IMG/VR virus record: IMGVR_UViG_3300025395_000007
Source of the DNA: a virus
DNA length: 64,000 nt
Reading direction: 5' to 3' (one strand)
The notes beneath the pieces are model-generated. The model did no database searches. It saw nothing but the letters and a program-made list of their open reading frames with translations, and had not been told where the DNA came from. Made by a program: the position numbers and the translations under genes. This document shows positions 1-64,000 of this stretch, in pieces. Every line of letters starts with the position of its first letter. Position 1 is the first letter of the stretch.

Positions 1-1
1 C

Positions 2-1879
2 GCTAACGGTTCTTATGGTACTGGAGGTTATTTTCTAGCCTCTGGTGGTACTAGCACTAATGCATATTGGGTTTCTGCGGGTTCAGTTGGTGTTAATGTA
101 AATGCTCAGTATGCATGGACTAATACACAATCCTATTCAAATACAATTACATTTAATGGTTGGATTCAATCTACAAATGCTATTTCAGCAAATGGTTCTA
201 ATGGTACTTCTGGATATGTTCTAGCTTCTGGTGGTAATGGTAACGTATATTGGGTTGCACCTGCAAGTTTATCACTTAATACATCTGCACAATATACTTG
301 GTCTAACACCCAGACTTTTCAAAACACTATTACGTTCAGTACTTCAATTCTTGCTAATACAGTTAACGCTGCATCATATACCGTCGGTACATGGGGCGGT
401 GCAGCTAATGCATTCATTGCTAATAGCTCATTCGTTGGATGGGGTAATACAACAGCAAACGTGCAAATAGCATGGGATAGCACTGGTCAAGATTTACTAT
501 CTATCGGTGGTAATATTAATAACTATGTAGAAGCTGCTATTTGGAATAGTAATACAGGCGTTTCGGCCTCTGCTGATTTTAGCATTAATGATAATAACGG
601 TCTTTATTCTAATAACTATATCGATATTGGTATTAATGGTTCTAACTGGTCGAATACTCTTTGGACTATCAGTGGTCCTTCTGATGGTTATATTTACACA
701 GGTAATACCAATCTTTCTATCGGTACAGCAGCTGCTTCGTATATTAACTTCTTTACCAATGGCACTCTTGCTGGTAATGAACGTATGCGTATTACTTCTG
801 GTGGTAACGTTGGTATCAATAATACCGCTCCAACGAATCAGCTATCTGTAAACGGTTCAACTTATCTTGGTGGTACTGTTAACGTATCCGCAAACGTTGT
901 TGGTGTTAATGCTTACTTTACAAATATTAACGCTTCAGCTAACGTTTATGCAACTACAGTTTACGCCAACGTAACTGGTACATACGCAAATATTACAGGT
1001 CAAGTAAATACAGCTACGATTTATGCAGCAACTTCTGCTAACGTAGGCACTTACTTTACTGTTAACTCAACTGCTATTTCTGCTGCAGTCAATACTACAA
1101 TTTCTGGCGCCAACCTTTACGTTAATACAACAAATACTGATTTTGCTTCAAATACAACGCTTGCTGGTACAAATACTTCAATTACCTCAAACGTTCAGAT
1201 ATCTGGCAGTAACACTTATATTAGTTCTAACGTAACATTTGCTGGCGCTAATATTGACGCTACATCATCTACTCTTCGTGTGCGTGATATCACTGCTTCT
1301 GGTAACCTTATAGTTACTGGTTCAGTTGTTACTGTTAATACAACCACGCTTCAAGTTAATGATAACGTAATTGAAATTGGTTTTAATAACGGTGGCCTTT
1401 CAACTGATCTTATCGACACTGGTATCTATTCGCCATCTAATACTGGTGGCAGTGTTATCTATTCTGGCGTTGCTCGTATTGCTGCTTCTTCAAATACAAC
1501 TGTTCCTTGGTATAAGATCTTTAATACAGCAACTAATCCAAATAGTGGGTTGACTATTGTAAGCTCTACAACTGGCGCTCTACAGGCTTATCTATATCCA
1601 TATGGTCTTGGTGGGGCTTTTGTTGCTAACTCAACTGTTGTTAATATAACAGCAAATGGTACTCTTTCAGCTACTATTACTGCTAATACTTTAACACTAA
1701 CAACTAACCTTGCTACTACTTCAGGCGGTACTGGTCAAAATGCATATTCTTCTGGTGATTTATTGGTTGGTAATACCGCCAATGCTTTAACAAGATTAGG
1801 TATCGGTACAGACGGATATGTTCTTCAAGTTAATGGAACAACTGTTGCTTGGAATACTTTAGATGGTGGAACATTTTAA
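2..1879 (+). CDS. Tail fibre / virion adhesin protein, 5'-truncated by the window edge
   Basis: The frame of track ORF 461..1879 stays open back to position 2 (ANGSYGTGGYFLASGG...). Contains the fibre repeat ERMRITSGGNVGI and a C-terminal LDGGTF; N/T/S/G-rich. Confidence 0.75.
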   Translation, partial: ANGSYGTGGYFLASGGTSTNAYWVSAGSVGVNVNAQYAWTNTQSYSNTITFNGWIQSTNAISANGSNGTSGYVLASGGNGNVYWVAPASLSLNTSAQYTWSNTQTFQNTITFSTSILANTVNAASYTVGTWGGAANAFIANSSFVGWGNTTANVQIAWDSTGQDLLSIGGNINNYVEAAIWNSNTGVSASADFSINDNNGLYSNNYIDIGINGSNWSNTLWTISGPSDGYIYTGNTNLSIGTAAASYINFFTNGTLAGNERMRITSGGNVGINNTAPTNQLSVNGSTYLGGTVNVSANVVGVNAYFTNINASANVYATTVYANVTGTYANITGQVNTATIYAATSANVGTYFTVNSTAISAAVNTTISGANLYVNTTNTDFASNTTLAGTNTSITSNVQISGSNTYISSNVTFAGANIDATSSTLRVRDITASGNLIVTGSVVTVNTTTLQVNDNVIEIGFNNGGLSTDLIDTGIYSPSNTGGSVIYSGVARIAASSNTTVPWYKIFNTATNPNSGLTIVSSTTGALQAYLYPYGLGGAFVANSTVVNITANGTLSATITANTLTLTTNLATTSGGTGQNAYSSGDLLVGNTANALTRLGIGTDGYVLQVNGTTVAWNTLDGGTF

Positions 1880-1894
1880 TTAAGTGGAGTTATT

Positions 1895-2104
1895 ATGGAT
1901 ACTGAATTTGTAAATTTATATATTGAACGAATTGTCAAAGAAGTTGAGGAGTTGACTAAAGCTCGACTCCTCAATGAAGCTAAAACTAATTATCTTGAAA
2001 ATGCAAATCAAAAATTGATTAAGCATATCGAACAGTTAGAAATGCAAATAGAAAAACAAAATAAAAAAACTAAAAAAGAAGTAAATACTTTAGAACAATT
2101 TTAA
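1895..2104 (+). CDS. Small coiled-coil hypothetical protein
   Basis: GGAG RBS; heptad-like, E/K/L-rich 69 aa. Confidence 0.7.
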   Translation: MDTEFVNLYIERIVKEVEELTKARLLNEAKTNYLENANQKLIKHIEQLEMQIEKQNKKTKKEVNTLEQF

Positions 2105-2135
2105 ACCTCGGTAAATACCGATATGAGGACGCCAT

Positions 2136-4916
2136 ATGGCTAATAATATATTTCAGGTAAAGAGAACCAGCACAGCTGGCAGAACTCCAAATACCACAAA
2201 TGCATCAAATAGTCAATATATTAATCCAGGCGAGCTCGCGCTCAATATGGCTGATGGTATTTTGTATACATCAGACGGTACAAATTTAATTAATATCGGC
2301 GCTAACTCAGTTAACGTCTCTGCTCAGTATACTTGGACCAACACGCAAACTTTCAGTAATACGATTACATTCTCTGGTGTTGGATTTGGTACAGTTACTG
2401 CCGCTTCGAATACAGATTTAACCAAACATATCGCACTTTACAGCACAACTTATGGTTTCAACGTTACCGCTTCTACACTAAACTATAACTCAGGTAGTGC
2501 TCATGTATTCAGAGCTGCAGGTACTGAGTATCTTCGCGCAAATACTATTGGTACAACAGTAAACGGCTATTTTGGTGTTGGTGCTTCTGCAGTTGCTGGT
2601 AGAACTGTTAACCTTGGAAAGACTATTACTGGCGCTGCTACTTCTTATGGTATTTACGGCGGCGGAACTGTCAATACTGACGTAATTACAACTGCATACG
2701 GTTTTTATTCTACACCAACGATGACTGCACAAGGCACTATCAGTAACATTATTGATTTTGCTAGTGCTGGCGCTGCACTTCCTGCAAATAGCTATGCTAC
2801 TAACAAATATAGTTATGTTTCTAGTGCTGCTTCTTATGGCATTAATAACTATGGTTTCTATAGTAATATGGGCGCAACTTATACTGCTACTATTAATAAC
2901 GTAGCAGTTACTTCATTGGTTGCAACTATCACTACTGCTGCAGTGCATAATATTCCTGTTGGACAAACAGTGGCAATCACTGGACTAACAAACTCAGTGC
3001 TTAATGGTACATATGTTGTTACTGCTTGCCCAACCACAACGACATTTACATTTACTACAGCTTCTGGTGATATAGCATCAGTAACTGACTCAGGTACTGT
3101 CACAATTGGTGTTGCTAATAATCGATATAACCTCTATATGCAAGGCAGTGCATCAAATTATCTAAACGGCAACACTGCTATCGGTAGCGTTTCAAATATA
3201 CCATACACAAAATTTAGTGTTACAGGTACCAATTTGGCCGTTGGTATTACTAATCCAGGTTCTCTCGGTAATACTGTTGCTGTGCCGAATGGTTATTTTG
3301 GTACAGGTAATAATAACGGTGGCGCTTTTTACTTTGGTGTAACAACTTTTGCAAATAGCTCCAGCCCTACAGGTGGCGTTGAGGCTGGTTGGCAAGGTAC
3401 AACAAATCCTTCTATAGCTATCGGTACACTTCGTGGTGATAACCGCAACTATATGATTCAAGATTATGGTGGTAGAACTTACTTCAACTACCAAACCACT
3501 CAGCTGGCTACGACTCTTGTATCTGGCGTCCAGTATACTATTCTTAGTAACAGCGCATCTTCGAACTCTACCGACTTTACACAGTTTGGCGCAGCTGACA
3601 GTAATCCAGGAACTGTATTTACTGCAACTATATCTGGTAATGCTGCATCTGGTAATGGTGCTGCTATACCTTCTGCAATCGGCGCCAATACTCGTTTATT
3701 CATTGCAGCTAATGGTAACGTAGGTATTGCTAACAACAATCCTGCAGATAAACTATCGGTTAACGGTACAGTAAATGCTACATCGCATACAGTTGGTGCT
3801 ACATTTACAGCCAATTCTACTGGTGTTTATACAACTGGTGTTGTCAATTCTGCTTCTCACACAGTAGGCACTGCATTTACAGCTAACTCATCGATGACTA
3901 ATACGGTTTCTTTAGTAGTCTCGACTAATGTGGCTACGATTGGCACAGCTGCATATTTTATATCAAATGGCAACATAGGCATTGGTACTAATACACCAAA
4001 TGCATCACTTTCGATTACTCCTTCAACTGCTTCTGGTACTGCAGGAGCAGTAAATAAGATACGCGTATATGATGATAATTCAGGATCATTATATGGTCTG
4101 GGCGTTTCAACTGCTTCTTTAGATATCGTGACGGGATATGGTGGACAGATTAATTTCTATGGTGGTGGCAACACTCCAATTTTACTTGCTAGGATAGATA
4201 GTCAAGGAAATGCTGCTTTTGGAGAAACTAGCGATACAGCCAGAGCTGCAATAACAGGATATGCTGTTAATAATGCTGCAGGTTTATATGTTTTTGGTGG
4301 CGGTGGCGGTGGCACATATACTGATATTATGGGCGCTAACTATGACAGTTGGACAGGTGGAGCTCCTGGTACTATAAGATTTTATGATAGTAATTATAGT
4401 GCTGATATAGCATTCTTGATGAAAACTCAAGGTGCTAGCACTACACCTAGCAACGAACGTGTTCGTTTTTCTGCTAACGGTAATGTGGGTATTGGTAATG
4501 CTGCACCAATTGATAAATTGTCAGTCAATGGCACAACTTATTTTGGAGCGAACGTAAAAATTGCAGCTGGTATATCTGTTATCGATTCAACAGGATCTGG
4601 AGGTACTATCGGTCAAGTACTGACTTCAAATGGAACAGGTAACGTATACTGGGCGGCAGTAACAGCATCAATAAATACTACTGCTCAGTATACTTGGTCT
4701 AATACTCAAACATTTTCAGCTAACCAAACATTATTTACTAGTAGCAATGCAGCGCCGAATGCGATTGCTGGCGCTATTATTTCAAATGGTGGTATAGCTG
4801 CAAATGGTAACATATATACTGCAGGTCGTATAGGTTACGCTAACTCAACTGGCGCTAACCAAGCTTATACATATTATAATGCAACAGTAGGTAGTCTTGA
4901 CACGGTGTTTGGATAA
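2136..4916 (+). CDS. Long tail fibre-like protein
   Basis: N-terminal KRTS..GRTP...GELALNMADGILY virion-attachment motif; repeated NGNVGIG..P.DKLSVNG fibre repeats; GAGG RBS. Confidence 0.8.
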   Translation: MANNIFQVKRTSTAGRTPNTTNASNSQYINPGELALNMADGILYTSDGTNLINIGANSVNVSAQYTWTNTQTFSNTITFSGVGFGTVTAASNTDLTKHIALYSTTYGFNVTASTLNYNSGSAHVFRAAGTEYLRANTIGTTVNGYFGVGASAVAGRTVNLGKTITGAATSYGIYGGGTVNTDVITTAYGFYSTPTMTAQGTISNIIDFASAGAALPANSYATNKYSYVSSAASYGINNYGFYSNMGATYTATINNVAVTSLVATITTAAVHNIPVGQTVAITGLTNSVLNGTYVVTACPTTTTFTFTTASGDIASVTDSGTVTIGVANNRYNLYMQGSASNYLNGNTAIGSVSNIPYTKFSVTGTNLAVGITNPGSLGNTVAVPNGYFGTGNNNGGAFYFGVTTFANSSSPTGGVEAGWQGTTNPSIAIGTLRGDNRNYMIQDYGGRTYFNYQTTQLATTLVSGVQYTILSNSASSNSTDFTQFGAADSNPGTVFTATISGNAASGNGAAIPSAIGANTRLFIAANGNVGIANNNPADKLSVNGTVNATSHTVGATFTANSTGVYTTGVVNSASHTVGTAFTANSSMTNTVSLVVSTNVATIGTAAYFISNGNIGIGTNTPNASLSITPSTASGTAGAVNKIRVYDDNSGSLYGLGVSTASLDIVTGYGGQINFYGGGNTPILLARIDSQGNAAFGETSDTARAAITGYAVNNAAGLYVFGGGGGGTYTDIMGANYDSWTGGAPGTIRFYDSNYSADIAFLMKTQGASTTPSNERVRFSANGNVGIGNAAPIDKLSVNGTTYFGANVKIAAGISVIDSTGSGGTIGQVLTSNGTGNVYWAAVTASINTTAQYTWSNTQTFSANQTLFTSSNAAPNAIAGAIISNGGIAANGNIYTAGRIGYANSTGANQAYTYYNATVGSLDTVFG

Positions 4917-5860
4917 TGGCTTTAGTTAGTAGATTATACAGTAATGGAAGTCTTTTAGTTTTAAATAACTGTTTAGATGAAGTTTCTTTAAATCCTCCTC
5001 TTGGTAGTTTATATTTTGCCTCTGCCGCCACGAATTATATGACTTATCCATCAAATACGGTATTTCAGGCTAATACTCCAGGTGGTTTAACTGCGGAAGC
5101 GTGGATATATCCTTTAGGTATTACGGCAAGCATGGGCATCATGGGATATAATGATGTTTCTCCAGGCAACGTTTCCAATGCTGGTGGCTGGATGTTCCAT
5201 ATAGCCACAACTGCTGGTCAGTTAAGTTTTGTTACATATCAAAATGATGCTGGTACATCAACCACAACTTTAAATAGCGGTACTAATTTAGTTACTAATA
5301 ATGCATGGAATCATGTAGCAGTTACTGTAAGTGGAACTACTGGAAAGCTTTGGTTAAATGGTACTAACGTTGGTAGTAATACAATAGGAGCCACTACTTA
5401 TGGAAATGCTATTCTTACAATAGCTGCTTGGAATTATTCCGCGCCAAGATTATTTAATGGATATATGACTGATATTCGTATAAGTAATACAGTTGTATAT
5501 ACTAGTAATTTTACTGCACCAACAACTAAATTGACAGCTAACTCATCTACTCAAATACTTTTTAATACACCATATAATCTTCCTACTAATAGTGCATTTT
5601 TTGATTCTAGCCCATATAGAAGAGATCTTACTGGATTGCTTGCTTATGGTCCACCTGCAAATGTTAGTAGTAGCCCATCGCTTACATATATAACTCCATC
5701 TTTAACAAGTCCGCCACAGAGATTAAATAGTAATGGTTTGTTTCAAGTTTTAGGTGGATTTGACGAAGTAACAAGTTTAACTGGACAAGCCTCTAGATTA
5801 TTCAGTAATGGTGTTTTAAATATAGCGGGTAATTTTGATGAGGTTTCGACACTTGTATAA
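4916..5860 (+). CDS. LamG/concanavalin A-like lectin-domain virion protein
   Basis: TAEAWIYP...WNHVAVT...LWLNG...FNGYMTDIRIS...YTSNFTAPT signature; flanking DEV repeats. Confidence 0.8.
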   Translation: MALVSRLYSNGSLLVLNNCLDEVSLNPPLGSLYFASAATNYMTYPSNTVFQANTPGGLTAEAWIYPLGITASMGIMGYNDVSPGNVSNAGGWMFHIATTAGQLSFVTYQNDAGTSTTTLNSGTNLVTNNAWNHVAVTVSGTTGKLWLNGTNVGSNTIGATTYGNAILTIAAWNYSAPRLFNGYMTDIRISNTVVYTSNFTAPTTKLTANSSTQILFNTPYNLPTNSAFFDSSPYRRDLTGLLAYGPPANVSSSPSLTYITPSLTSPPQRLNSNGLFQVLGGFDEVTSLTGQASRLFSNGVLNIAGNFDEVSTLV

Positions 5861-5873
5861 TAGGGGATAATTT

Positions 5874-6953
5874 ATGGCGCTTCTTGCAAATGGAACAAGA
5901 ATATTCGGTACAGCTAACGTTGACACATCCATAACTGTTGGATCGAACAGTACAACTGTTACGGCTATTAATGCCACTTCTAATACTGGATATGGAGTGT
6001 ACTCTACTTCTAATAGCTCTATCGCTGTATTTGGCGTTTCTACAGCTGCGCAGGGTGGATATTTTGTATCAAATTCTGGTACTGCTCTTTATGCGCAGTC
6101 AAATACAGGTAGGTTAGCTTTATTTTCAAATAATACAAATACAATTGCAACTATTAACTCTAGTAGTGTTTACAGTAACGTTGGATTTACTTCTTCTGTC
6201 AATAACCAAAGATTATCATTTACACCTGTTGCAGGTGGCGCTAACGTATATTTCAATCAACAGAACGATGATAACTTTGTATTTTATTCTACTAATACTT
6301 CAAACCAGCCGAGAGCAATTTGGTCTATATTTGGTAATAATAATACCAGCAATCTTACTATAAGTGTGCCACTGAATGTTCAATCTGTTTTTATCGCTAA
6401 CTCTACTCAAGTAACTACTACTGTACCATTTTCTGCCAATGCTTCAGTTGGCACAGCTGGTCAAGTTTTAGTTTCGAACGGTGCTACTGGTTCGCCTTTT
6501 TGGAGTTCTGCTGTTAGGTCTGGTACAGCAGTCGCAACTACATCTGGAACATCAGTTGATTATCTTAGTATTCCATCATATGTAAAACGTATTACAGTAA
6601 TGTATAATGGGTTTTCGACGAGCAGCACCAGTAATTATTTAATTCAATTAATTACTGGTGCATCTACTGTAGTATCTACTGGTTATGTTTCTTCTTGCAG
6701 AAGTGCCACCAGCACTGCAGGTTTTTTAACAGTTGATGGACCATCAGCTGCAAGTTTGACATCTGGTTCAATTACTATATCTAATCTTAGTGGTAATATA
6801 TGGGTATCATCTGGCAATCTTCAGATATCTGGCGGTGTTGTATATTATTCTGCAGGTATAATATCACTTGCTGCAGCATTAACTGGAGTTAGAATAACTT
6901 CTGTGACGCCAGATACTTTAGACGCTGGTTCCGTCAACATACTTTACGAATGA
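5874..6953 (+). CDS. Tail fibre-associated protein
   Basis: GTAGQVLVSNG hinge; C-terminal domain (IPSYVKRITV...DAGSVNILYE) is paralogous to that of 9544..10266. Confidence 0.7.
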   Translation: MALLANGTRIFGTANVDTSITVGSNSTTVTAINATSNTGYGVYSTSNSSIAVFGVSTAAQGGYFVSNSGTALYAQSNTGRLALFSNNTNTIATINSSSVYSNVGFTSSVNNQRLSFTPVAGGANVYFNQQNDDNFVFYSTNTSNQPRAIWSIFGNNNTSNLTISVPLNVQSVFIANSTQVTTTVPFSANASVGTAGQVLVSNGATGSPFWSSAVRSGTAVATTSGTSVDYLSIPSYVKRITVMYNGFSTSSTSNYLIQLITGASTVVSTGYVSSCRSATSTAGFLTVDGPSAASLTSGSITISNLSGNIWVSSGNLQISGGVVYYSAGIISLAAALTGVRITSVTPDTLDAGSVNILYE

Positions 6954-6954
6954 G
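6921..6954 (+). repeat. 34-bp exact direct repeat, copy 1
   Basis: GACGCTGGTTCCGTCAACATACTTTACGAATGAG, identical to 10234..10267. Confidence 0.9.
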
Positions 6955-6960
6955 GAAAAT

Positions 6961-7086
6961 ATGTCAATTATTCAAGTAGATGTTCAAACAGGTATTGTAA
7001 CTATTATCGAAGATGATGGAAGTATTACTGTTGTTACAGATCCAAATCTACCAGATACTTCTAATACATCAACATCAAATACTTAA
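6961..7086 (+). CDS. 41-aa hypothetical protein (not in ORF track)
   Basis: GAGG RBS, then ATG; MSIIQVDVQTGIVTIIEDDGSITVVTDPNLPDTSNTSTSNT-stop. Confidence 0.6.
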   Translation: MSIIQVDVQTGIVTIIEDDGSITVVTDPNLPDTSNTSTSNT

Positions 7087-7129
7087 AATATGGGTTTCTT
7101 AACCAACGAGTTAACAAAACTATAATTTG

Positions 7130-7137
7130 TATAAATA
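7130..7137 (+). promoter_or_regulatory. T4-type late promoter
   Basis: Exact TATAAATA in an intergenic gap. Confidence 0.75.
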
Positions 7138-7168
7138 AAAGAAATATCGCCAATAGGGAGAGTGAACT

Positions 7169-7753
7169 TTGGCCGACACTAATTTCATAGTTAAAGACGG
7201 TTTAACCGTCAATTCAACAGCTATAGTCAATTCAACAGCTATATATTTCGGCACGATTAGTGCATCATCTAATGGATATTTCTCCAATCAAACTATTATT
7301 ACCATCGGTAATTCATCTGTTAATGGTACGATAAATTCAACATCTGTATCTCAAACAGCAAATAATACTTTGTATGTTGGATCTACAACAGCTGCTAACG
7401 TAGTTTCGAATACACAATTAACTTCTAATTTAGCTAACTATGCAACATTATCTGGCGCTACATTTACAGGTAATGTTTATGTCGGTACTGGATCAAGTAA
7501 TACATGGGTTACAACTTCTGGTATTTACTTCGATGGTGTTCCTTTTTCTGGCGGTACTGATTATAGTAAAGGTAACTATGGTGCAGTTGGCTCTCCTTTA
7601 AATGCAGGCAATATGTTTAGAATTAATGCCAATACAGTTTCTAACAATGTAACTATTGACGCGCAAGATAATGCATCTGTTATTGGTCCTATAACAATCA
7701 GCGGTGCTTATTCGATAACAATTTCAACTGGCGGTAGATTGGTAATACTATGA
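7169..7753 (+). CDS. Virion/tail-associated protein (TTG start)
   Basis: GGGAG RBS; C-terminal ASVIGPITI..G.LVIL module resembles 8534..8818. Confidence 0.65.
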   Translation: MADTNFIVKDGLTVNSTAIVNSTAIYFGTISASSNGYFSNQTIITIGNSSVNGTINSTSVSQTANNTLYVGSTTAANVVSNTQLTSNLANYATLSGATFTGNVYVGTGSSNTWVTTSGIYFDGVPFSGGTDYSKGNYGAVGSPLNAGNMFRINANTVSNNVTIDAQDNASVIGPITISGAYSITISTGGRLVIL

Positions 7754-8532
7754 GTACACTTAATGTAGCAAATATAAAATCATCAAATAGCATAACTGAT
7801 TTATCAGTCTCCTCTGCTAATACTACTAGCGGTTCATTAGTTGTATGGTCAAATGGTGCTGGTGTAGTTATCAATGGTAACTATGCTACGCCAGATGCAT
7901 ATTTCTATTCTAATGGGCAAGTTTATGTTCCAACACAAATTCTTGCAGGTACAAATTCGGGCGCTGTAACTGCTATTACTGGCATATCCAATACTGCATA
8001 TGGTGTTTATGGCAATTCGAATACTTTAATAGGCGTCTATGGATTTTCTAATACAGGTTATGGTGTTTATGGATCATCTCCATCTGGAACTGCTGGTGTT
8101 TACGGATTATCAAATACAGGTTATGGTATTATTGCTTCATCAAATACTGGACCTGCTCTTTATGCACAATCAAATACAGGTGTTGTAGCGCAGTTCTCTA
8201 ATGCTACTACTACACTTGCTAGAGTGGAAGCCAACGGTAACTTTACACTCGGTTCTTCTACTATTGCAGCTAACGGTTATTCTCGTTTACCAAATGGTTT
8301 GTTGATGCAATGGGGTTCAATGACAGCTACAGTTAACGCTTCAACTATTGCAATAGGATCTTTTACAACACCGTTTAACACTTTGTATTCATTCCTAATA
8401 ACTGGAAAAAACGTAGTTAACATAACTCAAGCTTCTACTGTTAGTGCAAATAATACAAATTTTTCATGGTATACAAATTATTCAGCTGGTGCAACTTCAA
8501 CTGTAATGAACTATATGGCAATAGGAGTTTGA
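7750..8532 (+). CDS. Tail fibre protein with C-terminal gp53-like/H-type-lectin-like domain
   Basis: GYSRLPNGLLMQWG motif, C-terminal YMAIG, GVYG.SNTG repeats. Confidence 0.7.
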   Translation: MSTLNVANIKSSNSITDLSVSSANTTSGSLVVWSNGAGVVINGNYATPDAYFYSNGQVYVPTQILAGTNSGAVTAITGISNTAYGVYGNSNTLIGVYGFSNTGYGVYGSSPSGTAGVYGLSNTGYGIIASSNTGPALYAQSNTGVVAQFSNATTTLARVEANGNFTLGSSTIAANGYSRLPNGLLMQWGSMTATVNASTIAIGSFTTPFNTLYSFLITGKNVVNITQASTVSANNTNFSWYTNYSAGATSTVMNYMAIGV

Positions 8533-8533
8533 T

Positions 8534-8818
8534 ATGTCAACACTACAGGTAGCTAATATTTGGTTTGAATCGACTCAAAACAATGGTATACAGTATCTTG
8601 GTACTAACAACTATTCATTTATTGCAGCTGGTTCCAATGCTATGTATATAACACAGTCGGCGGTATCATTTGGTAGCGCCATTGTCGAAACAAGTAGAAC
8701 AATAGCAGCAAGTTACACAATTACAGCAGGTAAATCTGCTATGTCAATTGGTCCTTTAACCTTTAACTCAGGTGTGACTGTAACAGTTCCATCTAATAGC
8801 AAATGGGTGATATTATGA
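8534..8818 (+). CDS. Small virion-associated protein
   Basis: AMSIGPLT...VTVP..SKWVIL module; tight gene packing. Confidence 0.65.
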   Translation: MSTLQVANIWFESTQNNGIQYLGTNNYSFIAAGSNAMYITQSAVSFGSAIVETSRTIAASYTITAGKSAMSIGPLTFNSGVTVTVPSNSKWVIL

Positions 8819-9306
8819 GTTCATTAACGCTTAGTGGTGATACTAGCGGTTCAGTAGTTATTCAAGCACCTGCAGTATCAGGTTCTACCGCTCTTACATT
8901 ACCAACAACAAATGGTACTATTATAACTAATGCTTCAAGTAATGCATTACCAATTGCTGCCATACAAACTACTTCTGGTACTGCCAATAGCAGTACATAT
9001 CTTACAGGTAACGGCTCTTGGGCTTCAATATCAACTGCTGGCGGATTAAATGGCGCTTGGAGTAACGTAACTGCAACTAGAGCTCTTTCTACAACTTATA
9101 CTAATAGCACTGGTTATACCATTATGGTTTCTGTAAGCACATCAAGTCAAACTAGTAGTATAGTTGGATATGTTAATGGAGGCGCAATATTTGCTGCTTC
9201 ATGGGGAGGCAGTTCTTTCCAGTCAACTTGCGTTATGGCAGTTCCAAATGGCGCAACATATTCAGTTGTTGGTGGTACATTAGCTAGTTGGTGGGAGATG
9301 AGATAA
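8815..9306 (+). CDS. Tail fibre-associated protein
   Basis: ATGA overlap start (MSSLTLSGDTSG); RA..TTYTNSTG and VPNGATYSV tip motifs. Confidence 0.65.
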   Translation: MSSLTLSGDTSGSVVIQAPAVSGSTALTLPTTNGTIITNASSNALPIAAIQTTSGTANSSTYLTGNGSWASISTAGGLNGAWSNVTATRALSTTYTNSTGYTIMVSVSTSSQTSSIVGYVNGGAIFAASWGGSSFQSTCVMAVPNGATYSVVGGTLASWWEMR

Positions 9307-9542
9307 TGAAATATTTTAAAAATACTATAACTGGTGAAGTTTTTGGATATGATGAAACTGATCTAACACAAATTCCTCACATGGAAATTCGTTTAGCTAG
9401 CGAACCACATGAAGATATTACTGACAATTGGCCTTTGCCACAGGAAGAATATATTGCCCCAAAATTAACGTTGGAACAATTACAAGCGCAACTTTCAGTT
9501 CTTACTACCCAAATAAAAGCATTAGCGAATACAGGAAGTTAA
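9306..9542 (+). CDS. Putative tail fibre assembly chaperone
   Basis: MKYFKN...VFGYD start and C-terminal coiled coil; follows a fibre gene. Confidence 0.5.
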   Translation: MKYFKNTITGEVFGYDETDLTQIPHMEIRLASEPHEDITDNWPLPQEEYIAPKLTLEQLQAQLSVLTTQIKALANTGS

Positions 9543-9543
9543 A

Positions 9544-10266
9544 ATGGCAGTAATATTTAACGCAACAACAACTACTACTGGGCTACAAATATCATCTGAT
9601 AGTAGCGGTGCTTTTCAGTTTGAGACTAATGGCGCAAATACAGTAAGTATCAGTAATACTGGTACTATTACATCAAATGGTTTTTCAGGAAACTTAGTAT
9701 CTACTTCAGGTGGCATTTTAATTCCACCATCTACAGGTACAGTCACGATTCCAGCTGGTACGGGTACTGCTGCTGTCCAGGGTGTGTCGACGAATATCGT
9801 ACAGGGTACGTCACAAGCATCTACGTCTGGCACGACAATTACTTTCACAGGTATTCCAGCTTATGCAAAACGTATTACGATCATATTTAACGGCATTAGC
9901 ACAAACGGAAATTCCAATTACTTAATACAAATTGGTAGTGGTTCTATAACAAGTACTGGATATGTAAGTGCGTCAATATCAGCACAATCTAATGCCCAAA
10001 GTTCGGCTGGCGTTACGTCAACTACTGGTTTTATTGTTACAAGCGCAATTAGTGCCACATATCTTTTTAGTGGGTTTATTTATTTATTAAATATAAGTGG
10101 AAATACTTGGGTTGAAAACGCTACAATAGTTGATGCAATTGGTGATAGAGCTGAAAGTAGTTCGGGCAACGTGACTCTTTCTGGTTCTCTCGACCGAGTA
10201 CGCATCACCACAGTAAACGGCGCTGATGCCTTTGACGCTGGTTCCGTCAACATACTTTACGAATGA
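9544..10266 (+). CDS. Tail fibre-associated protein
   Basis: C-terminal domain paralogous to that of 5874..6953. Confidence 0.7.
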   Translation: MAVIFNATTTTTGLQISSDSSGAFQFETNGANTVSISNTGTITSNGFSGNLVSTSGGILIPPSTGTVTIPAGTGTAAVQGVSTNIVQGTSQASTSGTTITFTGIPAYAKRITIIFNGISTNGNSNYLIQIGSGSITSTGYVSASISAQSNAQSSAGVTSTTGFIVTSAISATYLFSGFIYLLNISGNTWVENATIVDAIGDRAESSSGNVTLSGSLDRVRITTVNGADAFDAGSVNILYE

Positions 10267-10267
10267 G
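10234..10267 (+). repeat. 34-bp exact direct repeat, copy 2
   Basis: Identical to 6921..6954. Confidence 0.9.
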
Positions 10268-10276
10268 AGAAAATAA

Positions 10277-10843
10277 ATGTCAATAATAATAGACGGTACA
10301 AATGGTATTACATTTCCAGATACAAGTAATCAAACAGCAGCTGTTGTAATTGGAACTTCTAATATTGTTCCATCTGGTGTAGTTCTTCCATTTGCAGGCA
10401 GTGCAGCTCCAACAGGTTGGTTACTAGCGTATGGTCAACCTGTAAGTCGTACAACTTATTCTTCTTTATTCACTGCTATTAGCACTACATATGGTACAGG
10501 TGATGGTTCGACGACATTTAACCTTCCAGATCTTCGCGGTCGTGCAGTTGCTGGCGTTGATAATATGGGCGGTAGTGCTGCAAATCGTCTTACATCTGGC
10601 GGCTCTGGTATCACAGGAACCACCCTCGGTGCATCGGGTGGTGCTGAAACATTTACAATTACAACAACTCAAATGCCAAGTCACAGTCACAATCTTGGCG
10701 TTGGTGGTAGCGTAGGCGGTACTGCCAATGGTTATTATCCGCAGTCAGTTACTGGATCCTTAACGACTCAATCTGCAGGCAGTGGTGGCGCATCTAATGT
10801 AACTCAACCAACTATAGTTATTAACTATATCATCAAAACATAA
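10277..10843 (+). CDS. Phage tail collar domain protein
   Basis: PSGVVLPFAGSAAPTGWL...SRTTYSSLF.AI.TTYG.GDGSTTFNLPDLRGR and C-terminal QPT...NYIIK. Confidence 0.9.
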   Translation: MSIIIDGTNGITFPDTSNQTAAVVIGTSNIVPSGVVLPFAGSAAPTGWLLAYGQPVSRTTYSSLFTAISTTYGTGDGSTTFNLPDLRGRAVAGVDNMGGSAANRLTSGGSGITGTTLGASGGAETFTITTTQMPSHSHNLGVGGSVGGTANGYYPQSVTGSLTTQSAGSGGASNVTQPTIVINYIIKT

Positions 10844-10852
10844 GAGGATATC

Positions 10853-11068
10853 ATGAGAGTAACAGTAATATTTCCTGATAATTCAATTGGTGTAGATGGT
10901 CAATTCAAACATCTAGATAAAGTAACTCCAACAGATGCAAACTGGAGAGTTATACAGTGGTATGATACATATGGAAACATCGAAGTATATCAAGGCGATC
11001 GTATTTGGCTTGATGATATAACTCTTGTACAGCCATACGTTGATCAATGGAATTCTGCAAATACTTAA
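10853..11068 (+). CDS. Small hypothetical protein, possible fibre chaperone
   Basis: GAGG RBS; IQWYD..G.IE motif. Confidence 0.65.
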   Translation: MRVTVIFPDNSIGVDGQFKHLDKVTPTDANWRVIQWYDTYGNIEVYQGDRIWLDDITLVQPYVDQWNSANT

Positions 11069-11078
11069 GGACTAATTA

Positions 11079-12170
11079 ATGTCGATTATTGTCGTTGATA
11101 AACTATCATCTAATAATGTGTTATCGACAAATAGTATTGTTTATGCAACAAATACTAATGCAGCTACCATCAACACAACAGCTATAGCTTTACCTAATAT
11201 ATCATCAACCTTAGCATTGTCTCCAAATACAATAAGTGCATATGGTTCTAATGCTACTAGTGTACAAGGCGGTGGTATAACTATAAACACAACTGCTATA
11301 TCAGTTGGTAATTCTTCAGCCAATATAATAATAAAAGGTCAAATTAGTACACCTACGATTTATGTTGGTGGATTTGTTAATTCTGCTGCTTGGAATGGTC
11401 CGTTTACAGCGTTTAATTATGATTATACTCTTTTTGCAGCTAATGCTATTGGTAATAATGGCATTAGTGTTTCACCTGTCATGTTTCCAACTAATACAGA
11501 GACTGTTAATACTCAAATATTTACTGCAAATGGAACTTGGACTGCACCTTCTTGGGCAACAACTGGTTACGAGCTCGTATTCGTTCATATGTGGGGCGGT
11601 GGTGGTGGTGGAAACACAGGCTTAGGTGGCGGTGGCGGTGCTTTTGTTTATGGAATTTATACTATGAGTCAATTAGCAAATGCTTCATACACTGTAACAG
11701 TTGGTTCTGGTGGAGCCGCAGGAGTTGCTGGTGGCAATTCTAGTTTTAATACTGCTGGATCACAAGTTCCAACTTTAACTGCTTATGGCGGCGGACCTGC
11801 TAATACTACAGTGGTCGGCGGCGGAGGTGGATGGTTTGGAGCGGGTAGCGCAGGAACTGGTGGTGGACCCCTTGGGGGAAATAATTCAGCAATAAATAGT
11901 TCTTCAACTTTTGGTGGCGGTGGAGCTAATACTAATGGTACAGAAAGCCGAAATTCTATTTACGGTGGCGCTGCAGGTGGTACATCATCTCCAGGTATTT
12001 CAATATATGGTGGCGGTGGCGGCGGTAGTACAGGAATAGGATCTTCAGTGTACGGAGGATTTGGTGGGAATGGTTCAGTATCTGCTACTACACCAGGAGG
12101 CGGTGGTGGTGCAAATAATGCAGGCGCTCGCGGTGAAGTACGTATTTACACCATAAGGAAATTATATTAA
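11079..12170 (+). CDS. Glycine-rich domain virion protein
   Basis: FTANGTWT.P...WGGGGGG...GARGEVR architecture. Confidence 0.75.
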   Translation: MSIIVVDKLSSNNVLSTNSIVYATNTNAATINTTAIALPNISSTLALSPNTISAYGSNATSVQGGGITINTTAISVGNSSANIIIKGQISTPTIYVGGFVNSAAWNGPFTAFNYDYTLFAANAIGNNGISVSPVMFPTNTETVNTQIFTANGTWTAPSWATTGYELVFVHMWGGGGGGNTGLGGGGGAFVYGIYTMSQLANASYTVTVGSGGAAGVAGGNSSFNTAGSQVPTLTAYGGGPANTTVVGGGGGWFGAGSAGTGGGPLGGNNSAINSSSTFGGGGANTNGTESRNSIYGGAAGGTSSPGISIYGGGGGGSTGIGSSVYGGFGGNGSVSATTPGGGGGANNAGARGEVRIYTIRKLY

Positions 12171-13207
12171 TGTCATCAGTAAACGTAGATACTATCTATT
12201 CAGGTACAGTTGCAACTAATAGTTTGTCATATGGTAATACATCAGGTAATTTGCAAATACAATATAATTCTTCTTCTTTAGTTGTAGGTTCAAATCTTAT
12301 AATTAATAGCTCAAATATTTTAATCAATAGCACTGCAATTTATGTTGGTAATAGTTCTGTTAATACTACTATAACTGCAGATGGTTTAACAACAAATAGT
12401 ATTATCATTAATGGTACTACATATAATACTTTTCCAACATTTGCAAATACAATAAATTATCAAGTATTTACTGCAAATGGAACTTGGACAAAACCATCTA
12501 ATGCTGGTCCAAATGATCTTGTTACTATTATGGCATGGGGAGGTGGTGGAGGTGGAGGTGGAACTACCTCAGGAAAAGCTGGTGGCGGTGGCGCATGTGT
12601 CGTAGTTAACCTTTTAGCATCTCAATGTAACGCAGTTTGTAATGTTGTTGTAGGATCTGGTGGAGCAAATGGTGGCGCTGTTGTAAATAATGGAGCTGCA
12701 GGACAATCATCAATATTCTACGCCAACTCTGTAGTTCCAACAATTATAACTGCATATGGTGGTGGCGGTGGAAGTGGAAATACTACTGCAGGAGCTTCAG
12801 GTAGTGGTGGTGGATGGTTTTCTACTGGAAGTACACCTTCTAGTACTACTGATGGAACTGCTCAAATTGGAGGTGGTCCTATTGGAGGAAATGGTACTAT
12901 ATTTGATTCTACATTTGGTGGTGGATTTGGAGCAAATAGTTCATTAAATGGCGGTGCTGGTGGTAATTCAATATATGGCGGTGGCGGTGGCGGTAGATCA
13001 TCAGGAGTTGGTGGTTCTTCTATCTATGGCGGTGGCGGTGGCGCGACAAGCGGCTCTACTGGTACATCTAATTTTGGCGGAAATGGCGGAAACTCTTCAG
13101 TACTAGCAACAACTCCAGGCGGTGGCGGTGGCGGTGGCCAAGGCTTAGTGAATGGATTTACAGGTGCTCGCGGTGAAGTTCGCGTTTGGATACAACACGT
13201 AGGATAA
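12170..13207 (+). CDS. Glycine-rich domain virion protein (paralog)
   Basis: Same architecture as 11079..12170. Confidence 0.75.
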   Translation: MSSVNVDTIYSGTVATNSLSYGNTSGNLQIQYNSSSLVVGSNLIINSSNILINSTAIYVGNSSVNTTITADGLTTNSIIINGTTYNTFPTFANTINYQVFTANGTWTKPSNAGPNDLVTIMAWGGGGGGGGTTSGKAGGGGACVVVNLLASQCNAVCNVVVGSGGANGGAVVNNGAAGQSSIFYANSVVPTIITAYGGGGGSGNTTAGASGSGGGWFSTGSTPSSTTDGTAQIGGGPIGGNGTIFDSTFGGGFGANSSLNGGAGGNSIYGGGGGGRSSGVGGSSIYGGGGGATSGSTGTSNFGGNGGNSSVLATTPGGGGGGGQGLVNGFTGARGEVRVWIQHVG

Positions 13208-13211
13208 TAAC

Positions 13212-14789
13212 ATGGAATTAGATGTATCAAATGTAAACGTCAATACGGTAATTACTAGCACACCATTAAATATTAATGGGTTATATCTTGACAATGACAC
13301 AACAATTGGATCAAATGTTCAACTTGCAAGTTCTCTTGGTAGTGGTCTGCTTGGTTATCAATATAATTTCGGAGCCGCATTATACGGAGCTTCTTGGAAT
13401 GATATTTTCACATATAGTCTTCAGCCCAATAACGTATCTTATTTTACTGATTTAGATTTTAGATCTTTTGCAAATGGCGCACCATATAGTGCAGATAGTA
13501 CATATATGTTTACTGGATATTTTTTAGCTCCAGTTAGTGGTAATTGGAATTTTAATGTTACTGGGGATGGTGCTAGTGTATTTAATATGTGGGTTGGCGC
13601 CAATGCTGGGCTAGGCGTTGCTAATAGTTCTAATTATTTTTTAGATACCAGTAAATCTGTTACTGGCGCTAATATCTATATGAATAATCAATATCAAAAT
13701 AATTATTTTAATATTAAATTTACTGCAGGTGTATATACTCCTGTAAGAATATTATTGGGTACATACGTATCATCTGGATTTACTTTATCATTTGCTCCTC
13801 CAAATAATATAGCTACATCTAAATTTGGAACTAATTTAACTGGATATTTTTTCAATGATGCACCATATGTTAGAGTAGGTGCAGGAACATATGGCCAAAT
13901 TAATTCATATTCTAGTACATACAATACTTCAAATGCAAGTATAATAACTGCAAATTCAATTTCAGTTCCTACCCTTACCCTTGGTGGATTAACTTGGAAT
14001 GGTATTAATTTTCCTGGAGGCATGGGAGGTATTGTCAATACCCAATATGTTACTACAACTGGTAACTGGATAAATCCATTAAATGATGTTACTAATCCAA
14101 TACAACCTCTATTAACTGGTAATGAGCAAGTTTTAGTTATGTTGTGGGGTGCTGGTGGTGGAGCTTCTACTAATGGTGGTTATATCAATTGTGGTGGCGG
14201 TGGTGCCTTTGCTATGGGAACTTATAAACTTTCTGATTTATCTAGTTCAGTTTATGTTACAGTAGGAACAGGTGGAGCTGATGGGGGTCACAGCCAAGGT
14301 GGTGATGGTGGATATTCTCAATTTTTTGGGAATGGTAATATACTTTATGCTTATGGTGGCGGTGGCGGTGTTGAAGCCTCAACATCTGGAACAAGTGGAG
14401 CTGGTGGAGGTTTAATTTCTGCAGCCAGTACAAATACAGCAGGTGGACCATTAGGTGGAGCAGTGGCCACTAGTGGTGTTAACGGAGGCGACTCGACATT
14501 TGGTGGTGGTGGATCTGCATGGGCCAATACTAATGGAAATTATGGAAACGCTGGTTCTTCTGTTTATGGCGGTGGTGGTGGCGGACAATGGCTTACGAAT
14601 AAAAGTAGTTATCCAGGAAATTCTATATATGGTGGTGGCGGTGGTTCGGTAAACACTGTAATAAGTACTTCTATTTTTGGTGGCGCGGGTGGAAATAATT
14701 CATTTGCTCCTCTGACTCCTGGAGGCGGCGGTGGCGGTATACAAAAAAATGGCGCGGATGGCCAAGTTCGTATTTGGGTAATCAGGTAA
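13212..14789 (+). CDS. Glycine-rich virion protein with inserted PA14/GLEYA-like domain
   Basis: FTGYFLAPVSGNWNF...D....MWVG...FTAGVYTPVRI segment followed by the Gly-rich domain. Confidence 0.7.
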   Translation: MELDVSNVNVNTVITSTPLNINGLYLDNDTTIGSNVQLASSLGSGLLGYQYNFGAALYGASWNDIFTYSLQPNNVSYFTDLDFRSFANGAPYSADSTYMFTGYFLAPVSGNWNFNVTGDGASVFNMWVGANAGLGVANSSNYFLDTSKSVTGANIYMNNQYQNNYFNIKFTAGVYTPVRILLGTYVSSGFTLSFAPPNNIATSKFGTNLTGYFFNDAPYVRVGAGTYGQINSYSSTYNTSNASIITANSISVPTLTLGGLTWNGINFPGGMGGIVNTQYVTTTGNWINPLNDVTNPIQPLLTGNEQVLVMLWGAGGGASTNGGYINCGGGGAFAMGTYKLSDLSSSVYVTVGTGGADGGHSQGGDGGYSQFFGNGNILYAYGGGGGVEASTSGTSGAGGGLISAASTNTAGGPLGGAVATSGVNGGDSTFGGGGSAWANTNGNYGNAGSSVYGGGGGGQWLTNKSSYPGNSIYGGGGGSVNTVISTSIFGGAGGNNSFAPLTPGGGGGGIQKNGADGQVRIWVIR

Positions 14790-14790
14790 C

Positions 14791-14798
14791 TATAAATA
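14791..14798 (+). promoter_or_regulatory. T4-type late promoter
   Basis: TATAAATA upstream of gp13. Confidence 0.8.
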
Positions 14799-14819
14799 GA
14801 ATAAAAACAGGAGTTACTA

Positions 14820-15557
14820 ATGGCGCTACCAACAAGCAGACCTCAATTTAAAGAATATTGCCTTCGTAAACTCGGTAAACCTGTCATTGAAATTAACGTC
14901 GATGATGATCAGGTAGAAGATCGTATTGATGAAGCTCTACGTTATTTCTGGGATTATCATTTCGATGGCTCAGATAAAATTTATTATAAGCATCAAGTAA
15001 GCGCACAAGACATAACTAATCGTTATGTTACTATGCCAGACAATATTATTGGTGTTGTTAATATTTTTGAAATTGGTCAAGCTCTTAATACCAACAACCT
15101 ATTCAACATTCGTTATCAGATCGCATTAAACGATCTGTATACGCTTACATCTGTTTCTATGGTTCCATATTATATGGCTATGCAGCATGTACAGTTCCTT
15201 GAACAAATGCTTGTCGGTAAACAGCCCCTAAGATATAACCGTCACCAAAATCAATGTTTTATTGATATGGATTGGAATATCATCAACGTTGGTGATTATC
15301 TAATTATTGAAGCATATCAAATCGTAGATCCAGACTTATTCACACGTTGTTGGGGTGATCGTTGGTTATCACGTTATGCTGAATGTCTTATTAAACAACA
15401 ATGGGGTCAAAACTTAAAAAAATTCGAAGGTATGCAAATGCCTGGAGGATTAAAGTTTAATGGTCAAAAAATATATGATGAAGCAACTCAAGAACGTGCA
15501 GAACTTGAGAAAGAAATGATGACTATAACTATACCTGTTTCAGATCAGATAGGTTAA
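14820..15557 (+). CDS. gp13: Neck protein gp13
   Basis: YCLRKLGKPVIEINVDDDQVEDRIDEAL; synteny. Confidence 0.92.
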   Translation: MALPTSRPQFKEYCLRKLGKPVIEINVDDDQVEDRIDEALRYFWDYHFDGSDKIYYKHQVSAQDITNRYVTMPDNIIGVVNIFEIGQALNTNNLFNIRYQIALNDLYTLTSVSMVPYYMAMQHVQFLEQMLVGKQPLRYNRHQNQCFIDMDWNIINVGDYLIIEAYQIVDPDLFTRCWGDRWLSRYAECLIKQQWGQNLKKFEGMQMPGGLKFNGQKIYDEATQERAELEKEMMTITIPVSDQIG

Positions 15558-15561
15558 GTTA

Positions 15562-16284
15562 ATGGCGACTAATTTCTTCTTCAATAATTTTCAATCATCT
15601 CAAGAGCAATTGCTTATTGAGAATTTGATTATTGAATCCATAAAAATTTATGGAGAAGATATGTATTATATTCCACGTCAGCTGAATAACTATGATTCAG
15701 TTTACGGAGCCGACGACCAATCAAGTTATATTCATGCATATCCAATTGAACTGTATATTAAATCGGTTAATGGTTTCTCAGGCGATGGTAATTTTATGTC
15801 TAAATTTGGTCTTGAAATTAGAGACCAAGTTGTATTTTCTATCGCCCAAAGAAGATTTAACGAGGATATCGCATCATATAATGCACAATTAAGACCAAAT
15901 GAAGGCGACCTTATATATTTCCCATTAAATAAAAAATGTTTCCAAATTAAATTTGTATCTAAGTTTGAGATGTTTTATCAGTTAGGTGCATTACAAACAT
16001 GGGAATTAACCTGTGAATTATTCGAATATTCAAATGAAACGATCAATACAGGTATTCCTGAAATTGATATTCTTCAGAAAAAATTCAGCACTAATCAATT
16101 AGATTGGACTATTAAAACTGAATCTGGAGATAGCATTATGACAGAAGATGGTAATTATATAGTTCTTGAAGGTGCTATACTAAACAAACTTCTAGTCGCC
16201 GCAGACAATGATGAAATACAGAAAGAATCAGATATGTTTATTGATTTCAGTTCAAATGATCCTTTCAGTGAAGGTAATGAATAA
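15562..16284 (+). CDS. gp14: Neck protein gp14
   Basis: ESIKIYG...SKFGLEIRD...RPNEGDLIYFP. Confidence 0.92.
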   Translation: MATNFFFNNFQSSQEQLLIENLIIESIKIYGEDMYYIPRQLNNYDSVYGADDQSSYIHAYPIELYIKSVNGFSGDGNFMSKFGLEIRDQVVFSIAQRRFNEDIASYNAQLRPNEGDLIYFPLNKKCFQIKFVSKFEMFYQLGALQTWELTCELFEYSNETINTGIPEIDILQKKFSTNQLDWTIKTESGDSIMTEDGNYIVLEGAILNKLLVAADNDEIQKESDMFIDFSSNDPFSEGNE

Positions 16285-17111
16285 TGTTCGGTCAAACTTT
16301 TTACTTCAGCTTAATTCGTAAATATGTTATACTTATTGGAACTTTATTCAATGATATTCGTATTACAAAAGAGGGCGAATCTGGAGATGAAACAGCTCTT
16401 ATAAAAGTACCTGTTACATATGCTGCCAAAGATAAAATGCTTGCACGTGTTCTTCAAGACCCTAATCTTGATAGACAAACAGCAACAACGACATTACCTA
16501 TGATTTCATTTGAAATGGGCCAGATGAGATATGATGGAACTAGAAAATTAAACACAGTTGGTAGATCAGCTATTTCTAATAGCAATACTTACATGAATTA
16601 TCAATATAATCCAGTTCCATATAATATAGAATTTAAAGTTAGTATCTATGTTAAAAATACAGAAGATGGAACTAAAATTATAGAACAAATACTTCCATTT
16701 TTTACACCAGATTGGACAACTACTGTCAAATTAATTCCTGAGATGGAAATAGTACTAGATATACCAGTGATTTTAAATGATATTAAATATGAAGATAAAT
16801 ATGATGGCGACTTTAAAGAACGTAGAGCAATTATTTGGACTCTTGATTTGCTATTAAAAGGCACATTATATGGACCAGTTAAAAAAGGTGGCGTTATTAA
16901 ATTCGTTGAAGCAAATTTCCTTATACCTGCAAATGTGGATTCTACAGCTGTAGGTAATACTCCAGTTTCTGAATATATTACTATTCAGCCTGGACTTACT
17001 GCCAATGGCACCCCTACATCAAATGCAAGTTTATCTATTCCGTACGAAGAAATATTAGCAACAGACGATTATGGCTTTATTACGGAAATAACTAATGTAA
17101 AACCAAGTTGA
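16284..17111 (+). CDS. gp15: Tail terminator / sheath stabiliser gp15
   Basis: GTLFNDI...KVPVTYA...PVPYN...EQILPFF.P. Confidence 0.92.
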   Translation: MFGQTFYFSLIRKYVILIGTLFNDIRITKEGESGDETALIKVPVTYAAKDKMLARVLQDPNLDRQTATTTLPMISFEMGQMRYDGTRKLNTVGRSAISNSNTYMNYQYNPVPYNIEFKVSIYVKNTEDGTKIIEQILPFFTPDWTTTVKLIPEMEIVLDIPVILNDIKYEDKYDGDFKERRAIIWTLDLLLKGTLYGPVKKGGVIKFVEANFLIPANVDSTAVGNTPVSEYITIQPGLTANGTPTSNASLSIPYEEILATDDYGFITEITNVKPS

Positions 17112-17115
17112 AAAA

Positions 17116-17529
17116 ATGACAAATAATTCTAATAATGATCCTTTAAGTGAAGCTCTTGGAATAAATCCTCTACCAACTAATAGTACGGTACAGAATATTA
17201 TAGCAACAGCCCACAATGATAGTGCGCTCAATGATTTTGAAGCAGCTCGCGCTAATATACACGAAGTAATTCAAAATGGTCAAGAAGCTATATTCAAACT
17301 TGGACAAATTGCAGACAGCTCTCAACACCCAAGAGCGTTTGAAGTATTAGCAAAGCTTATGGATACTATGCTTCAAGCTAATAAAGATCTTCTAGATCTT
17401 CAAACTAAAATTAGAGAAATTAACGCTGTCGATGCACCTACAAATGCACAGGCTAAAAATATAACTAATAATCTTTTTGTCGGTTCTACTGCTGAATTAC
17501 AAAAGGTTATATCTGATATGAAATCATAA
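17116..17529 (+). CDS. gp16: Terminase small subunit gp16
   Basis: HPRAFEV...NNLFVGSTAELQK. Confidence 0.92.
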   Translation: MTNNSNNDPLSEALGINPLPTNSTVQNIIATAHNDSALNDFEAARANIHEVIQNGQEAIFKLGQIADSSQHPRAFEVLAKLMDTMLQANKDLLDLQTKIREINAVDAPTNAQAKNITNNLFVGSTAELQKVISDMKS

Positions 17530-19181
17530 TGTTAACTCCAGATTTAGGTAAAGTAGCCACTGGCTATAATGGTAATACTCTATTAAAACGTGCTAACCAA
17601 CCGATAGAGTGGACACCACAGCTAGTTCAAGAGTACATTAAATGCTCTAAAGATCCAGTATATTTTACTGAGTCTTATATGAAGATCGTAAACGTCGATA
17701 AAGGTCTTATTGGGTTTACACTTTATGATTACCAAAAGGAAATGTTACGTTCCTTTGCTGCTAACCGTTTTAATATTATTACTACGGCTCGTCAGGCGGG
17801 TAAGTCAACTACCACTTGCGCATTTATTCTTTGGTATATTATTTTCCATGCTGATAAAACTGTAGCTCTACTTGCCAACAAAGGCGATACTGCTCGTGAA
17901 ATTCTTGGGCGTATTCAGCTGGCGTATCAACATCTTCCAGTTTGGTTACAACAGGGCATCAAAGAATGGAATAAGGGTTCGATGGAACTCGAAAATGGTT
18001 CAAGAGTTATAGCTTCCGCTACCTCAACAGACGCCATCCGTGGTTATTCGATCAACCTTCTATTCATCGACGAAGCAGCCTTTATCGAAAACTGGGATGA
18101 CTTTTTTACATCGGTTTATCCTACGATTTCTTCTGGTTCTGAATCTAAGATTATTCTCGTTTCAACACCAAATGGGTTAAACCATTTCTATAGTATTTGG
18201 ATTAATGCTATAGAGAAACGCAACCAATACCAAAGTATTCGTGTTGCATGGGAGAATGTTCCTGGAAGAAACGAGGCTTGGAGGCAAGATACTCTTGCTG
18301 CAATGAACTTCGATAATGAGAAATTCAATCAGGAATATTGCTGTGAATTTCTAGGTTCTTCTGGAACTCTCATTGCAGGTTGGAAACTGAAGGAGATGGT
18401 TCACCAAACTCCATTGGTTAATAAAGAAGGATTGGCTCAGTATTTCCAACCAATTAAAGACCATGTATATATGATGGTGTGTGACGTTTCTCGAGGTAAA
18501 GGTTTAGATTACTCTGCATTCCAATTAATGGATGTCACATCAATGCCTTATCAACAGGCGTGTACATATAGAAATAATCATATTGGCCCTGCTGACTATG
18601 CTGAAGTTATACATAGAGTAGCAAAAGCATATAATAATGCATCAGTTCTTGTTGAAGTAAATGATATTGGTGAGCAGGTTGCTCATACTCTACACTATGA
18701 TTTGGGATATGAAAGTGTTCTCTTTACTGAAAATGCAGGTAGATCAGGTAAACGTATTACCAGCGGTTTCGGTGGAGGTAGCGTAGATAAAGGTATTCGT
18801 ACTACAAAAATTGTTAAATCAATTGGTTGTTCTATTTTAAAATTATTAATAGAACAAAATCAGCTTTTGATTAACGACTTTCATACTATTCATGAGTTTT
18901 CTACTTTCTCTAAGAAAGCTAACTCGTTTGAAGCTGAGTCTGGAAAACATGATGACATGGTTATGCCATTGGTGCTATTTGCTTGGCTTTCTGAACAGCA
19001 ATATTTTAAAGACTATACTAACATAAACACTCTCTTATCAATGAAAGAAAAGTCTGACGAAGATCTAGACCAAGACATGGTTCCTTTCGGATTTTTTGAG
19101 GATGGAAGAGATGAATATGATGAAACTATTGAAAAATTTGTGCCTGATAGTTGGATGTGGAATGTAAGAGAAGACTTTTAA
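17529..19181 (+). CDS. gp17: Terminase large subunit gp17
   Basis: Walker A RQAGKST, Walker B LLFIDEAAF, STPNG, nuclease HDD motif. Confidence 0.97.
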   Translation: MLTPDLGKVATGYNGNTLLKRANQPIEWTPQLVQEYIKCSKDPVYFTESYMKIVNVDKGLIGFTLYDYQKEMLRSFAANRFNIITTARQAGKSTTTCAFILWYIIFHADKTVALLANKGDTAREILGRIQLAYQHLPVWLQQGIKEWNKGSMELENGSRVIASATSTDAIRGYSINLLFIDEAAFIENWDDFFTSVYPTISSGSESKIILVSTPNGLNHFYSIWINAIEKRNQYQSIRVAWENVPGRNEAWRQDTLAAMNFDNEKFNQEYCCEFLGSSGTLIAGWKLKEMVHQTPLVNKEGLAQYFQPIKDHVYMMVCDVSRGKGLDYSAFQLMDVTSMPYQQACTYRNNHIGPADYAEVIHRVAKAYNNASVLVEVNDIGEQVAHTLHYDLGYESVLFTENAGRSGKRITSGFGGGSVDKGIRTTKIVKSIGCSILKLLIEQNQLLINDFHTIHEFSTFSKKANSFEAESGKHDDMVMPLVLFAWLSEQQYFKDYTNINTLLSMKEKSDEDLDQDMVPFGFFEDGRDEYDETIEKFVPDSWMWNVREDF

Positions 19182-19228
19182 TAAATAACATAAACAAAAT
19201 TATATTCTCGTTTAAAAGGAGAGAAAAA

Positions 19229-21547
19229 ATGGCAGTTCAACTAAGTCCAGGCGTTAATATTACGGAAATCGATCTTACTACAGTTGTTCCATCAGTTGCT
19301 AGTTCTGATGGTGCGATTGCTGGTGTATTCCGTTGGGGTCCAGTATCCCAAAGAGTACAAGTCGATTCAGAATCAAAATTGGTTAACTTATTCGGTAAAC
19401 CAACAAATTATAACGCTGAAACGTTTTTCACAGCGGCTAACTTCCTATCATATTCAAATAGCCTATATGTATCACGTGCAGCTAATACTAGCGGTGCTAC
19501 TCCAGTAGTTTCAGGTAACGTCACCGCAACCGCTGCTAACGTATATGTTTCAAATACAGCTGGTCTTTCGACTGGTATGTATGTAACTCAAATTACTAAT
19601 GCAAATGCATTTGTTCCTGCCATATCTACTGTAATTACCGCAATTGTTAATACCACTTGCTTTACTATGTCTAATACTTCTGGCGTAACAAATGGCGCTG
19701 TTGGTATCTATTTTGGTCACCCAGAAACATCATATACTGCTTTAGCTTTCGATCCAGTAACAGCGACTCCATATACTGCAAACCTTTCTAACCAGATTGT
19801 TACCAATTCAACTACATACTTAACAGTTAATGGTAATTTCGATACAGGCGTTAGCTACGTTGCAAGATATCCAGGTGCAATCGGTAATTCTTTAAGAATT
19901 TCTGTTTGTGATTCTGTAAATGCTTTCTCTTCAAACGTAACATATGCAAACGGTTATGCTAACTCTTCAGTTGGTACAGGCGCAGTTGCTGGAGCTGCTG
20001 GTTCTTATCAATACGGTGTAGTATCGTTTAATATTGGTAGCAATACAGCTTCTGTTGTGTTCTCTGGCCAGTCTAATGGTTTTGCTAATGCTGCTCAGTA
20101 TTCTGTCGGAGATCAGATCCTTGCAGGTAATGCAGCCATTGGTTTCCAATATTTACAAATTGCAAATACTTTATCAGTAACTGCAAACGTTGCTGCTAAT
20201 ACTACAACACTAACAATGCAGTTCCAAGCTCCTTATAGACTTGCTACAGCGTATTCAACTAGCACAGTTTCTCGTTACTGGGAATTCCATAATCTTGTTA
20301 ACGTTGCTCCAGGAACTTCTGATTACGTTATTAATAACGGTAACTCAGCTGCTATCGACGAGCTTCACGTTGTTGTTGTTGACGACAATGGTTTATTTAC
20401 TGGTACTCCAGGTACTATTCTTGAAACATTCGCGAATATGTCAAGAGCTACTGATTCTAAAACAGATGATAATTCTGTAAATTACTATAAAGAAGTAATT
20501 AACCAGAATTCGACATATATCTGGTGGGCAAATGATCGTTCAGGTTCTCCTTCAGCTAATGCTGCTCTTGTATCATCTTCAACTGATAGCAACCCATCAA
20601 ATATGCAGCTTGTTCTTGGTTCAGACGGTTTAGATGAAACAAATGCAAATAATCTTGCGATTATTGCAAATGCTTATAATTTATTCCAATCTGCAGAAGA
20701 TGTAGATATTTCTCTAGTTCTTCAGGGTCGTCCTCTTGGACCTTCTGGCCAGACTTATCAGCTAGCTAACTATATCATTGATAATATCGTAACACTTCGC
20801 GCCGATTGTATTGCTCTTATTTCACCAGACAAATCTCTTGAAATTGGCCAATATGGTTTAGAAGCAGCTAATCTAGTTGGTTGGAGAAATAATCTTCATT
20901 CTACTTCATACGCTGTAATGGATTCTGGCTACAAGTATCAATACGATCGTTACAACGATATCTATCGTTGGATTCCGTTGAATGGTGACGTTGCTGGTCT
21001 ATGCGCTCGTACAGATCAAACTAACGATGCATGGTGGTCACCTGCTGGTTTCAATCGCGGTCAAATCAAAAATATTGTTAAGTTAGCGTATAACCCAAAA
21101 CATACTGATCGTGATACTCTATATAAGAATGGTATTAATCCAGTTGTTGCATTCCCTGGACAGGGCATTGTTCTTTATGGCGATAAAACTCTTCAAGCAA
21201 AACCATCTGCATTCGACCGCATCAATGTTCGTCGTCTGTTCCTTGTTCTTGAAAAAGCAATATCAATCGCTGCAAAGTATTCGCTCTTTGAATTCAACGA
21301 TGCATTTACAAGATCACAGTTTAAAAATCTTGTAACTCCATACCTACGCACTATTCAAGGTCGTCGCGGTATTACTGACTTCTTAGTTGTCTGTGATGAC
21401 ACCAACAATACACCTACTATTGTTGATTCGAATCAGTTCGTTGGCGATATCTATATTAAGCCAGCTCGTTCTATCAACTTTATCCAATTGAATTTCGTAG
21501 CTGTTGCTACTGGTGTTCAGTTCTCCGAAGTTGTTGGTCAGTTTTAA
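19229..21547 (+). CDS. gp18: Tail sheath protein gp18
   Basis: AGGAG RBS, then MAVQLSPGV; WWSPAGFNRG, FDRINVRRLF, KPARSINFI. Confidence 0.97.
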   Translation: MAVQLSPGVNITEIDLTTVVPSVASSDGAIAGVFRWGPVSQRVQVDSESKLVNLFGKPTNYNAETFFTAANFLSYSNSLYVSRAANTSGATPVVSGNVTATAANVYVSNTAGLSTGMYVTQITNANAFVPAISTVITAIVNTTCFTMSNTSGVTNGAVGIYFGHPETSYTALAFDPVTATPYTANLSNQIVTNSTTYLTVNGNFDTGVSYVARYPGAIGNSLRISVCDSVNAFSSNVTYANGYANSSVGTGAVAGAAGSYQYGVVSFNIGSNTASVVFSGQSNGFANAAQYSVGDQILAGNAAIGFQYLQIANTLSVTANVAANTTTLTMQFQAPYRLATAYSTSTVSRYWEFHNLVNVAPGTSDYVINNGNSAAIDELHVVVVDDNGLFTGTPGTILETFANMSRATDSKTDDNSVNYYKEVINQNSTYIWWANDRSGSPSANAALVSSSTDSNPSNMQLVLGSDGLDETNANNLAIIANAYNLFQSAEDVDISLVLQGRPLGPSGQTYQLANYIIDNIVTLRADCIALISPDKSLEIGQYGLEAANLVGWRNNLHSTSYAVMDSGYKYQYDRYNDIYRWIPLNGDVAGLCARTDQTNDAWWSPAGFNRGQIKNIVKLAYNPKHTDRDTLYKNGINPVVAFPGQGIVLYGDKTLQAKPSAFDRINVRRLFLVLEKAISIAAKYSLFEFNDAFTRSQFKNLVTPYLRTIQGRRGITDFLVVCDDTNNTPTIVDSNQFVGDIYIKPARSINFIQLNFVAVATGVQFSEVVGQF

Positions 21548-21578
21548 TAAATAGATAAAACTCAAAGGAGTAATGTAG

Positions 21579-22193
21579 ATGCCTTTTAATATTAGTGCTT
21601 TCAAATCTAATGGTCTAGTATACGGTGGTACTAGACCATCCCTCTTCAATGTATTCATGTCAGTACCAACTGGCATTGGTATCGACAATGTTTCAGTAGA
21701 CAAGTTTCGTTTCGTCTGCCGTGCAGCTGAACTACCAGATTCAACTGTAGCTTCAATCGACGTTCCATATTTTGGTCGTAAAATTAAAGTTGCTGGCGAA
21801 CGTACTTTCTCTGATTGGTCAGTAACAGTAATGAATGACGAAGATTTCGCTGTTCGTGCATTGTTCGAAACATGGTCAAACGGTCTTAATCGTCTTGTAT
21901 CAAATGTTCGCGATCCTAACCTTAACTTCGAACTTTATAAGCAAGACCTTGAAGTTATTCAATATGGTAAAGACGGTTCTGAACTTAGATCATATCTAAT
22001 AGTTGGAGCTTTCCCAACCACTATTGGTCCAATTGCTCTAGACTGGGATTCAGCTAACCAAGTTGAAACATTCACAGTTAACTTTGCTTATGATTATTGG
22101 ATTCCAGGAATCGAAGCTTCTGATAAAAAAGCTGGTGGCGTAAACGTCTATGGCCAAGCAGCTCTCGAAGATGGCCCAGCTGGTCCAGCCTAA
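21579..22193 (+). CDS. gp19: Tail tube protein gp19
   Basis: RPSLF...PYFGRKIKVAGERTF.DW.VTV.NDEDF. Confidence 0.95.
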   Translation: MPFNISAFKSNGLVYGGTRPSLFNVFMSVPTGIGIDNVSVDKFRFVCRAAELPDSTVASIDVPYFGRKIKVAGERTFSDWSVTVMNDEDFAVRALFETWSNGLNRLVSNVRDPNLNFELYKQDLEVIQYGKDGSELRSYLIVGAFPTTIGPIALDWDSANQVETFTVNFAYDYWIPGIEASDKKAGGVNVYGQAALEDGPAGPA

Positions 22194-22212
22194 ATATTAT
22201 TACAGTGATAAC

Positions 22213-22241
22213 GGAGAGGGGATAAAACCCCTCTCCATTTT
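22213..22241 (+). terminator. Hairpin between gp19 and gp20 (probable weak intrinsic terminator)
   Basis: GGAGAGGGG-ATAAAA-CCCCTCTCC followed by ATTTT. Confidence 0.6.
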
Positions 22242-22251
22242 GGAGATTTAA

Positions 22252-24021
22252 ATGGCAGAACTATTTGGGTTTGAATTCAAACGTAAAATACCAGTTGATA
22301 CGCTACCTTCATTCGCCCCAAAGGAGAATGATGACGGAGCAGTAGTAGTAGCAGCAGGTGGTGCTTATGGCACATACGTTGATCTTGACGGTACAGTAAG
22401 AACAGAAGCAGAATTAGTTACAAAATACCGCGAAATGGCTCTTCAGCCAGAATGTGATGCAGCGGTTGATGAAATTGTAAATGAATCATTATCTTGTGAT
22501 GATGAAACTATTGTCGATATTAATTTAGACAATACAGATATTTCCGATAATATTAAAAAAGTTATTAGAGAAGAATTTCAGCAATGCTTGAAACTTCTTG
22601 ATTTCAACAAACATGCATATGACATTTATCGCCGTTGGTATATCGATGGCCGTTTATACTATCATGTTCTTGTTGATGACAAAGCAGTTAAAGAAGGCAT
22701 CAAAGAACTTAGATACGTAGATCCACGCAAGATCCGTAAAGTTCGTGAAGTTGCTAAAAGAAAACTACAAACTGGTATGACTACTGGTGAAGGTGTTATG
22801 ACAAAAACTGTTAATGAATACTTTATCTTCAATGATAAAGGTTTCAATTACGGTAACAAAGCAGTTGGGCCAAGTTCAAATGGTTTAAAAATTGCTAAAG
22901 ATTCAGTACTTCACATTGTATCTGGTTTAACTGATAACCAAGGTACAATGGTTCTATCATATCTACACAAAGCTATTAAGGCATTGAACCAGTTGCGCAC
23001 ACTTGAAGACGCATTGGTTATCTATCGCCTTGCTCGTGCACCTGAACGTCGTATTTGGTATATCGACGTTGGTAACTTACCTAAGATGAAAGCTGAACAA
23101 TATGTTCGCGACATTATGGTTAAGCATAAAAACAGATTGATTTACGACGCCTCATCAGGCGAAGTAAGAGATGACCGCAAATTCATGACGATGCTAGAAG
23201 ATTACTGGTTACCACGTCGTGAAGGTGGAAAGGGTACAGAAGTGACCACACTTCCAGGCGGTCAGACTTTAGGCCAGATGGATGACGTTCTTTATTTTCA
23301 GAAGAAATTTCTTCAGACATTGAATGTTCCTATCAGCCGTTTAAATTCAGATGCATTGTTCTCTATTGGACGTGCAACAGAAATTACCCGTGACGAATTG
23401 AAATTTGACCGTTTCGTTGTTCGTTTACGTTTGAGATTCTCTAGCCTATTTACTAAAATTCTTGAGAAACAATTAGTTCTTAAGGGTGTAATGACTATTG
23501 AAGAATTTCAAAAACTTGCTATGGATTTCAAATATGAATATTCAAGAGATAATTATTTCACTGAATTAAAAAATAATGAAATTACTGAAGGTCGTGCAAA
23601 CCTTGCTCGTAATCTTCAAGATATGGTTGGTAAATATTATTCCCATGCTTGGATTCGTAAAAATATCCTTCATCAAACTGATGAAGATCTTGAAAAAATG
23701 GACGAGCAAATTACCGAAGAAACACAATCACAAGATCCACGTTGGATTAATCCAACTATTGAACAGAATGTGCAAATGCTTCAACAGCAACAACAGGCTG
23801 CACAACCTCCAGCTGATGATAATCAACAACCTGAAGCTGATCCAAATAAAATTGAAGAAGTTAGACAGGCAATGATTACTGTAGATCAAATGAAGAAAAA
23901 ACCTAAATCACAGCGTTCAATTCAAGATCAATCCAAATACAAAGCTGCTGTACAAATAGTTGCCAAAAATCCAGATGTAGTGAAAAAAATGGGTACTGGT
24001 GGCGGTACTACTGCCCAATAA
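22252..24021 (+). CDS. gp20: Portal protein gp20
   Basis: YRLARAPERRIWYIDVGNLP, EDYWLPRREGGKGTEVTTLPGGQ. Confidence 0.97.
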   Translation: MAELFGFEFKRKIPVDTLPSFAPKENDDGAVVVAAGGAYGTYVDLDGTVRTEAELVTKYREMALQPECDAAVDEIVNESLSCDDETIVDINLDNTDISDNIKKVIREEFQQCLKLLDFNKHAYDIYRRWYIDGRLYYHVLVDDKAVKEGIKELRYVDPRKIRKVREVAKRKLQTGMTTGEGVMTKTVNEYFIFNDKGFNYGNKAVGPSSNGLKIAKDSVLHIVSGLTDNQGTMVLSYLHKAIKALNQLRTLEDALVIYRLARAPERRIWYIDVGNLPKMKAEQYVRDIMVKHKNRLIYDASSGEVRDDRKFMTMLEDYWLPRREGGKGTEVTTLPGGQTLGQMDDVLYFQKKFLQTLNVPISRLNSDALFSIGRATEITRDELKFDRFVVRLRLRFSSLFTKILEKQLVLKGVMTIEEFQKLAMDFKYEYSRDNYFTELKNNEITEGRANLARNLQDMVGKYYSHAWIRKNILHQTDEDLEKMDEQITEETQSQDPRWINPTIEQNVQMLQQQQQAAQPPADDNQQPEADPNKIEEVRQAMITVDQMKKKPKSQRSIQDQSKYKAAVQIVAKNPDVVKKMGTGGGTTAQ

Positions 24022-24033
24022 GGAGAATATAAC

Positions 24034-24240
24034 ATGACAGAGAATAATAAATACAGTATAGAAGATTTAATTGCAACATCTACCAATCAACAACCATTAG
24101 ATTTTGAACATGTGTTTGGTGAGTTAATGGTAGATAAAATACAAGCTGCGGTTAATGATAGAAAAATTCAAATCGCACAAAGTATGTATTCTTCAGAAGA
24201 AGATTTTGAAAGCGAATATAACTCAGAGGAAGATTACTAA
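24034..24240 (+). CDS. Prohead core protein, gp67-like
   Basis: Small acidic protein directly after the portal gene. Confidence 0.55.
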   Translation: MTENNKYSIEDLIATSTNQQPLDFEHVFGELMVDKIQAAVNDRKIQIAQSMYSSEEDFESEYNSEEDY

Positions 24241-25130
24241 TGGCTAAGAAACCCCTAAGAAGTGTTGCTCCTAAAAACTTAAAGGAGTTGGAAGGCGTAA
24301 ATAAATCTAAGGTTAGAGCTGGTTCAACTGGAGAACTTCCAGGGGTTGACTACATGCCAAAAGATGAAATGGGTCAGAAGTTTGTAAAAGCTCATGACAC
24401 TGAAGAATGGGAAGGTCGCGCAGGTAATAAAGAAGATGTATACAATGGCGACAAAGTAAAGTATTCTTTAAAGACTCCTCAAAATAAACTTATGGGTAGA
24501 GATCAAAAAGAATCAGAAAAAGTATACGAAGATTCTAAAATGAGATGCGAAGCATGCGGTAATATGTATGAAGGTGCATCATGCGATTGTGGTAAAATGA
24601 AAAAAGGTACTAAAAAAAACCTTATCCTCAGTGGCGGTAAAGGTCTCCAAGAAGTCATTACAAAAAAAACTCCTACTAGTGAAGTAATAAATGACTTTGT
24701 TCATTCAAAAAATAAAATGTTTGCTGGCGATTCGAAAGAACAACGTATTAAGAGAGCTCTTGGTGCAAAATATGCCATGATGCGTTCTGAAGAAAAAGAT
24801 CATGATGATACAGAAGAAGAAATAAGCATGGTTGGTACTGAGCTTAGAGCCATCTGCTCTGATGCAGAAGATCTTCTAGCAAGAATGCCAAAAGATATGC
24901 ACATTGAGCCATGGGTTCAATCAAAGGTTGCTGTTGCAAAATCAATGATTTCAGGCGTTCGTGATTACATGCTTAATAAAAAGTCTGTCAAAGAAGATTT
25001 AGCAATGCCAATGCTTGAAGATGGCAAAAAGAAAAAGAAAAATAAGAAAATGGAAAAAGAAGAAACTTCTCCAGCCGACAGCTCAATGAATTTAAACACA
25101 TATGGCACTATTGATCAAGGGAGAGTATAA
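24240..25130 (+). CDS. Charged head-associated hypothetical protein with CxxC-x7-CxC motif
   Basis: Lies between the gp67-like gene and gp21; CEACGNMYEGASCDC; K/E-rich. Confidence 0.6.
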   Translation: MAKKPLRSVAPKNLKELEGVNKSKVRAGSTGELPGVDYMPKDEMGQKFVKAHDTEEWEGRAGNKEDVYNGDKVKYSLKTPQNKLMGRDQKESEKVYEDSKMRCEACGNMYEGASCDCGKMKKGTKKNLILSGGKGLQEVITKKTPTSEVINDFVHSKNKMFAGDSKEQRIKRALGAKYAMMRSEEKDHDDTEEEISMVGTELRAICSDAEDLLARMPKDMHIEPWVQSKVAVAKSMISGVRDYMLNKKSVKEDLAMPMLEDGKKKKKNKKMEKEETSPADSSMNLNTYGTIDQGRV

Positions 25131-25486
25131 TGGCGTATATATCACCAGCAGCTGGAGCTTTTAATCCAATTGGAAATACTGTTACTTTTTTAGGTAACAC
25201 TGCAGCCCCAACTGCGATACAAGCTGTTGGAACTACTGCAAATATTAATTATAGCTATTGTCAATATCGTATTTTTAACTCAGGTTCGTATTTAACATTT
25301 ATTGGATATGGCTCTAGTGCAACTATTGCAAATAATAATGCTATTGTTGTTTCTACTAGTAATACTGGTTTACCAATTCTTCCAGGAACAGTAGAAATTA
25401 TTTCGGCACCTGCTAATTCTTATTTTACTGGAATTACTGCTTCTGGCACATCTCAAATTTATGTAACTCCTGGATTGGGTGTTTAA
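25130..25486 (+). CDS. Hypothetical beta-rich virion protein
   Basis: GGAG RBS; N/T/S/G-rich, ends YVTPG.G. Confidence 0.65.
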   Translation: MAYISPAAGAFNPIGNTVTFLGNTAAPTAIQAVGTTANINYSYCQYRIFNSGSYLTFIGYGSSATIANNNAIVVSTSNTGLPILPGTVEIISAPANSYFTGITASGTSQIYVTPGLGV

Positions 25487-25487
25487 T

Positions 25488-25718
25488 ATGACTGTTAAAG
25501 CATCTATCCAAACTGGTACTAGCGTTACTATTGGCGGCAGCGGTTCACCAACTATTGCTTATGGTACTGGCGCTCCTAGTGGAACAAAAGTTACTGGTGC
25601 AGCATCTTCTGCTACTGGCACCCCTGTTACTGGTTCACAATATATCAGAACAGATGGTACTACTGGTGCAAGAATATATTGGTACTACGGTTCTTGGACC
25701 GCACAATCATCTCCATAA
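25488..25718 (+). CDS. Small hypothetical virion protein
   Basis: GTGAPS...GSQYIRTDG...IY....W motif as seen in fibre/decoration proteins. Confidence 0.6.
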   Translation: MTVKASIQTGTSVTIGGSGSPTIAYGTGAPSGTKVTGAASSATGTPVTGSQYIRTDGTTGARIYWYYGSWTAQSSP

Positions 25719-25728
25719 GGGAACTAAA

Positions 25729-26406
25729 ATGAAGTTAATTACAGAACTAACTGAAGAAGTAGAATATCTTTCTGAAGCCAAAGAATCTGGCGAAAAGGAA
25801 CATTTTATTCATGGTGTATTTCTTCAAGGTAATTTAAAAAACCGTAACGGTAGAATTTATCCAATTGATATTCTATCGAAAGAAGTAGATCGTTATATGA
25901 AAGATATGGTCAAGCATAATCGTGCTTTCGGCGAGCTTGGTCATCCAGCTGGTCCTGCTATTAATCTTGACCGTGTTTCACATATCATTGTCGATCTTAA
26001 AAGAGATGGTTCTAATTTTATTGGTAAAGCAAAACTTACTGATACACCAATGGGCAATATTGCAAAAGGTCTTTTAAAATCAGGTGGTAAAATTGGTGTT
26101 TCATCACGTGGTTTAGGTTCATTAAAAGCAGGTAAAGACGGCATTATGGAAGTTGGACCTGACTTCAAACTTGCTACTGCTGCTGATATTGTTCATGATC
26201 CATCAGCACCTCATGCTTTCGTCGAAGGCATTATGGAAGGCGTTGAATGGATTTATGATCCAATTAAAGACACTTGGTATGAAGAAAAAGTTGATGGTAT
26301 CAAAAAAGCTATTAGTAAAATGTCTAGATCCCAACTTGAAGAACAAAGACTAGCTATTTTTGAAGATTATATCGCTTCATTAACAGTAAACCAACATATT
26401 ATATAA
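25729..26406 (+). CDS. gp21: Prohead protease gp21
   Basis: MKLITE; NRNGRIYP, GELGHP, GVSSRGLGS, DIVHDPSAP. Confidence 0.96.
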   Translation: MKLITELTEEVEYLSEAKESGEKEHFIHGVFLQGNLKNRNGRIYPIDILSKEVDRYMKDMVKHNRAFGELGHPAGPAINLDRVSHIIVDLKRDGSNFIGKAKLTDTPMGNIAKGLLKSGGKIGVSSRGLGSLKAGKDGIMEVGPDFKLATAADIVHDPSAPHAFVEGIMEGVEWIYDPIKDTWYEEKVDGIKKAISKMSRSQLEEQRLAIFEDYIASLTVNQHII

Positions 26407-26409
26407 ATA
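26402..26409 (+). promoter_or_regulatory. T4-type late promoter
   Basis: TATAAATA upstream of gp22. Confidence 0.8.
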
Positions 26410-26440
26410 ATTCTAAAATCTATTAAAGGAGACTTTTCTA

Positions 26441-27796
26441 ATGGCTGATATCGAAAACAATACCGACCTTCAAGAAATCTTCAGAGCTTCATTAGAAGAA
26501 GCTAAGAAGAAAGCTCGCGCTAAATCAAAGAAGCGTGAAGAGGAAGAAGAAGGCGAAGAGGAAGAAGAAGAGGAAGAAGAGGGCGGTCATCGTAAGATGG
26601 AAGAAGCTCGTCGTGAAGAAGAAGAGGAAGAAGATAGCACTGAGTCAGAACGTGAACAGGGCTGGTCTAAAACTAACAAAGTTTCCGGAAAGCGCGATGA
26701 AAAAGATGACGAAAAAGCACAAAAGGGTAAGAAAAGACCTGCTGCATATGGTTCTGTAAAAGAAGACACTCTTTCAGCTTCAACTCTCAAGCCAGCTGCT
26801 CGTTCTGTTTCTGATTCAAAAGCTCTTACTAAGTCAAAAATTGGTATGATGACTGGCATGATGCACATGATGAATGGCATGGGTAAGTCAGACATGGTTG
26901 ACTTTTTCAATAAAGTTATCGGTCTTTATGGCCCAAATAAAAACTGGGGTGTTGATAATTGGGAAGGTAAAAACGAAGCATCAATTCGTATGAATCCATC
27001 ACACGCTGTAAGCAGCAAAGGTCCATCAACTAATATGCCAATGCCAAAACTTAATGTCAAAGAAGACGTTGAGGAAATGTTTGATGGTCAAGACCTATCA
27101 GAAGAATTTAAAGAAAAAGCATCAACTCTATTTGAAGCAGCTATCAGCGCTCGTTTAATCGCTGAATCAGCTCGTCTTGAAGAAGAATTTGAAGCAAGAT
27201 TTAATGATGAACTTTATACTTTCACTGAAGAAGTTACTAACAAACTCGACACATATCTCGATTATGTAGTTGAAAATTGGATGACAGAAAATGAAGTAGC
27301 CATCGAATCATCTCTCCGTAATGAACTTTCAGAAGAGTTCATGGATGGATTAAAGAATCTTTTTGCTGAACATTATATCGATGTACCACAGCAAAAGGTT
27401 GATGTTCTAGAAGCTCTTGCCGATAAGGTAAATGCACTAGAATCAAAGCTTGACGAAACAATTACTGAAAACACAGAGTTAAAAGGATTTGTTTTAGAAA
27501 ATCATAAAAATGAAATTCTAGAAGAAATTTCCTCTGACCTTGCACTAACACAGCAGGAAAAATTTGCTGCTCTTGTTGAAGGTATTGAATTCGATGGCGA
27601 TCTTAACACATATGCAAGAAAGCTTATGATCGTTAAAGAAAACTATTTCAACAAATCAACAACTTCATATTCTTCAAATATCGAAGAAGAAACTTTTGAA
27701 GGCGATATCGAAAATACTAATGGTTCAGGTTCAAGATTCGTTGATCCACAAGTTAACCGTTATGTACAAGCAATCGCTAAAACAGTTAAGAAGTAA
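26441..27796 (+). CDS. gp22: Prohead scaffold gp22 with long charged N-terminal extension
   Basis: LSEEFKEKASTLFEAA, YLDYVVENWM.ENEVAIE. Confidence 0.92.
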   Translation: MADIENNTDLQEIFRASLEEAKKKARAKSKKREEEEEGEEEEEEEEEGGHRKMEEARREEEEEEDSTESEREQGWSKTNKVSGKRDEKDDEKAQKGKKRPAAYGSVKEDTLSASTLKPAARSVSDSKALTKSKIGMMTGMMHMMNGMGKSDMVDFFNKVIGLYGPNKNWGVDNWEGKNEASIRMNPSHAVSSKGPSTNMPMPKLNVKEDVEEMFDGQDLSEEFKEKASTLFEAAISARLIAESARLEEEFEARFNDELYTFTEEVTNKLDTYLDYVVENWMTENEVAIESSLRNELSEEFMDGLKNLFAEHYIDVPQQKVDVLEALADKVNALESKLDETITENTELKGFVLENHKNEILEEISSDLALTQQEKFAALVEGIEFDGDLNTYARKLMIVKENYFNKSTTSYSSNIEEETFEGDIENTNGSGSRFVDPQVNRYVQAIAKTVKK

Positions 27797-27801
27797 TCTT
27801 A

Positions 27802-27809
27802 TATAAATA
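27802..27809 (+). promoter_or_regulatory. T4-type late promoter
   Basis: TATAAATA upstream of gp23. Confidence 0.85.
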
Positions 27810-27848
27810 AATTGAACAATACCTTTAAAAGAAACGAAAGGAACTACT

Positions 27849-29252
27849 ATGTATCTAGCTGAGGAAATCCAAAACAAGTGGGCTCCAGTCCTAGACCATG
27901 ACGCTCTTGGCGCCATTAAGGACCAGCACCGCCGTTCCGTAACTGCTATTATGCTTGAGAACACTGAACGTGCTCTTACAGAATCAGCAGCTCACGGTTC
28001 GTATCAAACTCTTTCTGAAACATCATCTGCACTTCCAGCAAACTTCATGGGCTCAAGCTCATCAACTGCTGGCGCTGGTGGTATCGATACTTTCGATCCA
28101 GTATTGATCTCCCTAGTTCGTCGTGCAATGCCTAACCTTATTGCATATGACATCTGCGGCGTTCAGCCAATGACTGGCCCAACTGGTCTTATTTTCGCGA
28201 TGCGTTCGCGTTATGCTAACCAGACTGGTACAAACGGTCTTGCTAACGGTCAGAGCCAAGATAACGAAACATTCTATAACGAAGTTAACACTGCCTTCAC
28301 TGGCGCTGGTGGTCTAACTGGCGTTAACTCAAACAACTTCGGTTTAGGTTTCAAGGGTACTATTCCAGGTGCAACTAATACTTCACCTCTAACAGCTACT
28401 AACACCTATAACACTGGTGGTGGTATGACTACTGCTGCTGGCGAAGCACTTGGTGTTGATTCTGGTAACGTATTCCCACAGATGGCCTTCACAATCGAAA
28501 AGGTTACTGTTACTGCTAACACTCGTGCTCTAAAAGCAGAATACACTATGGAACTTGCTCAAGATCTTAAGGCAATCCATGGTCTAGACGCTGAAACTGA
28601 ACTTGCTAACATTCTTTCGGCTGAAATTCTTTCAGAAATCAACCGCGAAATCGTTCGTACTATCAACATCACTGCTGTTGCTGGTGCTCAGGACAATACA
28701 ACTACTGCTGGTGTATTCGATCTTGATACCGACTCAAACGGTCGTTGGTCAGTAGAAAAGTTCAAGGGTCTTATGTTCCAGCTTGAACGCGAAGCTAACC
28801 AGATTGCCAAGCAGACTCGTCGTGGTAAGGGTAACATCGTTATCTGTTCTTCGGACGTTGCTTCCGCACTTCAGATGGCTGGTGTTCTTGACTACGCTCC
28901 TGCTCTTAACTCAAACAAGCTTGAAGTTGACGATACTGGCAATACTTTCGCTGGTGTTCTTAACGGTCGTCTTAAAGTTTATATCGACCCATACGCAATC
29001 GGTGGTAACTATATCACTGTTGGCTATAAAGGTTCGTCAGCTTTCGACGCTGGTCTATTCTATTGCCCATACGTTCCTCTACAGATGGTTCGTGCGGTTG
29101 ATCAGTCAACCTTCCAGCCTAAGATTGGTTTCAAGACTCGTTATGGCGTTGTAGCGAATCCATTCGCTCAGGGTCTAACTAAGGGTTCAGGCGCTCTTGC
29201 TATTAACACTAACGTATACTATCGTCGCGTTATCGTCAATAATCTTATGTGA
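27849..29252 (+). CDS. gp23: Major capsid protein gp23
   Basis: LVRRAMPNLIAYDICGVQPMTGPTGLIFAMR, ELAQDLKAIHGLDAE, FQPKIGFKTRYG. Confidence 0.98.
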   Translation: MYLAEEIQNKWAPVLDHDALGAIKDQHRRSVTAIMLENTERALTESAAHGSYQTLSETSSALPANFMGSSSSTAGAGGIDTFDPVLISLVRRAMPNLIAYDICGVQPMTGPTGLIFAMRSRYANQTGTNGLANGQSQDNETFYNEVNTAFTGAGGLTGVNSNNFGLGFKGTIPGATNTSPLTATNTYNTGGGMTTAAGEALGVDSGNVFPQMAFTIEKVTVTANTRALKAEYTMELAQDLKAIHGLDAETELANILSAEILSEINREIVRTINITAVAGAQDNTTTAGVFDLDTDSNGRWSVEKFKGLMFQLEREANQIAKQTRRGKGNIVICSSDVASALQMAGVLDYAPALNSNKLEVDDTGNTFAGVLNGRLKVYIDPYAIGGNYITVGYKGSSAFDAGLFYCPYVPLQMVRAVDQSTFQPKIGFKTRYGVVANPFAQGLTKGSGALAINTNVYYRRVIVNNLM

Positions 29253-29283
29253 GGACTCGTTTTCTCATATCTATACACTAAAT

Positions 29284-29314
29284 AAAGTCAGGGGTTTGAA
29301 ACCCCTGACTTTTT
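29284..29314 (+). terminator. Intrinsic terminator after gp23
   Basis: AAAGTCAGGGGTTTGAAACCCCTGACTTTTT. Confidence 0.85.
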
Positions 29315-29329
29315 CTTTTGGAGGTAGCA

Positions 29330-29522
29330 ATGGTCAAATGGTTCTAGAAAAAGAGCAGAGCCAAAAATATCGATGACACGTGAAGAGCAAGATAAACTTT
29401 GTTCAGGACAACTTAAAAACAGATGGGCTGATCCAGTATGGGCCACTAATCAAAAAATAAAATTAAAAGAAGCTTGGATTAAAAGAAAAGAAAAACTAAA
29501 TATCAATGAACTTGCTCAATGA
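29330..29522 (+). pseudogene. Probable homing-endonuclease remnant (DNA-binding tail only)
   Basis: GGAGG-ATG opens only MVKWF-stop. Another frame gives MTREEQ...LKNRWADPVWATNQKIKLKEAWIKRKEK (29373..29522), which resembles NUMOD3-type basic helical repeats. Confidence 0.5.
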
Positions 29523-29566
29523 AGGCAAGATATTTTAAGACGGTTTCAAGCCGCAAACTTTAAGAG

Positions 29567-29589
29567 GAGAGCTTCGGCTCTCATTTTTT
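29567..29589 (+). terminator. Intrinsic terminator with UUCG tetraloop
   Basis: GAGAGC-TTCG-GCTCTC-ATTTTTT. Confidence 0.75.
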
Positions 29590-29593
29590 CACA

Positions 29594-29601
29594 TATAAAT
29601 A
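29594..29601 (+). promoter_or_regulatory. T4-type late promoter
   Basis: TATAAATA upstream of the gp3-like gene. Confidence 0.8.
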
Positions 29602-29623
29602 GTAGGTGATATTGGAGGAATAT

Positions 29624-30181
29624 ATGTCAGCTGCAGAAAACACCCCATCAAATAAAAACTTTTTATCTCCACTTAATTTTCAATTTCAAATTAAGAAAAC
29701 ACCGTATACTAACTTCTTTATTCAAAAAGTTAATATACCATCTATGGCTCTGCAAGCATCGGAAACACCTACACCATTCGTAAAAACGCCAGCTCCAGGC
29801 GATCATATTAATTTTGGAACTTTAGAAATTACTTTTAAAGTAGATGAAGATTTACAAAATTATCTAGAACTTTTTAATTGGATGACTCATTTAGGATTTG
29901 ATCAAAATTTTAATCAATATTATGATATTGAAAAACAATCTCCTACTAGCGGTAACGGTATATATTCTGACATTTCAGTTACAGCTTTAACGAGTTCACA
30001 TCAACCAAATTATGTTATTTCATATATAGATGCATTTCCTGTAAATCTCGGAGCAATTACTTTTAATACAACTGATCCGAATGTTAATTATATCGAATGT
30101 AGTGCTACTTTTAAATATACGTATTTTACTGTAGAACAAATAAACAGTATTAATGTTTCTATTGTTGGAAATACTGGTTGA
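29624..30181 (+). CDS. gp3: Tail tube terminator / completion protein gp3-like
   Basis: NFLSP..F.F, VNIP, FKVDEDLQNY.E...W, DAFPVNL; GGAGG RBS. Confidence 0.85.
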   Translation: MSAAENTPSNKNFLSPLNFQFQIKKTPYTNFFIQKVNIPSMALQASETPTPFVKTPAPGDHINFGTLEITFKVDEDLQNYLELFNWMTHLGFDQNFNQYYDIEKQSPTSGNGIYSDISVTALTSSHQPNYVISYIDAFPVNLGAITFNTTDPNVNYIECSATFKYTYFTVEQINSINVSIVGNTG

Positions 30182-30206
30182 CTTTTTCTTTATTATGTAG
30201 TATACT
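30178..30206 (+). promoter_or_regulatory. Sigma70-type early/middle promoter
   Basis: TTGACT-17-TATACT upstream of uvsY. Confidence 0.75.
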
Positions 30207-30242
30207 ATATGATAATTGAAACAGTTTCAAAAGAGTTTTATA

Positions 30243-30677
30243 ATGAAAATCGAAGATATTTTTAATCAATGGAAAGAAGATTCTGAAATTGATAAAACAG
30301 AGCTCGGAGATGAAGCTCTTAAAATTCCTAAGTTACATCATAGATATTATCAAATGTTTATTAACGAACGCCTTTTGCTTCGTTCATATGACGCAGAGAT
30401 GAAGCAACTTAAACTTGATAAGTGGGAATTTTACACTCAAGGTCCAAACGAAGAAACAAAAGAAAAAGGTTGGACTTTACCAGCCAAAGGATTAATCCTT
30501 AAAGCTGACATTCCTATGTACATGGAAGCAGATAAAGATATTATTAAACTTTCTCTTAAGATTGGTATTCAACAAGAGAAAATAGAACTATTAGAATCTA
30601 TAATTAAATCATTGACCAATAGAGGGTATAACATCAAGGTGGCTCTTGATCACCAGAAGTTTACTATGGGAGCATAA
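30243..30677 (+). CDS. uvsY: Recombination mediator UvsY
   Basis: W..DS.ID...L..EALKIPKLH..Y, R.YNIK.A; precedes uvsW. Confidence 0.9.
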   Translation: MKIEDIFNQWKEDSEIDKTELGDEALKIPKLHHRYYQMFINERLLLRSYDAEMKQLKLDKWEFYTQGPNEETKEKGWTLPAKGLILKADIPMYMEADKDIIKLSLKIGIQQEKIELLESIIKSLTNRGYNIKVALDHQKFTMGA

Positions 30678-32128
30678 TGGATACAGTAAGCATTGAGAAG
30701 ATTAACGAAGTCTATAATAAAATTCATTGCGATCCATCTATCGCATATGAACTCAATGATTATTTCACATTTGATGTTCCAGGCGCTAAGTTTATGCCTG
30801 CATATAAAAATAAATTTTGGGATGGCAAGGTTAGATTATTTCAGTTAATGACTGGATACCTTTACGCTGGCCTTAATGGTTATGTTGAAGAATTTTGTAG
30901 ATCAAGAAATTATGTCGTTGACTATATCAGCGAATTTGCTTCCACTGAATTTTCAGTAACAGAAGCCAACCAATTTATTAGTAAATTAAATCTTCCAGAA
31001 AAATATATACCTAGAGATTATCAGCTCGAAGCTTTTGTATATGCAGTTCGTAATCGTAGAGCTGTATTATTATCACCAACTGCTTCTGGTAAATCTTTTA
31101 TCATTTATCTCCTTATGAGATATTATAGTGTTAAAACACTTATCATTGTACCAACCACTTCTTTGGTTAGTCAACTATATTCTGATTTTGCAGATTATGG
31201 ATTTCAATCTGACATTTTCTGTCATAGAATTTATTCTGGCCAAGAGAAACATTCTAATCGGCCGATTACTATTTCGACTTGGCAGTCGATATACAAACTT
31301 CCTAAAGATTATTTCTCGCAGTTTGATTTAATCATTGGCGACGAAGCTCATTTATTCAAAGCTAAATCTTTAACATCAATAATGTCTAAGATGGAAACGA
31401 CTCCATATCGTTTTGGTTTCACAGGTACACTTGATGGAGCGCAAACTAATAAACTGGTGTTAGAAGGTTTGTTTGGTCCAGTTCGTAAAGTTATTACGAC
31501 AGCTGAATTGATCGAACAGAAACATGTTGCTGATTTTAAAATTAAAGCAATCGTTCTTTCTTATCCAGAAGAAATCCGCAAAGCCGTTTCTAAAATGGAT
31601 TATCAAACTGAAATGGATTATCTTGTTCGTTTAGAACCTAGAAATAGGTTTATTCGTAATCTTGCATTATCCCTTGAAGGTAATACTTTATTATTGTTTC
31701 AATATGTAGATAAACATGGTAAAGGATTATATGAAGCTCTAAAAAGAGAAACAGATCGTCCAGTGTATTATGTTTCTGGATCTGTCGATGGTGAAGAAAG
31801 AGAAGAGATTCGTAAAATTGTTGAACAACAAAACAATGCAATTATCGTTGCTTCTTATGGAACATTCTCCACTGGTGTAAATATTAAAAATCTCCATAAT
31901 GTTATTTTTTCTTCTCCTTCGAAATCCAGAATAAGAAATCTTCAGTCGATCGGGCGTGGTTTACGTAGGTCGGAAACAAAGACGGAATCAACTCTATATG
32001 ATATATCAGATGATATGTCTCATAATAAAAGAAAGAACTTCACTCTGCTCCACTTTATGGAACGTATTAAAATATACAACGAAGAGAAGTTTCCATACAA
32101 GATCTATAAGATATCGATAACAATCTAA
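30677..32128 (+). CDS. uvsW: DNA helicase UvsW
   Basis: SPTASGKS, DEAH, FTGT, QSIGRGLR. Confidence 0.96.
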   Translation: MDTVSIEKINEVYNKIHCDPSIAYELNDYFTFDVPGAKFMPAYKNKFWDGKVRLFQLMTGYLYAGLNGYVEEFCRSRNYVVDYISEFASTEFSVTEANQFISKLNLPEKYIPRDYQLEAFVYAVRNRRAVLLSPTASGKSFIIYLLMRYYSVKTLIIVPTTSLVSQLYSDFADYGFQSDIFCHRIYSGQEKHSNRPITISTWQSIYKLPKDYFSQFDLIIGDEAHLFKAKSLTSIMSKMETTPYRFGFTGTLDGAQTNKLVLEGLFGPVRKVITTAELIEQKHVADFKIKAIVLSYPEEIRKAVSKMDYQTEMDYLVRLEPRNRFIRNLALSLEGNTLLLFQYVDKHGKGLYEALKRETDRPVYYVSGSVDGEEREEIRKIVEQQNNAIIVASYGTFSTGVNIKNLHNVIFSSPSKSRIRNLQSIGRGLRRSETKTESTLYDISDDMSHNKRKNFTLLHFMERIKIYNEEKFPYKIYKISITI

Positions 32129-32147
32129 TTCATAATGGCACAATGTG

Positions 32148-32175
32148 ATTATACGGCATTTGCCCAAAAAGTCAA
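32148..32175 (-). promoter_or_regulatory. Antisense sigma70-type promoter between uvsW and gp55
   Basis: Minus strand TTGACT-16-TATAAT. Confidence 0.55.
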
Positions 32176-32185
32176 GGGGTAATTT

Positions 32186-32761
32186 ATGGCTAACCGCACT
32201 GGACGTGTAAAAAACTATATTAACAATAAAACGCTCTACAATTCAATGATTGAACACAGAGCTAAATTAAAAGAAGCTCTAGATAACGAGAAAGCAAAGC
32301 CTCAAGTCAGTAACTATATCGGTCAATCTATTCTTTTGATTTGTAACAATTTAGCTAAGAAACCAAACTTTTCTGGATACACTTATAAACAAGATATGAT
32401 CAGTGATGGAATCATTGACTGTATCGCCGCCGTGGATAATTTCAATCCAGATAAAACAAACAACCCATTCGCCTATTTTACTCAGATAGCATGGAATGCT
32501 TTTATTAGAAGAATCCATAAAGAGAAAAAACAAACATATATCAAACATAAGAATTTCGAAAACAGTTTCCTTATGAATGAGTTATGGTCTGACTCTGAGA
32601 ATATGCATCTTAAATCAAACGAATATTCATCTGATGTGGTAAGCAGCTATGAAAATAAGTTGACTAAAATCAAAAAAAATAGTAAACTAAGTGGAGTTGA
32701 AAAATTCTCTGTACTGGACGAGGAAGTTAAAAATGAAGAACTTGCATCTGATACCAATTAA
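32186..32761 (+). CDS. gp55: Late sigma factor gp55
   Basis: NYINNK, PNFSGYTYKQDMISDGI, NPFAYFTQIAWNAF.RRI.KEK. Confidence 0.96.
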   Translation: MANRTGRVKNYINNKTLYNSMIEHRAKLKEALDNEKAKPQVSNYIGQSILLICNNLAKKPNFSGYTYKQDMISDGIIDCIAAVDNFNPDKTNNPFAYFTQIAWNAFIRRIHKEKKQTYIKHKNFENSFLMNELWSDSENMHLKSNEYSSDVVSSYENKLTKIKKNSKLSGVEKFSVLDEEVKNEELASDTN

Positions 32762-32915
32762 TGTTATTGATATTGTTGAAAAATTAAATGCTCAAGGAAT
32801 TCGAGAGAGCGAACGAAATAATTATTTGCTTCGTTTAGAAGCAATTCGCGATTACTGCGAAAATGCTATTAATAAAAATAACAAGCCTGTAAAAAATACG
32901 CGAGCGTTTAAGTGA
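32733..32915 (+). CDS. Small hypothetical protein
   Basis: GAGGA RBS; fills the gp55-gp47 gap. Confidence 0.6.
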   Translation: MKNLHLIPINVIDIVEKLNAQGIRESERNNYLLRLEAIRDYCENAINKNNKPVKNTRAFK

Positions 32916-33976
32916 AAATTGCTTTAATAACAGACACCCACTGGGGGATTAGAAATGACTCAATCGCATTCCAAGACAACTCCAAACGATTCCTCGATGA
33001 TATATTCTTTCCTACTTTACTTCGTGATGGGATCGGCAATGTCCTGCATTTGGGGGACTTGGTTGATCGCCGCAAATACGTTAATTTTCTCACTGCAAAA
33101 AGACTCAGGGAAGATTTCCTAGAACCATTAAAGCAAAATAATATTCACATGGATATTATTGCAGGCAACCATGATGTGTTTTATAAAAATACAAACAAGG
33201 TTAATGCTTTAACGGAATTGGTTACTGGTAATTATAACAACATTAGTGTATATACAGATCCAACTGAAATTTCATATAATGGAACAAAGATGTTGTTGCT
33301 GCCATGGATCTGTGATGAAAATAGAGAACAGTCTTTAAAATTTATAAAGGAAACAGATGCGCAAATCGCTATGGGGCATTTGGAGCTTCAAGGTTATGAA
33401 ATGTTTAAAGGTTCTGTTGTTTCACATGGCGATGATCCTTCTTTATTTAATCGGTTTGATATTGTATGCAGTGGTCATTTTCATCATCGTTCAACTGATG
33501 GTCATATATGGTATCTTGGAAGTCATGCGGAGTTTACTTGGTCTGATTGGAATGACCCAAAAGGTTTCCATATCTTCGACACAGAAACTAGAGAATTAAA
33601 ATTTATTAGAAATCCATATACCATGTTTGAAAAGATTTGGTACAACGATACTGATTCTGATTTTCTAAATGCAGATGTTGATTATAGTAAGTATAAAGGC
33701 AAGATAGTAAAGGTTATCGTTCAGAACAAAACTAATCTTTATTGGTTTGATAAGTTTATTGAAAACCTAGAATCTGAAAATCTTCTTGATTTGCAAATCG
33801 TTGAAGATCATTTAAACTTAAACCTTGAAGATGATAACGATATTGTAAATGAAGCTGAGTCAACTATTAATATCTTTAAAAAATATATTGAAGGTATTGA
33901 TACTAAAACTGTAAACAAAGAAAAACTAGAAAAGAAAATCATTGATCTTTATAATGAGGCATTGGCAGTTGAATGA
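32912..33976 (+). CDS. gp47: Recombination nuclease gp47 (Mre11/SbcD-like)
   Basis: DTHWG, GDLVD, GNHD, SGHFH. Confidence 0.95.
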   Translation: MKIALITDTHWGIRNDSIAFQDNSKRFLDDIFFPTLLRDGIGNVLHLGDLVDRRKYVNFLTAKRLREDFLEPLKQNNIHMDIIAGNHDVFYKNTNKVNALTELVTGNYNNISVYTDPTEISYNGTKMLLLPWICDENREQSLKFIKETDAQIAMGHLELQGYEMFKGSVVSHGDDPSLFNRFDIVCSGHFHHRSTDGHIWYLGSHAEFTWSDWNDPKGFHIFDTETRELKFIRNPYTMFEKIWYNDTDSDFLNADVDYSKYKGKIVKVIVQNKTNLYWFDKFIENLESENLLDLQIVEDHLNLNLEDDNDIVNEAESTINIFKKYIEGIDTKTVNKEKLEKKIIDLYNEALAVE

Positions 33977-34200
33977 AAATCATACATATTAACAGAAACA
34001 TCATTCAACAAAATGCTAAACATAATAGAGAAGAGCCTGTTGTGCGTGTTGAAGAAAATGGTGTCGTTAAATATTGCATGGAAGTTGATATAAAAGGACC
34101 ATCGCGTATGGTCTATCGTCCAAATAAACCTAGAACATGTGGCGCAAAACTATGGATCGAAACTGATGCAGAAGTTGAATTAATAGGTGAAAAGCTTTGA
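33973..34200 (+). CDS. Hypothetical protein
   Basis: ATGA-coupled; IHINRN...CGAKLWIET. Confidence 0.7.
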   Translation: MKIIHINRNIIQQNAKHNREEPVVRVEENGVVKYCMEVDIKGPSRMVYRPNKPRTCGAKLWIETDAEVELIGEKL

Positions 34201-35903
34201 TACTTTTTAAAAAAATTAGATATAAAAATTTATTATCTACGGGAAATCTTTTTACTGAGATTGATTTGAACACTCATAACACTTCATTGATTGTTGGTGA
34301 GAACGGTGCTGGCAAATCAACCATCCTTGACGCTTTGTCTTTTGTAATCTTCGGTAAAGCATTCCGTAAGATTAATAAGGCGCAGCTGATCAATACCATA
34401 ACTCAAAAGAACCTTGTGGTTGAAGTTGAGTTTTCTATTGGTACAAATAACTATAAGATCATTCGTGGAACAAAGCCGAATATATTTGAGGTGTATCAAA
34501 ATGATATTATCCTCAATCAATCTGCAGAAATGAAAGACTATCAAGAAATTCTTGAGAAGCAGATTATGAAAGTTAATCATAAATCTTTCTGTCAGGTTGT
34601 AGTTCTTGGGTCAGCTACCTTCCAATCTTTCATGCAGTTGAACACAGCGCAACGTCGCGAGATTATTGAAGACCTTCTTGATCTTCAAATCTTTACAACG
34701 ATGAATTCTCTTTTGAAAGATAAAGTTCTTATCAATAGTGATTCACTTAACACTTGTTCTAATAATAAGAAAATTGCAGAAGAAAAGATTAAACTTATTC
34801 GTGAACATATGCAAGAGATGCAAAATAATAATGATGCTATTATTGCAGAAAAGAAAGAGCGCATTGAAGAAACTAAATCACAGTTAGAAATTTTAACGGC
34901 TCAACAAAATAACATTAATGAGGAAGCTAAAGAATTAGCAAGCCAAACTACTAATCTTGAAACGCTTGAAAATAAAATGTCTAAGCTTCAATCTTTGAAG
35001 CATAAAATTGAAGCTAATCTTGCTATCGTAAATAAAGAAGTCGCTTTCTTTAATAGTCATGACAACTGCCCTACTTGTAAACAGGAAATTGATCATGATT
35101 TTAAATGTGAAGCTATTGATACAAGAAACACTAACATTACTGAAATTCAAGATGGCCTTGATAAACTATCAGCTGAATATGACAAAGTAAACTCTGAAAT
35201 AAAAAATATGAATCTTATTAATAATCAGGTTCGTCAAAAAGTAATAAACTATCACGTTATTGATACTAAAATTAATTCATTGAATACCTATGTTAAACAA
35301 CTTAACAATGAAATTAATTCAATTCAAAAAACTGTAGAAGAACAGGATAATACAAAGATTGGAGATCTTGAAAAAGAATTCTCTGATATCGAGAAAACAC
35401 ATAGTGAGCTTTCTGAAGAAAGGCAGCTTCTTAATGCAGCTGGTGTTTTACTAAAAGATGGCGGTATTAAATCTAAGATCATTAAACAGTATATCCCTGT
35501 TATCAATAAACTGATTAACAAATATCTTTCCGCCATGGAGTTTATGTGTCAGTTTGAACTAGATGAAAACTTCAACGAAACTATTAAGTCTCGTTATAGG
35601 GATGTGTTTAGTTACGAGAGTTTCTCTGAAGGCGAAAAAATGCGTATCGATCTTGCTATCCTGTTTACATGGAGAGCGGTTTCGAAACTTCGTAACTCTA
35701 TCAACACCAACCTTCTTATCATGGATGAGGTATTCGATAGCTCATTGGATTCGAATGGTACAGAAGAATTTTTAAAGATATTAAATAGCTTGACTTTTGA
35801 CACAAATACGTTTATAATAAGTCATAAGACTGATCAACTTTTCGATAAATTCGAACGAGTGATTAAGTTTGAAAAGCATAAGAATTTTTCAAGGATAGCT
35901 TAA
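34197..35903 (+). CDS. gp46: Recombination ATPase gp46 (Rad50/SbcC-like)
   Basis: GENGAGKST, CPTC zinc hook, FSEGEK, DEVFD. Confidence 0.96.
   Translation: MILFKKIRYKNLLSTGNLFTEIDLNTHNTSLIVGENGAGKSTILDALSFVIFGKAFRKINKAQLINTITQKNLVVEVEFSIGTNNYKIIRGTKPNIFEVYQNDIILNQSAEMKDYQEILEKQIMKVNHKSFCQVVVLGSATFQSFMQLNTAQRREIIEDLLDLQIFTTMNSLLKDKVLINSDSLNTCSNNKKIAEEKIKLIREHMQEMQNNNDAIIAEKKERIEETKSQLEILTAQQNNINEEAKELASQTTNLETLENKMSKLQSLKHKIEANLAIVNKEVAFFNSHDNCPTCKQEIDHDFKCEAIDTRNTNITEIQDGLDKLSAEYDKVNSEIKNMNLINNQVRQKVINYHVIDTKINSLNTYVKQLNNEINSIQKTVEEQDNTKIGDLEKEFSDIEKTHSELSEERQLLNAAGVLLKDGGIKSKIIKQYIPVINKLINKYLSAMEFMCQFELDENFNETIKSRYRDVFSYESFSEGEKMRIDLAILFTWRAVSKLRNSINTNLLIMDEVFDSSLDSNGTEEFLKILNSLTFDTNTFIISHKTDQLFDKFERVIKFEKHKNFSRIA
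35790..35818 (+). promoter_or_regulatory. Intragenic sigma70-type promoter in the gp46 3' end
   Basis: TTGACT-17-TATAAT. Confidence 0.6.
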
Positions 35904-36475
35904 TGTTTGAAACTGTTGTAATTGACGATATCGTGGATACTGTAAAACAAAAACATATCCACGATATGTTAATGACTGCTGACTGGAAATTCCTTATGGA
36001 TGTTAGTGGTGTGCAAAATACATATCCATCGCATGGTTTTGCTCATGTTTTAAAATATCCAAATGGATTACTTTCTCCTTTGTATGAGGAAATCAGCCCT
36101 CATATTTTAGATTCTATTTCTAGTGGCAATTATAAAATTAAAGAGAACTATTATAACCGTTCTTTCCTTCAGCTGCCATTAGCAGCAAAATATATGAAAG
36201 AACACAATGGCATTCATGTGGATCTTCCAAAAGAAATTCCACATGTAGCTTGTGTTTATTATGTAAATAATTCAGACGGTGATACCATTATTTACGAGCA
36301 AACTATTAACGATACTCCAGGCGGCTCGAATAATGTTCAACTCATTGAACATAAAAGAGTTGAACCAAAGCGTGGTCGTATAGTTATGTTTGATGGATCT
36401 AGGTATCACTGTAGCAGTCAACCAACGATTAACTATCGTTGTATCATTAACTTCGATTTAATTATGGAACAATAA
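35903..36475 (+). CDS. 2OG-Fe(II) oxygenase
   Basis: HVD...YYVNNSDGDT...FDG..YH.S...R..INF. Confidence 0.85.
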   Translation: MFETVVIDDIVDTVKQKHIHDMLMTADWKFLMDVSGVQNTYPSHGFAHVLKYPNGLLSPLYEEISPHILDSISSGNYKIKENYYNRSFLQLPLAAKYMKEHNGIHVDLPKEIPHVACVYYVNNSDGDTIIYEQTINDTPGGSNNVQLIEHKRVEPKRGRIVMFDGSRYHCSSQPTINYRCIINFDLIMEQ

Positions 36476-36476
36476 T

Positions 36477-36953
36477 ATGGAATTAGTACCAGCCAACGAT
36501 CCAATCTTAACTAAAGTTTGCGAAACTTTTGATTTTCTTAATCCTCCATTTGACCCTGTTGAATTTTCTCAAGAACTTATTAAGTTTATGTATAGTAAAA
36601 ATGGAGTTGGTTTAGCAGCGAATCAGGTTGGTGTTCCATATCGTATCTTTGCTATGAGAGCAGCCCCTGAAAATTTTGTTTGTTTTAATCCTAAGATTAT
36701 TATGCCAGGAACTGATGAGATTGTTCTTGAAGAAGGATGCTTGACTTTTCCCAAATTATTAGTTAAGATAAAGCGACCTCAACATATTCGTGTTCGATTT
36801 AATACACCGAACGGAGATACATTGACAAAACAGTTTACAGGATTATCTGCTCGTATCTTTCAACATGAACTAGATCATCTTGACGGAATTGTATTTTATA
36901 ATAAAGCAAATCGGTTTCATCGCGAACAAGCATTGAAGAATTGGAAAAAATGA
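36477..36953 (+). CDS. def: Peptide deformylase
   Basis: GVGLAANQVG, EGCLT, QHELDHLDG. Confidence 0.95.
   Translation: MELVPANDPILTKVCETFDFLNPPFDPVEFSQELIKFMYSKNGVGLAANQVGVPYRIFAMRAAPENFVCFNPKIIMPGTDEIVLEEGCLTFPKLLVKIKRPQHIRVRFNTPNGDTLTKQFTGLSARIFQHELDHLDGIVFYNKANRFHREQALKNWKK
36741..36769 (+). promoter_or_regulatory. Intragenic sigma70-type promoter within def
   Basis: TTGACT-17-TAAGAT. Confidence 0.45.
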
Positions 36954-37483
36954 ATATCTTCTATATTGATCATGACCCTATGCAAGCTGCCGAGTGGATG
37001 GTTGATAAACACGTAGTTAAAATGATTCTCGAATCAGCTCAACTACTTTCTACCGCCCATCGCGTTTTAGATGGCAGACAAATCGAAGGCCAATCAAAAA
37101 CTGGCAGAAAAGCTAAACGGTGGATTCTCGATGATGGTCGCGAAGATGTTTTATATTCTGCGACGCATATCAATCATCCATCTGCCGTTTGGTGTCGCGA
37201 ATCAATAGAGAATTATAACTGGCTGGTAGATCACTTCTTTGCTCTCATGAACGAATACACTTATCGTTATGAGAAGCAGCATAAGTGCTATGGTGAAATT
37301 TCATACATGCTTCAATCACCTCCGAAGAATTTAGAAAAATTCGATTGGACAACTATGCCTTCCTGTATGACAGATGAATATATTATATCAAATGATCCAA
37401 TAATCAATTACCGTAATTATTACAAAATCGGTAAAGCAAATTTACACAATTGGAAAAAACGTAAACCACCAGAATGGATTTAA
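36950..37483 (+). CDS. Conserved phage protein, pyrimidine-dimer glycosylase (DenV)-related family
   Basis: MNIFY.D.DP, DKHVVKMILESAQLLSTAH, H.NHP..VW, YRNYY. Confidence 0.6.
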   Translation: MNIFYIDHDPMQAAEWMVDKHVVKMILESAQLLSTAHRVLDGRQIEGQSKTGRKAKRWILDDGREDVLYSATHINHPSAVWCRESIENYNWLVDHFFALMNEYTYRYEKQHKCYGEISYMLQSPPKNLEKFDWTTMPSCMTDEYIISNDPIINYRNYYKIGKANLHNWKKRKPPEWI

Positions 37484-37484
37484 A

Positions 37485-37679
37485 ATGGACGATATTAAAA
37501 TTAAACAAAGAATGAAAGAGCTTATGATACCCATTGATCAGCAGATTATGATGACTGATGATCCAGGTGAAGTTATGATGTTGGCTTGTGCAATGCTATC
37601 AACTGTAAAGCAAATATTTGATTTGCAACTTGGCGTTGATGGAAGAAATAAAATGTTTAGGAGTATTATGGATGAGTAA
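37485..37679 (+). CDS. Hypothetical protein
   Basis: Tightly packed ORF. Confidence 0.65.
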   Translation: MDDIKIKQRMKELMIPIDQQIMMTDDPGEVMMLACAMLSTVKQIFDLQLGVDGRNKMFRSIMDE

Positions 37680-38091
37680 TTGGTTTGAAGATGTAAAGGA
37701 CTTTCACCGCGCATTTGGTCAGCGTATTGGAGATAAGCCAGAATTGGCGCAAGATTTTACTGAGAGAAATCTTAGATGCAGTTTAATGGATGAAGAATTT
37801 AATGAATATATTGAAGCTGAAAATAAACACGATCTTATAAAAGTGGCTGATGCTCTAGCTGACATTATCTACATTGCTCTTGGCACAGCTGTATCATATG
37901 GCATTCCTCTTGATAAAGTATTCGAAGAAGTTCACCGTAGCAATATGGCGAAGCTCGTTGATGGTAAGGTTCTTCGTCGAGAAGATGGCAAGATTCAAAA
38001 GCCAAAGGGTTGGACTCCACCTGATATTGAATATGTGATAAAAAAGACACATGAAGAAAACACTTTACTTAATCAACAAATTGGTTTATAA
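37672..38091 (+). CDS. MazG-like/PRA-PH all-alpha NTP pyrophosphohydrolase
   Basis: EEFNE...ADALADIIY...VHRSNMAK...DGKIQKP.GW.PP. Confidence 0.88.
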   Translation: MSNWFEDVKDFHRAFGQRIGDKPELAQDFTERNLRCSLMDEEFNEYIEAENKHDLIKVADALADIIYIALGTAVSYGIPLDKVFEEVHRSNMAKLVDGKVLRREDGKIQKPKGWTPPDIEYVIKKTHEENTLLNQQIGL

Positions 38092-38092
38092 T
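38064..38092 (+). promoter_or_regulatory. Sigma70-type promoter for the modification operon
   Basis: TTTACT-17-TATAAT upstream of the TET/JBP-like gene. Confidence 0.6.
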
Positions 38093-38136
38093 AATGCATA
38101 TATACGATTATAGATATTATTATAACGGAGAGAAAA

Positions 38137-39441
38137 ATGGTTAGAACACTTGTTGTAAAAAAGCGCGATGTAGAACATGTCCTTGGTACATTCATCACCT
38201 GTGCAGATTATGCCGATGAAATCATTCAAGAAGATTGTGATTTGTATGCAGAATCGCTTGATGGAACTATCTCAGAAGAGAATATTATTTTCAAGTATCG
38301 CAAGAATGTTTTCAGTCAGGAAGAAATGGATGCGGCCTATACTGGTTTGAGAGATGCTGCGACTGAATCACAGAACCGTGGACTTGCCGCTGGTCCTCGT
38401 GGTGAACAACTTGGGGCTGAAGGTCGTGGTAATCGCGATTGGGTTAGCCCAGAACAAATTGAAATCCTTGCCTTTCTTGGTAGGCCATTAAATTCTTTTG
38501 ATGATGGTACTACAATCGAAACGATTAAGGAAAGTCATAAGAAAGGTTCTAAGGAAGAAACTCGCGGTCAGGTATGGCTTCGTTCTGCAGTATTGCAGAA
38601 GTATGAAGAATACCATGGATGGTTTGATAAGTGGCTTGCTGGTATTCATAACCTTTCGCGTGAAGAACAGATGGCTGAAGCAAAGCATATTGTTGAAAAT
38701 TATATTTCAGAAACAAATTATGCACAGTCAGTAATGTCTGGTATTGCTGGATACTTCGATCGTTATCCACGTATTCCATATGGTCGTGCAACTTCATATA
38801 CTGAAAAGAATTATGATAAGTTTGCGCTTGTTTTTCCATATCTTCGCAAACTTAATCAACAATTTAAAGAACTACTTCCTGTACGTTGGGGTGCACAAAA
38901 CGAATGTGCTCAAAAACTCGATCCTCGTTTTCGTATTGATGAAACTGTCTTTACGACATTGACAGTTAATCATAACTGGCGTACAGCTTGTCATAGAGAT
39001 GCTGGAGACTTACATGAAGGATTCTCGAATATTTGCGGCATTACTGGCCCTGAAGGTAAAGGTTGGAAGGGCGCTGAGTTCATTCTTCCAGAATTTGGTA
39101 TCGCTATTAATCTCCAGCCTGGAGATATGTTGCTCGTCAATAATCATGGTGGTATTCACGGTAATGATGCACTTATTGGAGATGATAATGATCGCCTTAC
39201 CTTGGTATCTTATTTCCGCGAAAAGATGCTTGATCTCAAAGCTTGGGATTACGAAAACCTCCGCAAGCAATATGTCGATGAAAGACGAATGAATAAAGAT
39301 CATCCACTTCATCGCCATCTTTGGAATGGTGTTTCTGCAAATATGTGGGATGAACAAGAATGGTATGACTATATGAAGAAGCATAATATTGCTGACCCAT
39401 ATGGCAAAGAAGCAGCAGCGAGCTTGGATTCATTCTTCTAA
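38137..39441 (+). CDS. TET/JBP-like 2OG-Fe(II) nucleic-acid pyrimidine dioxygenase
   Basis: SGIAGYFDRYPRIPYGR.T; FTTLTVN.N.RTACHRDAGD (HxD); PGDMLL...IHGN (H); RLTLVSYFRE (2OG-binding R). Confidence 0.82.
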   Translation: MVRTLVVKKRDVEHVLGTFITCADYADEIIQEDCDLYAESLDGTISEENIIFKYRKNVFSQEEMDAAYTGLRDAATESQNRGLAAGPRGEQLGAEGRGNRDWVSPEQIEILAFLGRPLNSFDDGTTIETIKESHKKGSKEETRGQVWLRSAVLQKYEEYHGWFDKWLAGIHNLSREEQMAEAKHIVENYISETNYAQSVMSGIAGYFDRYPRIPYGRATSYTEKNYDKFALVFPYLRKLNQQFKELLPVRWGAQNECAQKLDPRFRIDETVFTTLTVNHNWRTACHRDAGDLHEGFSNICGITGPEGKGWKGAEFILPEFGIAINLQPGDMLLVNNHGGIHGNDALIGDDNDRLTLVSYFREKMLDLKAWDYENLRKQYVDERRMNKDHPLHRHLWNGVSANMWDEQEWYDYMKKHNIADPYGKEAAASLDSFF

Positions 39442-40121
39442 TGTGTGGTGTGCTAGGTATAGCGATTAAAAATTTTACAAAGAAAGACCACGATTTAGTT
39501 CGTGGTCTTTTCATTCAATCTATGATCCGTGGTAAACATGCTAGTGGTGTTTCATATGTCAAAAACGGAATTGTAAATACAGTTAAAGAATCAATACCTG
39601 CAGAAGAGTTTATATTAAAACAAAATTTAGATAATTGGAGAAATGAAGATGGAAACCTTTATTGTATTGGTCATATTAGGTATTCTACTTCTGACTTGCG
39701 TTTTAATCAGCCCTTTGGAACTGATTTACTGGGCATTGTTCACAACGGAGTTATATCCCAAGAACCACCAGAAACTTGGGAAGAGAAATATGGATACAAA
39801 ACAGAAACTGCAAATGACTCAGAATTGATTTTGAAATGCTGGGAACAACATCAAAATCCTTTGAGCGTTTTTCCTGAAGCAAGCATGGCAGTTTGCGGTA
39901 TCAGTTACAATAAAAAATTAACTGCATTTAGAAATGCGGAAAGACCTTTGTATTATTACACTGATGAAAGGTCTAGTGTGTTTGCTTCAACTAAAGATAT
40001 TTTAAATCGTTCTGGTTTATCATCTGTAACTAAAACAAAAATGTATGAAGTTATTACAGTTGAAGATTTTAATCTGACACGGCTTCCTATGAATGACATT
40101 AATGTAGAGGACTTGCAATGA
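39441..40121 (+). CDS. Class II (Ntn) glutamine amidotransferase-like protein
   Basis: N-terminal MCG, RGKHASG, GHIRYST, NQP, HNG, NDSE. Confidence 0.88.
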   Translation: MCGVLGIAIKNFTKKDHDLVRGLFIQSMIRGKHASGVSYVKNGIVNTVKESIPAEEFILKQNLDNWRNEDGNLYCIGHIRYSTSDLRFNQPFGTDLLGIVHNGVISQEPPETWEEKYGYKTETANDSELILKCWEQHQNPLSVFPEASMAVCGISYNKKLTAFRNAERPLYYYTDERSSVFASTKDILNRSGLSSVTKTKMYEVITVEDFNLTRLPMNDINVEDLQ

Positions 40122-41002
40122 ATTACGATCCAAAAGATTATACATGGGGCTACGAAATTGAGTGGGGTGATATTGACAGGCGTACAATTATCCCTTCGCA
40201 TTTAGGTAAGTGGGAATTTGCTGAAACAGATATTGTTAATTTGAATGGCGAGTTTCGTGGCCTTGCATGCGATCCATTAGGTGAATCACCTCCAGTTGGT
40301 GGTGAAATTAATACAAAGCCAACTGCAACTTGGCAAGATCAAGTTGAACGTATTATGGAAATTAAAAAGCTCTTTACTGATTTAAAACAATCACCAACAG
40401 CTTCTTGTGTCAATCATGGTCATCTTCATGTCTATGTTCCTGGATTGAAAGATGATATTCCTGCATTGAAGAAGTTAGTTAAGTATATTCGAGACAATCA
40501 ACACATTACAATTGATAGATTATATCAGTACCGTCTTGATCCTCTTATGTCCAGTGCTAAAACTGCCAAGACATATTTGAAGTGGGATGGTGGTCGTCCA
40601 ATGCCCGACTATATGTGTAACAACATTATTAGTCTTACACAGGACTTCGAGCATTTTATTAAACTTCATGCGGCTGGTAAAGATGGTGTATCAATGGGTC
40701 GGCCATTCCGATATGCAATCAATACATATTGCATGAAACATACTGGAACAATTGAGTTCCGTTGTTTGCGTTCTTCAACAGAGCGTAGGGAAATTGAAGA
40801 CTCATTTAGGTTTGCGGAAAAGTTTATTGAAGCTGCATTAAATGATGGTCCACCAGTAGAAGATATTCTTAGCGAATATGATTATCAGTTTCCTAAATTT
40901 AATTACGACCATGAAATGTATCTCGGCTGGGAGAAAACAAAATATGATAAGTCAAGAGGCAATAAGCAACGTGAGTTCCTTTCAGTTGAGGCCAACGACT
41001 AA
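40118..41002 (+). CDS. Putative amidoligase (COOH-NH2 ligase / glutamate-cysteine ligase fold)
   Basis: GYEIE, GGEIN, HGHLHV, TIEFR motifs. Confidence 0.78.
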   Translation: MNYDPKDYTWGYEIEWGDIDRRTIIPSHLGKWEFAETDIVNLNGEFRGLACDPLGESPPVGGEINTKPTATWQDQVERIMEIKKLFTDLKQSPTASCVNHGHLHVYVPGLKDDIPALKKLVKYIRDNQHITIDRLYQYRLDPLMSSAKTAKTYLKWDGGRPMPDYMCNNIISLTQDFEHFIKLHAAGKDGVSMGRPFRYAINTYCMKHTGTIEFRCLRSSTERREIEDSFRFAEKFIEAALNDGPPVEDILSEYDYQFPKFNYDHEMYLGWEKTKYDKSRGNKQREFLSVEAND

Positions 41003-41498
41003 AACTGAATTCATTGCTTCTCTTACTGATTTAAAAGAAGATAAGTTTGCCAAAACATTCGTTGCTAAATGCAACATGATGGATGATTGGGATAAATGTA
41101 GGGGTGTGTGGATCGACGGTAGACTTGCAGGAGCTATCGTCGTTACCATTTCAAAACGTAAACCAATCACTGCTAATCTTCAACTTCTCCATACTTTCCA
41201 TGAGTTCAGAGGTAAGGGTGTTGCTCGTAAATTGTGCGAGTGGGCAAAGGATCATGCTATTGAAATGGATGCAGAATACTTTCGTGTTTCTGCGGAGTTT
41301 GATGCGGTTCCATTTTATGAGAAGTGTGGATTTAAATTCGTTTGCAAACAAAAAACAGCCAAGCTCGCCATGTTTAAACTTTCTGACCCAGATATTATTG
41401 ATGAATACATTTGGAAAACGATGAAGAAAAAAGGTAAAGGCGGATGCGTAGAGTGTTACGTTGATTATAAAGGTGTTGACTTTTTTCAAGAAGTATAG
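40944..41498 (+). CDS. GNAT-family N-acetyltransferase (start uncertain: 40944 or 40971)
   Basis: FRGKGVARKL (acetyl-CoA motif A) and AVPFYEKCGF (motif B). Confidence 0.88.
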   Translation: MISQEAISNVSSFQLRPTTKTEFIASLTDLKEDKFAKTFVAKCNMMDDWDKCRGVWIDGRLAGAIVVTISKRKPITANLQLLHTFHEFRGKGVARKLCEWAKDHAIEMDAEYFRVSAEFDAVPFYEKCGFKFVCKQKTAKLAMFKLSDPDIIDEYIWKTMKKKGKGGCVECYVDYKGVDFFQEV

Positions 41499-41504
41499 TA
41501 TAAT
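41476..41504 (+). promoter_or_regulatory. Sigma70-type promoter
   Basis: TTGACT-17-TATAAT. Confidence 0.75.
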
Positions 41505-41528
41505 ATCTATATAACTTAGGAGATTGTT

Positions 41529-42806
41529 ATGGATTACGATGCAATCGTTTACGGCTGGCGTAATATTGAAAATAAAATGATGTATGTGGGGTTCCATAAA
41601 ACCCAAGAAGAATTTGATGGATATGTCACTTCTTCCGAAAGCGAAGAACTTAGACATGCATGGTCACATGGTCTTTTAAATCGTACAATTCTTTATCGTG
41701 GAACTGTTTCCGAGTCTATCACTTTTGAGAATTTTATTCTTAAGAGTGTTGATGCTCGCGTCAATCCTATGTTTTATAACCGCTCGAATGGTGGCGGCGT
41801 AGGCTGTCAATCTTTTGATATCATAACAAAAGATATGAAGAAGATTGCAGAAAAGTGGTTAGGTGGTAATGACAATATCAATAAATTAAAGCGTGAATTT
41901 CTCGCTAATAAAAAATTGGTTAAGTCGATTAAGAAAAAGATCGAAGCAGGTCATTATGTTATCTTCGAAGAGAAGATAGAAAACCTTGTCAATCTTCCAC
42001 GCAACCAAGTTCGTTTGGTTGATTATGATCCTGATCATCTTCAAGAAATTACAGAGAGCATGCGATATGACCCAAAGGGTGCACGCAAATTAGTTTCTCC
42101 TGTAATTGTTTCTGTAGATGCAGAAGGATATAAACTAATCCTTGATGGCAATCATACCACAACTGCCGCATATAATGCCAAGTGGACAACCCTTCCTACA
42201 ATCTACATTAACAGTTCAGACTTCGAGGATAACCAAGCTAACTATAATGATTTTGGATTGTTGATGAACCATCATCCAAAGCGTAAAAAATCTAATACGA
42301 AAGAAGATTGTAAGAAAGCAATTATGAATCTTCTAGAGGTTTCTAAATTAGAAATCGGTTCATCTCAATTCCGCGAATGTTGTATTATTAATCTTGAAGA
42401 ATATTTCAGTAAGCCAACAATTACTGCAAATATTAATTCTGTGGCTACAATTTTAAAAGAGCAACAGGATATTATTAAATACAACTTTAAGAAGTATGGT
42501 AAATCTGATATTGAACAAATTACTAAAGGTTGCGAATATTTGAATCCAAATAAAGCGATTATTTCTATCACCTCTGATTCCTCATATAATGCAGGGGTTG
42601 GCGCTATTCTTAATAAGATGGGCGGTCTGGATTGTTGGGAAGGAATTATGCTTGTCAATCATAGAAATATGCACGAATACGATCGACGTAATGAACATCA
42701 TTCTAAACTTATGAAAGCACTTGAACGTATTCATCCAAATGCAAAAGTTGAAGTTCAATACCTACCTTCCTTCATTGATATGAAAAATAATGAACTCCAT
42801 CAGTAA
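41529..42806 (+). CDS. GIY-YIG-like N-terminal domain fused to a ParB/Srx-like domain
   Basis: IVYGWRN...MYVGFH...DGYVTSS...E...FYNRSNG; central PVIV...LILDGNHT..AA. Confidence 0.6.
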   Translation: MDYDAIVYGWRNIENKMMYVGFHKTQEEFDGYVTSSESEELRHAWSHGLLNRTILYRGTVSESITFENFILKSVDARVNPMFYNRSNGGGVGCQSFDIITKDMKKIAEKWLGGNDNINKLKREFLANKKLVKSIKKKIEAGHYVIFEEKIENLVNLPRNQVRLVDYDPDHLQEITESMRYDPKGARKLVSPVIVSVDAEGYKLILDGNHTTTAAYNAKWTTLPTIYINSSDFEDNQANYNDFGLLMNHHPKRKKSNTKEDCKKAIMNLLEVSKLEIGSSQFRECCIINLEEYFSKPTITANINSVATILKEQQDIIKYNFKKYGKSDIEQITKGCEYLNPNKAIISITSDSSYNAGVGAILNKMGGLDCWEGIMLVNHRNMHEYDRRNEHHSKLMKALERIHPNAKVEVQYLPSFIDMKNNELHQ

Positions 42807-43776
42807 ACAACGTAAACAAGATTTCATAAATTGGTATAAGTGGTCGCTGTCCATTAAGGATTGCGACCCCGCCATTTTTATGACCAATTATCTTTTTGAT
42901 AGATTTGAGCATAACAAAGAACAAAAACTTTGGATTGCTTGGATCTATGGTACAACGTATTATCTTCCAACAACATGGGTTATATGGAATGAATTCCCAG
43001 ACTTCGAACTCGTCGGGCTTGAACGACTCCGCGAATGGAATAATAACAATTACAAACGGCTCCGTTATCAAACTGACACCAAGTGGAACAAAGGTCATCT
43101 TCCAGCCCAGTTCGAGTCGTACAAAAACTGGGTGGGAGATAAAACTCAACGCGAAGCATTTGCGCCCTATCTCATCGGAGAGCCAAGAGAAAACTTTGAC
43201 CGACTCTGGCCAGAAATAAACAAGCTCCATAAATTCGGAAGATATTCTTCTTGGTTCTATATGCAAACACTTAAACAGTGCTGCGGTTTATCAATTGAAC
43301 CGAAGAATCTAATGTTGGAAGATCATGACGGTTCGCGTTCACATCGTAATGGTCTTTGTATGGCTCTTGGTCTAGATGAATGGTACGATCAAAAACTTAA
43401 CGCGCAACAGATTAATTATCTCGACGGCGAAGCTTACTACATACTTCAAGAGGTAAAGAAAGAATTTCCCACTACTGATTATTTCGATATGGAAACTTGT
43501 CTTTGTTCGTTCAAAAAACTATTCCGTAAAACACGTGGACGTTACCTTGGGTATTATATTGATAGACAGGCAGAAGAAATTTCGCAGTGCGCATCAGATG
43601 ACTGGAAAGGTATTGACTGGCAACCGCTTTGGGATGCCAGAATTGAAACTTTAGAAAATAAACTGTTGACTAATCGCATAGATAATAGTAGAATGAGTCT
43701 ATACCTAGATTCTAACGTGTTGGATGCCACTGGACTTTTCGAAAAGAAAAGTGTTGGTCTTGAGGGGTTTTTTTAA
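42790..43776 (+). CDS. Alpha-glutamyl/putrescinyl-thymine pyrophosphorylase (clade 2-like) / amino acid:DNA transferase
   Basis: HhH-glycosylase-like LHKFGRYSSWFYMQTL; ETCLCSFKK...RYLGYYIDR; adjacent P-loop kinase. Confidence 0.75.
   Translation: MNSISKQRKQDFINWYKWSLSIKDCDPAIFMTNYLFDRFEHNKEQKLWIAWIYGTTYYLPTTWVIWNEFPDFELVGLERLREWNNNNYKRLRYQTDTKWNKGHLPAQFESYKNWVGDKTQREAFAPYLIGEPRENFDRLWPEINKLHKFGRYSSWFYMQTLKQCCGLSIEPKNLMLEDHDGSRSHRNGLCMALGLDEWYDQKLNAQQINYLDGEAYYILQEVKKEFPTTDYFDMETCLCSFKKLFRKTRGRYLGYYIDRQAEEISQCASDDWKGIDWQPLWDARIETLENKLLTNRIDNSRMSLYLDSNVLDATGLFEKKSVGLEGFF
43666..43694 (+). promoter_or_regulatory. Intragenic sigma70-type promoter upstream of the kinase
   Basis: TTGACT-17-TAGAAT. 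Confidence 0.5.
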
Positions 43777-43896
43777 TGAAAGTTATTGAGATTTGCAGTG
43801 TTCAAAATGAAAACGAATCATAGCAGGTTTAACATAGAGTCAGTGGGACTGCCATCCGTGACTGACAATATATTTATAACATGGGAGATTTTAAAG

Positions 43897-44433
43897 ATGC
43901 GTGTGATAGCGATTGGTGGTGAGCCTGGATCTGGTAAATCCACATTAATGTGGAAGTTGATTAATCATTATCAACCGAAGCCTATGTATGATGCATATAA
44001 GTTAGTTCCATATCTTCAGAAGGATAACATTTATATCCTTGGTAAGTATGAAGAAGGTGAAGTGTTTTCTGGCACTGATAGGATGAGCATGGCTGTCCAG
44101 CCAGAAGCTATTAAATTTTTAAGCACATTAAATGATAGCTCAGTTGTTCTTTACGAAGGCGATCGTTTGTTTACATCTTCATTCCTTGAAGATTGCGCTG
44201 AAAAATATACTCTTGAGATTATCTATCTTTCAACCTTAAAGGAAGTTAGAACCACGCGATACGCAGAGCGTGGTAGCAATCAAAATGAAACTTGGTTGCG
44301 TGGTCGTGAGAGTAAAATTGGTAACATTCTAACTAATTTCGATTTGATGTTTTTAACAGAGAAGTTTTTAAACAACAATCTAGATGAACAGAAAGTAGTA
44401 TTTGATAAAATTGTGGAGAAGATAAATGAATAA
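43897..44433 (+). CDS. P-loop nucleotide kinase, putative hydroxymethylpyrimidine-DNA kinase
   Basis: GGAG RBS; IGGEPGSGKST, GTD, EGDRL, R..RGSNQ...W..GR..K. Confidence 0.78.
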   Translation: MRVIAIGGEPGSGKSTLMWKLINHYQPKPMYDAYKLVPYLQKDNIYILGKYEEGEVFSGTDRMSMAVQPEAIKFLSTLNDSSVVLYEGDRLFTSSFLEDCAEKYTLEIIYLSTLKEVRTTRYAERGSNQNETWLRGRESKIGNILTNFDLMFLTEKFLNNNLDEQKVVFDKIVEKINE

Positions 44434-44869
44434 TAATGGAGGTTATGTAGTAGGTGCTATTGGTTCTACCAATTTTGGGCATTATCCTACTGGATCAAAT
44501 GGAGGAGTTGATCCTAATTTTGATGTAATTTACGATGAATCTGGAGGAGTTATCGGCACAGCTGGTAAATTAATCAGTACACAAAATAAAAATATTTCGT
44601 ATAAATATGGCGAAGATACCTATATTCAAGAAATTTCTGACTATATAGATAAGACATATGGTCAACATTACTCAAAAAATCAATTTCAAGCAACAGAGTT
44701 TATTATTGACTCTGGACATGGCACAGGATTTTGTATTGGTAATGTTTTGAAATATGCTCAGCGTTACGGTAGAAAAGGCACCCGTGATGAATGGCGAAAA
44801 GACCTAATGAAAGTGATTCACTACGCAATGATGCAATTACATGTCCATGATAATGAAGGAAGTAAATAA
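44426..44869 (+). CDS. DUF3310-like protein
   Basis: HY...GFCIGNVLKYAQRYGRK...DLMKVIHY. Confidence 0.75.
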   Translation: MNNNGGYVVGAIGSTNFGHYPTGSNGGVDPNFDVIYDESGGVIGTAGKLISTQNKNISYKYGEDTYIQEISDYIDKTYGQHYSKNQFQATEFIIDSGHGTGFCIGNVLKYAQRYGRKGTRDEWRKDLMKVIHYAMMQLHVHDNEGSK

Positions 44870-45723
44870 TGGAAATTAATATTAATATTGAAGATCTAAG
44901 AAAGCGTAAGCTTTTTGTTGCTACACCAATGTATGGTGGTATGTGTGCAGGTATGTTTGCACGGTCAGTTGCTGACCTCTCTGCAATTTGTACACAATAT
45001 GGAATTCCGCTTCAGTTTTATTTCTTGTTCAACGAGTCTTTGATTACTCGCGCAAGAAATTACTGCGTTGATGAATTCATTCGGTCAGGCGCTGATCATC
45101 TTATGTTCATTGACTCTGATATTGGATTCAATCCTCAGGATGTTATTGCATTGATGGCTCTTCAAGCTCAAGATGAAAAGTATGATATCATCGGTGGTCC
45201 ATATCCTAAGAAGTGCATCAGCTGGGAAAAGATTAAATTGGCAGTTGATAAGGGTATCGCTGACGAAGATCCAAATGTTCTCGAGAAGTTCGTTGGTGAT
45301 TATGTCTTCAATCCAAAGGGTGGCCAGCAGTCTATCTCTATCGCTGATCCATGCGAAGTTCTTGAAATTGGTACTGGCTTCATGATGATCTCGAAGCAAG
45401 CTATGTCTAAGTTCTGTGATTTCTATCCTCAGTATATGTACAAGCCTGATCACGTTCGTACTGAACACTTCGATGGCACTCGTAAGATCATGATGGCTTT
45501 CCAAGCTGAAGTCGATCCTAAGTCTGAGCGTTATCTTTCAGAAGATTATTGGTTCTGTCAGAAGGCTCAGGAAGCTGGTCTTAAGACTTGGTTCTGCCCA
45601 TGGATGAAGATGCAACATGTTGGCACTTATATCTTTGGTGGTTCGCTCGCCGACCTCGCATCGATCGGTGCATCTGCTACTGCTGACCCAAGTGCGCTTG
45701 GTGGTAAAGCAAAGAAACTTTGA
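44869..45723 (+). CDS. GT-A-fold glycosyltransferase-like protein
   Basis: ATPMYGG, ESLITRARN, MFIDSDI (DxD), GTGFMMI, YLSEDYWFC. Confidence 0.75.
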   Translation: MEININIEDLRKRKLFVATPMYGGMCAGMFARSVADLSAICTQYGIPLQFYFLFNESLITRARNYCVDEFIRSGADHLMFIDSDIGFNPQDVIALMALQAQDEKYDIIGGPYPKKCISWEKIKLAVDKGIADEDPNVLEKFVGDYVFNPKGGQQSISIADPCEVLEIGTGFMMISKQAMSKFCDFYPQYMYKPDHVRTEHFDGTRKIMMAFQAEVDPKSERYLSEDYWFCQKAQEAGLKTWFCPWMKMQHVGTYIFGGSLADLASIGASATADPSALGGKAKKL

Positions 45724-45739
45724 AACAAGGAGATATATT

Positions 45740-46393
45740 ATGAAGATTGATACAAATACAATTAGCGTTCTAAAAAACTTTGCCAAGATTAACCCTTCCA
45801 TTATTGTACAGGAAGGGAACGTCTTGAAGACTATGTCAACAAACAAGACAATTTTGGCAAAGGCAAATGTCAATACAAATTTCGGTAAGCGATTTGCGAT
45901 TTATAATCTAGATCGTTTTCTTTCCACCATTAGTTTGTTCAATAATCCTGAACTAAACTTCGGTGAGAAGTCTGTTGAAATTTCAGATGAAACTAAGAAG
46001 ATTAATTATACCTATGCTGATGAATCTACCATCGCAAAGGCTCCAGAAAAAGAAATTAATCTTCCATCTGTTGACGTAATCTTTAAGCTTACTAATGATA
46101 ACTTGAAGGATGTTGAAAAGGCAGCTGGTGTTCTTCAGCTTCCAGAAATTCTTGTTTCTGGCGATGGAGTAAATGTATATCTACAGGCTGCTGATTCAAA
46201 GAATCCTTCAGGTGATGTTTATTCGGTTGCTATTGGTACAACTGATAAGACATTTAAGGCTATCTTTAAGCATGAAAATATTCGTATCATCCCAGGTGAT
46301 TATGAAGTAAGTATTTCATCTAAGGGCATCTCTAACTTCAAGGGTGCTGAAGCTGAATACTGGATTGCAGTTGAGCAGTCATCAACTTTCTAA
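45740..46393 (+). CDS. gp45: Sliding clamp gp45
   Basis: VLKNFAKIN.SI, FAIYNL..FL, YWIAVE; synteny. Confidence 0.93.
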   Translation: MKIDTNTISVLKNFAKINPSIIVQEGNVLKTMSTNKTILAKANVNTNFGKRFAIYNLDRFLSTISLFNNPELNFGEKSVEISDETKKINYTYADESTIAKAPEKEINLPSVDVIFKLTNDNLKDVEKAAGVLQLPEILVSGDGVNVYLQAADSKNPSGDVYSVAIGTTDKTFKAIFKHENIRIIPGDYEVSISSKGISNFKGAEAEYWIAVEQSSTF

Positions 46394-46394
46394 G

Positions 46395-46423
46395 TTGACT
46401 TTTTTGACTGGGGAGAGTATAAT
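46395..46423 (+). promoter_or_regulatory. Sigma70-type promoter for gp44
   Basis: TTGACT-17-TATAAT. Confidence 0.7.
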
Positions 46424-46438
46424 AGCTCTCCCCTTTTT
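46410..46438 (+). terminator. Intrinsic terminator after gp45
   Basis: GGGGAGAG-TATAATAG-CTCTCCCC-TTTTT. Confidence 0.75.
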
Positions 46439-46455
46439 ATATTATGGAGTATATT

Positions 46456-47394
46456 ATGAACGAAGAATTTCTTTGGGTCGAGAAGTATCGTCCAAAAACT
46501 ATTGAAGACACTATTCTTCCTGTACAACTAAAAGCAGTGTTTCAACAATTTGTTGAACAACAAAATATCCCTAATCTTATCCTATCAGGTTCAGCAGGTG
46601 TTGGTAAAACAACAGTGGCTCGTGCTATGCTTGAACAATTGGGGTGTGATTATATCGTAATCAACGGGAGTATGAATGGCAACATCGATACGCTTCGCAA
46701 TGAGATCCTCAACTTCGCCTCTTCGGTCTCCCTCAGCGGAGGAAGAAAATACGTTATCCTTGACGAGGCTGACTATCTTAACGCAAACTCCACACAGCCA
46801 GCCCTCCGTAACTTCATGGAGGAGTTCTCGCGGAATTGTGGGTTCATTCTCACATGTAACTTTAAGAACAGAATCATCGAGCCACTTCATTCTCGGTGTT
46901 CAGTAATTGACTTCAAAATCAGCAAGTCTGATATGGCTAAGTTAGCTGGACAATTCTTCAAACGTGTTCAGATGATTTTGGATAATGAAAAGATTACCTT
47001 TGATACAACTGTTGTTGCAGAAGTAATTAAGAAACACTTCCCTGATTGGAGACGTGTTCTTAATGAGCTTCAACGATATTCAGCAACAGGTAGTATTGAT
47101 TCTGGTATTCTTGCCAATCTTCAGCAAGTGTCTCTAAATGAATTAGTTTCATTGTTGAAAGATAAAAACTTCAGCGGCATCCGTAAGTGGGTCGCCGAGA
47201 ATCTTGACAATGATCAAAATACTATATTTCGGAAGCTCTACGACCATTGTTCTGAATTTCTTGTTAAATCAAGTGTACCCGCTCTTGTTCTTCTTCTTGG
47301 TAGGTATCAATACCAAGCAGCTTTCTCGGCCGATTCCGAGATTAATCTTATGGCTTGTTTAACAGAGATGATGATGGAATTGGAGTTCGTATAA
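46456..47394 (+). CDS. gp44: Clamp loader large subunit gp44
   Basis: LWVEKYRP, GSAGVGKTT, LDEADY, SRC. Confidence 0.96.
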   Translation: MNEEFLWVEKYRPKTIEDTILPVQLKAVFQQFVEQQNIPNLILSGSAGVGKTTVARAMLEQLGCDYIVINGSMNGNIDTLRNEILNFASSVSLSGGRKYVILDEADYLNANSTQPALRNFMEEFSRNCGFILTCNFKNRIIEPLHSRCSVIDFKISKSDMAKLAGQFFKRVQMILDNEKITFDTTVVAEVIKKHFPDWRRVLNELQRYSATGSIDSGILANLQQVSLNELVSLLKDKNFSGIRKWVAENLDNDQNTIFRKLYDHCSEFLVKSSVPALVLLLGRYQYQAAFSADSEINLMACLTEMMMELEFV

Positions 47395-47771
47395 TGAACC
47401 CATTTGATTTTGTCAATTCTATTCTTAAAACAAAAAAAGATATAATGATAGATGCCGCTTCTGAGAAGGGGTATTCTTCATTCCTTTGTAATAGAGCGTT
47501 ATCCTATCACTCAGATGCTATTCTATATGCTAACGAGATGAATATCAACCATCATCTTGATTCAAAACTTCAATTCCATTATTTAATAAATACAATACGT
47601 CCAGCTAGCAGACCTTCTGTTAAGTGGGCGAAGCGTAAAGAAAATGATGCGATTGATGCTATACAGAAATACTATGGCTATAATTATGAAAAAGCCAAAG
47701 TAGCACTGTCCATCCTTTCTAAAGAACAAATAAAAATAATTAAGAACAAGTTTGAAAAGGGTGGAACATAA
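47394..47771 (+). CDS. gp62: Clamp loader small subunit gp62
   Basis: NRALSY..D...ANEMN, YYGYN.EKA, C-terminal GG. Confidence 0.92.
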   Translation: MNPFDFVNSILKTKKDIMIDAASEKGYSSFLCNRALSYHSDAILYANEMNINHHLDSKLQFHYLINTIRPASRPSVKWAKRKENDAIDAIQKYYGYNYEKAKVALSILSKEQIKIIKNKFEKGGT

Positions 47772-48173
47772 ATGAATAACTTATTGGATTCTTTAATTGA
47801 GGTGAGAATAGCAGAGGAAGAAGATTTCTTAAAAATTAAGGAAACTCTAACAAGAATTGGTGTAGCCTCTAGGAAAGAGAAGAAACTATATCAATCATGC
47901 CATATCTTCCACAAACAAGGTAAATATTACATAGTGCACTTTAAGGAGATGTTTGCTATTGATGGCAAACCTTTTAATTTCTCTGATGAGGATAAAGGTC
48001 GCCGTAATAAAATAGCAGAGCTGCTTCAAGATTGGGGTCTTTTAAAAGTCGTAGAATCGGATATAATCAAAGAACCACTTGCTTCCATGAGCCAGATTAA
48101 AATTATTAATCATAAAGAAAAGCACGAATGGACTCTTGAAGCCAAGTATAACATGGGGCGTAAAAAGAAATGA
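47772..48173 (+). CDS. regA: Translational repressor RegA
   Basis: DFLKIKETLTRIGVAS...LYQSCHI.HKQGKYYIVHFKE. Confidence 0.96.
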   Translation: MNNLLDSLIEVRIAEEEDFLKIKETLTRIGVASRKEKKLYQSCHIFHKQGKYYIVHFKEMFAIDGKPFNFSDEDKGRRNKIAELLQDWGLLKVVESDIIKEPLASMSQIKIINHKEKHEWTLEAKYNMGRKKK

Positions 48174-48328
48174 AAACCTGCCAGGAAATAGAAGTTGCTA
48201 TAAACGAAGTTAAGAAAAGGTTTAAAAAGAAAAAACCTATTGCTAAAACAAATTGTAAAACAACTAATCCAGGCACTCGATGTAAAGAATGTAATTGTTG
48301 GAAAATGACTAGGGAGTACTGTTCGTAA
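48170..48328 (+). CDS. 52-aa basic Cys-rich protein (not in ORF track)
   Basis: ATGA overlap with regA and TAATG overlap with the next gene; MKTCQE...NCKTTNPGTRCKECNCWKMTREYCS. Confidence 0.6.
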   Translation: MKTCQEIEVAINEVKKRFKKKKPIAKTNCKTTNPGTRCKECNCWKMTREYCS

Positions 48329-48693
48329 TGAATTTGCCATGGAAGATTGTGAAGAAAACTTATACACCAGCCGACAAAAAAATAGAAGAAATAATTAATT
48401 TACTTTTCCCACCTCTTATCTTAGAACAAGAAATAGATAAAGATGGTGGGGTGACTAAGTTCCATATAGATTACTCAGCTGATTCGAATTTAGATTCAGT
48501 ACTGAGTGATCTAGAAGATGGTCATAACGACAAAGCATGTCATGATACTCTTAAAGATATTTCTAATAGATTATTTAAATTGCGTAAGATGTTAGAAGCC
48601 TATAGAGAATTAGATAAAGACGCAAGATATATAATCGTTGAAAACTTTAATAGTAATAATGAGGAAATAGGTTATGACGAAGGACAATATTGA
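48328..48693 (+). CDS. Hypothetical protein
   Basis: GGGAG RBS; coupled ORF. Confidence 0.65.
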   Translation: MNLPWKIVKKTYTPADKKIEEIINLLFPPLILEQEIDKDGGVTKFHIDYSADSNLDSVLSDLEDGHNDKACHDTLKDISNRLFKLRKMLEAYRELDKDARYIIVENFNSNNEEIGYDEGQY

Positions 48694-48910
48694 TTTAGAA
48701 TTGGATAATCTTTTCAATGCCATTGAAAAAATGATCGACATTCAAGATGTTATCTCATATGAAGAACAGCATGAAAATCGCGCTGCTGCTTATGACATAA
48801 AAGTAAAACATCATACTCCTGCTAAAAAAGAAGCCCAACAGGCATTCCAATCTGCAGTAAAAGAGATCGTCAGAAAGATGTTTAAAAACAGGACACCCTA
48901 CCATCTATAA
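48674..48910 (+). CDS. Hypothetical protein
   Basis: GAGGA RBS. Confidence 0.6.
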   Translation: MTKDNIDLELDNLFNAIEKMIDIQDVISYEEQHENRAAAYDIKVKHHTPAKKEAQQAFQSAVKEIVRKMFKNRTPYHL

Positions 48911-48916
48911 TAGGTG

Positions 48917-48944
48917 TTGACTTTTTCTCCAAATAGGGTATAAT
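48917..48944 (+). promoter_or_regulatory. Sigma70-type promoter
   Basis: TTGACT-16-TATAAT. Confidence 0.7.
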
Positions 48945-48968
48945 GGTAATACCATTGGAGAAAATGAA

Positions 48969-49331
48969 ATGACGATGCACCTTCTTCCTGCCTTCGTTAC
49001 TACGACGAGGACTCCCCGTAAAGCTAAGAGTAAGACTGATACATCCAAGCATGACGCATGGTTGATGAAGCACGGCGTTCATCCTACTCAAATTAAGCGA
49101 AAGAAAAGTGTTGACTTAAATTGGGTTTCAAGGTATAATGATACTATGGTTGTTGATCGATCCGATTATGTAAGTCTAGGGATTAACGGTAATTGTCCGA
49201 AAGCCCCTGAGAAAGTATATACTGGCGGTAATCTCGTTGGTATTGCTACGATGCATAAGTCGAATATGGTTCCAATCTTTGCTGAGTCTATTCAAGATGC
49301 TCAGGATATCGCTAGAATGAGGAGAGGTTGA
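48969..49331 (+). CDS. Basic hypothetical phage protein
   Basis: GGAG RBS; YTG...GIATMHKSN.VP...A.MRR. Confidence 0.7.
   Translation: MTMHLLPAFVTTTRTPRKAKSKTDTSKHDAWLMKHGVHPTQIKRKKSVDLNWVSRYNDTMVVDRSDYVSLGINGNCPKAPEKVYTGGNLVGIATMHKSNMVPIFAESIQDAQDIARMRRG
49111..49139 (+). promoter_or_regulatory. Intragenic sigma70-type promoter
   Basis: TTGACT-17-TATAAT. Confidence 0.6.
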
Positions 49332-49519
49332 TGCAAATTAAAGATAAGCTAGTCAAGGTGAACGATAATTTCAGTGTTCTAATGTATGATAACGGTTTCA
49401 TGATTGAGATCGCTGGACGTGATCGCAATGATAATTGGGCGACCGCAAAAATTATGGCACATGATATTGAAGAACTGATTGTTCTTATTAAAGAAGCAAT
49501 AACCATTACGAGAGATTAA
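49331..49519 (+). CDS. Hypothetical protein
   Basis: GGAG RBS; YDNGFMIEI.G. Confidence 0.65.
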   Translation: MQIKDKLVKVNDNFSVLMYDNGFMIEIAGRDRNDNWATAKIMAHDIEELIVLIKEAITITRD

Positions 49520-49520
49520 A

Positions 49521-49694
49521 ATGGATAACGTACAGATTCAACTCCAAGACCAAACTGGTAACTGGCGTACTTATCAAGTTACATTGAATCACTCGCAATA
49601 TATTATTTCTGGGATGCGTAGTCTTGCATCTCAATTCCCTAATCAACGTGTAAGAGCGGTTGATATGAACGGACGATTACTTGACATTCTTTGA
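49521..49694 (+). CDS. 57-aa hypothetical protein (not in ORF track)
   Basis: MDNVQIQLQDQTGNWRTY...RVRAVDMNGRLLDIL fills the gap. Confidence 0.65.
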   Translation: MDNVQIQLQDQTGNWRTYQVTLNHSQYIISGMRSLASQFPNQRVRAVDMNGRLLDIL

Positions 49695-49703
49695 AAAAAA
49701 GTG

Positions 49704-49732
49704 TTGACTTTTGTCTTTTTCTATAGTAAGAT
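49704..49732 (+). promoter_or_regulatory. Sigma70-type promoter
   Basis: TTGACT-17-TAAGAT. Confidence 0.65.
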
Positions 49733-49759
49733 TACTAAATAATGTGAATGGAGAAACTA

Positions 49760-50017
49760 ATGACGACTAATCTACAAAAGGTGTACGAAGCTCTTGTTGT
49801 AAACGGTGAAGAACTCACCGCAAAGCAGATCTCTGCACGTTATAATATCGCTAACCCACATGATGCTGTTTATCAGCTTCGTATGAAGGGCTATTCGATT
49901 TATAAGAATGAACATACGAATTCAAAGGGACACGTTACTAACAAGTATCGTTTTGGAACACCGTCCCGCAATGTTATCGCTGCAGGCTACAAAGCACTCG
50001 CAGCGGGTCTCGTCTAA
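49760..50017 (+). CDS. Winged helix-turn-helix DNA-binding protein
   Basis: LTAKQISARY...VYQLR..GY.I...YR.G.P; GGAG RBS. Confidence 0.7.
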   Translation: MTTNLQKVYEALVVNGEELTAKQISARYNIANPHDAVYQLRMKGYSIYKNEHTNSKGHVTNKYRFGTPSRNVIAAGYKALAAGLV

Positions 50018-50040
50018 AGAATCCCAAAATTTGGGTCTTT

Positions 50041-50068
50041 GAGGCGGGATGAAAATCCCGCCTTTTTT
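50041..50068 (+). terminator. Intrinsic terminator
   Basis: AGGCGGGAT-GAAA-ATCCCGCCT-TTTTT. Confidence 0.88.
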
Positions 50069-50085
50069 ATTGTTGAAAATAGTTG

Positions 50086-50113
50086 TTGACTTATTTTCAA
50101 TTTACGGTATAAT
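50086..50113 (+). promoter_or_regulatory. Sigma70-type promoter of the tRNA/ncRNA array
   Basis: TTGACT-16-TATAAT. Confidence 0.75.
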
Positions 50114-50124
50114 GATACTTGTGA

Positions 50125-50140
50125 TGCTGTTTGACATTGT
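50125..50140 (+). promoter_or_regulatory. boxA-like antitermination element
   Basis: TGCTGTTTGACATTGT just after the predicted start site; resembles rrn boxA TGCTCTTTAACA. Confidence 0.55.
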
Positions 50141-50162
50141 TAGAGAGAAAAGATAACTTCGG

Positions 50163-50320
50163 TTATCTCTTCATAGATACTACACGGGGTACCGCCTATG
50201 GACGCATAGGCTAATGAGCGATTGGGCCATCATGCCGCTCTAAGACAACCTGACCAATGGCTAATGACGGCTGCAACCGACTCAGAAATTTGGTTTTATG
50301 TAGTATCTTTGAAGAGATAA
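50163..50320 (+). ncRNA. Unknown structured RNA enclosed by a 22-bp stem
   Basis: 50163..50184 pairs with 50299..50320 (1 mismatch); inner hairpins and a possible pseudoknot. Confidence 0.6.
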
Positions 50321-50338
50321 AAGAGTTTTGGAAGGTAC

Positions 50339-50501
50339 TGGCTAGGCGCTGGTATCTGTATTCCCTGGCAGGAGTACGAACGAGGGATGCCAGTCTTTCT
50401 AGTAGCCAAATAACTAATTGTAGCAGTATGGCACTGCTTGTGAAGCACCTACGGAGATGGTAGGAGAGCAGATGAGCAATCATCTAACAAAACAAATGCC
50501 A
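50339..50501 (+). ncRNA. Two unknown structured RNAs, each ending in CCA
   Basis: Long hairpin 50339..50408; multibranch fold 50429..50501 closed by TGGCA/TGCCA. Confidence 0.45.
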
Positions 50502-50509
50502 ATCGATTT

Positions 50510-50585
50510 GCGGTCTTAGTGTTGAGGGTCAGCACATGAGTTTGTGGCACTCAAAGAACTGGTTCGATCCCAGTAGACCGTACCA
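50510..50585 (+). tRNA. tRNA-His(GTG), no G-1, G1:U72, A73
   Basis: Manual cloverleaf; anticodon loop TTGTGGC; CCA encoded. Confidence 0.9.
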
Positions 50586-50590
50586 AAGAA

Positions 50591-50746
50591 TTGCAGGGGA
50601 TGGATACCTGTAAATCACCGATGACAAGAGTTGTGTATTGATTATCGGGTATAGTCGCAGCCACTGGGGTCTGCTTGACACAAACGTCTTATCCAATTAA
50701 ATCTACTCCGCGAAAAGGGAGATGCTGGATGGCAGTAACCAGCAAC
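50591..50746 (+). ncRNA. Unknown multi-hairpin RNA
   Basis: GC-richer non-coding spacer with stems TTGCAGG/CCTGTAA, TTGTGT/ACACAA, GCAG/CTGC, TGCTGG/CCAGCA. Confidence 0.4.
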
Positions 50747-50753
50747 GAATTTA

Positions 50754-50842
50754 GGGGTGGCTGCTCAGACGGCGGATGGGCACGGGGCTGTAAACCTCGC
50801 ACATAGGAAACGGAGTTGGTTCGAATCCAACCCGCCCCACCA
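50754..50842 (+). tRNA. tRNA-Tyr(GTA)
   Basis: Loop CTGTAAA, long variable region, CCA. Confidence 0.88.
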
Positions 50843-50847
50843 TATAC

Positions 50848-50923
50848 GAACCCATAGCACAATTGGTGGTGCAAGATGCTTTTAACTTCTAGGTTACAGG
50901 TTCAAATCCTGTTGGGTTCACCA
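50848..50923 (+). tRNA. tRNA-Lys(TTT)
   Basis: Loop CTTTTAA; one T-T mismatch in the anticodon stem; CCA. Confidence 0.85.
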
Positions 50924-51010
50924 ATGTTGTGTTGGTCGAGATTCCATTAACACTCGACAAGTCCTAGTCTGCCTGTAGTATACTGCAGTTTAGATCGGGC
51001 ACCAAAGTTT

Positions 51011-51115
51011 GCTTCCATGAACTAATTGCTTCTAGTACTGGTACCGGAAAAAAGCATTGCCCAAGTTCTCCTCGTCGTGGGGAGTATGTAGGTTGGAATC
51101 CTACTGGGAGCTCCT
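51011..51115 (+). ncRNA. tRNA-like RNA with greatly expanded D-loop
   Basis: Acceptor GCTTCCA/TGGGAGC, T-arm GTAGG-TTGGAAT-CCTAC, D-stem GAACT/AGTTC, non-canonical anticodon arm. Confidence 0.5.
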
Positions 51116-51125
51116 AACTAAATAT

Positions 51126-51202
51126 GGACTACTAGCTCAATAGGTTAGAGCATCTGACTCTTAATCAGAGGGTTCGCAGTTCGATTCTGCGGTAGTCTAC
51201 CA
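51126..51202 (+). tRNA. tRNA-Lys(CTT)
   Basis: Loop CTCTTAA; CCA. Confidence 0.93.
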
Positions 51203-51215
51203 ATTTGGAGATGTT

Positions 51216-51857
51216 ATGGCAAATATCGGCATTTATAAACACCATCCTTACTGTTCTGAACAATCTTCTTCTGGTGTTGTAGATGCTATAAACCATTTCC
51301 ATAAATGTAGTTATTTTAATGAAACTGATATTACTCCTGAGTTTTTAAGTCAATTTGATATGATAATATTTCCTGGAGGTATTGGTGACTCAGAAGAATT
51401 CTTTAATTTATTTCATTGGAGAAAAGCTGCAATAGTAAATGATTATGTAAAATCTGGAGGAAAATATCTTGGAATATGCATGGGTGCTTATTGGGCTGGT
51501 TCTCGTTACTTTGATATTATCGATAGCTTAGATGCAGTTCAATATATTAAACAGCCTGATGCATTAATAAAACGTAGTTATGGAACTGTTGTCCCAGTAA
51601 TGTGGGAAGGTAATAATGAAATAATATATTTCTATGACGGATGTACTTTTGATGGAGACATATCTAAAGCACAAATCATAGGAAGTTATGGTTCGGGTCA
51701 TCCTGCTGCGATAATTCAAGGTAATATAGGTTTGATTGGTCCGCATCCAGAGGCAAATGAGTTTTGGTTTGATACATGGAAATATATGCCAGATTATTTT
51801 CATCGTGGTCACCATCATAAGTTGCTAAGAGAGTTTGTTAATAAATTGCTTAGATAG
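51216..51857 (+). CDS. BPL_N-like class I glutamine amidotransferase-fold protein
   Basis: FPGG, GGKYLGICMGAY, GPHPE (Cys-His-Glu triad). Confidence 0.8.
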   Translation: MANIGIYKHHPYCSEQSSSGVVDAINHFHKCSYFNETDITPEFLSQFDMIIFPGGIGDSEEFFNLFHWRKAAIVNDYVKSGGKYLGICMGAYWAGSRYFDIIDSLDAVQYIKQPDALIKRSYGTVVPVMWEGNNEIIYFYDGCTFDGDISKAQIIGSYGSGHPAAIIQGNIGLIGPHPEANEFWFDTWKYMPDYFHRGHHHKLLREFVNKLLR

Positions 51858-51923
51858 CTCAGTTGGTAGAGCAGTGGTTTGAAGAACCACGTGTCGGCGG
51901 TTCGACCCCGTCTCTAAGCACCA
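51848..51923 (+). tRNA. tRNA-Phe(GAA)
   Basis: Loop TTGAAGA; CCA; overlaps the upstream stop codon. Confidence 0.92.
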
Positions 51924-51937
51924 TATAGGAGTATATC

Positions 51938-52150
51938 ATGTTTACAGTTGAACAAGTATTACAATGGCAAGGGATCAGCGTAGTTGATAGTCTTGTAGCA
52001 TCTGATTTGTGTAAGTCTAAATCAGATGCTCGACGTATGATTGATCAGGGCGCTATTAAGGTAGATGATATGAAAGTAACTGATCATAATGCAGTTGTAT
52101 TATTCAGTCCAGATAAAACAAAACATGTATTAGTACAAATTGGCGCATAG
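51938..52150 (+). CDS. Stand-alone S4 RNA-binding domain resembling the TyrRS C-terminus
   Basis: LV.SDLCKSKSDARRMIDQGAIKVD..KV.D; AGGAG RBS. Confidence 0.8.
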   Translation: MFTVEQVLQWQGISVVDSLVASDLCKSKSDARRMIDQGAIKVDDMKVTDHNAVVLFSPDKTKHVLVQIGA

Positions 52151-52215
52151 CTCAGAGGTAGAGCACTGTCCTGATAAGACAGGGGTGGTTGGATCGTTAC
52201 CAACTGTGCCAACCA
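52141..52215 (+). tRNA. tRNA-Ile(GAT)
   Basis: Loop CTGATAA; atypical T-loop ATCGTTA; CCA. Confidence 0.88.
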
Positions 52216-52220
52216 ATTAT

Positions 52221-52294
52221 GGTGCGTTCGGCTAATGGTAGGCCTCTTGATTTTCGCTCAGGCAACAGGAGTTCGATTCTCCTACGCACTACCA
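52221..52294 (+). tRNA. tRNA-Glu(TTC)
   Basis: Loop TTTTCGC; CCA. Confidence 0.85.
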
Positions 52295-52301
52295 ATACAA
52301 T

Positions 52302-52380
52302 CAGAGTGTGGGGAAGTCTGGTCGTTCCCGCCTCCCTTGGAAGGAGGAGCTCGGTGGTTCAAATCCACCCACTTTGACCA
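52302..52380 (+). tRNA. tRNA-Pro(TGG)
   Basis: C1:G72, A73; loop CTTGGAA; CCA. Confidence 0.9.
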
Positions 52381-52384
52381 TTAA

Positions 52385-52482
52385 AGGCAGACCCACAGAT
52401 AGCTGCCTCCGCCATACGCGAAACGTGGGATGGGCTGCGTATGCGGGGTTTGGTGGTTTCCCTGACACAAGAAAAACCACCA
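52385..52482 (+). ncRNA. Three-hairpin RNA with possible kissing loops
   Basis: Stems AGGCAG/CTGCCT, CATACGC/GCGTATG, TGGTGGTTT/AAACCACCA; loop CCCAC is complementary to loop GTGGG. Confidence 0.5.
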
Positions 52483-52487
52483 CTATA

Positions 52488-52808
52488 TTATTTCTTTTTT
52501 AATGATGCTACTAGATCAGCAAGAGCCTGATGATCTTCTTGAATATCTTTTAAAATTTCTACAAGATGTTCGTGATCTTCTTCTGCACGTTCTTCTGCTG
52601 CTTTACCAGCAAGGTTTTGGCCTACCATAATAAGAGGTAGTGCAACAAGCTGGATAATACCGCCAGATACGTAAAATACAAAATCTTGTAGAGATGGTAT
52701 TACAGTTGGTAACATTGACCAGATAAAAAAGAAATATACGCACCAAATGCTTGACATCCAAGCAACAGTTTTAAGAGCAATTGAGTCATTAATTTTAGAT
52801 AAGTTCAT
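52488..52808 (-). CDS. DUF1003-like small membrane protein
   Basis: AGGAG RBS before ATG 52808; two hydrophobic helices, LPLIMVGQN, then coiled coil. Confidence 0.75.
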   Translation of the reverse strand: MNLSKINDSIALKTVAWMSSIWCVYFFFIWSMLPTVIPSLQDFVFYVSGGIIQLVALPLIMVGQNLAGKAAEERAEEDHEHLVEILKDIQEDHQALADLVASLKKK

Positions 52809-52846
52809 TTTTATTCTCCTTAATAAGGTTATTTGATATTTATCTG

Positions 52847-52874
52847 TTGACTTATTCTCTAAATAAGGTATACT
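52847..52874 (+). promoter_or_regulatory. Sigma70-type promoter re-initiating the tRNA array
   Basis: TTGACT-16-TATACT. Confidence 0.7.
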
Positions 52875-52890
52875 AAGTAATATAGAGTTT

Positions 52891-52965
52891 TGGGAAGTGG
52901 CGCAGCGGTAGCGCAGGTGACTGTTAATCACTTGGTCGTAGGTTCGAATCCTACCTTTCCAGCCA
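52891..52965 (+). tRNA. tRNA-Asn(GTT)
   Basis: U1:A72, G73; loop CTGTTAA; CCA. Confidence 0.93.
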
Positions 52966-52970
52966 ATTCT

Positions 52971-53046
52971 GCCCTTATAGCTCATTTGGTAGAGCAGTTG
53001 CTTTGTAAGCATCAGGTGGTCAGTTCGAATCCGACTGGGGGCACCA
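52971..53046 (+). tRNA. tRNA-Thr(TGT)
   Basis: Loop TTTGTAA; CCA. Confidence 0.9.
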
Positions 53047-53049
53047 TAC

Positions 53050-53280
53050 TGTAGCGAAAGGGTGGCGTCCACCGTTCAGACCTCTATGCCCTATGCTGGC
53101 CAGCATCTATCGGGAGTGATTAGAGAAAAGAGCCGCTACATTGAGTCGCTGTCAGTACTGTGGGAAGTGCAGATGGTCAACACTAGGACACCGTTCGAAT
53201 CGGACCAGCGACAACCTCGGGAGAGCTGTTTGGAAACACTCAGCAATATCTTGAAGGTTCAAACCCTTCTCTCCCGCCCA
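53050..53280 (+). ncRNA. Three tandem structured RNAs, two of them tRNA-like
   Basis: TGTAGCG/CGCTACA (53050..53140); GTCGCTG/CAGCGAC with a TTCGAAT loop (53145..53216); CGGGAGA/TCTCCCG plus T-arm and CCA (53218..53280). Confidence 0.55.
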
Positions 53281-53285
53281 ATTTT

Positions 53286-53359
53286 GCTCTCTTAGTTAAA
53301 TGGTATAACAGATGTTTAGTAATCATCTATTGGCAGTTCGATTCTGTCAGGGAGCACCA
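53286..53359 (+). tRNA. tRNA-Thr(AGT), rare A34 anticodon
   Basis: G1:C72, C2:G71; loop TTAGTAA; T-T at 31:39; CCA. Confidence 0.8.
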
Positions 53360-53447
53360 CTATGTACCACCCACGCCTCTCGACGTGTAAGATGCGCAAC
53401 AGGGATCTGGAAATAACCAGTGACGACTCCAACGGGTCAACGGTCTC

Positions 53448-53455
53448 TATAAATA
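53448..53455 (+). promoter_or_regulatory. T4-type late promoter
   Basis: TATAAATA before an AAGGAG RBS. Confidence 0.7.
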
Positions 53456-53472
53456 TCTCTAAGGAGATATCA

Positions 53473-53706
53473 ATGCCTGTACCCTGCGATTACCTCGCGG
53501 TGCAGTGGGATAATACTACATGGGTTCGATATGAAATGTGTCAGTTCGCTAAACAAAATGATGGCATTGACGGTGTTTATATCGGTGCACGATTAGAATT
53601 TAGACCTATAAAATCTCTAGATCAAGGCAAATGTCTTGATATGGATAAAAAAACACATGCTCGTTATAAGATCGGCGATAAAGAATGGGTGTGTTTAATT
53701 AATTGA
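53473..53706 (+). CDS. Hypothetical protein (77 aa)
   Basis: AAGGAG RBS, then MPVPCDY. Confidence 0.65.
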   Translation: MPVPCDYLAVQWDNTTWVRYEMCQFAKQNDGIDGVYIGARLEFRPIKSLDQGKCLDMDKKTHARYKIGDKEWVCLIN

Positions 53707-53759
53707 GGCAGTGCGTAGGAATTGGATACTGCGGAGTTTTAAAATTTAATACGTTATAC

Positions 53760-53833
53760 GGCTTGATGGCAGAATGATGATGCAAAGGTCTGCAAAACCT
53801 TCTATCCGAGTTTGATTCTCGGTCAAGCCTCCA
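53760..53833 (+). tRNA. tRNA-Cys(GCA)
   Basis: U73; loop CTGCAAA; A19/U56 variant; CCA. Confidence 0.87.
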
Positions 53834-53840
53834 ACTAATA

Positions 53841-53932
53841 ACTGGAACATTCGTGTCAAAAGCATTTGAAGCGAAGGGAAAACATGCGGAGTAATTACCG
53901 CCTCTGTCATTGTACCTAGACGATGTTCTGGT
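53841..53932 (+). ncRNA. Unknown stem-enclosed RNA
   Basis: ACTGGAACAT/ATGTTCTGGT closing stem; inner GCGG-AGTAATTA-CCGC. Confidence 0.4.
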
Positions 53933-53943
53933 GGCGCTATAAA

Positions 53944-54018
53944 GGTCCGTGAATCAGCAGGTGTAGATACTCGTCTGTCTAACGAGTGAGAGGGGATCGA
54001 TACCCCTACGGATCGCCA
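53944..54018 (+). tRNA. tRNA-Asp(GTC)
   Basis: G73; loop CTGTCTA; T-loop ATCGATA; CCA. Confidence 0.82.
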
Positions 54019-54019
54019 A

Positions 54020-54027
54020 TATAAATA
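54020..54027 (+). promoter_or_regulatory. T4-type late promoter
   Basis: TATAAATA. Confidence 0.7.
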
Positions 54028-54057
54028 GTTTAAATCACAATATGAAAGGAGTCTATC

Positions 54058-54429
54058 ATGACTGACATTACTAATATCTCTCAAGATACTAATACTGCTA
54101 CTTCACCAGTAGCTGCTCCAGTAGAAGCCACTGTTGCTACTCCACCAGCAGCTGCTCCAGTTACTGCACATCCAGTACTTCTATCTCAGTCAAATGAGAT
54201 TCTCCAGTATCTTTCTAATGAAGTTAACAAACATACAGAGCTTCTTGCACTTGTTAATTCTTTCCGTTCTCAACTAGATACTTTGCATTCAGACCTTACT
54301 AAGGTAGATTCTTTCCTATTGAAAGAATATAATGCCATTGAACCTGTTGTTGTTAAAACAGCAGACACTGTCGAAGCCGATGTAGAAAAGGCATATAAGG
54401 CAGTTAGTAACTGGTGGAATAAAAAGTAA
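54058..54429 (+). CDS. Hypothetical protein (Ala/Pro/Thr-rich N-terminus, coiled coil)
   Basis: AAGGAG RBS. Confidence 0.7.
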   Translation: MTDITNISQDTNTATSPVAAPVEATVATPPAAAPVTAHPVLLSQSNEILQYLSNEVNKHTELLALVNSFRSQLDTLHSDLTKVDSFLLKEYNAIEPVVVKTADTVEADVEKAYKAVSNWWNKK

Positions 54430-54435
54430 TATATT

Positions 54436-54512
54436 GGTTCCATAGCTCAGCTGAATAGAGCGTCGCGCTACGAACGCGAAGGTCAGAGGTTTGACTCCTC
54501 TTGGAACCTCCA
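54436..54512 (+). tRNA. tRNA-Arg(ACG)
   Basis: Loop CTACGAA; A19/U56 variant; CCA. Confidence 0.9.
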
Positions 54513-54515
54513 TTA

Positions 54516-54710
54516 ATGGACATATCGATGGACTTTGATAATAAAGAATTTAAAAAAGCTTTTTGGGAATGGTTCGATGTTCTTCCTGAGAAAGAAAAAG
54601 ACAAATTCAAATATTATCGATCTGATATGGCCGAACTTTATTTTTATAATTCAGTGTATAAAAAACTGATTAATGAAAAAGATTTTTATTTACAGAACTA
54701 TAATAAGTAA
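54516..54710 (+). CDS. Hypothetical protein
   Basis: Fills the inter-tRNA gap; FWEWFD motif; start may be 54528. Confidence 0.6.
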   Translation: MDISMDFDNKEFKKAFWEWFDVLPEKEKDKFKYYRSDMAELYFYNSVYKKLINEKDFYLQNYNK

Positions 54711-54712
54711 TT

Positions 54713-54786
54713 GCGGATTTCGTATAGTGGCAATACCTCAGATTTCCAATCTGAAGCGAGGGGTTCGATTCCCCTAGTCCGCTCCA
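54713..54786 (+). tRNA. tRNA-Gly(TCC)
   Basis: U73; loop TTTCCAA; CCA. Confidence 0.92.
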
Positions 54787-54790
54787 CTAT

Positions 54791-54937
54791 TCAACAGGCA
54801 GTGTAGTCATCGCGGCCAAGTAAGCTCTCCACCCGATAGGTGTGTGGCTCTCTTGCTTGGCGTGGTCGGGGAGGTATAAGCCTCATAACCATGGGAACCC
54901 GTGCACTGAAAAGAGGATGCATACTCGTTCCTGTTGA
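54791..54937 (+). ncRNA. Unknown 147-nt multibranch RNA
   Basis: TCAACAGG/CCTGTTGA closing stem; inner CAGTGTA/TGCACTG, GCCAAGTAAG/CTTGCTTGGC, GAGG/CCTC. Confidence 0.6.
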
Positions 54938-54946
54938 TACTAAATT

Positions 54947-55023
54947 GCGGATGTAGTCCAATTGGCAGAGGCGTTGGTCTTAGAAACCAAATGTTGGGGG
55001 TTCAAGTCCCTCCATCCGCACCA
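54947..55023 (+). tRNA. tRNA-Leu(TAG) with short variable loop
   Basis: A73; loop CTTAGAA; variable loop ATGTT; CCA. Confidence 0.87.
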
Positions 55024-55035
55024 AACTAAATATTC

Positions 55036-55110
55036 GCAAGTAGGTCGGCAAGGTGTCGACAAGCTCTCATAAGGCTTCCAAGATTGGTTCGATTCCAATT
55101 ACTTGCACCA
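55036..55110 (+). tRNA. tRNA(CAT), elongator Met or Ile2
   Basis: Loop CTCATAA; paired 1:72; CCA. Confidence 0.8.
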
Positions 55111-55118
55111 AAGCTTGT

Positions 55119-55192
55119 CGCGCGGTAGAGAAACAGTAACTCACGAGTCTCATACGCTCGAGGTCTAGGTGCAATTCCTAGCTGCGCAACCA
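55119..55192 (+). tRNA. Initiator-type tRNA-fMet(CAT)
   Basis: C1:A72 mismatch; loop CTCATAC; T-loop TGCAATT; CCA. Confidence 0.78.
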
Positions 55193-55207
55193 ATCATGGA
55201 GTATATT

Positions 55208-55615
55208 ATGAAAATTGGATTTACCTGTTCAGCGTTTGATCTTTTGCATCCTGGACATCTTGTTATGCTTGAAGAGTGCAAAAATAATTGCGATTATCTG
55301 GTTGTTGGATTACATACTGATCCTACCATTGATCGGCCAGATACAAAACAACGACCTATTCAATCTACATTTGAACGATGGGTTCAACTAGATAGCTGTA
55401 GATGGGTTGATAAGATAATCCCATATGATACCGAACGAGATCTACAGAATCTTTTAGCTACTTTACATATTGATGTTCGTTTTCTTGGTGATGAATATCG
55501 TGGTAAGATTTTTACTGGTGGAGAAATTTGCCAACATCGTGGTATTGAATTGTTTTATAATGCTCCACGATTACATAATTTTAGTTCCACAGAAATGAGG
55601 AATAGACTAAAGTAA
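55208..55615 (+). CDS. Cytidylyltransferase (TagD / glycerol-3-phosphate CT-like)
   Basis: FDLLHPGH (HxGH), LVVGLHTD, terminal FSSTEMR. Confidence 0.88.
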   Translation: MKIGFTCSAFDLLHPGHLVMLEECKNNCDYLVVGLHTDPTIDRPDTKQRPIQSTFERWVQLDSCRWVDKIIPYDTERDLQNLLATLHIDVRFLGDEYRGKIFTGGEICQHRGIELFYNAPRLHNFSSTEMRNRLK

Positions 55616-55619
55616 TAAC

Positions 55620-55709
55620 GGAAGGGTGGCAGAGCGGTTTAATGCGCTGGTCTTGAAAACCTGAGTACGTGAAAGCGTACCGTGAGTTCGAATCTCACCC
55701 CTTCCGCCA
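55620..55709 (+). tRNA. tRNA-Ser(TGA)
   Basis: G73; long variable arm; loop CTTGAAA; CCA. Confidence 0.92.
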
Positions 55710-55757
55710 TAGACTAAATATTAACGGTTGATGATAACCCAAAACGGAGAAAAACTA

Positions 55758-56417
55758 ATGAAGAATATTTTACTCGCAACTGCAGCTGTTCTTGTTGCAA
55801 CTACTGCATATGCTACTGACCTTCCAAAAAAGAAAAAGGCTCCTGCTGCGCCTGCAGTAGCTACTGTATCTGCTCCAGCTGCTGTCTTAGCCGCTGCAAG
55901 CGTTGATAGCTTGACTGTTGCTTATGGTCAGGATACTGCTAAAGGTGATCTTGGTTCCAAGACTGACGACATCTATCAGCTTACATATTCGCACAAGCTA
56001 GGTAATGGCTTCAGCGTTGGTGGTATGGCTCAAACTACTCAGGTTCCTGATTCCCAGTTGAACCAGAACCTTGAAGCTCAGGTTGGCTATGCTCTTCCTG
56101 CATTCTCTGGCGTTACTGTTTCTGGTAAGGTTGGTGTTGGCGAGAAGTTCACAACTACTAACTTCGGTTACTACGCTCTTTATGGTGCAGCTGACTATAA
56201 AGTTACTGATAGCCTAACTTTGAATGCAGTTTCCTATCGTTACCGTTCAGCTTTTGATACAGACGCTAATGGTTACCAGAGCCATCAAATTGGTACTGGT
56301 GTAACTTATGCTGTTGCTAAAAATTATGACGTAAGTGCGAAGGTATATCGCAATTATGATAAGGACTTTGATGCAACTGGCGACCAGTTCATGGTTGGCG
56401 TAACTGCTAAGTTCTAA
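55758..56417 (+). CDS. Outer-membrane beta-barrel protein (porin-like)
   Basis: Signal peptide MKNILLATAAVLVATTAYA, mature start TDLPKKKKAP, amphipathic strands, C-terminal Phe. Confidence 0.8.
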   Translation: MKNILLATAAVLVATTAYATDLPKKKKAPAAPAVATVSAPAAVLAAASVDSLTVAYGQDTAKGDLGSKTDDIYQLTYSHKLGNGFSVGGMAQTTQVPDSQLNQNLEAQVGYALPAFSGVTVSGKVGVGEKFTTTNFGYYALYGAADYKVTDSLTLNAVSYRYRSAFDTDANGYQSHQIGTGVTYAVAKNYDVSAKVYRNYDKDFDATGDQFMVGVTAKF

Positions 56418-56424
56418 TAAATAA

Positions 56425-56514
56425 GGAGAGTTGGCCGAGAGGCTTATGGCACACGTTTGCTAAATGTGCGAACTGGAAACAGTTCCGAGAGTTCGAATCT
56501 CTCACTCTCCGCCA
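56425..56514 (+). tRNA. tRNA-Ser(GCT)
   Basis: G73; long variable arm; loop TTGCTAA; CCA. Confidence 0.92.
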
Positions 56515-56522
56515 ACTTTTGC

Positions 56523-56596
56523 GTCAGTTAAGTGTTACGGTAGCACGGCGGTCTCCAAAACCGCAGGCTAGGGTTCGACTCCCTAAACTGGTGCCA
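56523..56596 (+). tRNA. tRNA-Trp(CCA)
   Basis: G73; loop CTCCAAA; CCA. Confidence 0.87.
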
Positions 56597-56613
56597 TTTT
56601 ATAAAGGTAAATC

Positions 56614-56814
56614 ATGGAAGAGTTTAAACAATTTATCGGAAAGAATTATTCCGATGTAAATAACCAAATTACTGATCTTGCTGCAGCACACGGTTGGCAA
56701 GCTGTTCCTTGGCCAGTTAATGTTGGTATGGTAGCTCTCGATGAAACAACGTTGATTGTTGAAATTGAAAGCGACATTAACGATATTATCGTAAATATTA
56801 AAAGAGATATCTAA
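56614..56814 (+). CDS. Hypothetical protein
   Basis: AAGGT RBS; fills the inter-tRNA gap. Confidence 0.6.
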   Translation: MEEFKQFIGKNYSDVNNQITDLAAAHGWQAVPWPVNVGMVALDETTLIVEIESDINDIIVNIKRDI

Positions 56815-56822
56815 TATTTCTC

Positions 56823-56898
56823 GGGAGATTAGCTCAGTTGGTAGAGCGTCTGTTTTACACGCAGAATGTCGGCGGTTCGAGTCCGTCATCTCCCACCA
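56823..56898 (+). tRNA. tRNA-Val(TAC)
   Basis: Loop TTTACAC; CCA. Confidence 0.94.
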
Positions 56899-56903
56899 TT
56901 AAT

Positions 56904-56977
56904 GCGAGTATGATGTAGAGGTAACCTGCTTCGTTGCCAACGAAGATTCGCCAGTTCAATTCTGGCTACTCGCTCCA
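56904..56977 (+). tRNA. tRNA-Gly(GCC)
   Basis: U73; loop TTGCCAA; CCA. Confidence 0.87.
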
Positions 56978-56981
56978 ATTT

Positions 56982-57057
56982 GGGGTCTTAGCTCATCTGG
57001 GAGAGCGACTGCCTTGCACGCAGTAGGTGATCGGTTCGAGTCCGATAGATTCCACCA
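56982..57057 (+). tRNA. tRNA-Ala(TGC)
   Basis: G3:U70; loop CTTGCAC; CCA. Confidence 0.94.
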
Positions 57058-57063
57058 ATAATG

Positions 57064-57089
57064 AAAAAGCTCCCGCGGGAGCTTTTTTT
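57064..57089. terminator. Bidirectional intrinsic terminator at the strand switch
   Basis: AAAAAGCTCCCGCGGGAGCTTTTTT between convergent units. Confidence 0.88.
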
Positions 57090-57097
57090 ATGTCTAA

Positions 57098-57625
57098 TTA
57101 TTTTTTATTATTGTTAACTGGTATTGTAAAATGAGAAAACATTCCAGGAAGAAGATCTTCTTTTTCTTTTTTGGTATTTGCTTTACCACCATATCTTTTT
57201 GTTATAGCTCCGTAAGCCTTTTCTCTACCTTTATCTGATTTGTCAGATGAGAAATCAAAACTTTTTATTGGAGTACCTTCTTCTTCCATTTTATTTTTAT
57301 GCGCCTGTAGTATATTGCCAACTGTAGATAATACGCGTACAGAGTTATGGCCAAAGTCATTGGTCATATTATATGGATTTTTGTTATCGTCGGAATTTGA
57401 TCTTTGTTTAAAATAAACAGATGGATGTTCTTCATCACCTGCTTGATGCATAATATTAACTTGCATCATTTTTAAATTACCATCTTTATCATGGGCATTG
57501 AACCCATATGTATGTTCTGTATCTTGAGGATCATCAGTCTGATGCTCTTCTTCGTTACTACCTAGATACAGATGCGGATATGGCGAATTAAATATTTCGG
57601 CTATGTAGGATTTAAAGCGTTTCAT
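57098..57625 (-). CDS. Putative internal head protein
   Basis: N-terminal MKRFKSYIAE resembles the T4 capsid-targeting sequence MKTYQEFIAE; late-promoter-like GATAAATA at 57649..57656. Confidence 0.6.
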   Translation of the reverse strand: MKRFKSYIAEIFNSPYPHLYLGSNEEEHQTDDPQDTEHTYGFNAHDKDGNLKMMQVNIMHQAGDEEHPSVYFKQRSNSDDNKNPYNMTNDFGHNSVRVLSTVGNILQAHKNKMEEEGTPIKSFDFSSDKSDKGREKAYGAITKRYGGKANTKKEKEDLLPGMFSHFTIPVNNNKK

Positions 57626-57651
57626 ATAGACCTCAAGGTTATTTTATCTAT

Positions 57652-58320
57652 TTATCCTCTAAAGATCTCTAACACCTTATCAATATAAAAAGCACGATCT
57701 TTGATGAAAATCTGAGGCGTGCTTTCATCATCTACGGCTATCATAATAACAATTTTAGGAACTGATAAGTTATATGTCCATTCAAACATCATAGAGTAAA
57801 CAGTAGCTTGCAAAAAGTAATTCTCGATATGACTTTCGTCTTTTAATCTTTTAGATGTCTTAAAGTCAATAATAGACAATACACCATCATACTCTGCTAC
57901 AAGGTCTGTTCGACCTGCACACTTGAGAACTTTAGAAGCCAGTGGTGTTTCAATACCTAAAATGGTTCCAATATGTTTATCTAAAACAGGTTGAAACTTC
58001 TGAAACGTCTCTATATTAATTGGCATTTCTTTTTGAAAGAAAGGTGTCATATCCTCATTGAGAAGATACTTCTCAGCCATATTATGTACAGAGGTACCTC
58101 TACGTGCAGCTTGAGTGGAGACACGATTGGCTTCTTCATCGCCAACACGTTTTCTCCACTCAAGTAATGCAGACTTATCTGTTTTTTCACCTAGAATAGT
58201 TGTTACTGATTTTAACTTAGTAACGCCATCTTCTAAAACATAATGTCTTTGTCCATCAATTGTTTCAGTAGTAAGATCTACAACTGGTACAAACTGATGT
58301 TTAAATATTCTACGCGACAA
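57652..58320 (-). CDS. PD-(D/E)XK exonuclease
   Basis: SVTTIL, RGTSVH, AGRTD...IIDFKTS, Y.LQ...Y. Confidence 0.88.
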   Translation of the reverse strand: MSRRIFKHQFVPVVDLTTETIDGQRHYVLEDGVTKLKSVTTILGEKTDKSALLEWRKRVGDEEANRVSTQAARRGTSVHNMAEKYLLNEDMTPFFQKEMPINIETFQKFQPVLDKHIGTILGIETPLASKVLKCAGRTDLVAEYDGVLSIIDFKTSKRLKDESHIENYFLQATVYSMMFEWTYNLSVPKIVIMIAVDDESTPQIFIKDRAFYIDKVLEIFRG

Positions 58321-59053
58321 TCTTCAACCTATCTTTCTGAATAATATAATCTTTCACCATAGAACTTCTAACAATATCATTTTCATCGAAGTCAATAAAA
58401 GTAAACGACTTCATTCTTTGAATAATTTTTATGAAATCTTTTAGACCATTTTTGTCACGCTCAAAGGTAAAGTCAGACTGTCTAAAATCTCCAGAGAAAA
58501 TAATACGGCAATTTTTACCAACACGTGTAATAACAGAATCAAGTTCATGTAATGTCATGTTAGCAATTTCATCAACAATAATGATACAATCATTAAGAGT
58601 AACACCACGAATAAAAGAAGTAGAAATAAAATCTACAACTCCCTTTTGTTTGAGGTATTCATAAGAATCGCCTCTACCAAAAAGTTCTGAACAAATTGCA
58701 TAATATGGAGCTTCGTAAACTTTAGTTTTCTCTTTTGTATTGCCTGGAAGAAATCCCATTTCTCTAGTAGGAACTACGCTTCTAACGATAATAATTTTTT
58801 TATAATTAGTTTCTTGCGTAAGAACTTGTTCAAGAGCGAGATAAAGAGAGATAAAGCTTTTACCAGTACCAGCAATACCATGAAGCATTAAATTTTTACC
58901 ACTATTATATGCTTCAAAAGAAAGTTTTTGATTCTGTGTTAATGGATCTATATTCTTTAGTTTAAAATTTAATTTCTCTTGATTTATTTCTTTCTGACCG
59001 TTTTGACGAAGGATTCTTTTTTCTTTTCTTGTTAACCTTTGATTCGTTTCCAT
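58310..59053 (-). CDS. phoH: PhoH-like ATPase
   Basis: GIAGTGKS, GFLPG, FIRG.T, VDE, TRVG, GD..QSD, IVRS. Confidence 0.93.
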   Translation of the reverse strand: METNQRLTRKEKRILRQNGQKEINQEKLNFKLKNIDPLTQNQKLSFEAYNSGKNLMLHGIAGTGKSFISLYLALEQVLTQETNYKKIIIVRSVVPTREMGFLPGNTKEKTKVYEAPYYAICSELFGRGDSYEYLKQKGVVDFISTSFIRGVTLNDCIIIVDEIANMTLHELDSVITRVGKNCRIIFSGDFRQSDFTFERDKNGLKDFIKIIQRMKSFTFIDFDENDIVRSSMVKDYIIQKDRLKIVA

Positions 59054-59064
59054 AATGGTCCTTA

Positions 59065-59307
59065 TTAAAATGTATTGACGGTACTCCTTGAAATACCTTT
59101 GCTATGTTCCTTCTTAATATTTTTTAACAGATCTCGGAAACCATTGTCTGGTTTACCCATACCTCTGCCAGAAGAAATTAAAGGAGCGCCGTTTACTAAT
59201 TGAGTTATGTTTTTATTTTCATTTAGATATACATCTAGAGCCGAGATACTCATAAAGTCCTCGAACTCCTCGCCAGTTTCATTATTTACAAACCTATACG
59301 TTGGCAT
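59065..59307 (-). CDS. Small FmdB-like hypothetical protein lacking the zinc Cys residues
   Basis: MPTY.F....TGEEFE.FMS. Confidence 0.6.
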   Translation of the reverse strand: MPTYRFVNNETGEEFEDFMSISALDVYLNENKNITQLVNGAPLISSGRGMGKPDNGFRDLLKNIKKEHSKGISRSTVNTF

Positions 59308-59537
59308 TATTTCCATTCCACTTTCATGTATTCTAGATTATCTTCTACATCTTCTTCATAATCTATAGGGTCAATTCCCTCATTATCTATCTCGATCAAT
59401 ATGTCTATGTTCTTAGTTTTCAAAGCCTGATTTACTCTTTTTTTTCTTTTCTTTTCGAGATAGTTAGATGAGGAAGAATATTCCTCCTCATCTTCATAGT
59501 CATATCTTTTATACTTATTAAGCGCTGACTTGCCCAT
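59307..59537 (-). CDS. Hypothetical charged protein
   Basis: Coupled ORF. Confidence 0.55.
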   Translation of the reverse strand: MGKSALNKYKRYDYEDEEEYSSSSNYLEKKRKKRVNQALKTKNIDILIEIDNEGIDPIDYEEDVEDNLEYMKVEWK

Positions 59538-59943
59538 TGATCAATCCTGGAAGTGCCTCTACTACGTGTTGAAGGGTGATGCCTTTAATAGGCTTCTTGT
59601 CTTTAATTTCGCTCAGCATCGCTGCATCGGCAGGTGCACAACGCTCAAGAAACTCAACAAACATTGTTTCTCTTTTAAGTTGCGCAAGCTCATCATGAAA
59701 ACCTTTAATAAAGTATCTGAGTTTTTGACAATCTCTGATAAGAACATTTTCCTGATCGAATAAGTCATTTGGTTTATATGGTGGTACGCCTGGAGGCAAC
59801 AACCATACGACTCCTGGATCATAAGCACCCTGAAGGATAATACGTAATGGCAAACTATCATTAAACCTAAGAGCTTCAATTTTCTCTTGAGTCTTTTTCA
59901 TTTTGCCAACTTTTTCTAAAAATTCTGCTATTCCAATTTGCAT
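59518..59943 (-). CDS. Conserved T4-like hypothetical protein
   Basis: W.LPPG.PPYKP, KRE.MF..FLE; next to rnh. Confidence 0.7.
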   Translation of the reverse strand: MQIGIAEFLEKVGKMKKTQEKIEALRFNDSLPLRIILQGAYDPGVVWLLPPGVPPYKPNDLFDQENVLIRDCQKLRYFIKGFHDELAQLKRETMFVEFLERCAPADAAMLSEIKDKKPIKGITLQHVVEALPGLINGQVSA

Positions 59944-60798
59944 TTAAAACTCCGCGATGTTTTCCATAAGATTTTTCAATCTGTTTGCGATAAAGTAATT
60001 CATAAGTTTTGAACGATCCCGTCCAGCTTGAGCATTATATTGTTCCATAACTTTACTACGAATTTCCTTCGGTGTAAAGCTCAGGTCAATCAATTGTGCA
60101 TTACGTTGATAATTTCTAGCAACAACACTATCATACTGTGAAATATCTAGATGCATAAGATTATCCATCTTTTTGGTAGTCAATGGCTTCTGTCGGTCAC
60201 CAACCACAAAGCAATTATCATTTGAGAGAATATTAGGTACGCCATCTCCTGCATCGCCTTTCATAATATGTTCTTTGAGAAATTTATTTGGATCATCATG
60301 CTTAACCCATTTTTTACGAGTAGGATCATACTGTGATACATTTGAATATGTATGAAGCTGAATGAAATCTTTATCGCCTGATAAGATCAATATTGGAGCA
60401 CCACCAATTTCGGCTCCAAATTCTTTCACGAGAGTGCCGATAATATCATCGGCCTCTGCTGATTCAACATCAATAACTCTGTAGGGGAAATATTCTTTAA
60501 GTTCCGAACGAATCTTATTCATGCATTCAAAGATAGATTTCCAATCCATCTCAGATGCTTCTTGATTCTTTTTACGGTTTGCCTTATAATAAGGGAATGC
60601 CTGTTTACGCCAGTAATTGGTGTTATCACAAGCAATGACCAGCTCGCCATACTCGCTAGTAAATTTAGTTTTATAAGAACGCAAGGAGTTCAAGATCATA
60701 TGGCGAACCATATTCTCTTCAAGCTGGGCATTGGTATGGTTTCCTAATTGCATTAGCAGATTAGACAACATAACCTGATTCAAGTCAACAATAATCAC
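59944..60798 (-). CDS. rnh: T4-type RNase H / 5'-3' exonuclease
   Basis: YWRK..FPYYKANR, EADDII, SGDKDF.QL, GD.GDGVPN. Confidence 0.94.
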   Translation of the reverse strand: MIIVDLNQVMLSNLLMQLGNHTNAQLEENMVRHMILNSLRSYKTKFTSEYGELVIACDNTNYWRKQAFPYYKANRKKNQEASEMDWKSIFECMNKIRSELKEYFPYRVIDVESAEADDIIGTLVKEFGAEIGGAPILILSGDKDFIQLHTYSNVSQYDPTRKKWVKHDDPNKFLKEHIMKGDAGDGVPNILSNDNCFVVGDRQKPLTTKKMDNLMHLDISQYDSVVARNYQRNAQLIDLSFTPKEIRSKVMEQYNAQAGRDRSKLMNYFIANRLKNLMENIAEF

Positions 60799-60805
60799 AA
60801 TTCAC

Positions 60806-61219
60806 CTATTCTTCTATATTTTCACTTCTTTTTAGATCGATAGTAAGTTCATCAACAATTTTTAATGCATCTGGATCTTCTTCATCTTCAACAAAAACTT
60901 CTTGCGATATTCTTTGGAAAGGATGGTATATTCCATAGTATTTACACATCGCAGATCGTAAGGATTCAATAATAAAAGCACCATCTTTAATATCTAACAA
61001 TTCATCTTCTTGAATTTCTTCATCACCAACCATAGAAAATCCAGCAATGTCTAATTGATTGAATATCATTGGCGCGATACTAGCTATCGTTTCCTGAATA
61101 TGATAATGCTTAATCAATTCAACGTTACGATCGATTTCCTCGAACGTAGAGTATTTAGGTTCTTTCACACTTTTTTTAGGAAAGATGATAACATTGTTGC
61201 TTCCTATTATATCATTCAT
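60806..61219 (-). CDS. Hypothetical protein
   Basis: NVIIFP N-terminal motif, HPFQ. Confidence 0.65.
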   Translation of the reverse strand: MNDIIGSNNVIIFPKKSVKEPKYSTFEEIDRNVELIKHYHIQETIASIAPMIFNQLDIAGFSMVGDEEIQEDELLDIKDGAFIIESLRSAMCKYYGIYHPFQRISQEVFVEDEEDPDALKIVDELTIDLKRSENIEE

Positions 61220-61248
61220 AGTATACCTTATTTTTATAGGAAAGTCAA
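61220..61248 (-). promoter_or_regulatory. Sigma70-type promoter
   Basis: Minus strand TTGACT-17-TATACT. Confidence 0.65.
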
Positions 61249-61266
61249 TCCTTATTTTTATTTATA

Positions 61267-62256
61267 TCATGACGTTCTGTAGACAAATTTAGCCTTTGGA
61301 AATTCACGTGGAACATCCTTCAAACTAGTCAGCAAAGCTTCCCATTGATGGATTCTGCTATTCCAATTATAGAACACATCAGCATAAGCCTTTTGTACAT
61401 TTATCTTTTTAAAGTATTCTTCGTCTGAAAGAGTGTTCAACTCTTCAATTGAATTTTTAAGAACGGTGTAAAAGATATTTGCATGATCTGCTAAATCTTC
61501 GCTATACTGGTACATGTGAGTCCAATTAGCAGAAGTTTCTGGAAGAGCGCCATAGTTAGGATGAACGCAAACAACACCTGCACTCATTGCTTCCATAAGA
61601 GAGATACAGCTGGTTTCTTCCCAGATATTAGGATAAGAATAGATATGAGCCTTCTTTAAAACTTCATGGATTTCTTCGTTTGATACAGCGCCATGATAAT
61701 TAATACCAGGAGTGTTGTTACAAGCGTCAAACAACTTTTGGAAAGGTTCATCTCTCTGATCCCATCCATAAACTTTGAACGAAGAATAAACATCAAGTTC
61801 AATGTTATCGTATGTTTCTTTTAGCTTCTGGAAAACTGGAACAAGAATTTGCAAACCACGGTGTGGAGTTGTATGATAAACCAACTTGATAACATCACGC
61901 TTTTTATCTTCAACAGTGAAGTTAATCGGTTCGATGCAATTATGAAGAACAATACACTTATTCCATGGAATTTGATACCTATCGATATAGGCTTTCATTT
62001 GATAATGAGAAGAGAATACCAACTTATGGAACTTTTCCCATCCGCGATTTCTTAGGTGTTCTGATTCTGGGTCACCTGCTAAATCTTGTAACCAAAGGAT
62101 ACGTACATGATTTTCAGAAAGTTCTTCATGAACACGTGATACAAATATTTGAAAATTATCAAACAGTGCAGGGTCTAAACGCTTTTCAAGCGCATATTTC
62201 ATTAATTCTGTGCCACCTTTGGCGTTACCAGAAAGTTTATCTTTTGCGAAAGGCAT
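61267..62256 (-). CDS. GT-B (GT4-like) glycosyltransferase
   Basis: GGTE, PHRGL, YP..WEETSCISLMEAMSAG...GALPET (Ex7E). Confidence 0.88.
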   Translation of the reverse strand: MPFAKDKLSGNAKGGTELMKYALEKRLDPALFDNFQIFVSRVHEELSENHVRILWLQDLAGDPESEHLRNRGWEKFHKLVFSSHYQMKAYIDRYQIPWNKCIVLHNCIEPINFTVEDKKRDVIKLVYHTTPHRGLQILVPVFQKLKETYDNIELDVYSSFKVYGWDQRDEPFQKLFDACNNTPGINYHGAVSNEEIHEVLKKAHIYSYPNIWEETSCISLMEAMSAGVVCVHPNYGALPETSANWTHMYQYSEDLADHANIFYTVLKNSIEELNTLSDEEYFKKINVQKAYADVFYNWNSRIHQWEALLTSLKDVPREFPKAKFVYRTS

Positions 62257-62265
62257 TATATGCTC

Positions 62266-63273
62266 CTATTTCAACCAAATTCTATTTTCATTATACCAGT
62301 TAGAAACCTTTTCGATTCTCTGTTCAATAGGCATCGAAGGTTGCCATCCTAAACCACGTAGATAATCGCCTGAAATAGCGTAACTAAAATCATGTCCTGG
62401 ACGTTCAACATTAGGGTCAACTAATTGATAATCAAGTTCAACTTTTAAACTTAAAGCTAACATCCCTGCAATTTGAAGGTTATTCCATTCAATATCAGAT
62501 GCGATGTTAAACTTCGGGCAGGATCCTCCCATACTATTAATAGCAATTTCTTTTAAATTCAAAATGAATAAAAGAGCAGAGGCTACATCCTTAGCATGGA
62601 GATAACAACGGCTACCAATCTTGTTGGTTTTGCTATCATAGTGGATAATTAATTGTTCTTTATTGACAATTTTCTTGAGACACATAGGAATGTATTTTTC
62701 GGGATTCTGACGTTCGCCGTAGACATTCATTGTATGCGTAATGTATATAGGCAGTTTGTAAGTGTTCTGATATGCTACGCACATAGCCTCACCAGCCGCT
62801 TTAGAAGCCGAGTAAGGGTTGGTAGGATTAAATCTATCATATTCAGAGAAACTATATCCAGGAACTGCTGGGCCAAATACTTCATCCGTAGAGAAGTATA
62901 CAAAACGATTGAGGTTATCTAAAGTTCTGGCATATTCCAATAGATTGACAGTGGCAACTACGTTGTTCTCAACAAATTCCATGGGAAACTTGATAGAGCG
63001 TGTGACATGAGATGCAGCTGCTACATGTAGGATAATATCAATTGGTCCGATAGTATCGGCGATTTGCGGGCTAATAGCTGCCCGAAGATCATGATGAACA
63101 ACTCTAACACGTGACTTGTCGGCCCGACCGCCGACAACCTCTTCAATTCTGTTGAGGTTACCAGAGAAATCGAGCCGATCCAAGCTGACGATATTATAGT
63201 CTGTATTATCAAGAAAATACTCAATAATATGGTGGCCGATAAATCCCGCGCCACCCGTCAATAATACATTCAT
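62266..63273 (-). CDS. NDP-sugar 4,6-dehydratase (RmlB-like)
   Basis: TGGAGFIG, AA.SHV, STDEV, PYSASKA, RPGHD. Confidence 0.92.
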   Translation of the reverse strand: MNVLLTGGAGFIGHHIIEYFLDNTDYNIVSLDRLDFSGNLNRIEEVVGGRADKSRVRVVHHDLRAAISPQIADTIGPIDIILHVAAASHVTRSIKFPMEFVENNVVATVNLLEYARTLDNLNRFVYFSTDEVFGPAVPGYSFSEYDRFNPTNPYSASKAAGEAMCVAYQNTYKLPIYITHTMNVYGERQNPEKYIPMCLKKIVNKEQLIIHYDSKTNKIGSRCYLHAKDVASALLFILNLKEIAINSMGGSCPKFNIASDIEWNNLQIAGMLALSLKVELDYQLVDPNVERPGHDFSYAISGDYLRGLGWQPSMPIEQRIEKVSNWYNENRIWLK

Positions 63274-63275
63274 TT

Positions 63276-63632
63276 TTATGCCTGTCTAGTAATAAACAAC
63301 TCACGTTCGCTATTCGTATGGAAAAACTCACGAACAGTCTGAACAACAACATCCTTGTCGAATGTCTTGCAGCTGAAAACATCAAGATAGAATGTATCAG
63401 TATCGTTACAAAAATGAGCGCAGATATTTGATGTTTCGATCAGCTGAACAAGCGTGTAACCTGCCTTATTACCAGTACCGAAATTGACAATCTGTGGTTC
63501 GCCATAAGCTACCATATCAATACGCTTGACTAATTCCTTAGTAAATGCTGCGATATTTGCAGAGTCAGTAATAGATGCATGATCCGCTCCAGCGCAGTCA
63601 AGCATAAGATGGTAGCCCCAATAGTTAGCCAT
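63276..63632 (-). CDS. speD: Pyruvoyl-dependent S-adenosylmethionine decarboxylase-like proenzyme
   Basis: GYHLMLD, LIETSNICAH, LDVFSCK.F. Confidence 0.82.
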   Translation of the reverse strand: MANYWGYHLMLDCAGADHASITDSANIAAFTKELVKRIDMVAYGEPQIVNFGTGNKAGYTLVQLIETSNICAHFCNDTDTFYLDVFSCKTFDKDVVVQTVREFFHTNSERELFITRQA

Positions 63633-63921
63633 TATTTTCCTCATAATTAATCTTGTTAATAAAATTTAGTTTCTTGTCTTCAGTCCATGTTTGTAGATAG
63701 TCATTATCTTCATCAAACATACGAAGGTATTCTTCCTTGCTAATCTCACGATGAGAAAGGATAACTGTAGGCTCTAGATGCTGTTGTGAAAATTCTGCGA
63801 AATCCGAATCTGTTTCTCTCATAACAACTTCATCAAGAGCATGATCAATATCATCTTCAACTTCTACACAATAACGTAAACGAAATTGTGATAGAACATC
63901 AACCATAACAAGCTTTTTCAT
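63625..63921 (-). CDS. Hypothetical protein
   Basis: R.RY.VE...EFSQ.HL. Confidence 0.65.
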   Translation of the reverse strand: MKKLVMVDVLSQFRLRYCVEVEDDIDHALDEVVMRETDSDFAEFSQQHLEPTVILSHREISKEEYLRMFDEDNDYLQTWTEDKKLNFINKINYEENNG

Positions 63922-64000
63922 ATTAGTATGCAGGCAATGATTGGATATAAACAATGCTATCGATACGGAAAGAACGCCATCCGTTTTGTTCGATATCCCA

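Follow-up and report, generated by a model that had tools for sequence, protein, structure and literature searches.

The protein families considered here were reportedly described earliest by Iyer et al. in 2013. In the 5-AcNmdU pathway of phage PaMx11, which comprises an amino acid:DNA transferase (gp46; AADT or ADDT, aGPT-Pplase clade 2), a FAD lyase (gp47), a GNAT (gp48) and a kinase (gp49), 5hmU is made before replication and the amine derives from glycine through the FAD lyase, which makes the 5-aminomethyl-U that the GNAT then acetylates. Every characterised AADT uses amino acids or polyamines, and AADTs and these kinases are known only on 5hmU. A different arrangement, joining a TET/JBP dioxygenase with a kinase, an AADT and a glutamine amidotransferase (GATase), and with an amidoligase or ParB, is described in Fig. 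2 and text of Lee 2022 and in the neighbourhood analysis of O'Toole 2026 (PMC8989533, PMC13229309). Sequences 17-25 of that figure are metavirome combinations of TET_JBP, 5-HMUDK and aGPT-Pplase2, including contigs with an amidoligase and a glutamine amidotransferase; the TET is inferred there to make 5hmU in place of dUMP hydroxymethylase, and GATase and amidoligase are given no role there (PMC8989533). The clade C1 'ParB-dependent' neighbourhoods of O'Toole 2026 likewise contain TET/JBP, GATase, P-loop kinase and AADT under Pfam profiles identical to ours (PF12851, PF13522/13537, PF18751, PF18724, PF02195), and the assays reported there cover the oxidation step alone (PMC13229309). GATase and amidoligase are flagged in published work as unexplained partners of thymine hypermodification. 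In the literature searched, only Lee 2022 mentions NmdU together with an amidotransferase or Pplase2 together with an amidoligase, and no paper described an amination route by AADT or a ligase of GS fold with DNA as its target.

The locus analysed here is one more example of this described architecture, located in the genome of a T4-like aquatic phage of which the window, the whole 64,000-nucleotide stretch, was available. The initial annotation had not recognised the combination among characterised pathways; the gene combination is already published (PMC8989533, Fig. 2 and text; PMC13229309), whereas the final base is not part of those accounts. The ten-gene run that it had placed between gp46 (34197-35903, at the upstream end) and gp45 was recovered in full, with 10/10 ORFs at the expected positions on the plus strand, mostly abutting or overlapping. 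The proposed extent of 37672-45723 is too wide, and the functional cassette within it covers 38137-44433. Six genes move as a unit: TET/JBP, GATase, amidoligase, GNAT, AADT and P-loop kinase. All are intact, with families and catalytic residues preserved. Linkage in relatives, on which the annotation depended, was borne out by a gene-neighbourhood survey in which the order recurs in 90 non-redundant loci spanning GATase to AADT, and the cassette genes are linked beyond chance. The order also recurs where the neighbours are helicase or polymerase genes, and phages of non-T4 type have it too. Among uncultured T4-like phages from aquatic settings the cassette is common (hundreds of contigs); no cultured phage with it was found. 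The closest cultured carriers of this TET are Caulobacter phage Cr30 (39.5%) and Stenotrophomonas phage DLP6 (45.5%), the latter also having the closest capsid (66.5%). Cr30 has an AADT and a kinase too, and its AADT is followed by a TAGT-like gene and one for inositol-1-phosphate synthase; a GATase was found in neither phage.

Three flanking genes of the run had been counted as pathway members and were rejected as such, being kept whichever cassette follows: all three flank every cassette type. The MazG/PRA-PH NTP pyrophosphatase gene (37672..38091, plus strand; Pfam PRA-PH/MazG 7.5e-22) precedes TET in each case and is located after regA in Cr30 and DLP6. The DUF3310 gene (44426..44869, plus strand; Pfam 6e-10) comes after all cassette types and also adjoins dUMP hydroxymethylase genes in loci L250 and L251. 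The GT-A-like gene (44869..45723, plus strand), which precedes gp45, has a weak identity (Pfam E 0.018) and belongs to phrog_1574, a function-unassigned family; it is also present in phiM12, phiN3, phiM7 and Ochrobactrum phage OC, none of which matches this TET. Matches to the sigma70 consensus, as sequence patterns only, precede TET (38064..38092, plus strand; TTTACT-17-TATAAT, 10/12) and the GIY-YIG/ParB gene (41476..41504, plus strand; TTGACT-17-TATAAT, 11/12). Counting the site at 38064, such consensus matches also occur at 35790, 43666, 46395 and 49111.

The TET/JBP (5mYOX) dioxygenase (38137..39441, plus strand; 434 aa) matches PF12851 (Tet_JBP) above cut-off at 8.4e-19 and is a predicted DNA thymine hydroxylase. 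The HxD...H iron ligands H286, D288 and H341 and the 2-oxoglutarate-binding R353 are conserved in at least 97% of 136 homologs. Its context resembles that of 5mYOX clade C1: GATase, P-loop kinase and AADT genes accompany it, and no C5 methylase is adjacent. It differs from the ParB-adjacent TETs of L202/L208, the small-ParB form of the six-gene cassette: those TETs have 306-312 aa, share 36% identity with the present protein and, in these non-T4 loci, have no clamp motif, while here the protein is longer and the tails are clamp-like. No small ParB (nucleotide-binding plus dimerisation domain) lies beside TET in the window's cluster, where the sole ParB domain belongs to an optional GIY-YIG fusion, and ParB gave no match in relative G002 (86% complete).

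The AADT (42790..43776, plus strand) and the P-loop kinase, a predicted 5-hmU DNA kinase (43897..44433, plus strand), hold the family assignments first given to them, with matches to PF18724 (ADDT, 1.3e-26) and PF18751 (Ploopntkinase3, 2.2e-12), respectively. Residues E235, T236 and C239 and the FGR motif at 149-151 of the AADT are invariant among homologs and correspond by motif to E243, T244, C247 and 'FGPW' of PaMx11 gp46; neither the AADT nor its profile retrieved a sequence match from the PDB. A quick tree did not recover the GATase-linked AADTs as a supported clade (support 5), and two long AADT fusions were found among proteins >612 aa, the range that was searched. The kinase, with a Walker A motif at its N-terminus, matches PF18751, the profile that O'Toole et al. 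apply to these clusters (PMC13229309), rather than HMUDK_HMUD1, to which M6-type kinases belong. Its start is the ATG at 43897; a 215-aa reading was rejected, as relatives have about 176-184 aa. The kinase gene follows AADT in nearly all loci extending that far. Of the 71 ORFs in the window, only TET and AADT have a C-terminal clamp motif like that of polymerases, which is found in 138/143 TETs, 76/119 AADTs, 0/108 GATases and 0/111 ligases, and also at the end of a relative's DNA polymerase. T4 alpha-GT binds gp45 (PMC13216743). Judging from their C-terminal tails, TET and the AADT probably travel on the gp45 clamp.

The GATase (39441..40121, plus strand; GATase_6 1.6e-9) is a stand-alone glutaminase domain of class II (Ntn), with an N-terminal Cys, an oxyanion Asn-Gly and a glutamine-binding Arg, Thr and Asp; C2, R30, G31, R80, T83, N102, G103 and D126 are invariant in 35 homologs, and its profile matches PurF (6lbp). 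The initial annotation had grouped it with ligase and acetylase in a side-chain trio downstream of the oxygenase; it most likely acts with the AADT at amination. We place it at this step because 14/17 longer homologs are GATase-AADT fusions, with GATase N-terminal, and some of these fusions occur without any tailoring genes. In L250, L251 and L252, such a fusion stands with a 5-hmdU kinase and a thymidylate-synthase-family gene, and no ligase, GNAT, FAD or PLP genes were detected there. GATase also occurs without ligase in L032/L034/L080 and L249, and three lineages retain GATase and GNAT without ligase. No GATase locus contained an FAD-lyase homolog, a mutual exclusion based on two FAD loci only. 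A predicted GATase-AADT complex (score 0.28, mark 0.32) was counted neither way.

The amidoligase, a predicted carboxylate-amine ligase of the GS/glutamate-cysteine-ligase fold (40118..41002, plus strand), has a weak Pfam match (E 0.026; PF12224, Amidoligase_2, 14.8 bits, below the curated cut-off of 22, which several relatives exceed), and Foldseek by itself gave only E>0.001, but the call was supported by its modelled fold. The model (pLDDT 92.9) superposes on 1tt4 (VIA Z 10.4, rmsd 4.7, 217 aligned), and 17/17 structural rows with Z>=8 are GS, glutamate-cysteine ligase or PafA-type proteins. Its GxExE, His and EFR motifs are invariant (G11, E13, E15, E63, H102, H104, R198, E213, F214, R215). 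Relatives are fused to 5-hmdU kinases, GNAT, LMW phosphatase, TAGT and GATase, and a single protein combines ligase, GNAT and kinase. The ligase would act on an amine, because it co-occurs with the FAD lyase type that makes 5-aminomethyl-U: phage Simon and L246 each carry AADT, FAD oxidoreductase and ligase without GATase. Searches that started from the ligase of Simon did not add any phage or viral contig to these. The GNAT acyltransferase call likewise stood (40941..41498, plus strand, start uncertain within 40878-40987; Acetyltransf_10 1.2e-11); the gene overlaps the ligase gene end, and three GNAT subtypes track ligase type or ligase absence.

Together, these enzymes suggest a post-replicative hypermodification in which, as initially proposed from sequence, the oxygenase would install the hydroxymethyl group on which kinase and AADT build. 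TET/JBP would oxidise thymine in DNA to 5hmU, as shown for related phage enzymes, and the kinase would convert this to 5-phosphomethyl-U, as shown for M6/ViI kinases. The AADT Cys would then displace the phosphate, with ammonia that the GATase frees from glutamine as the nucleophile, to give 5-aminomethyl-U in one step. The ligase would next spend ATP to couple this amine with a carboxylic acid (an amino acid is probable, for instance glutamate), and the amine that remains would be acetylated by the GNAT. PaMx11 shares with this scheme the kinase, the ETxxC-bearing AADT, the GNAT and the proposed 5-aminomethyl-U intermediate; it differs in using a FAD-dependent lyase and dUMP hydroxymethylase, neither of which is in the cluster or in relative G001; the present locus has TET, GATase and an additional ligase. 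In relatives that have no ligase, the GNAT step would end at the PaMx11 base, 5-acetylaminomethyl-U, reached by a different route. We put the probability of the most far-reaching reading, that the AADT is a glutamine-dependent DNA aminotransferase, that the ligase builds an undescribed N-acyl (e.g. N-acetyl-aminoacyl) thymine and that the enzymes work on the sliding clamp, at roughly 45%; the full order of steps from TET to GNAT is slightly favoured. If true, both the amination of DNA from glutamine and amide ligation on DNA would be new to enzymology and of use for labelling, and the fusion and co-occurrence data make the role of the two proteins testable. The product probably protects against host nucleases.

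Hypermodification of thymine as such is very likely. In O'Toole 2026, T is oxidised by those clade C1 TETs whose genes lie with GATase, kinase and AADT (PMC13229309), and neither a C5 methylase nor a dUMP hydroxymethylase is among the window's ORFs. That thymine is the substrate is likely because relative G001 (98% complete, full cassette) encodes ThyX, while family searches found in it neither a C5 methylase nor a dUMP hydroxymethylase (2/2 positive controls detected in the latter search); the methylase negative is not absolute, since a PF13522 search overlooked the known GATase of G001 and was repeated with an alignment. That TET instead acts on 5-methylcytosine, made by a host methylase or one encoded in another part of the genome, giving a cytosine derivative, is most improbable: purified clade C enzymes do oxidise 5mC and T to a comparable extent in vitro, only 64 kb of the genome is visible and some sister cassettes include methyltransferase-fold genes, yet the known AADTs and kinases work on 5hmU and neither window nor G001 yielded the methylase. 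It is also very unlikely that only TET, kinase and AADT, with or without GATase, modify DNA while ligase and GNAT target tRNA, protein or a small molecule. Ligase homologs do turn up where no AADT is near (L241 has three copies, and one is beside queF/queC in Vibrio phage 2.275.O) and next to deazaguanine genes in L160, and the window has 24 tRNA genes; against this stand the position of both genes within the swappable cassette, the fusions of the ligase to 5-hmdU kinases and TAGT, and the ligase-GNAT-kinase protein.

The role of the GATase admits two further readings. The AADT might add an amino acid whose carboxylate the ligase amidates with GATase ammonia before the GNAT acetylates, a scheme close to the trio of the initial annotation. 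The GATase gene is immediately 5' of the ligase gene in 83/90 loci, a sample biased by the ligase-centred search, GATase-ligase fusions exist (P0085, P0151), as do GATase-GNAT fusions, and amino acids or polyamines are the established AADT substrates; but each partner occurs without the other in the loci named above, and among longer GATase homologs AADT fusions outnumber ligase fusions 14 to 1 in one search set, which leaves this scheme unlikely. Less probable again is an Ntn hydrolase: the ligase product would be a soluble amine under gamma-glutamyl protection, or glutamine itself would be transferred by the AADT, and after attachment by the AADT the Ntn enzyme would strip off the glutamyl or amide group before acetylation. 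In ergothioneine synthesis, EgtA and EgtC add and later remove a gamma-glutamyl group. The GCL-like ligase fold fits such a cycle, the conserved Ntn residues would bind the alpha-amino acid end and so not distinguish glutamine from a gamma-glutamyl amide, and neither GATase nor ligase has a clamp tail. The kinase, however, must act on DNA and also has no tail, some GATase-AADT fusions have no ligase in their vicinity, and the ligase accompanies a FAD lyase whose product is a DNA-bound amine.

The remaining gene (41529..42806, plus strand) lies in a variable slot and encodes a 425-aa GIY-YIG, ParB/Srx and alpha/beta domain protein; this call was weak by Pfam and is supported by modelled folds, with residues 3-91 matching I-TevI (Z 7.3, rmsd 3.0, 86 aligned) and residues 144-251 a ParB nucleotide-binding domain (Z 10.1, rmsd 2.4, 94 aligned). 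Y8, G21 and E67 are invariant and N84 almost so. The gene is indeed present in the cluster, as annotated, but as an optional, fast-diverging member: it occurs in 48/90 loci and is missing or replaced in 42/90, and its median identity to homologs is 28% versus 49-69% for cassette genes in the same loci. With its extra GIY-YIG domain and these absences, the protein was rejected as an obligatory ParB activator. Its presence is patchy and it has a promoter-like site of its own; a stand-alone GIY-YIG form in L055 matches phrog_314, 'homing endonuclease'.

The initial annotation had described a run of ten genes as a candidate DNA hypermodification pathway, and all ten were found in the same orientation with unbroken reading frames. 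Pfam cut-offs are passed by the MazG-like PRA-PH, Tet_JBP, GATase_6, GNAT, ADDT, Ploopntkinase3 and DUF3310 members, and the catalytic residues are kept in the 5mYOX-type dioxygenase (TET), the class II glutamine amidotransferase (GATase) and the amino acid:DNA transferase (AADT), the last being compared with gp46 of Pseudomonas phage PaMx11. The amidoligase, hereafter the ligase, reaches a Pfam score of just E 0.026; its predicted model has a pLDDT of 92.9, the 17 best chains among the 48,161 compared with it are glutamine synthetases, glutamate-cysteine ligases and PafA (Z 8.4-10.4), and GxExE, HxH and EFR, its motifs for metal and ATP, do not vary among homologs. A 120-bp spacer with a possible hairpin (43777-43896) separates the AADT and kinase genes and is absent in the closest relative, L006; a promoter-like site lies upstream of this spacer at 43666-43694.

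Relatives were gathered from three centres (AADT, TET and ligase), and gene order was counted over 90 non-redundant loci spanning GATase to AADT. The order GATase-ligase-GNAT-[slot]-AADT is present in 83/90 loci, a figure that includes two loci with one extra gene ahead of the ligase (81 + 2 when counted separately). The ligase is missing in three of the 90 loci, two loci carry two ligases, and in two the GNAT is replaced by a glycosyltransferase-like gene, a divergent ligase and an LMW phosphatase. TET is found in 78 of the 79 GATase loci that extend far enough to include it, and the six cassette genes travel together to other settings: non-T4 phages, and sites adjoining a helicase or polymerase gene. 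Within the TET-centred loci, the 434-aa TET sits in a constant frame, MazG-TET-[cassette]-DUF3310-GT-A-gp45, where the cassette is exchanged for a TAGT glycosyltransferase, a glycosyltransferase (GT) with a phosphatase, a methyltransferase-fold protein with AADT and kinase, or AADT with inositol-1-phosphate synthase. Because this frame is constant and its cassettes are swapped, TET makes the handle for cassettes in general, and the scaffold consists of MazG, DUF3310 and GT-A; GT-A is present in phiM12-type phages without this TET. The pathway initially proposed is thereby narrowed: the cassette of TET, GATase, ligase, GNAT, AADT and P-loop kinase (38137-44433, + strand) stands, and MazG, DUF3310 and GT-A fall outside it as frame genes flanking swapped cassettes.

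Loci L086-L158 hold at least six interchangeable cassettes behind one TET gene in the constant frame: TAGT alone; two GTs; GT with a HAD phosphatase; methyltransferase-fold protein with AADT and kinase; AADT with inositol-1-phosphate synthase, phosphatase and kinase; and the window's own type. Every cassette type implies its own T modification. In Caulobacter phage Cr30 (L001:9887-13334), L121 and L136, inositol-1-phosphate synthase comes after AADT; Cr30, a cultured phage with an additional TAGT-like gene after the AADT, may carry an inositol-linked thymine.

Neither a C5 methylase nor a dUMP hydroxymethylase was found in the window. In a 162-kb relative (98% complete) that carries the whole cassette, ThyX is present and both enzymes were likewise not found, the hydroxymethylase in a search that was positive in two control phages. 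The likely substrate of TET is therefore thymine in finished DNA, as for the clade C1 enzymes, which oxidise T, many of them requiring a ParB partner, and which are "consistently linked" with GATases, P-loop kinases and AADTs (O'Toole et al. 2026, PMC13229309). The ParB-dependent type has a small ParB, and the same six-gene cassette occurs in this form at L202 and L208; because the window version lacks the small ParB, it is not classed as ParB-dependent. Metavirome contigs with TET_JBP in place of dUMP hydroxymethylase, next to kinase and AADT, were described by Lee et al. 2022 (PMC8989533), together with contigs holding an amidoligase and an amidotransferase, to which that paper gives no role. 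The cassette is real and coherent, and its architecture has already been described; a literature search found no paper naming the final base or the role of the GATase or ligase, and the product is open to direct test.

Modelled on characterised homologs, the first two steps would be T oxidation and then phosphorylation. In PaMx11, the FAD enzyme gp47 makes 5-aminomethyl-U, the amine that is acetylated by the PaMx11 GNAT. On the simplest reading of the gene logic, GATase and AADT would substitute for glycine transfer and the FAD lyase, and ligase and GNAT would then decorate the amine. In 17 longer GATase homologs the fusion partner is AADT in 14 cases, GNAT in two and the ligase in one; in all 14 AADT fusions the GATase is N-terminal, leaving its N-terminal Cys free. 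Three of these are accompanied by a 5-hmdU kinase and a thymidylate-synthase-family gene, with no tailoring enzyme detected beside them, and in a fourth a GNAT-like gene comes next. Phage Simon and L246 have the ligase without GATase, and a FAD oxidoreductase resembling gp47 is present. The main rival, in which the GATase supplies the ligase, draws on the adjacency of these two genes and on two GATase-ligase fusions.

Fusion partners of the ligase family (5-hmdU kinases, GNAT, LMW phosphatase and TAGT) tie it to base modification and suggest that distinct subtypes may attach distinct acids. Phage Simon (L159:4864-12543, PQ683277) carries an unannotated M6/PaMx11-like cluster of AADT, FAD oxidoreductase, amidoligase, LMW phosphatase-like gene, kinase and dUMP hydroxymethylase-like gene, and, being in culture, offers a source of what the ligase makes. 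At L242:4321-7936, a PanD-like aspartate decarboxylase lies immediately ahead of GATase-AADT-kinase 2-ligase, where beta-alanine could be the ligase substrate. Ligase homologs are also found without AADT nearby. In Vibrio phage 2.275.O (L160:7866-13074) one immediately precedes queF, queC, Ntn hydrolase and folE genes, and the family may also tailor 7-deazaguanines; on a 220-kb contig (L241:7001-11741), three paralogs have gp46 and a gene for EF-G as near neighbours, and neither TET nor AADT lies within 7 kb of them.

The slot before AADT holds the GIY-YIG/ParB gene in 48/90 loci and another gene, of 490 aa, in 11/90; a few loci have a GIY-YIG alone there, and about a quarter leave the slot empty. 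The 490-aa gene occupies it in L006 (8541-10022), the closest relative at 87-95% for most neighbour genes, and in 10 other loci. The GIY-YIG/ParB gene, whose 425-aa product comprises GIY-YIG, ParB/Srx and C-terminal alpha/beta domains, has its own promoter-like site and is roughly twice as divergent as the adjacent genes (median 28% vs 49-69%); its behaviour resembles that of a nuclease gene of mobile or accessory type. Stimulation of TET by the 425-aa protein is possible.

A clamp-like C-terminal tail motif (hydrophobic-acidic-x-aromatic-aromatic) ends 138/143 TETs, 76/119 AADTs, 0/108 GATases and 0/111 ligases; among the 71 window ORFs it occurs on TET and AADT only, and it is absent in the non-T4 loci L202/L208. 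A looser pattern matches 38/95 GNATs, yet also 19/97 kinases. The relative's DNA polymerase ends in the same motif, and a comparable C-terminal tail is present in T4 gp43, gp55 and gp33. T4 alpha-glucosyltransferase binds gp45 (PMC13216743). Judged by their sequences, the TET and AADT tails are putative gp45-binding elements.

The window is a portion of a T4-like phage genome, with tail, portal, capsid, gp55, gp47/46, gp45/44/62, regA and 24 tRNA genes; among cultured phages, its capsid is closest to that of Stenotrophomonas phage DLP6 (66.5%), followed by Sinorhizobium phages phiN3/phiM12 (~64%). Ahead of the cluster, 35903-37483 encodes a 2OG-Fe(II) oxygenase, patchy across relatives, a peptide deformylase-like protein and a denV-like pyrimidine-dimer glycosylase. 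The 24-tRNA array with interspersed ORFs spans 50510-57057 and includes a BPL_N/class I GATase-like gene (51216-51857). At 61267-63644 (- strand) lie genes for a GT1 glycosyltransferase, an NDP-sugar dehydratase and an S-adenosylmethionine decarboxylase-like protein, the last assigned by eye only.
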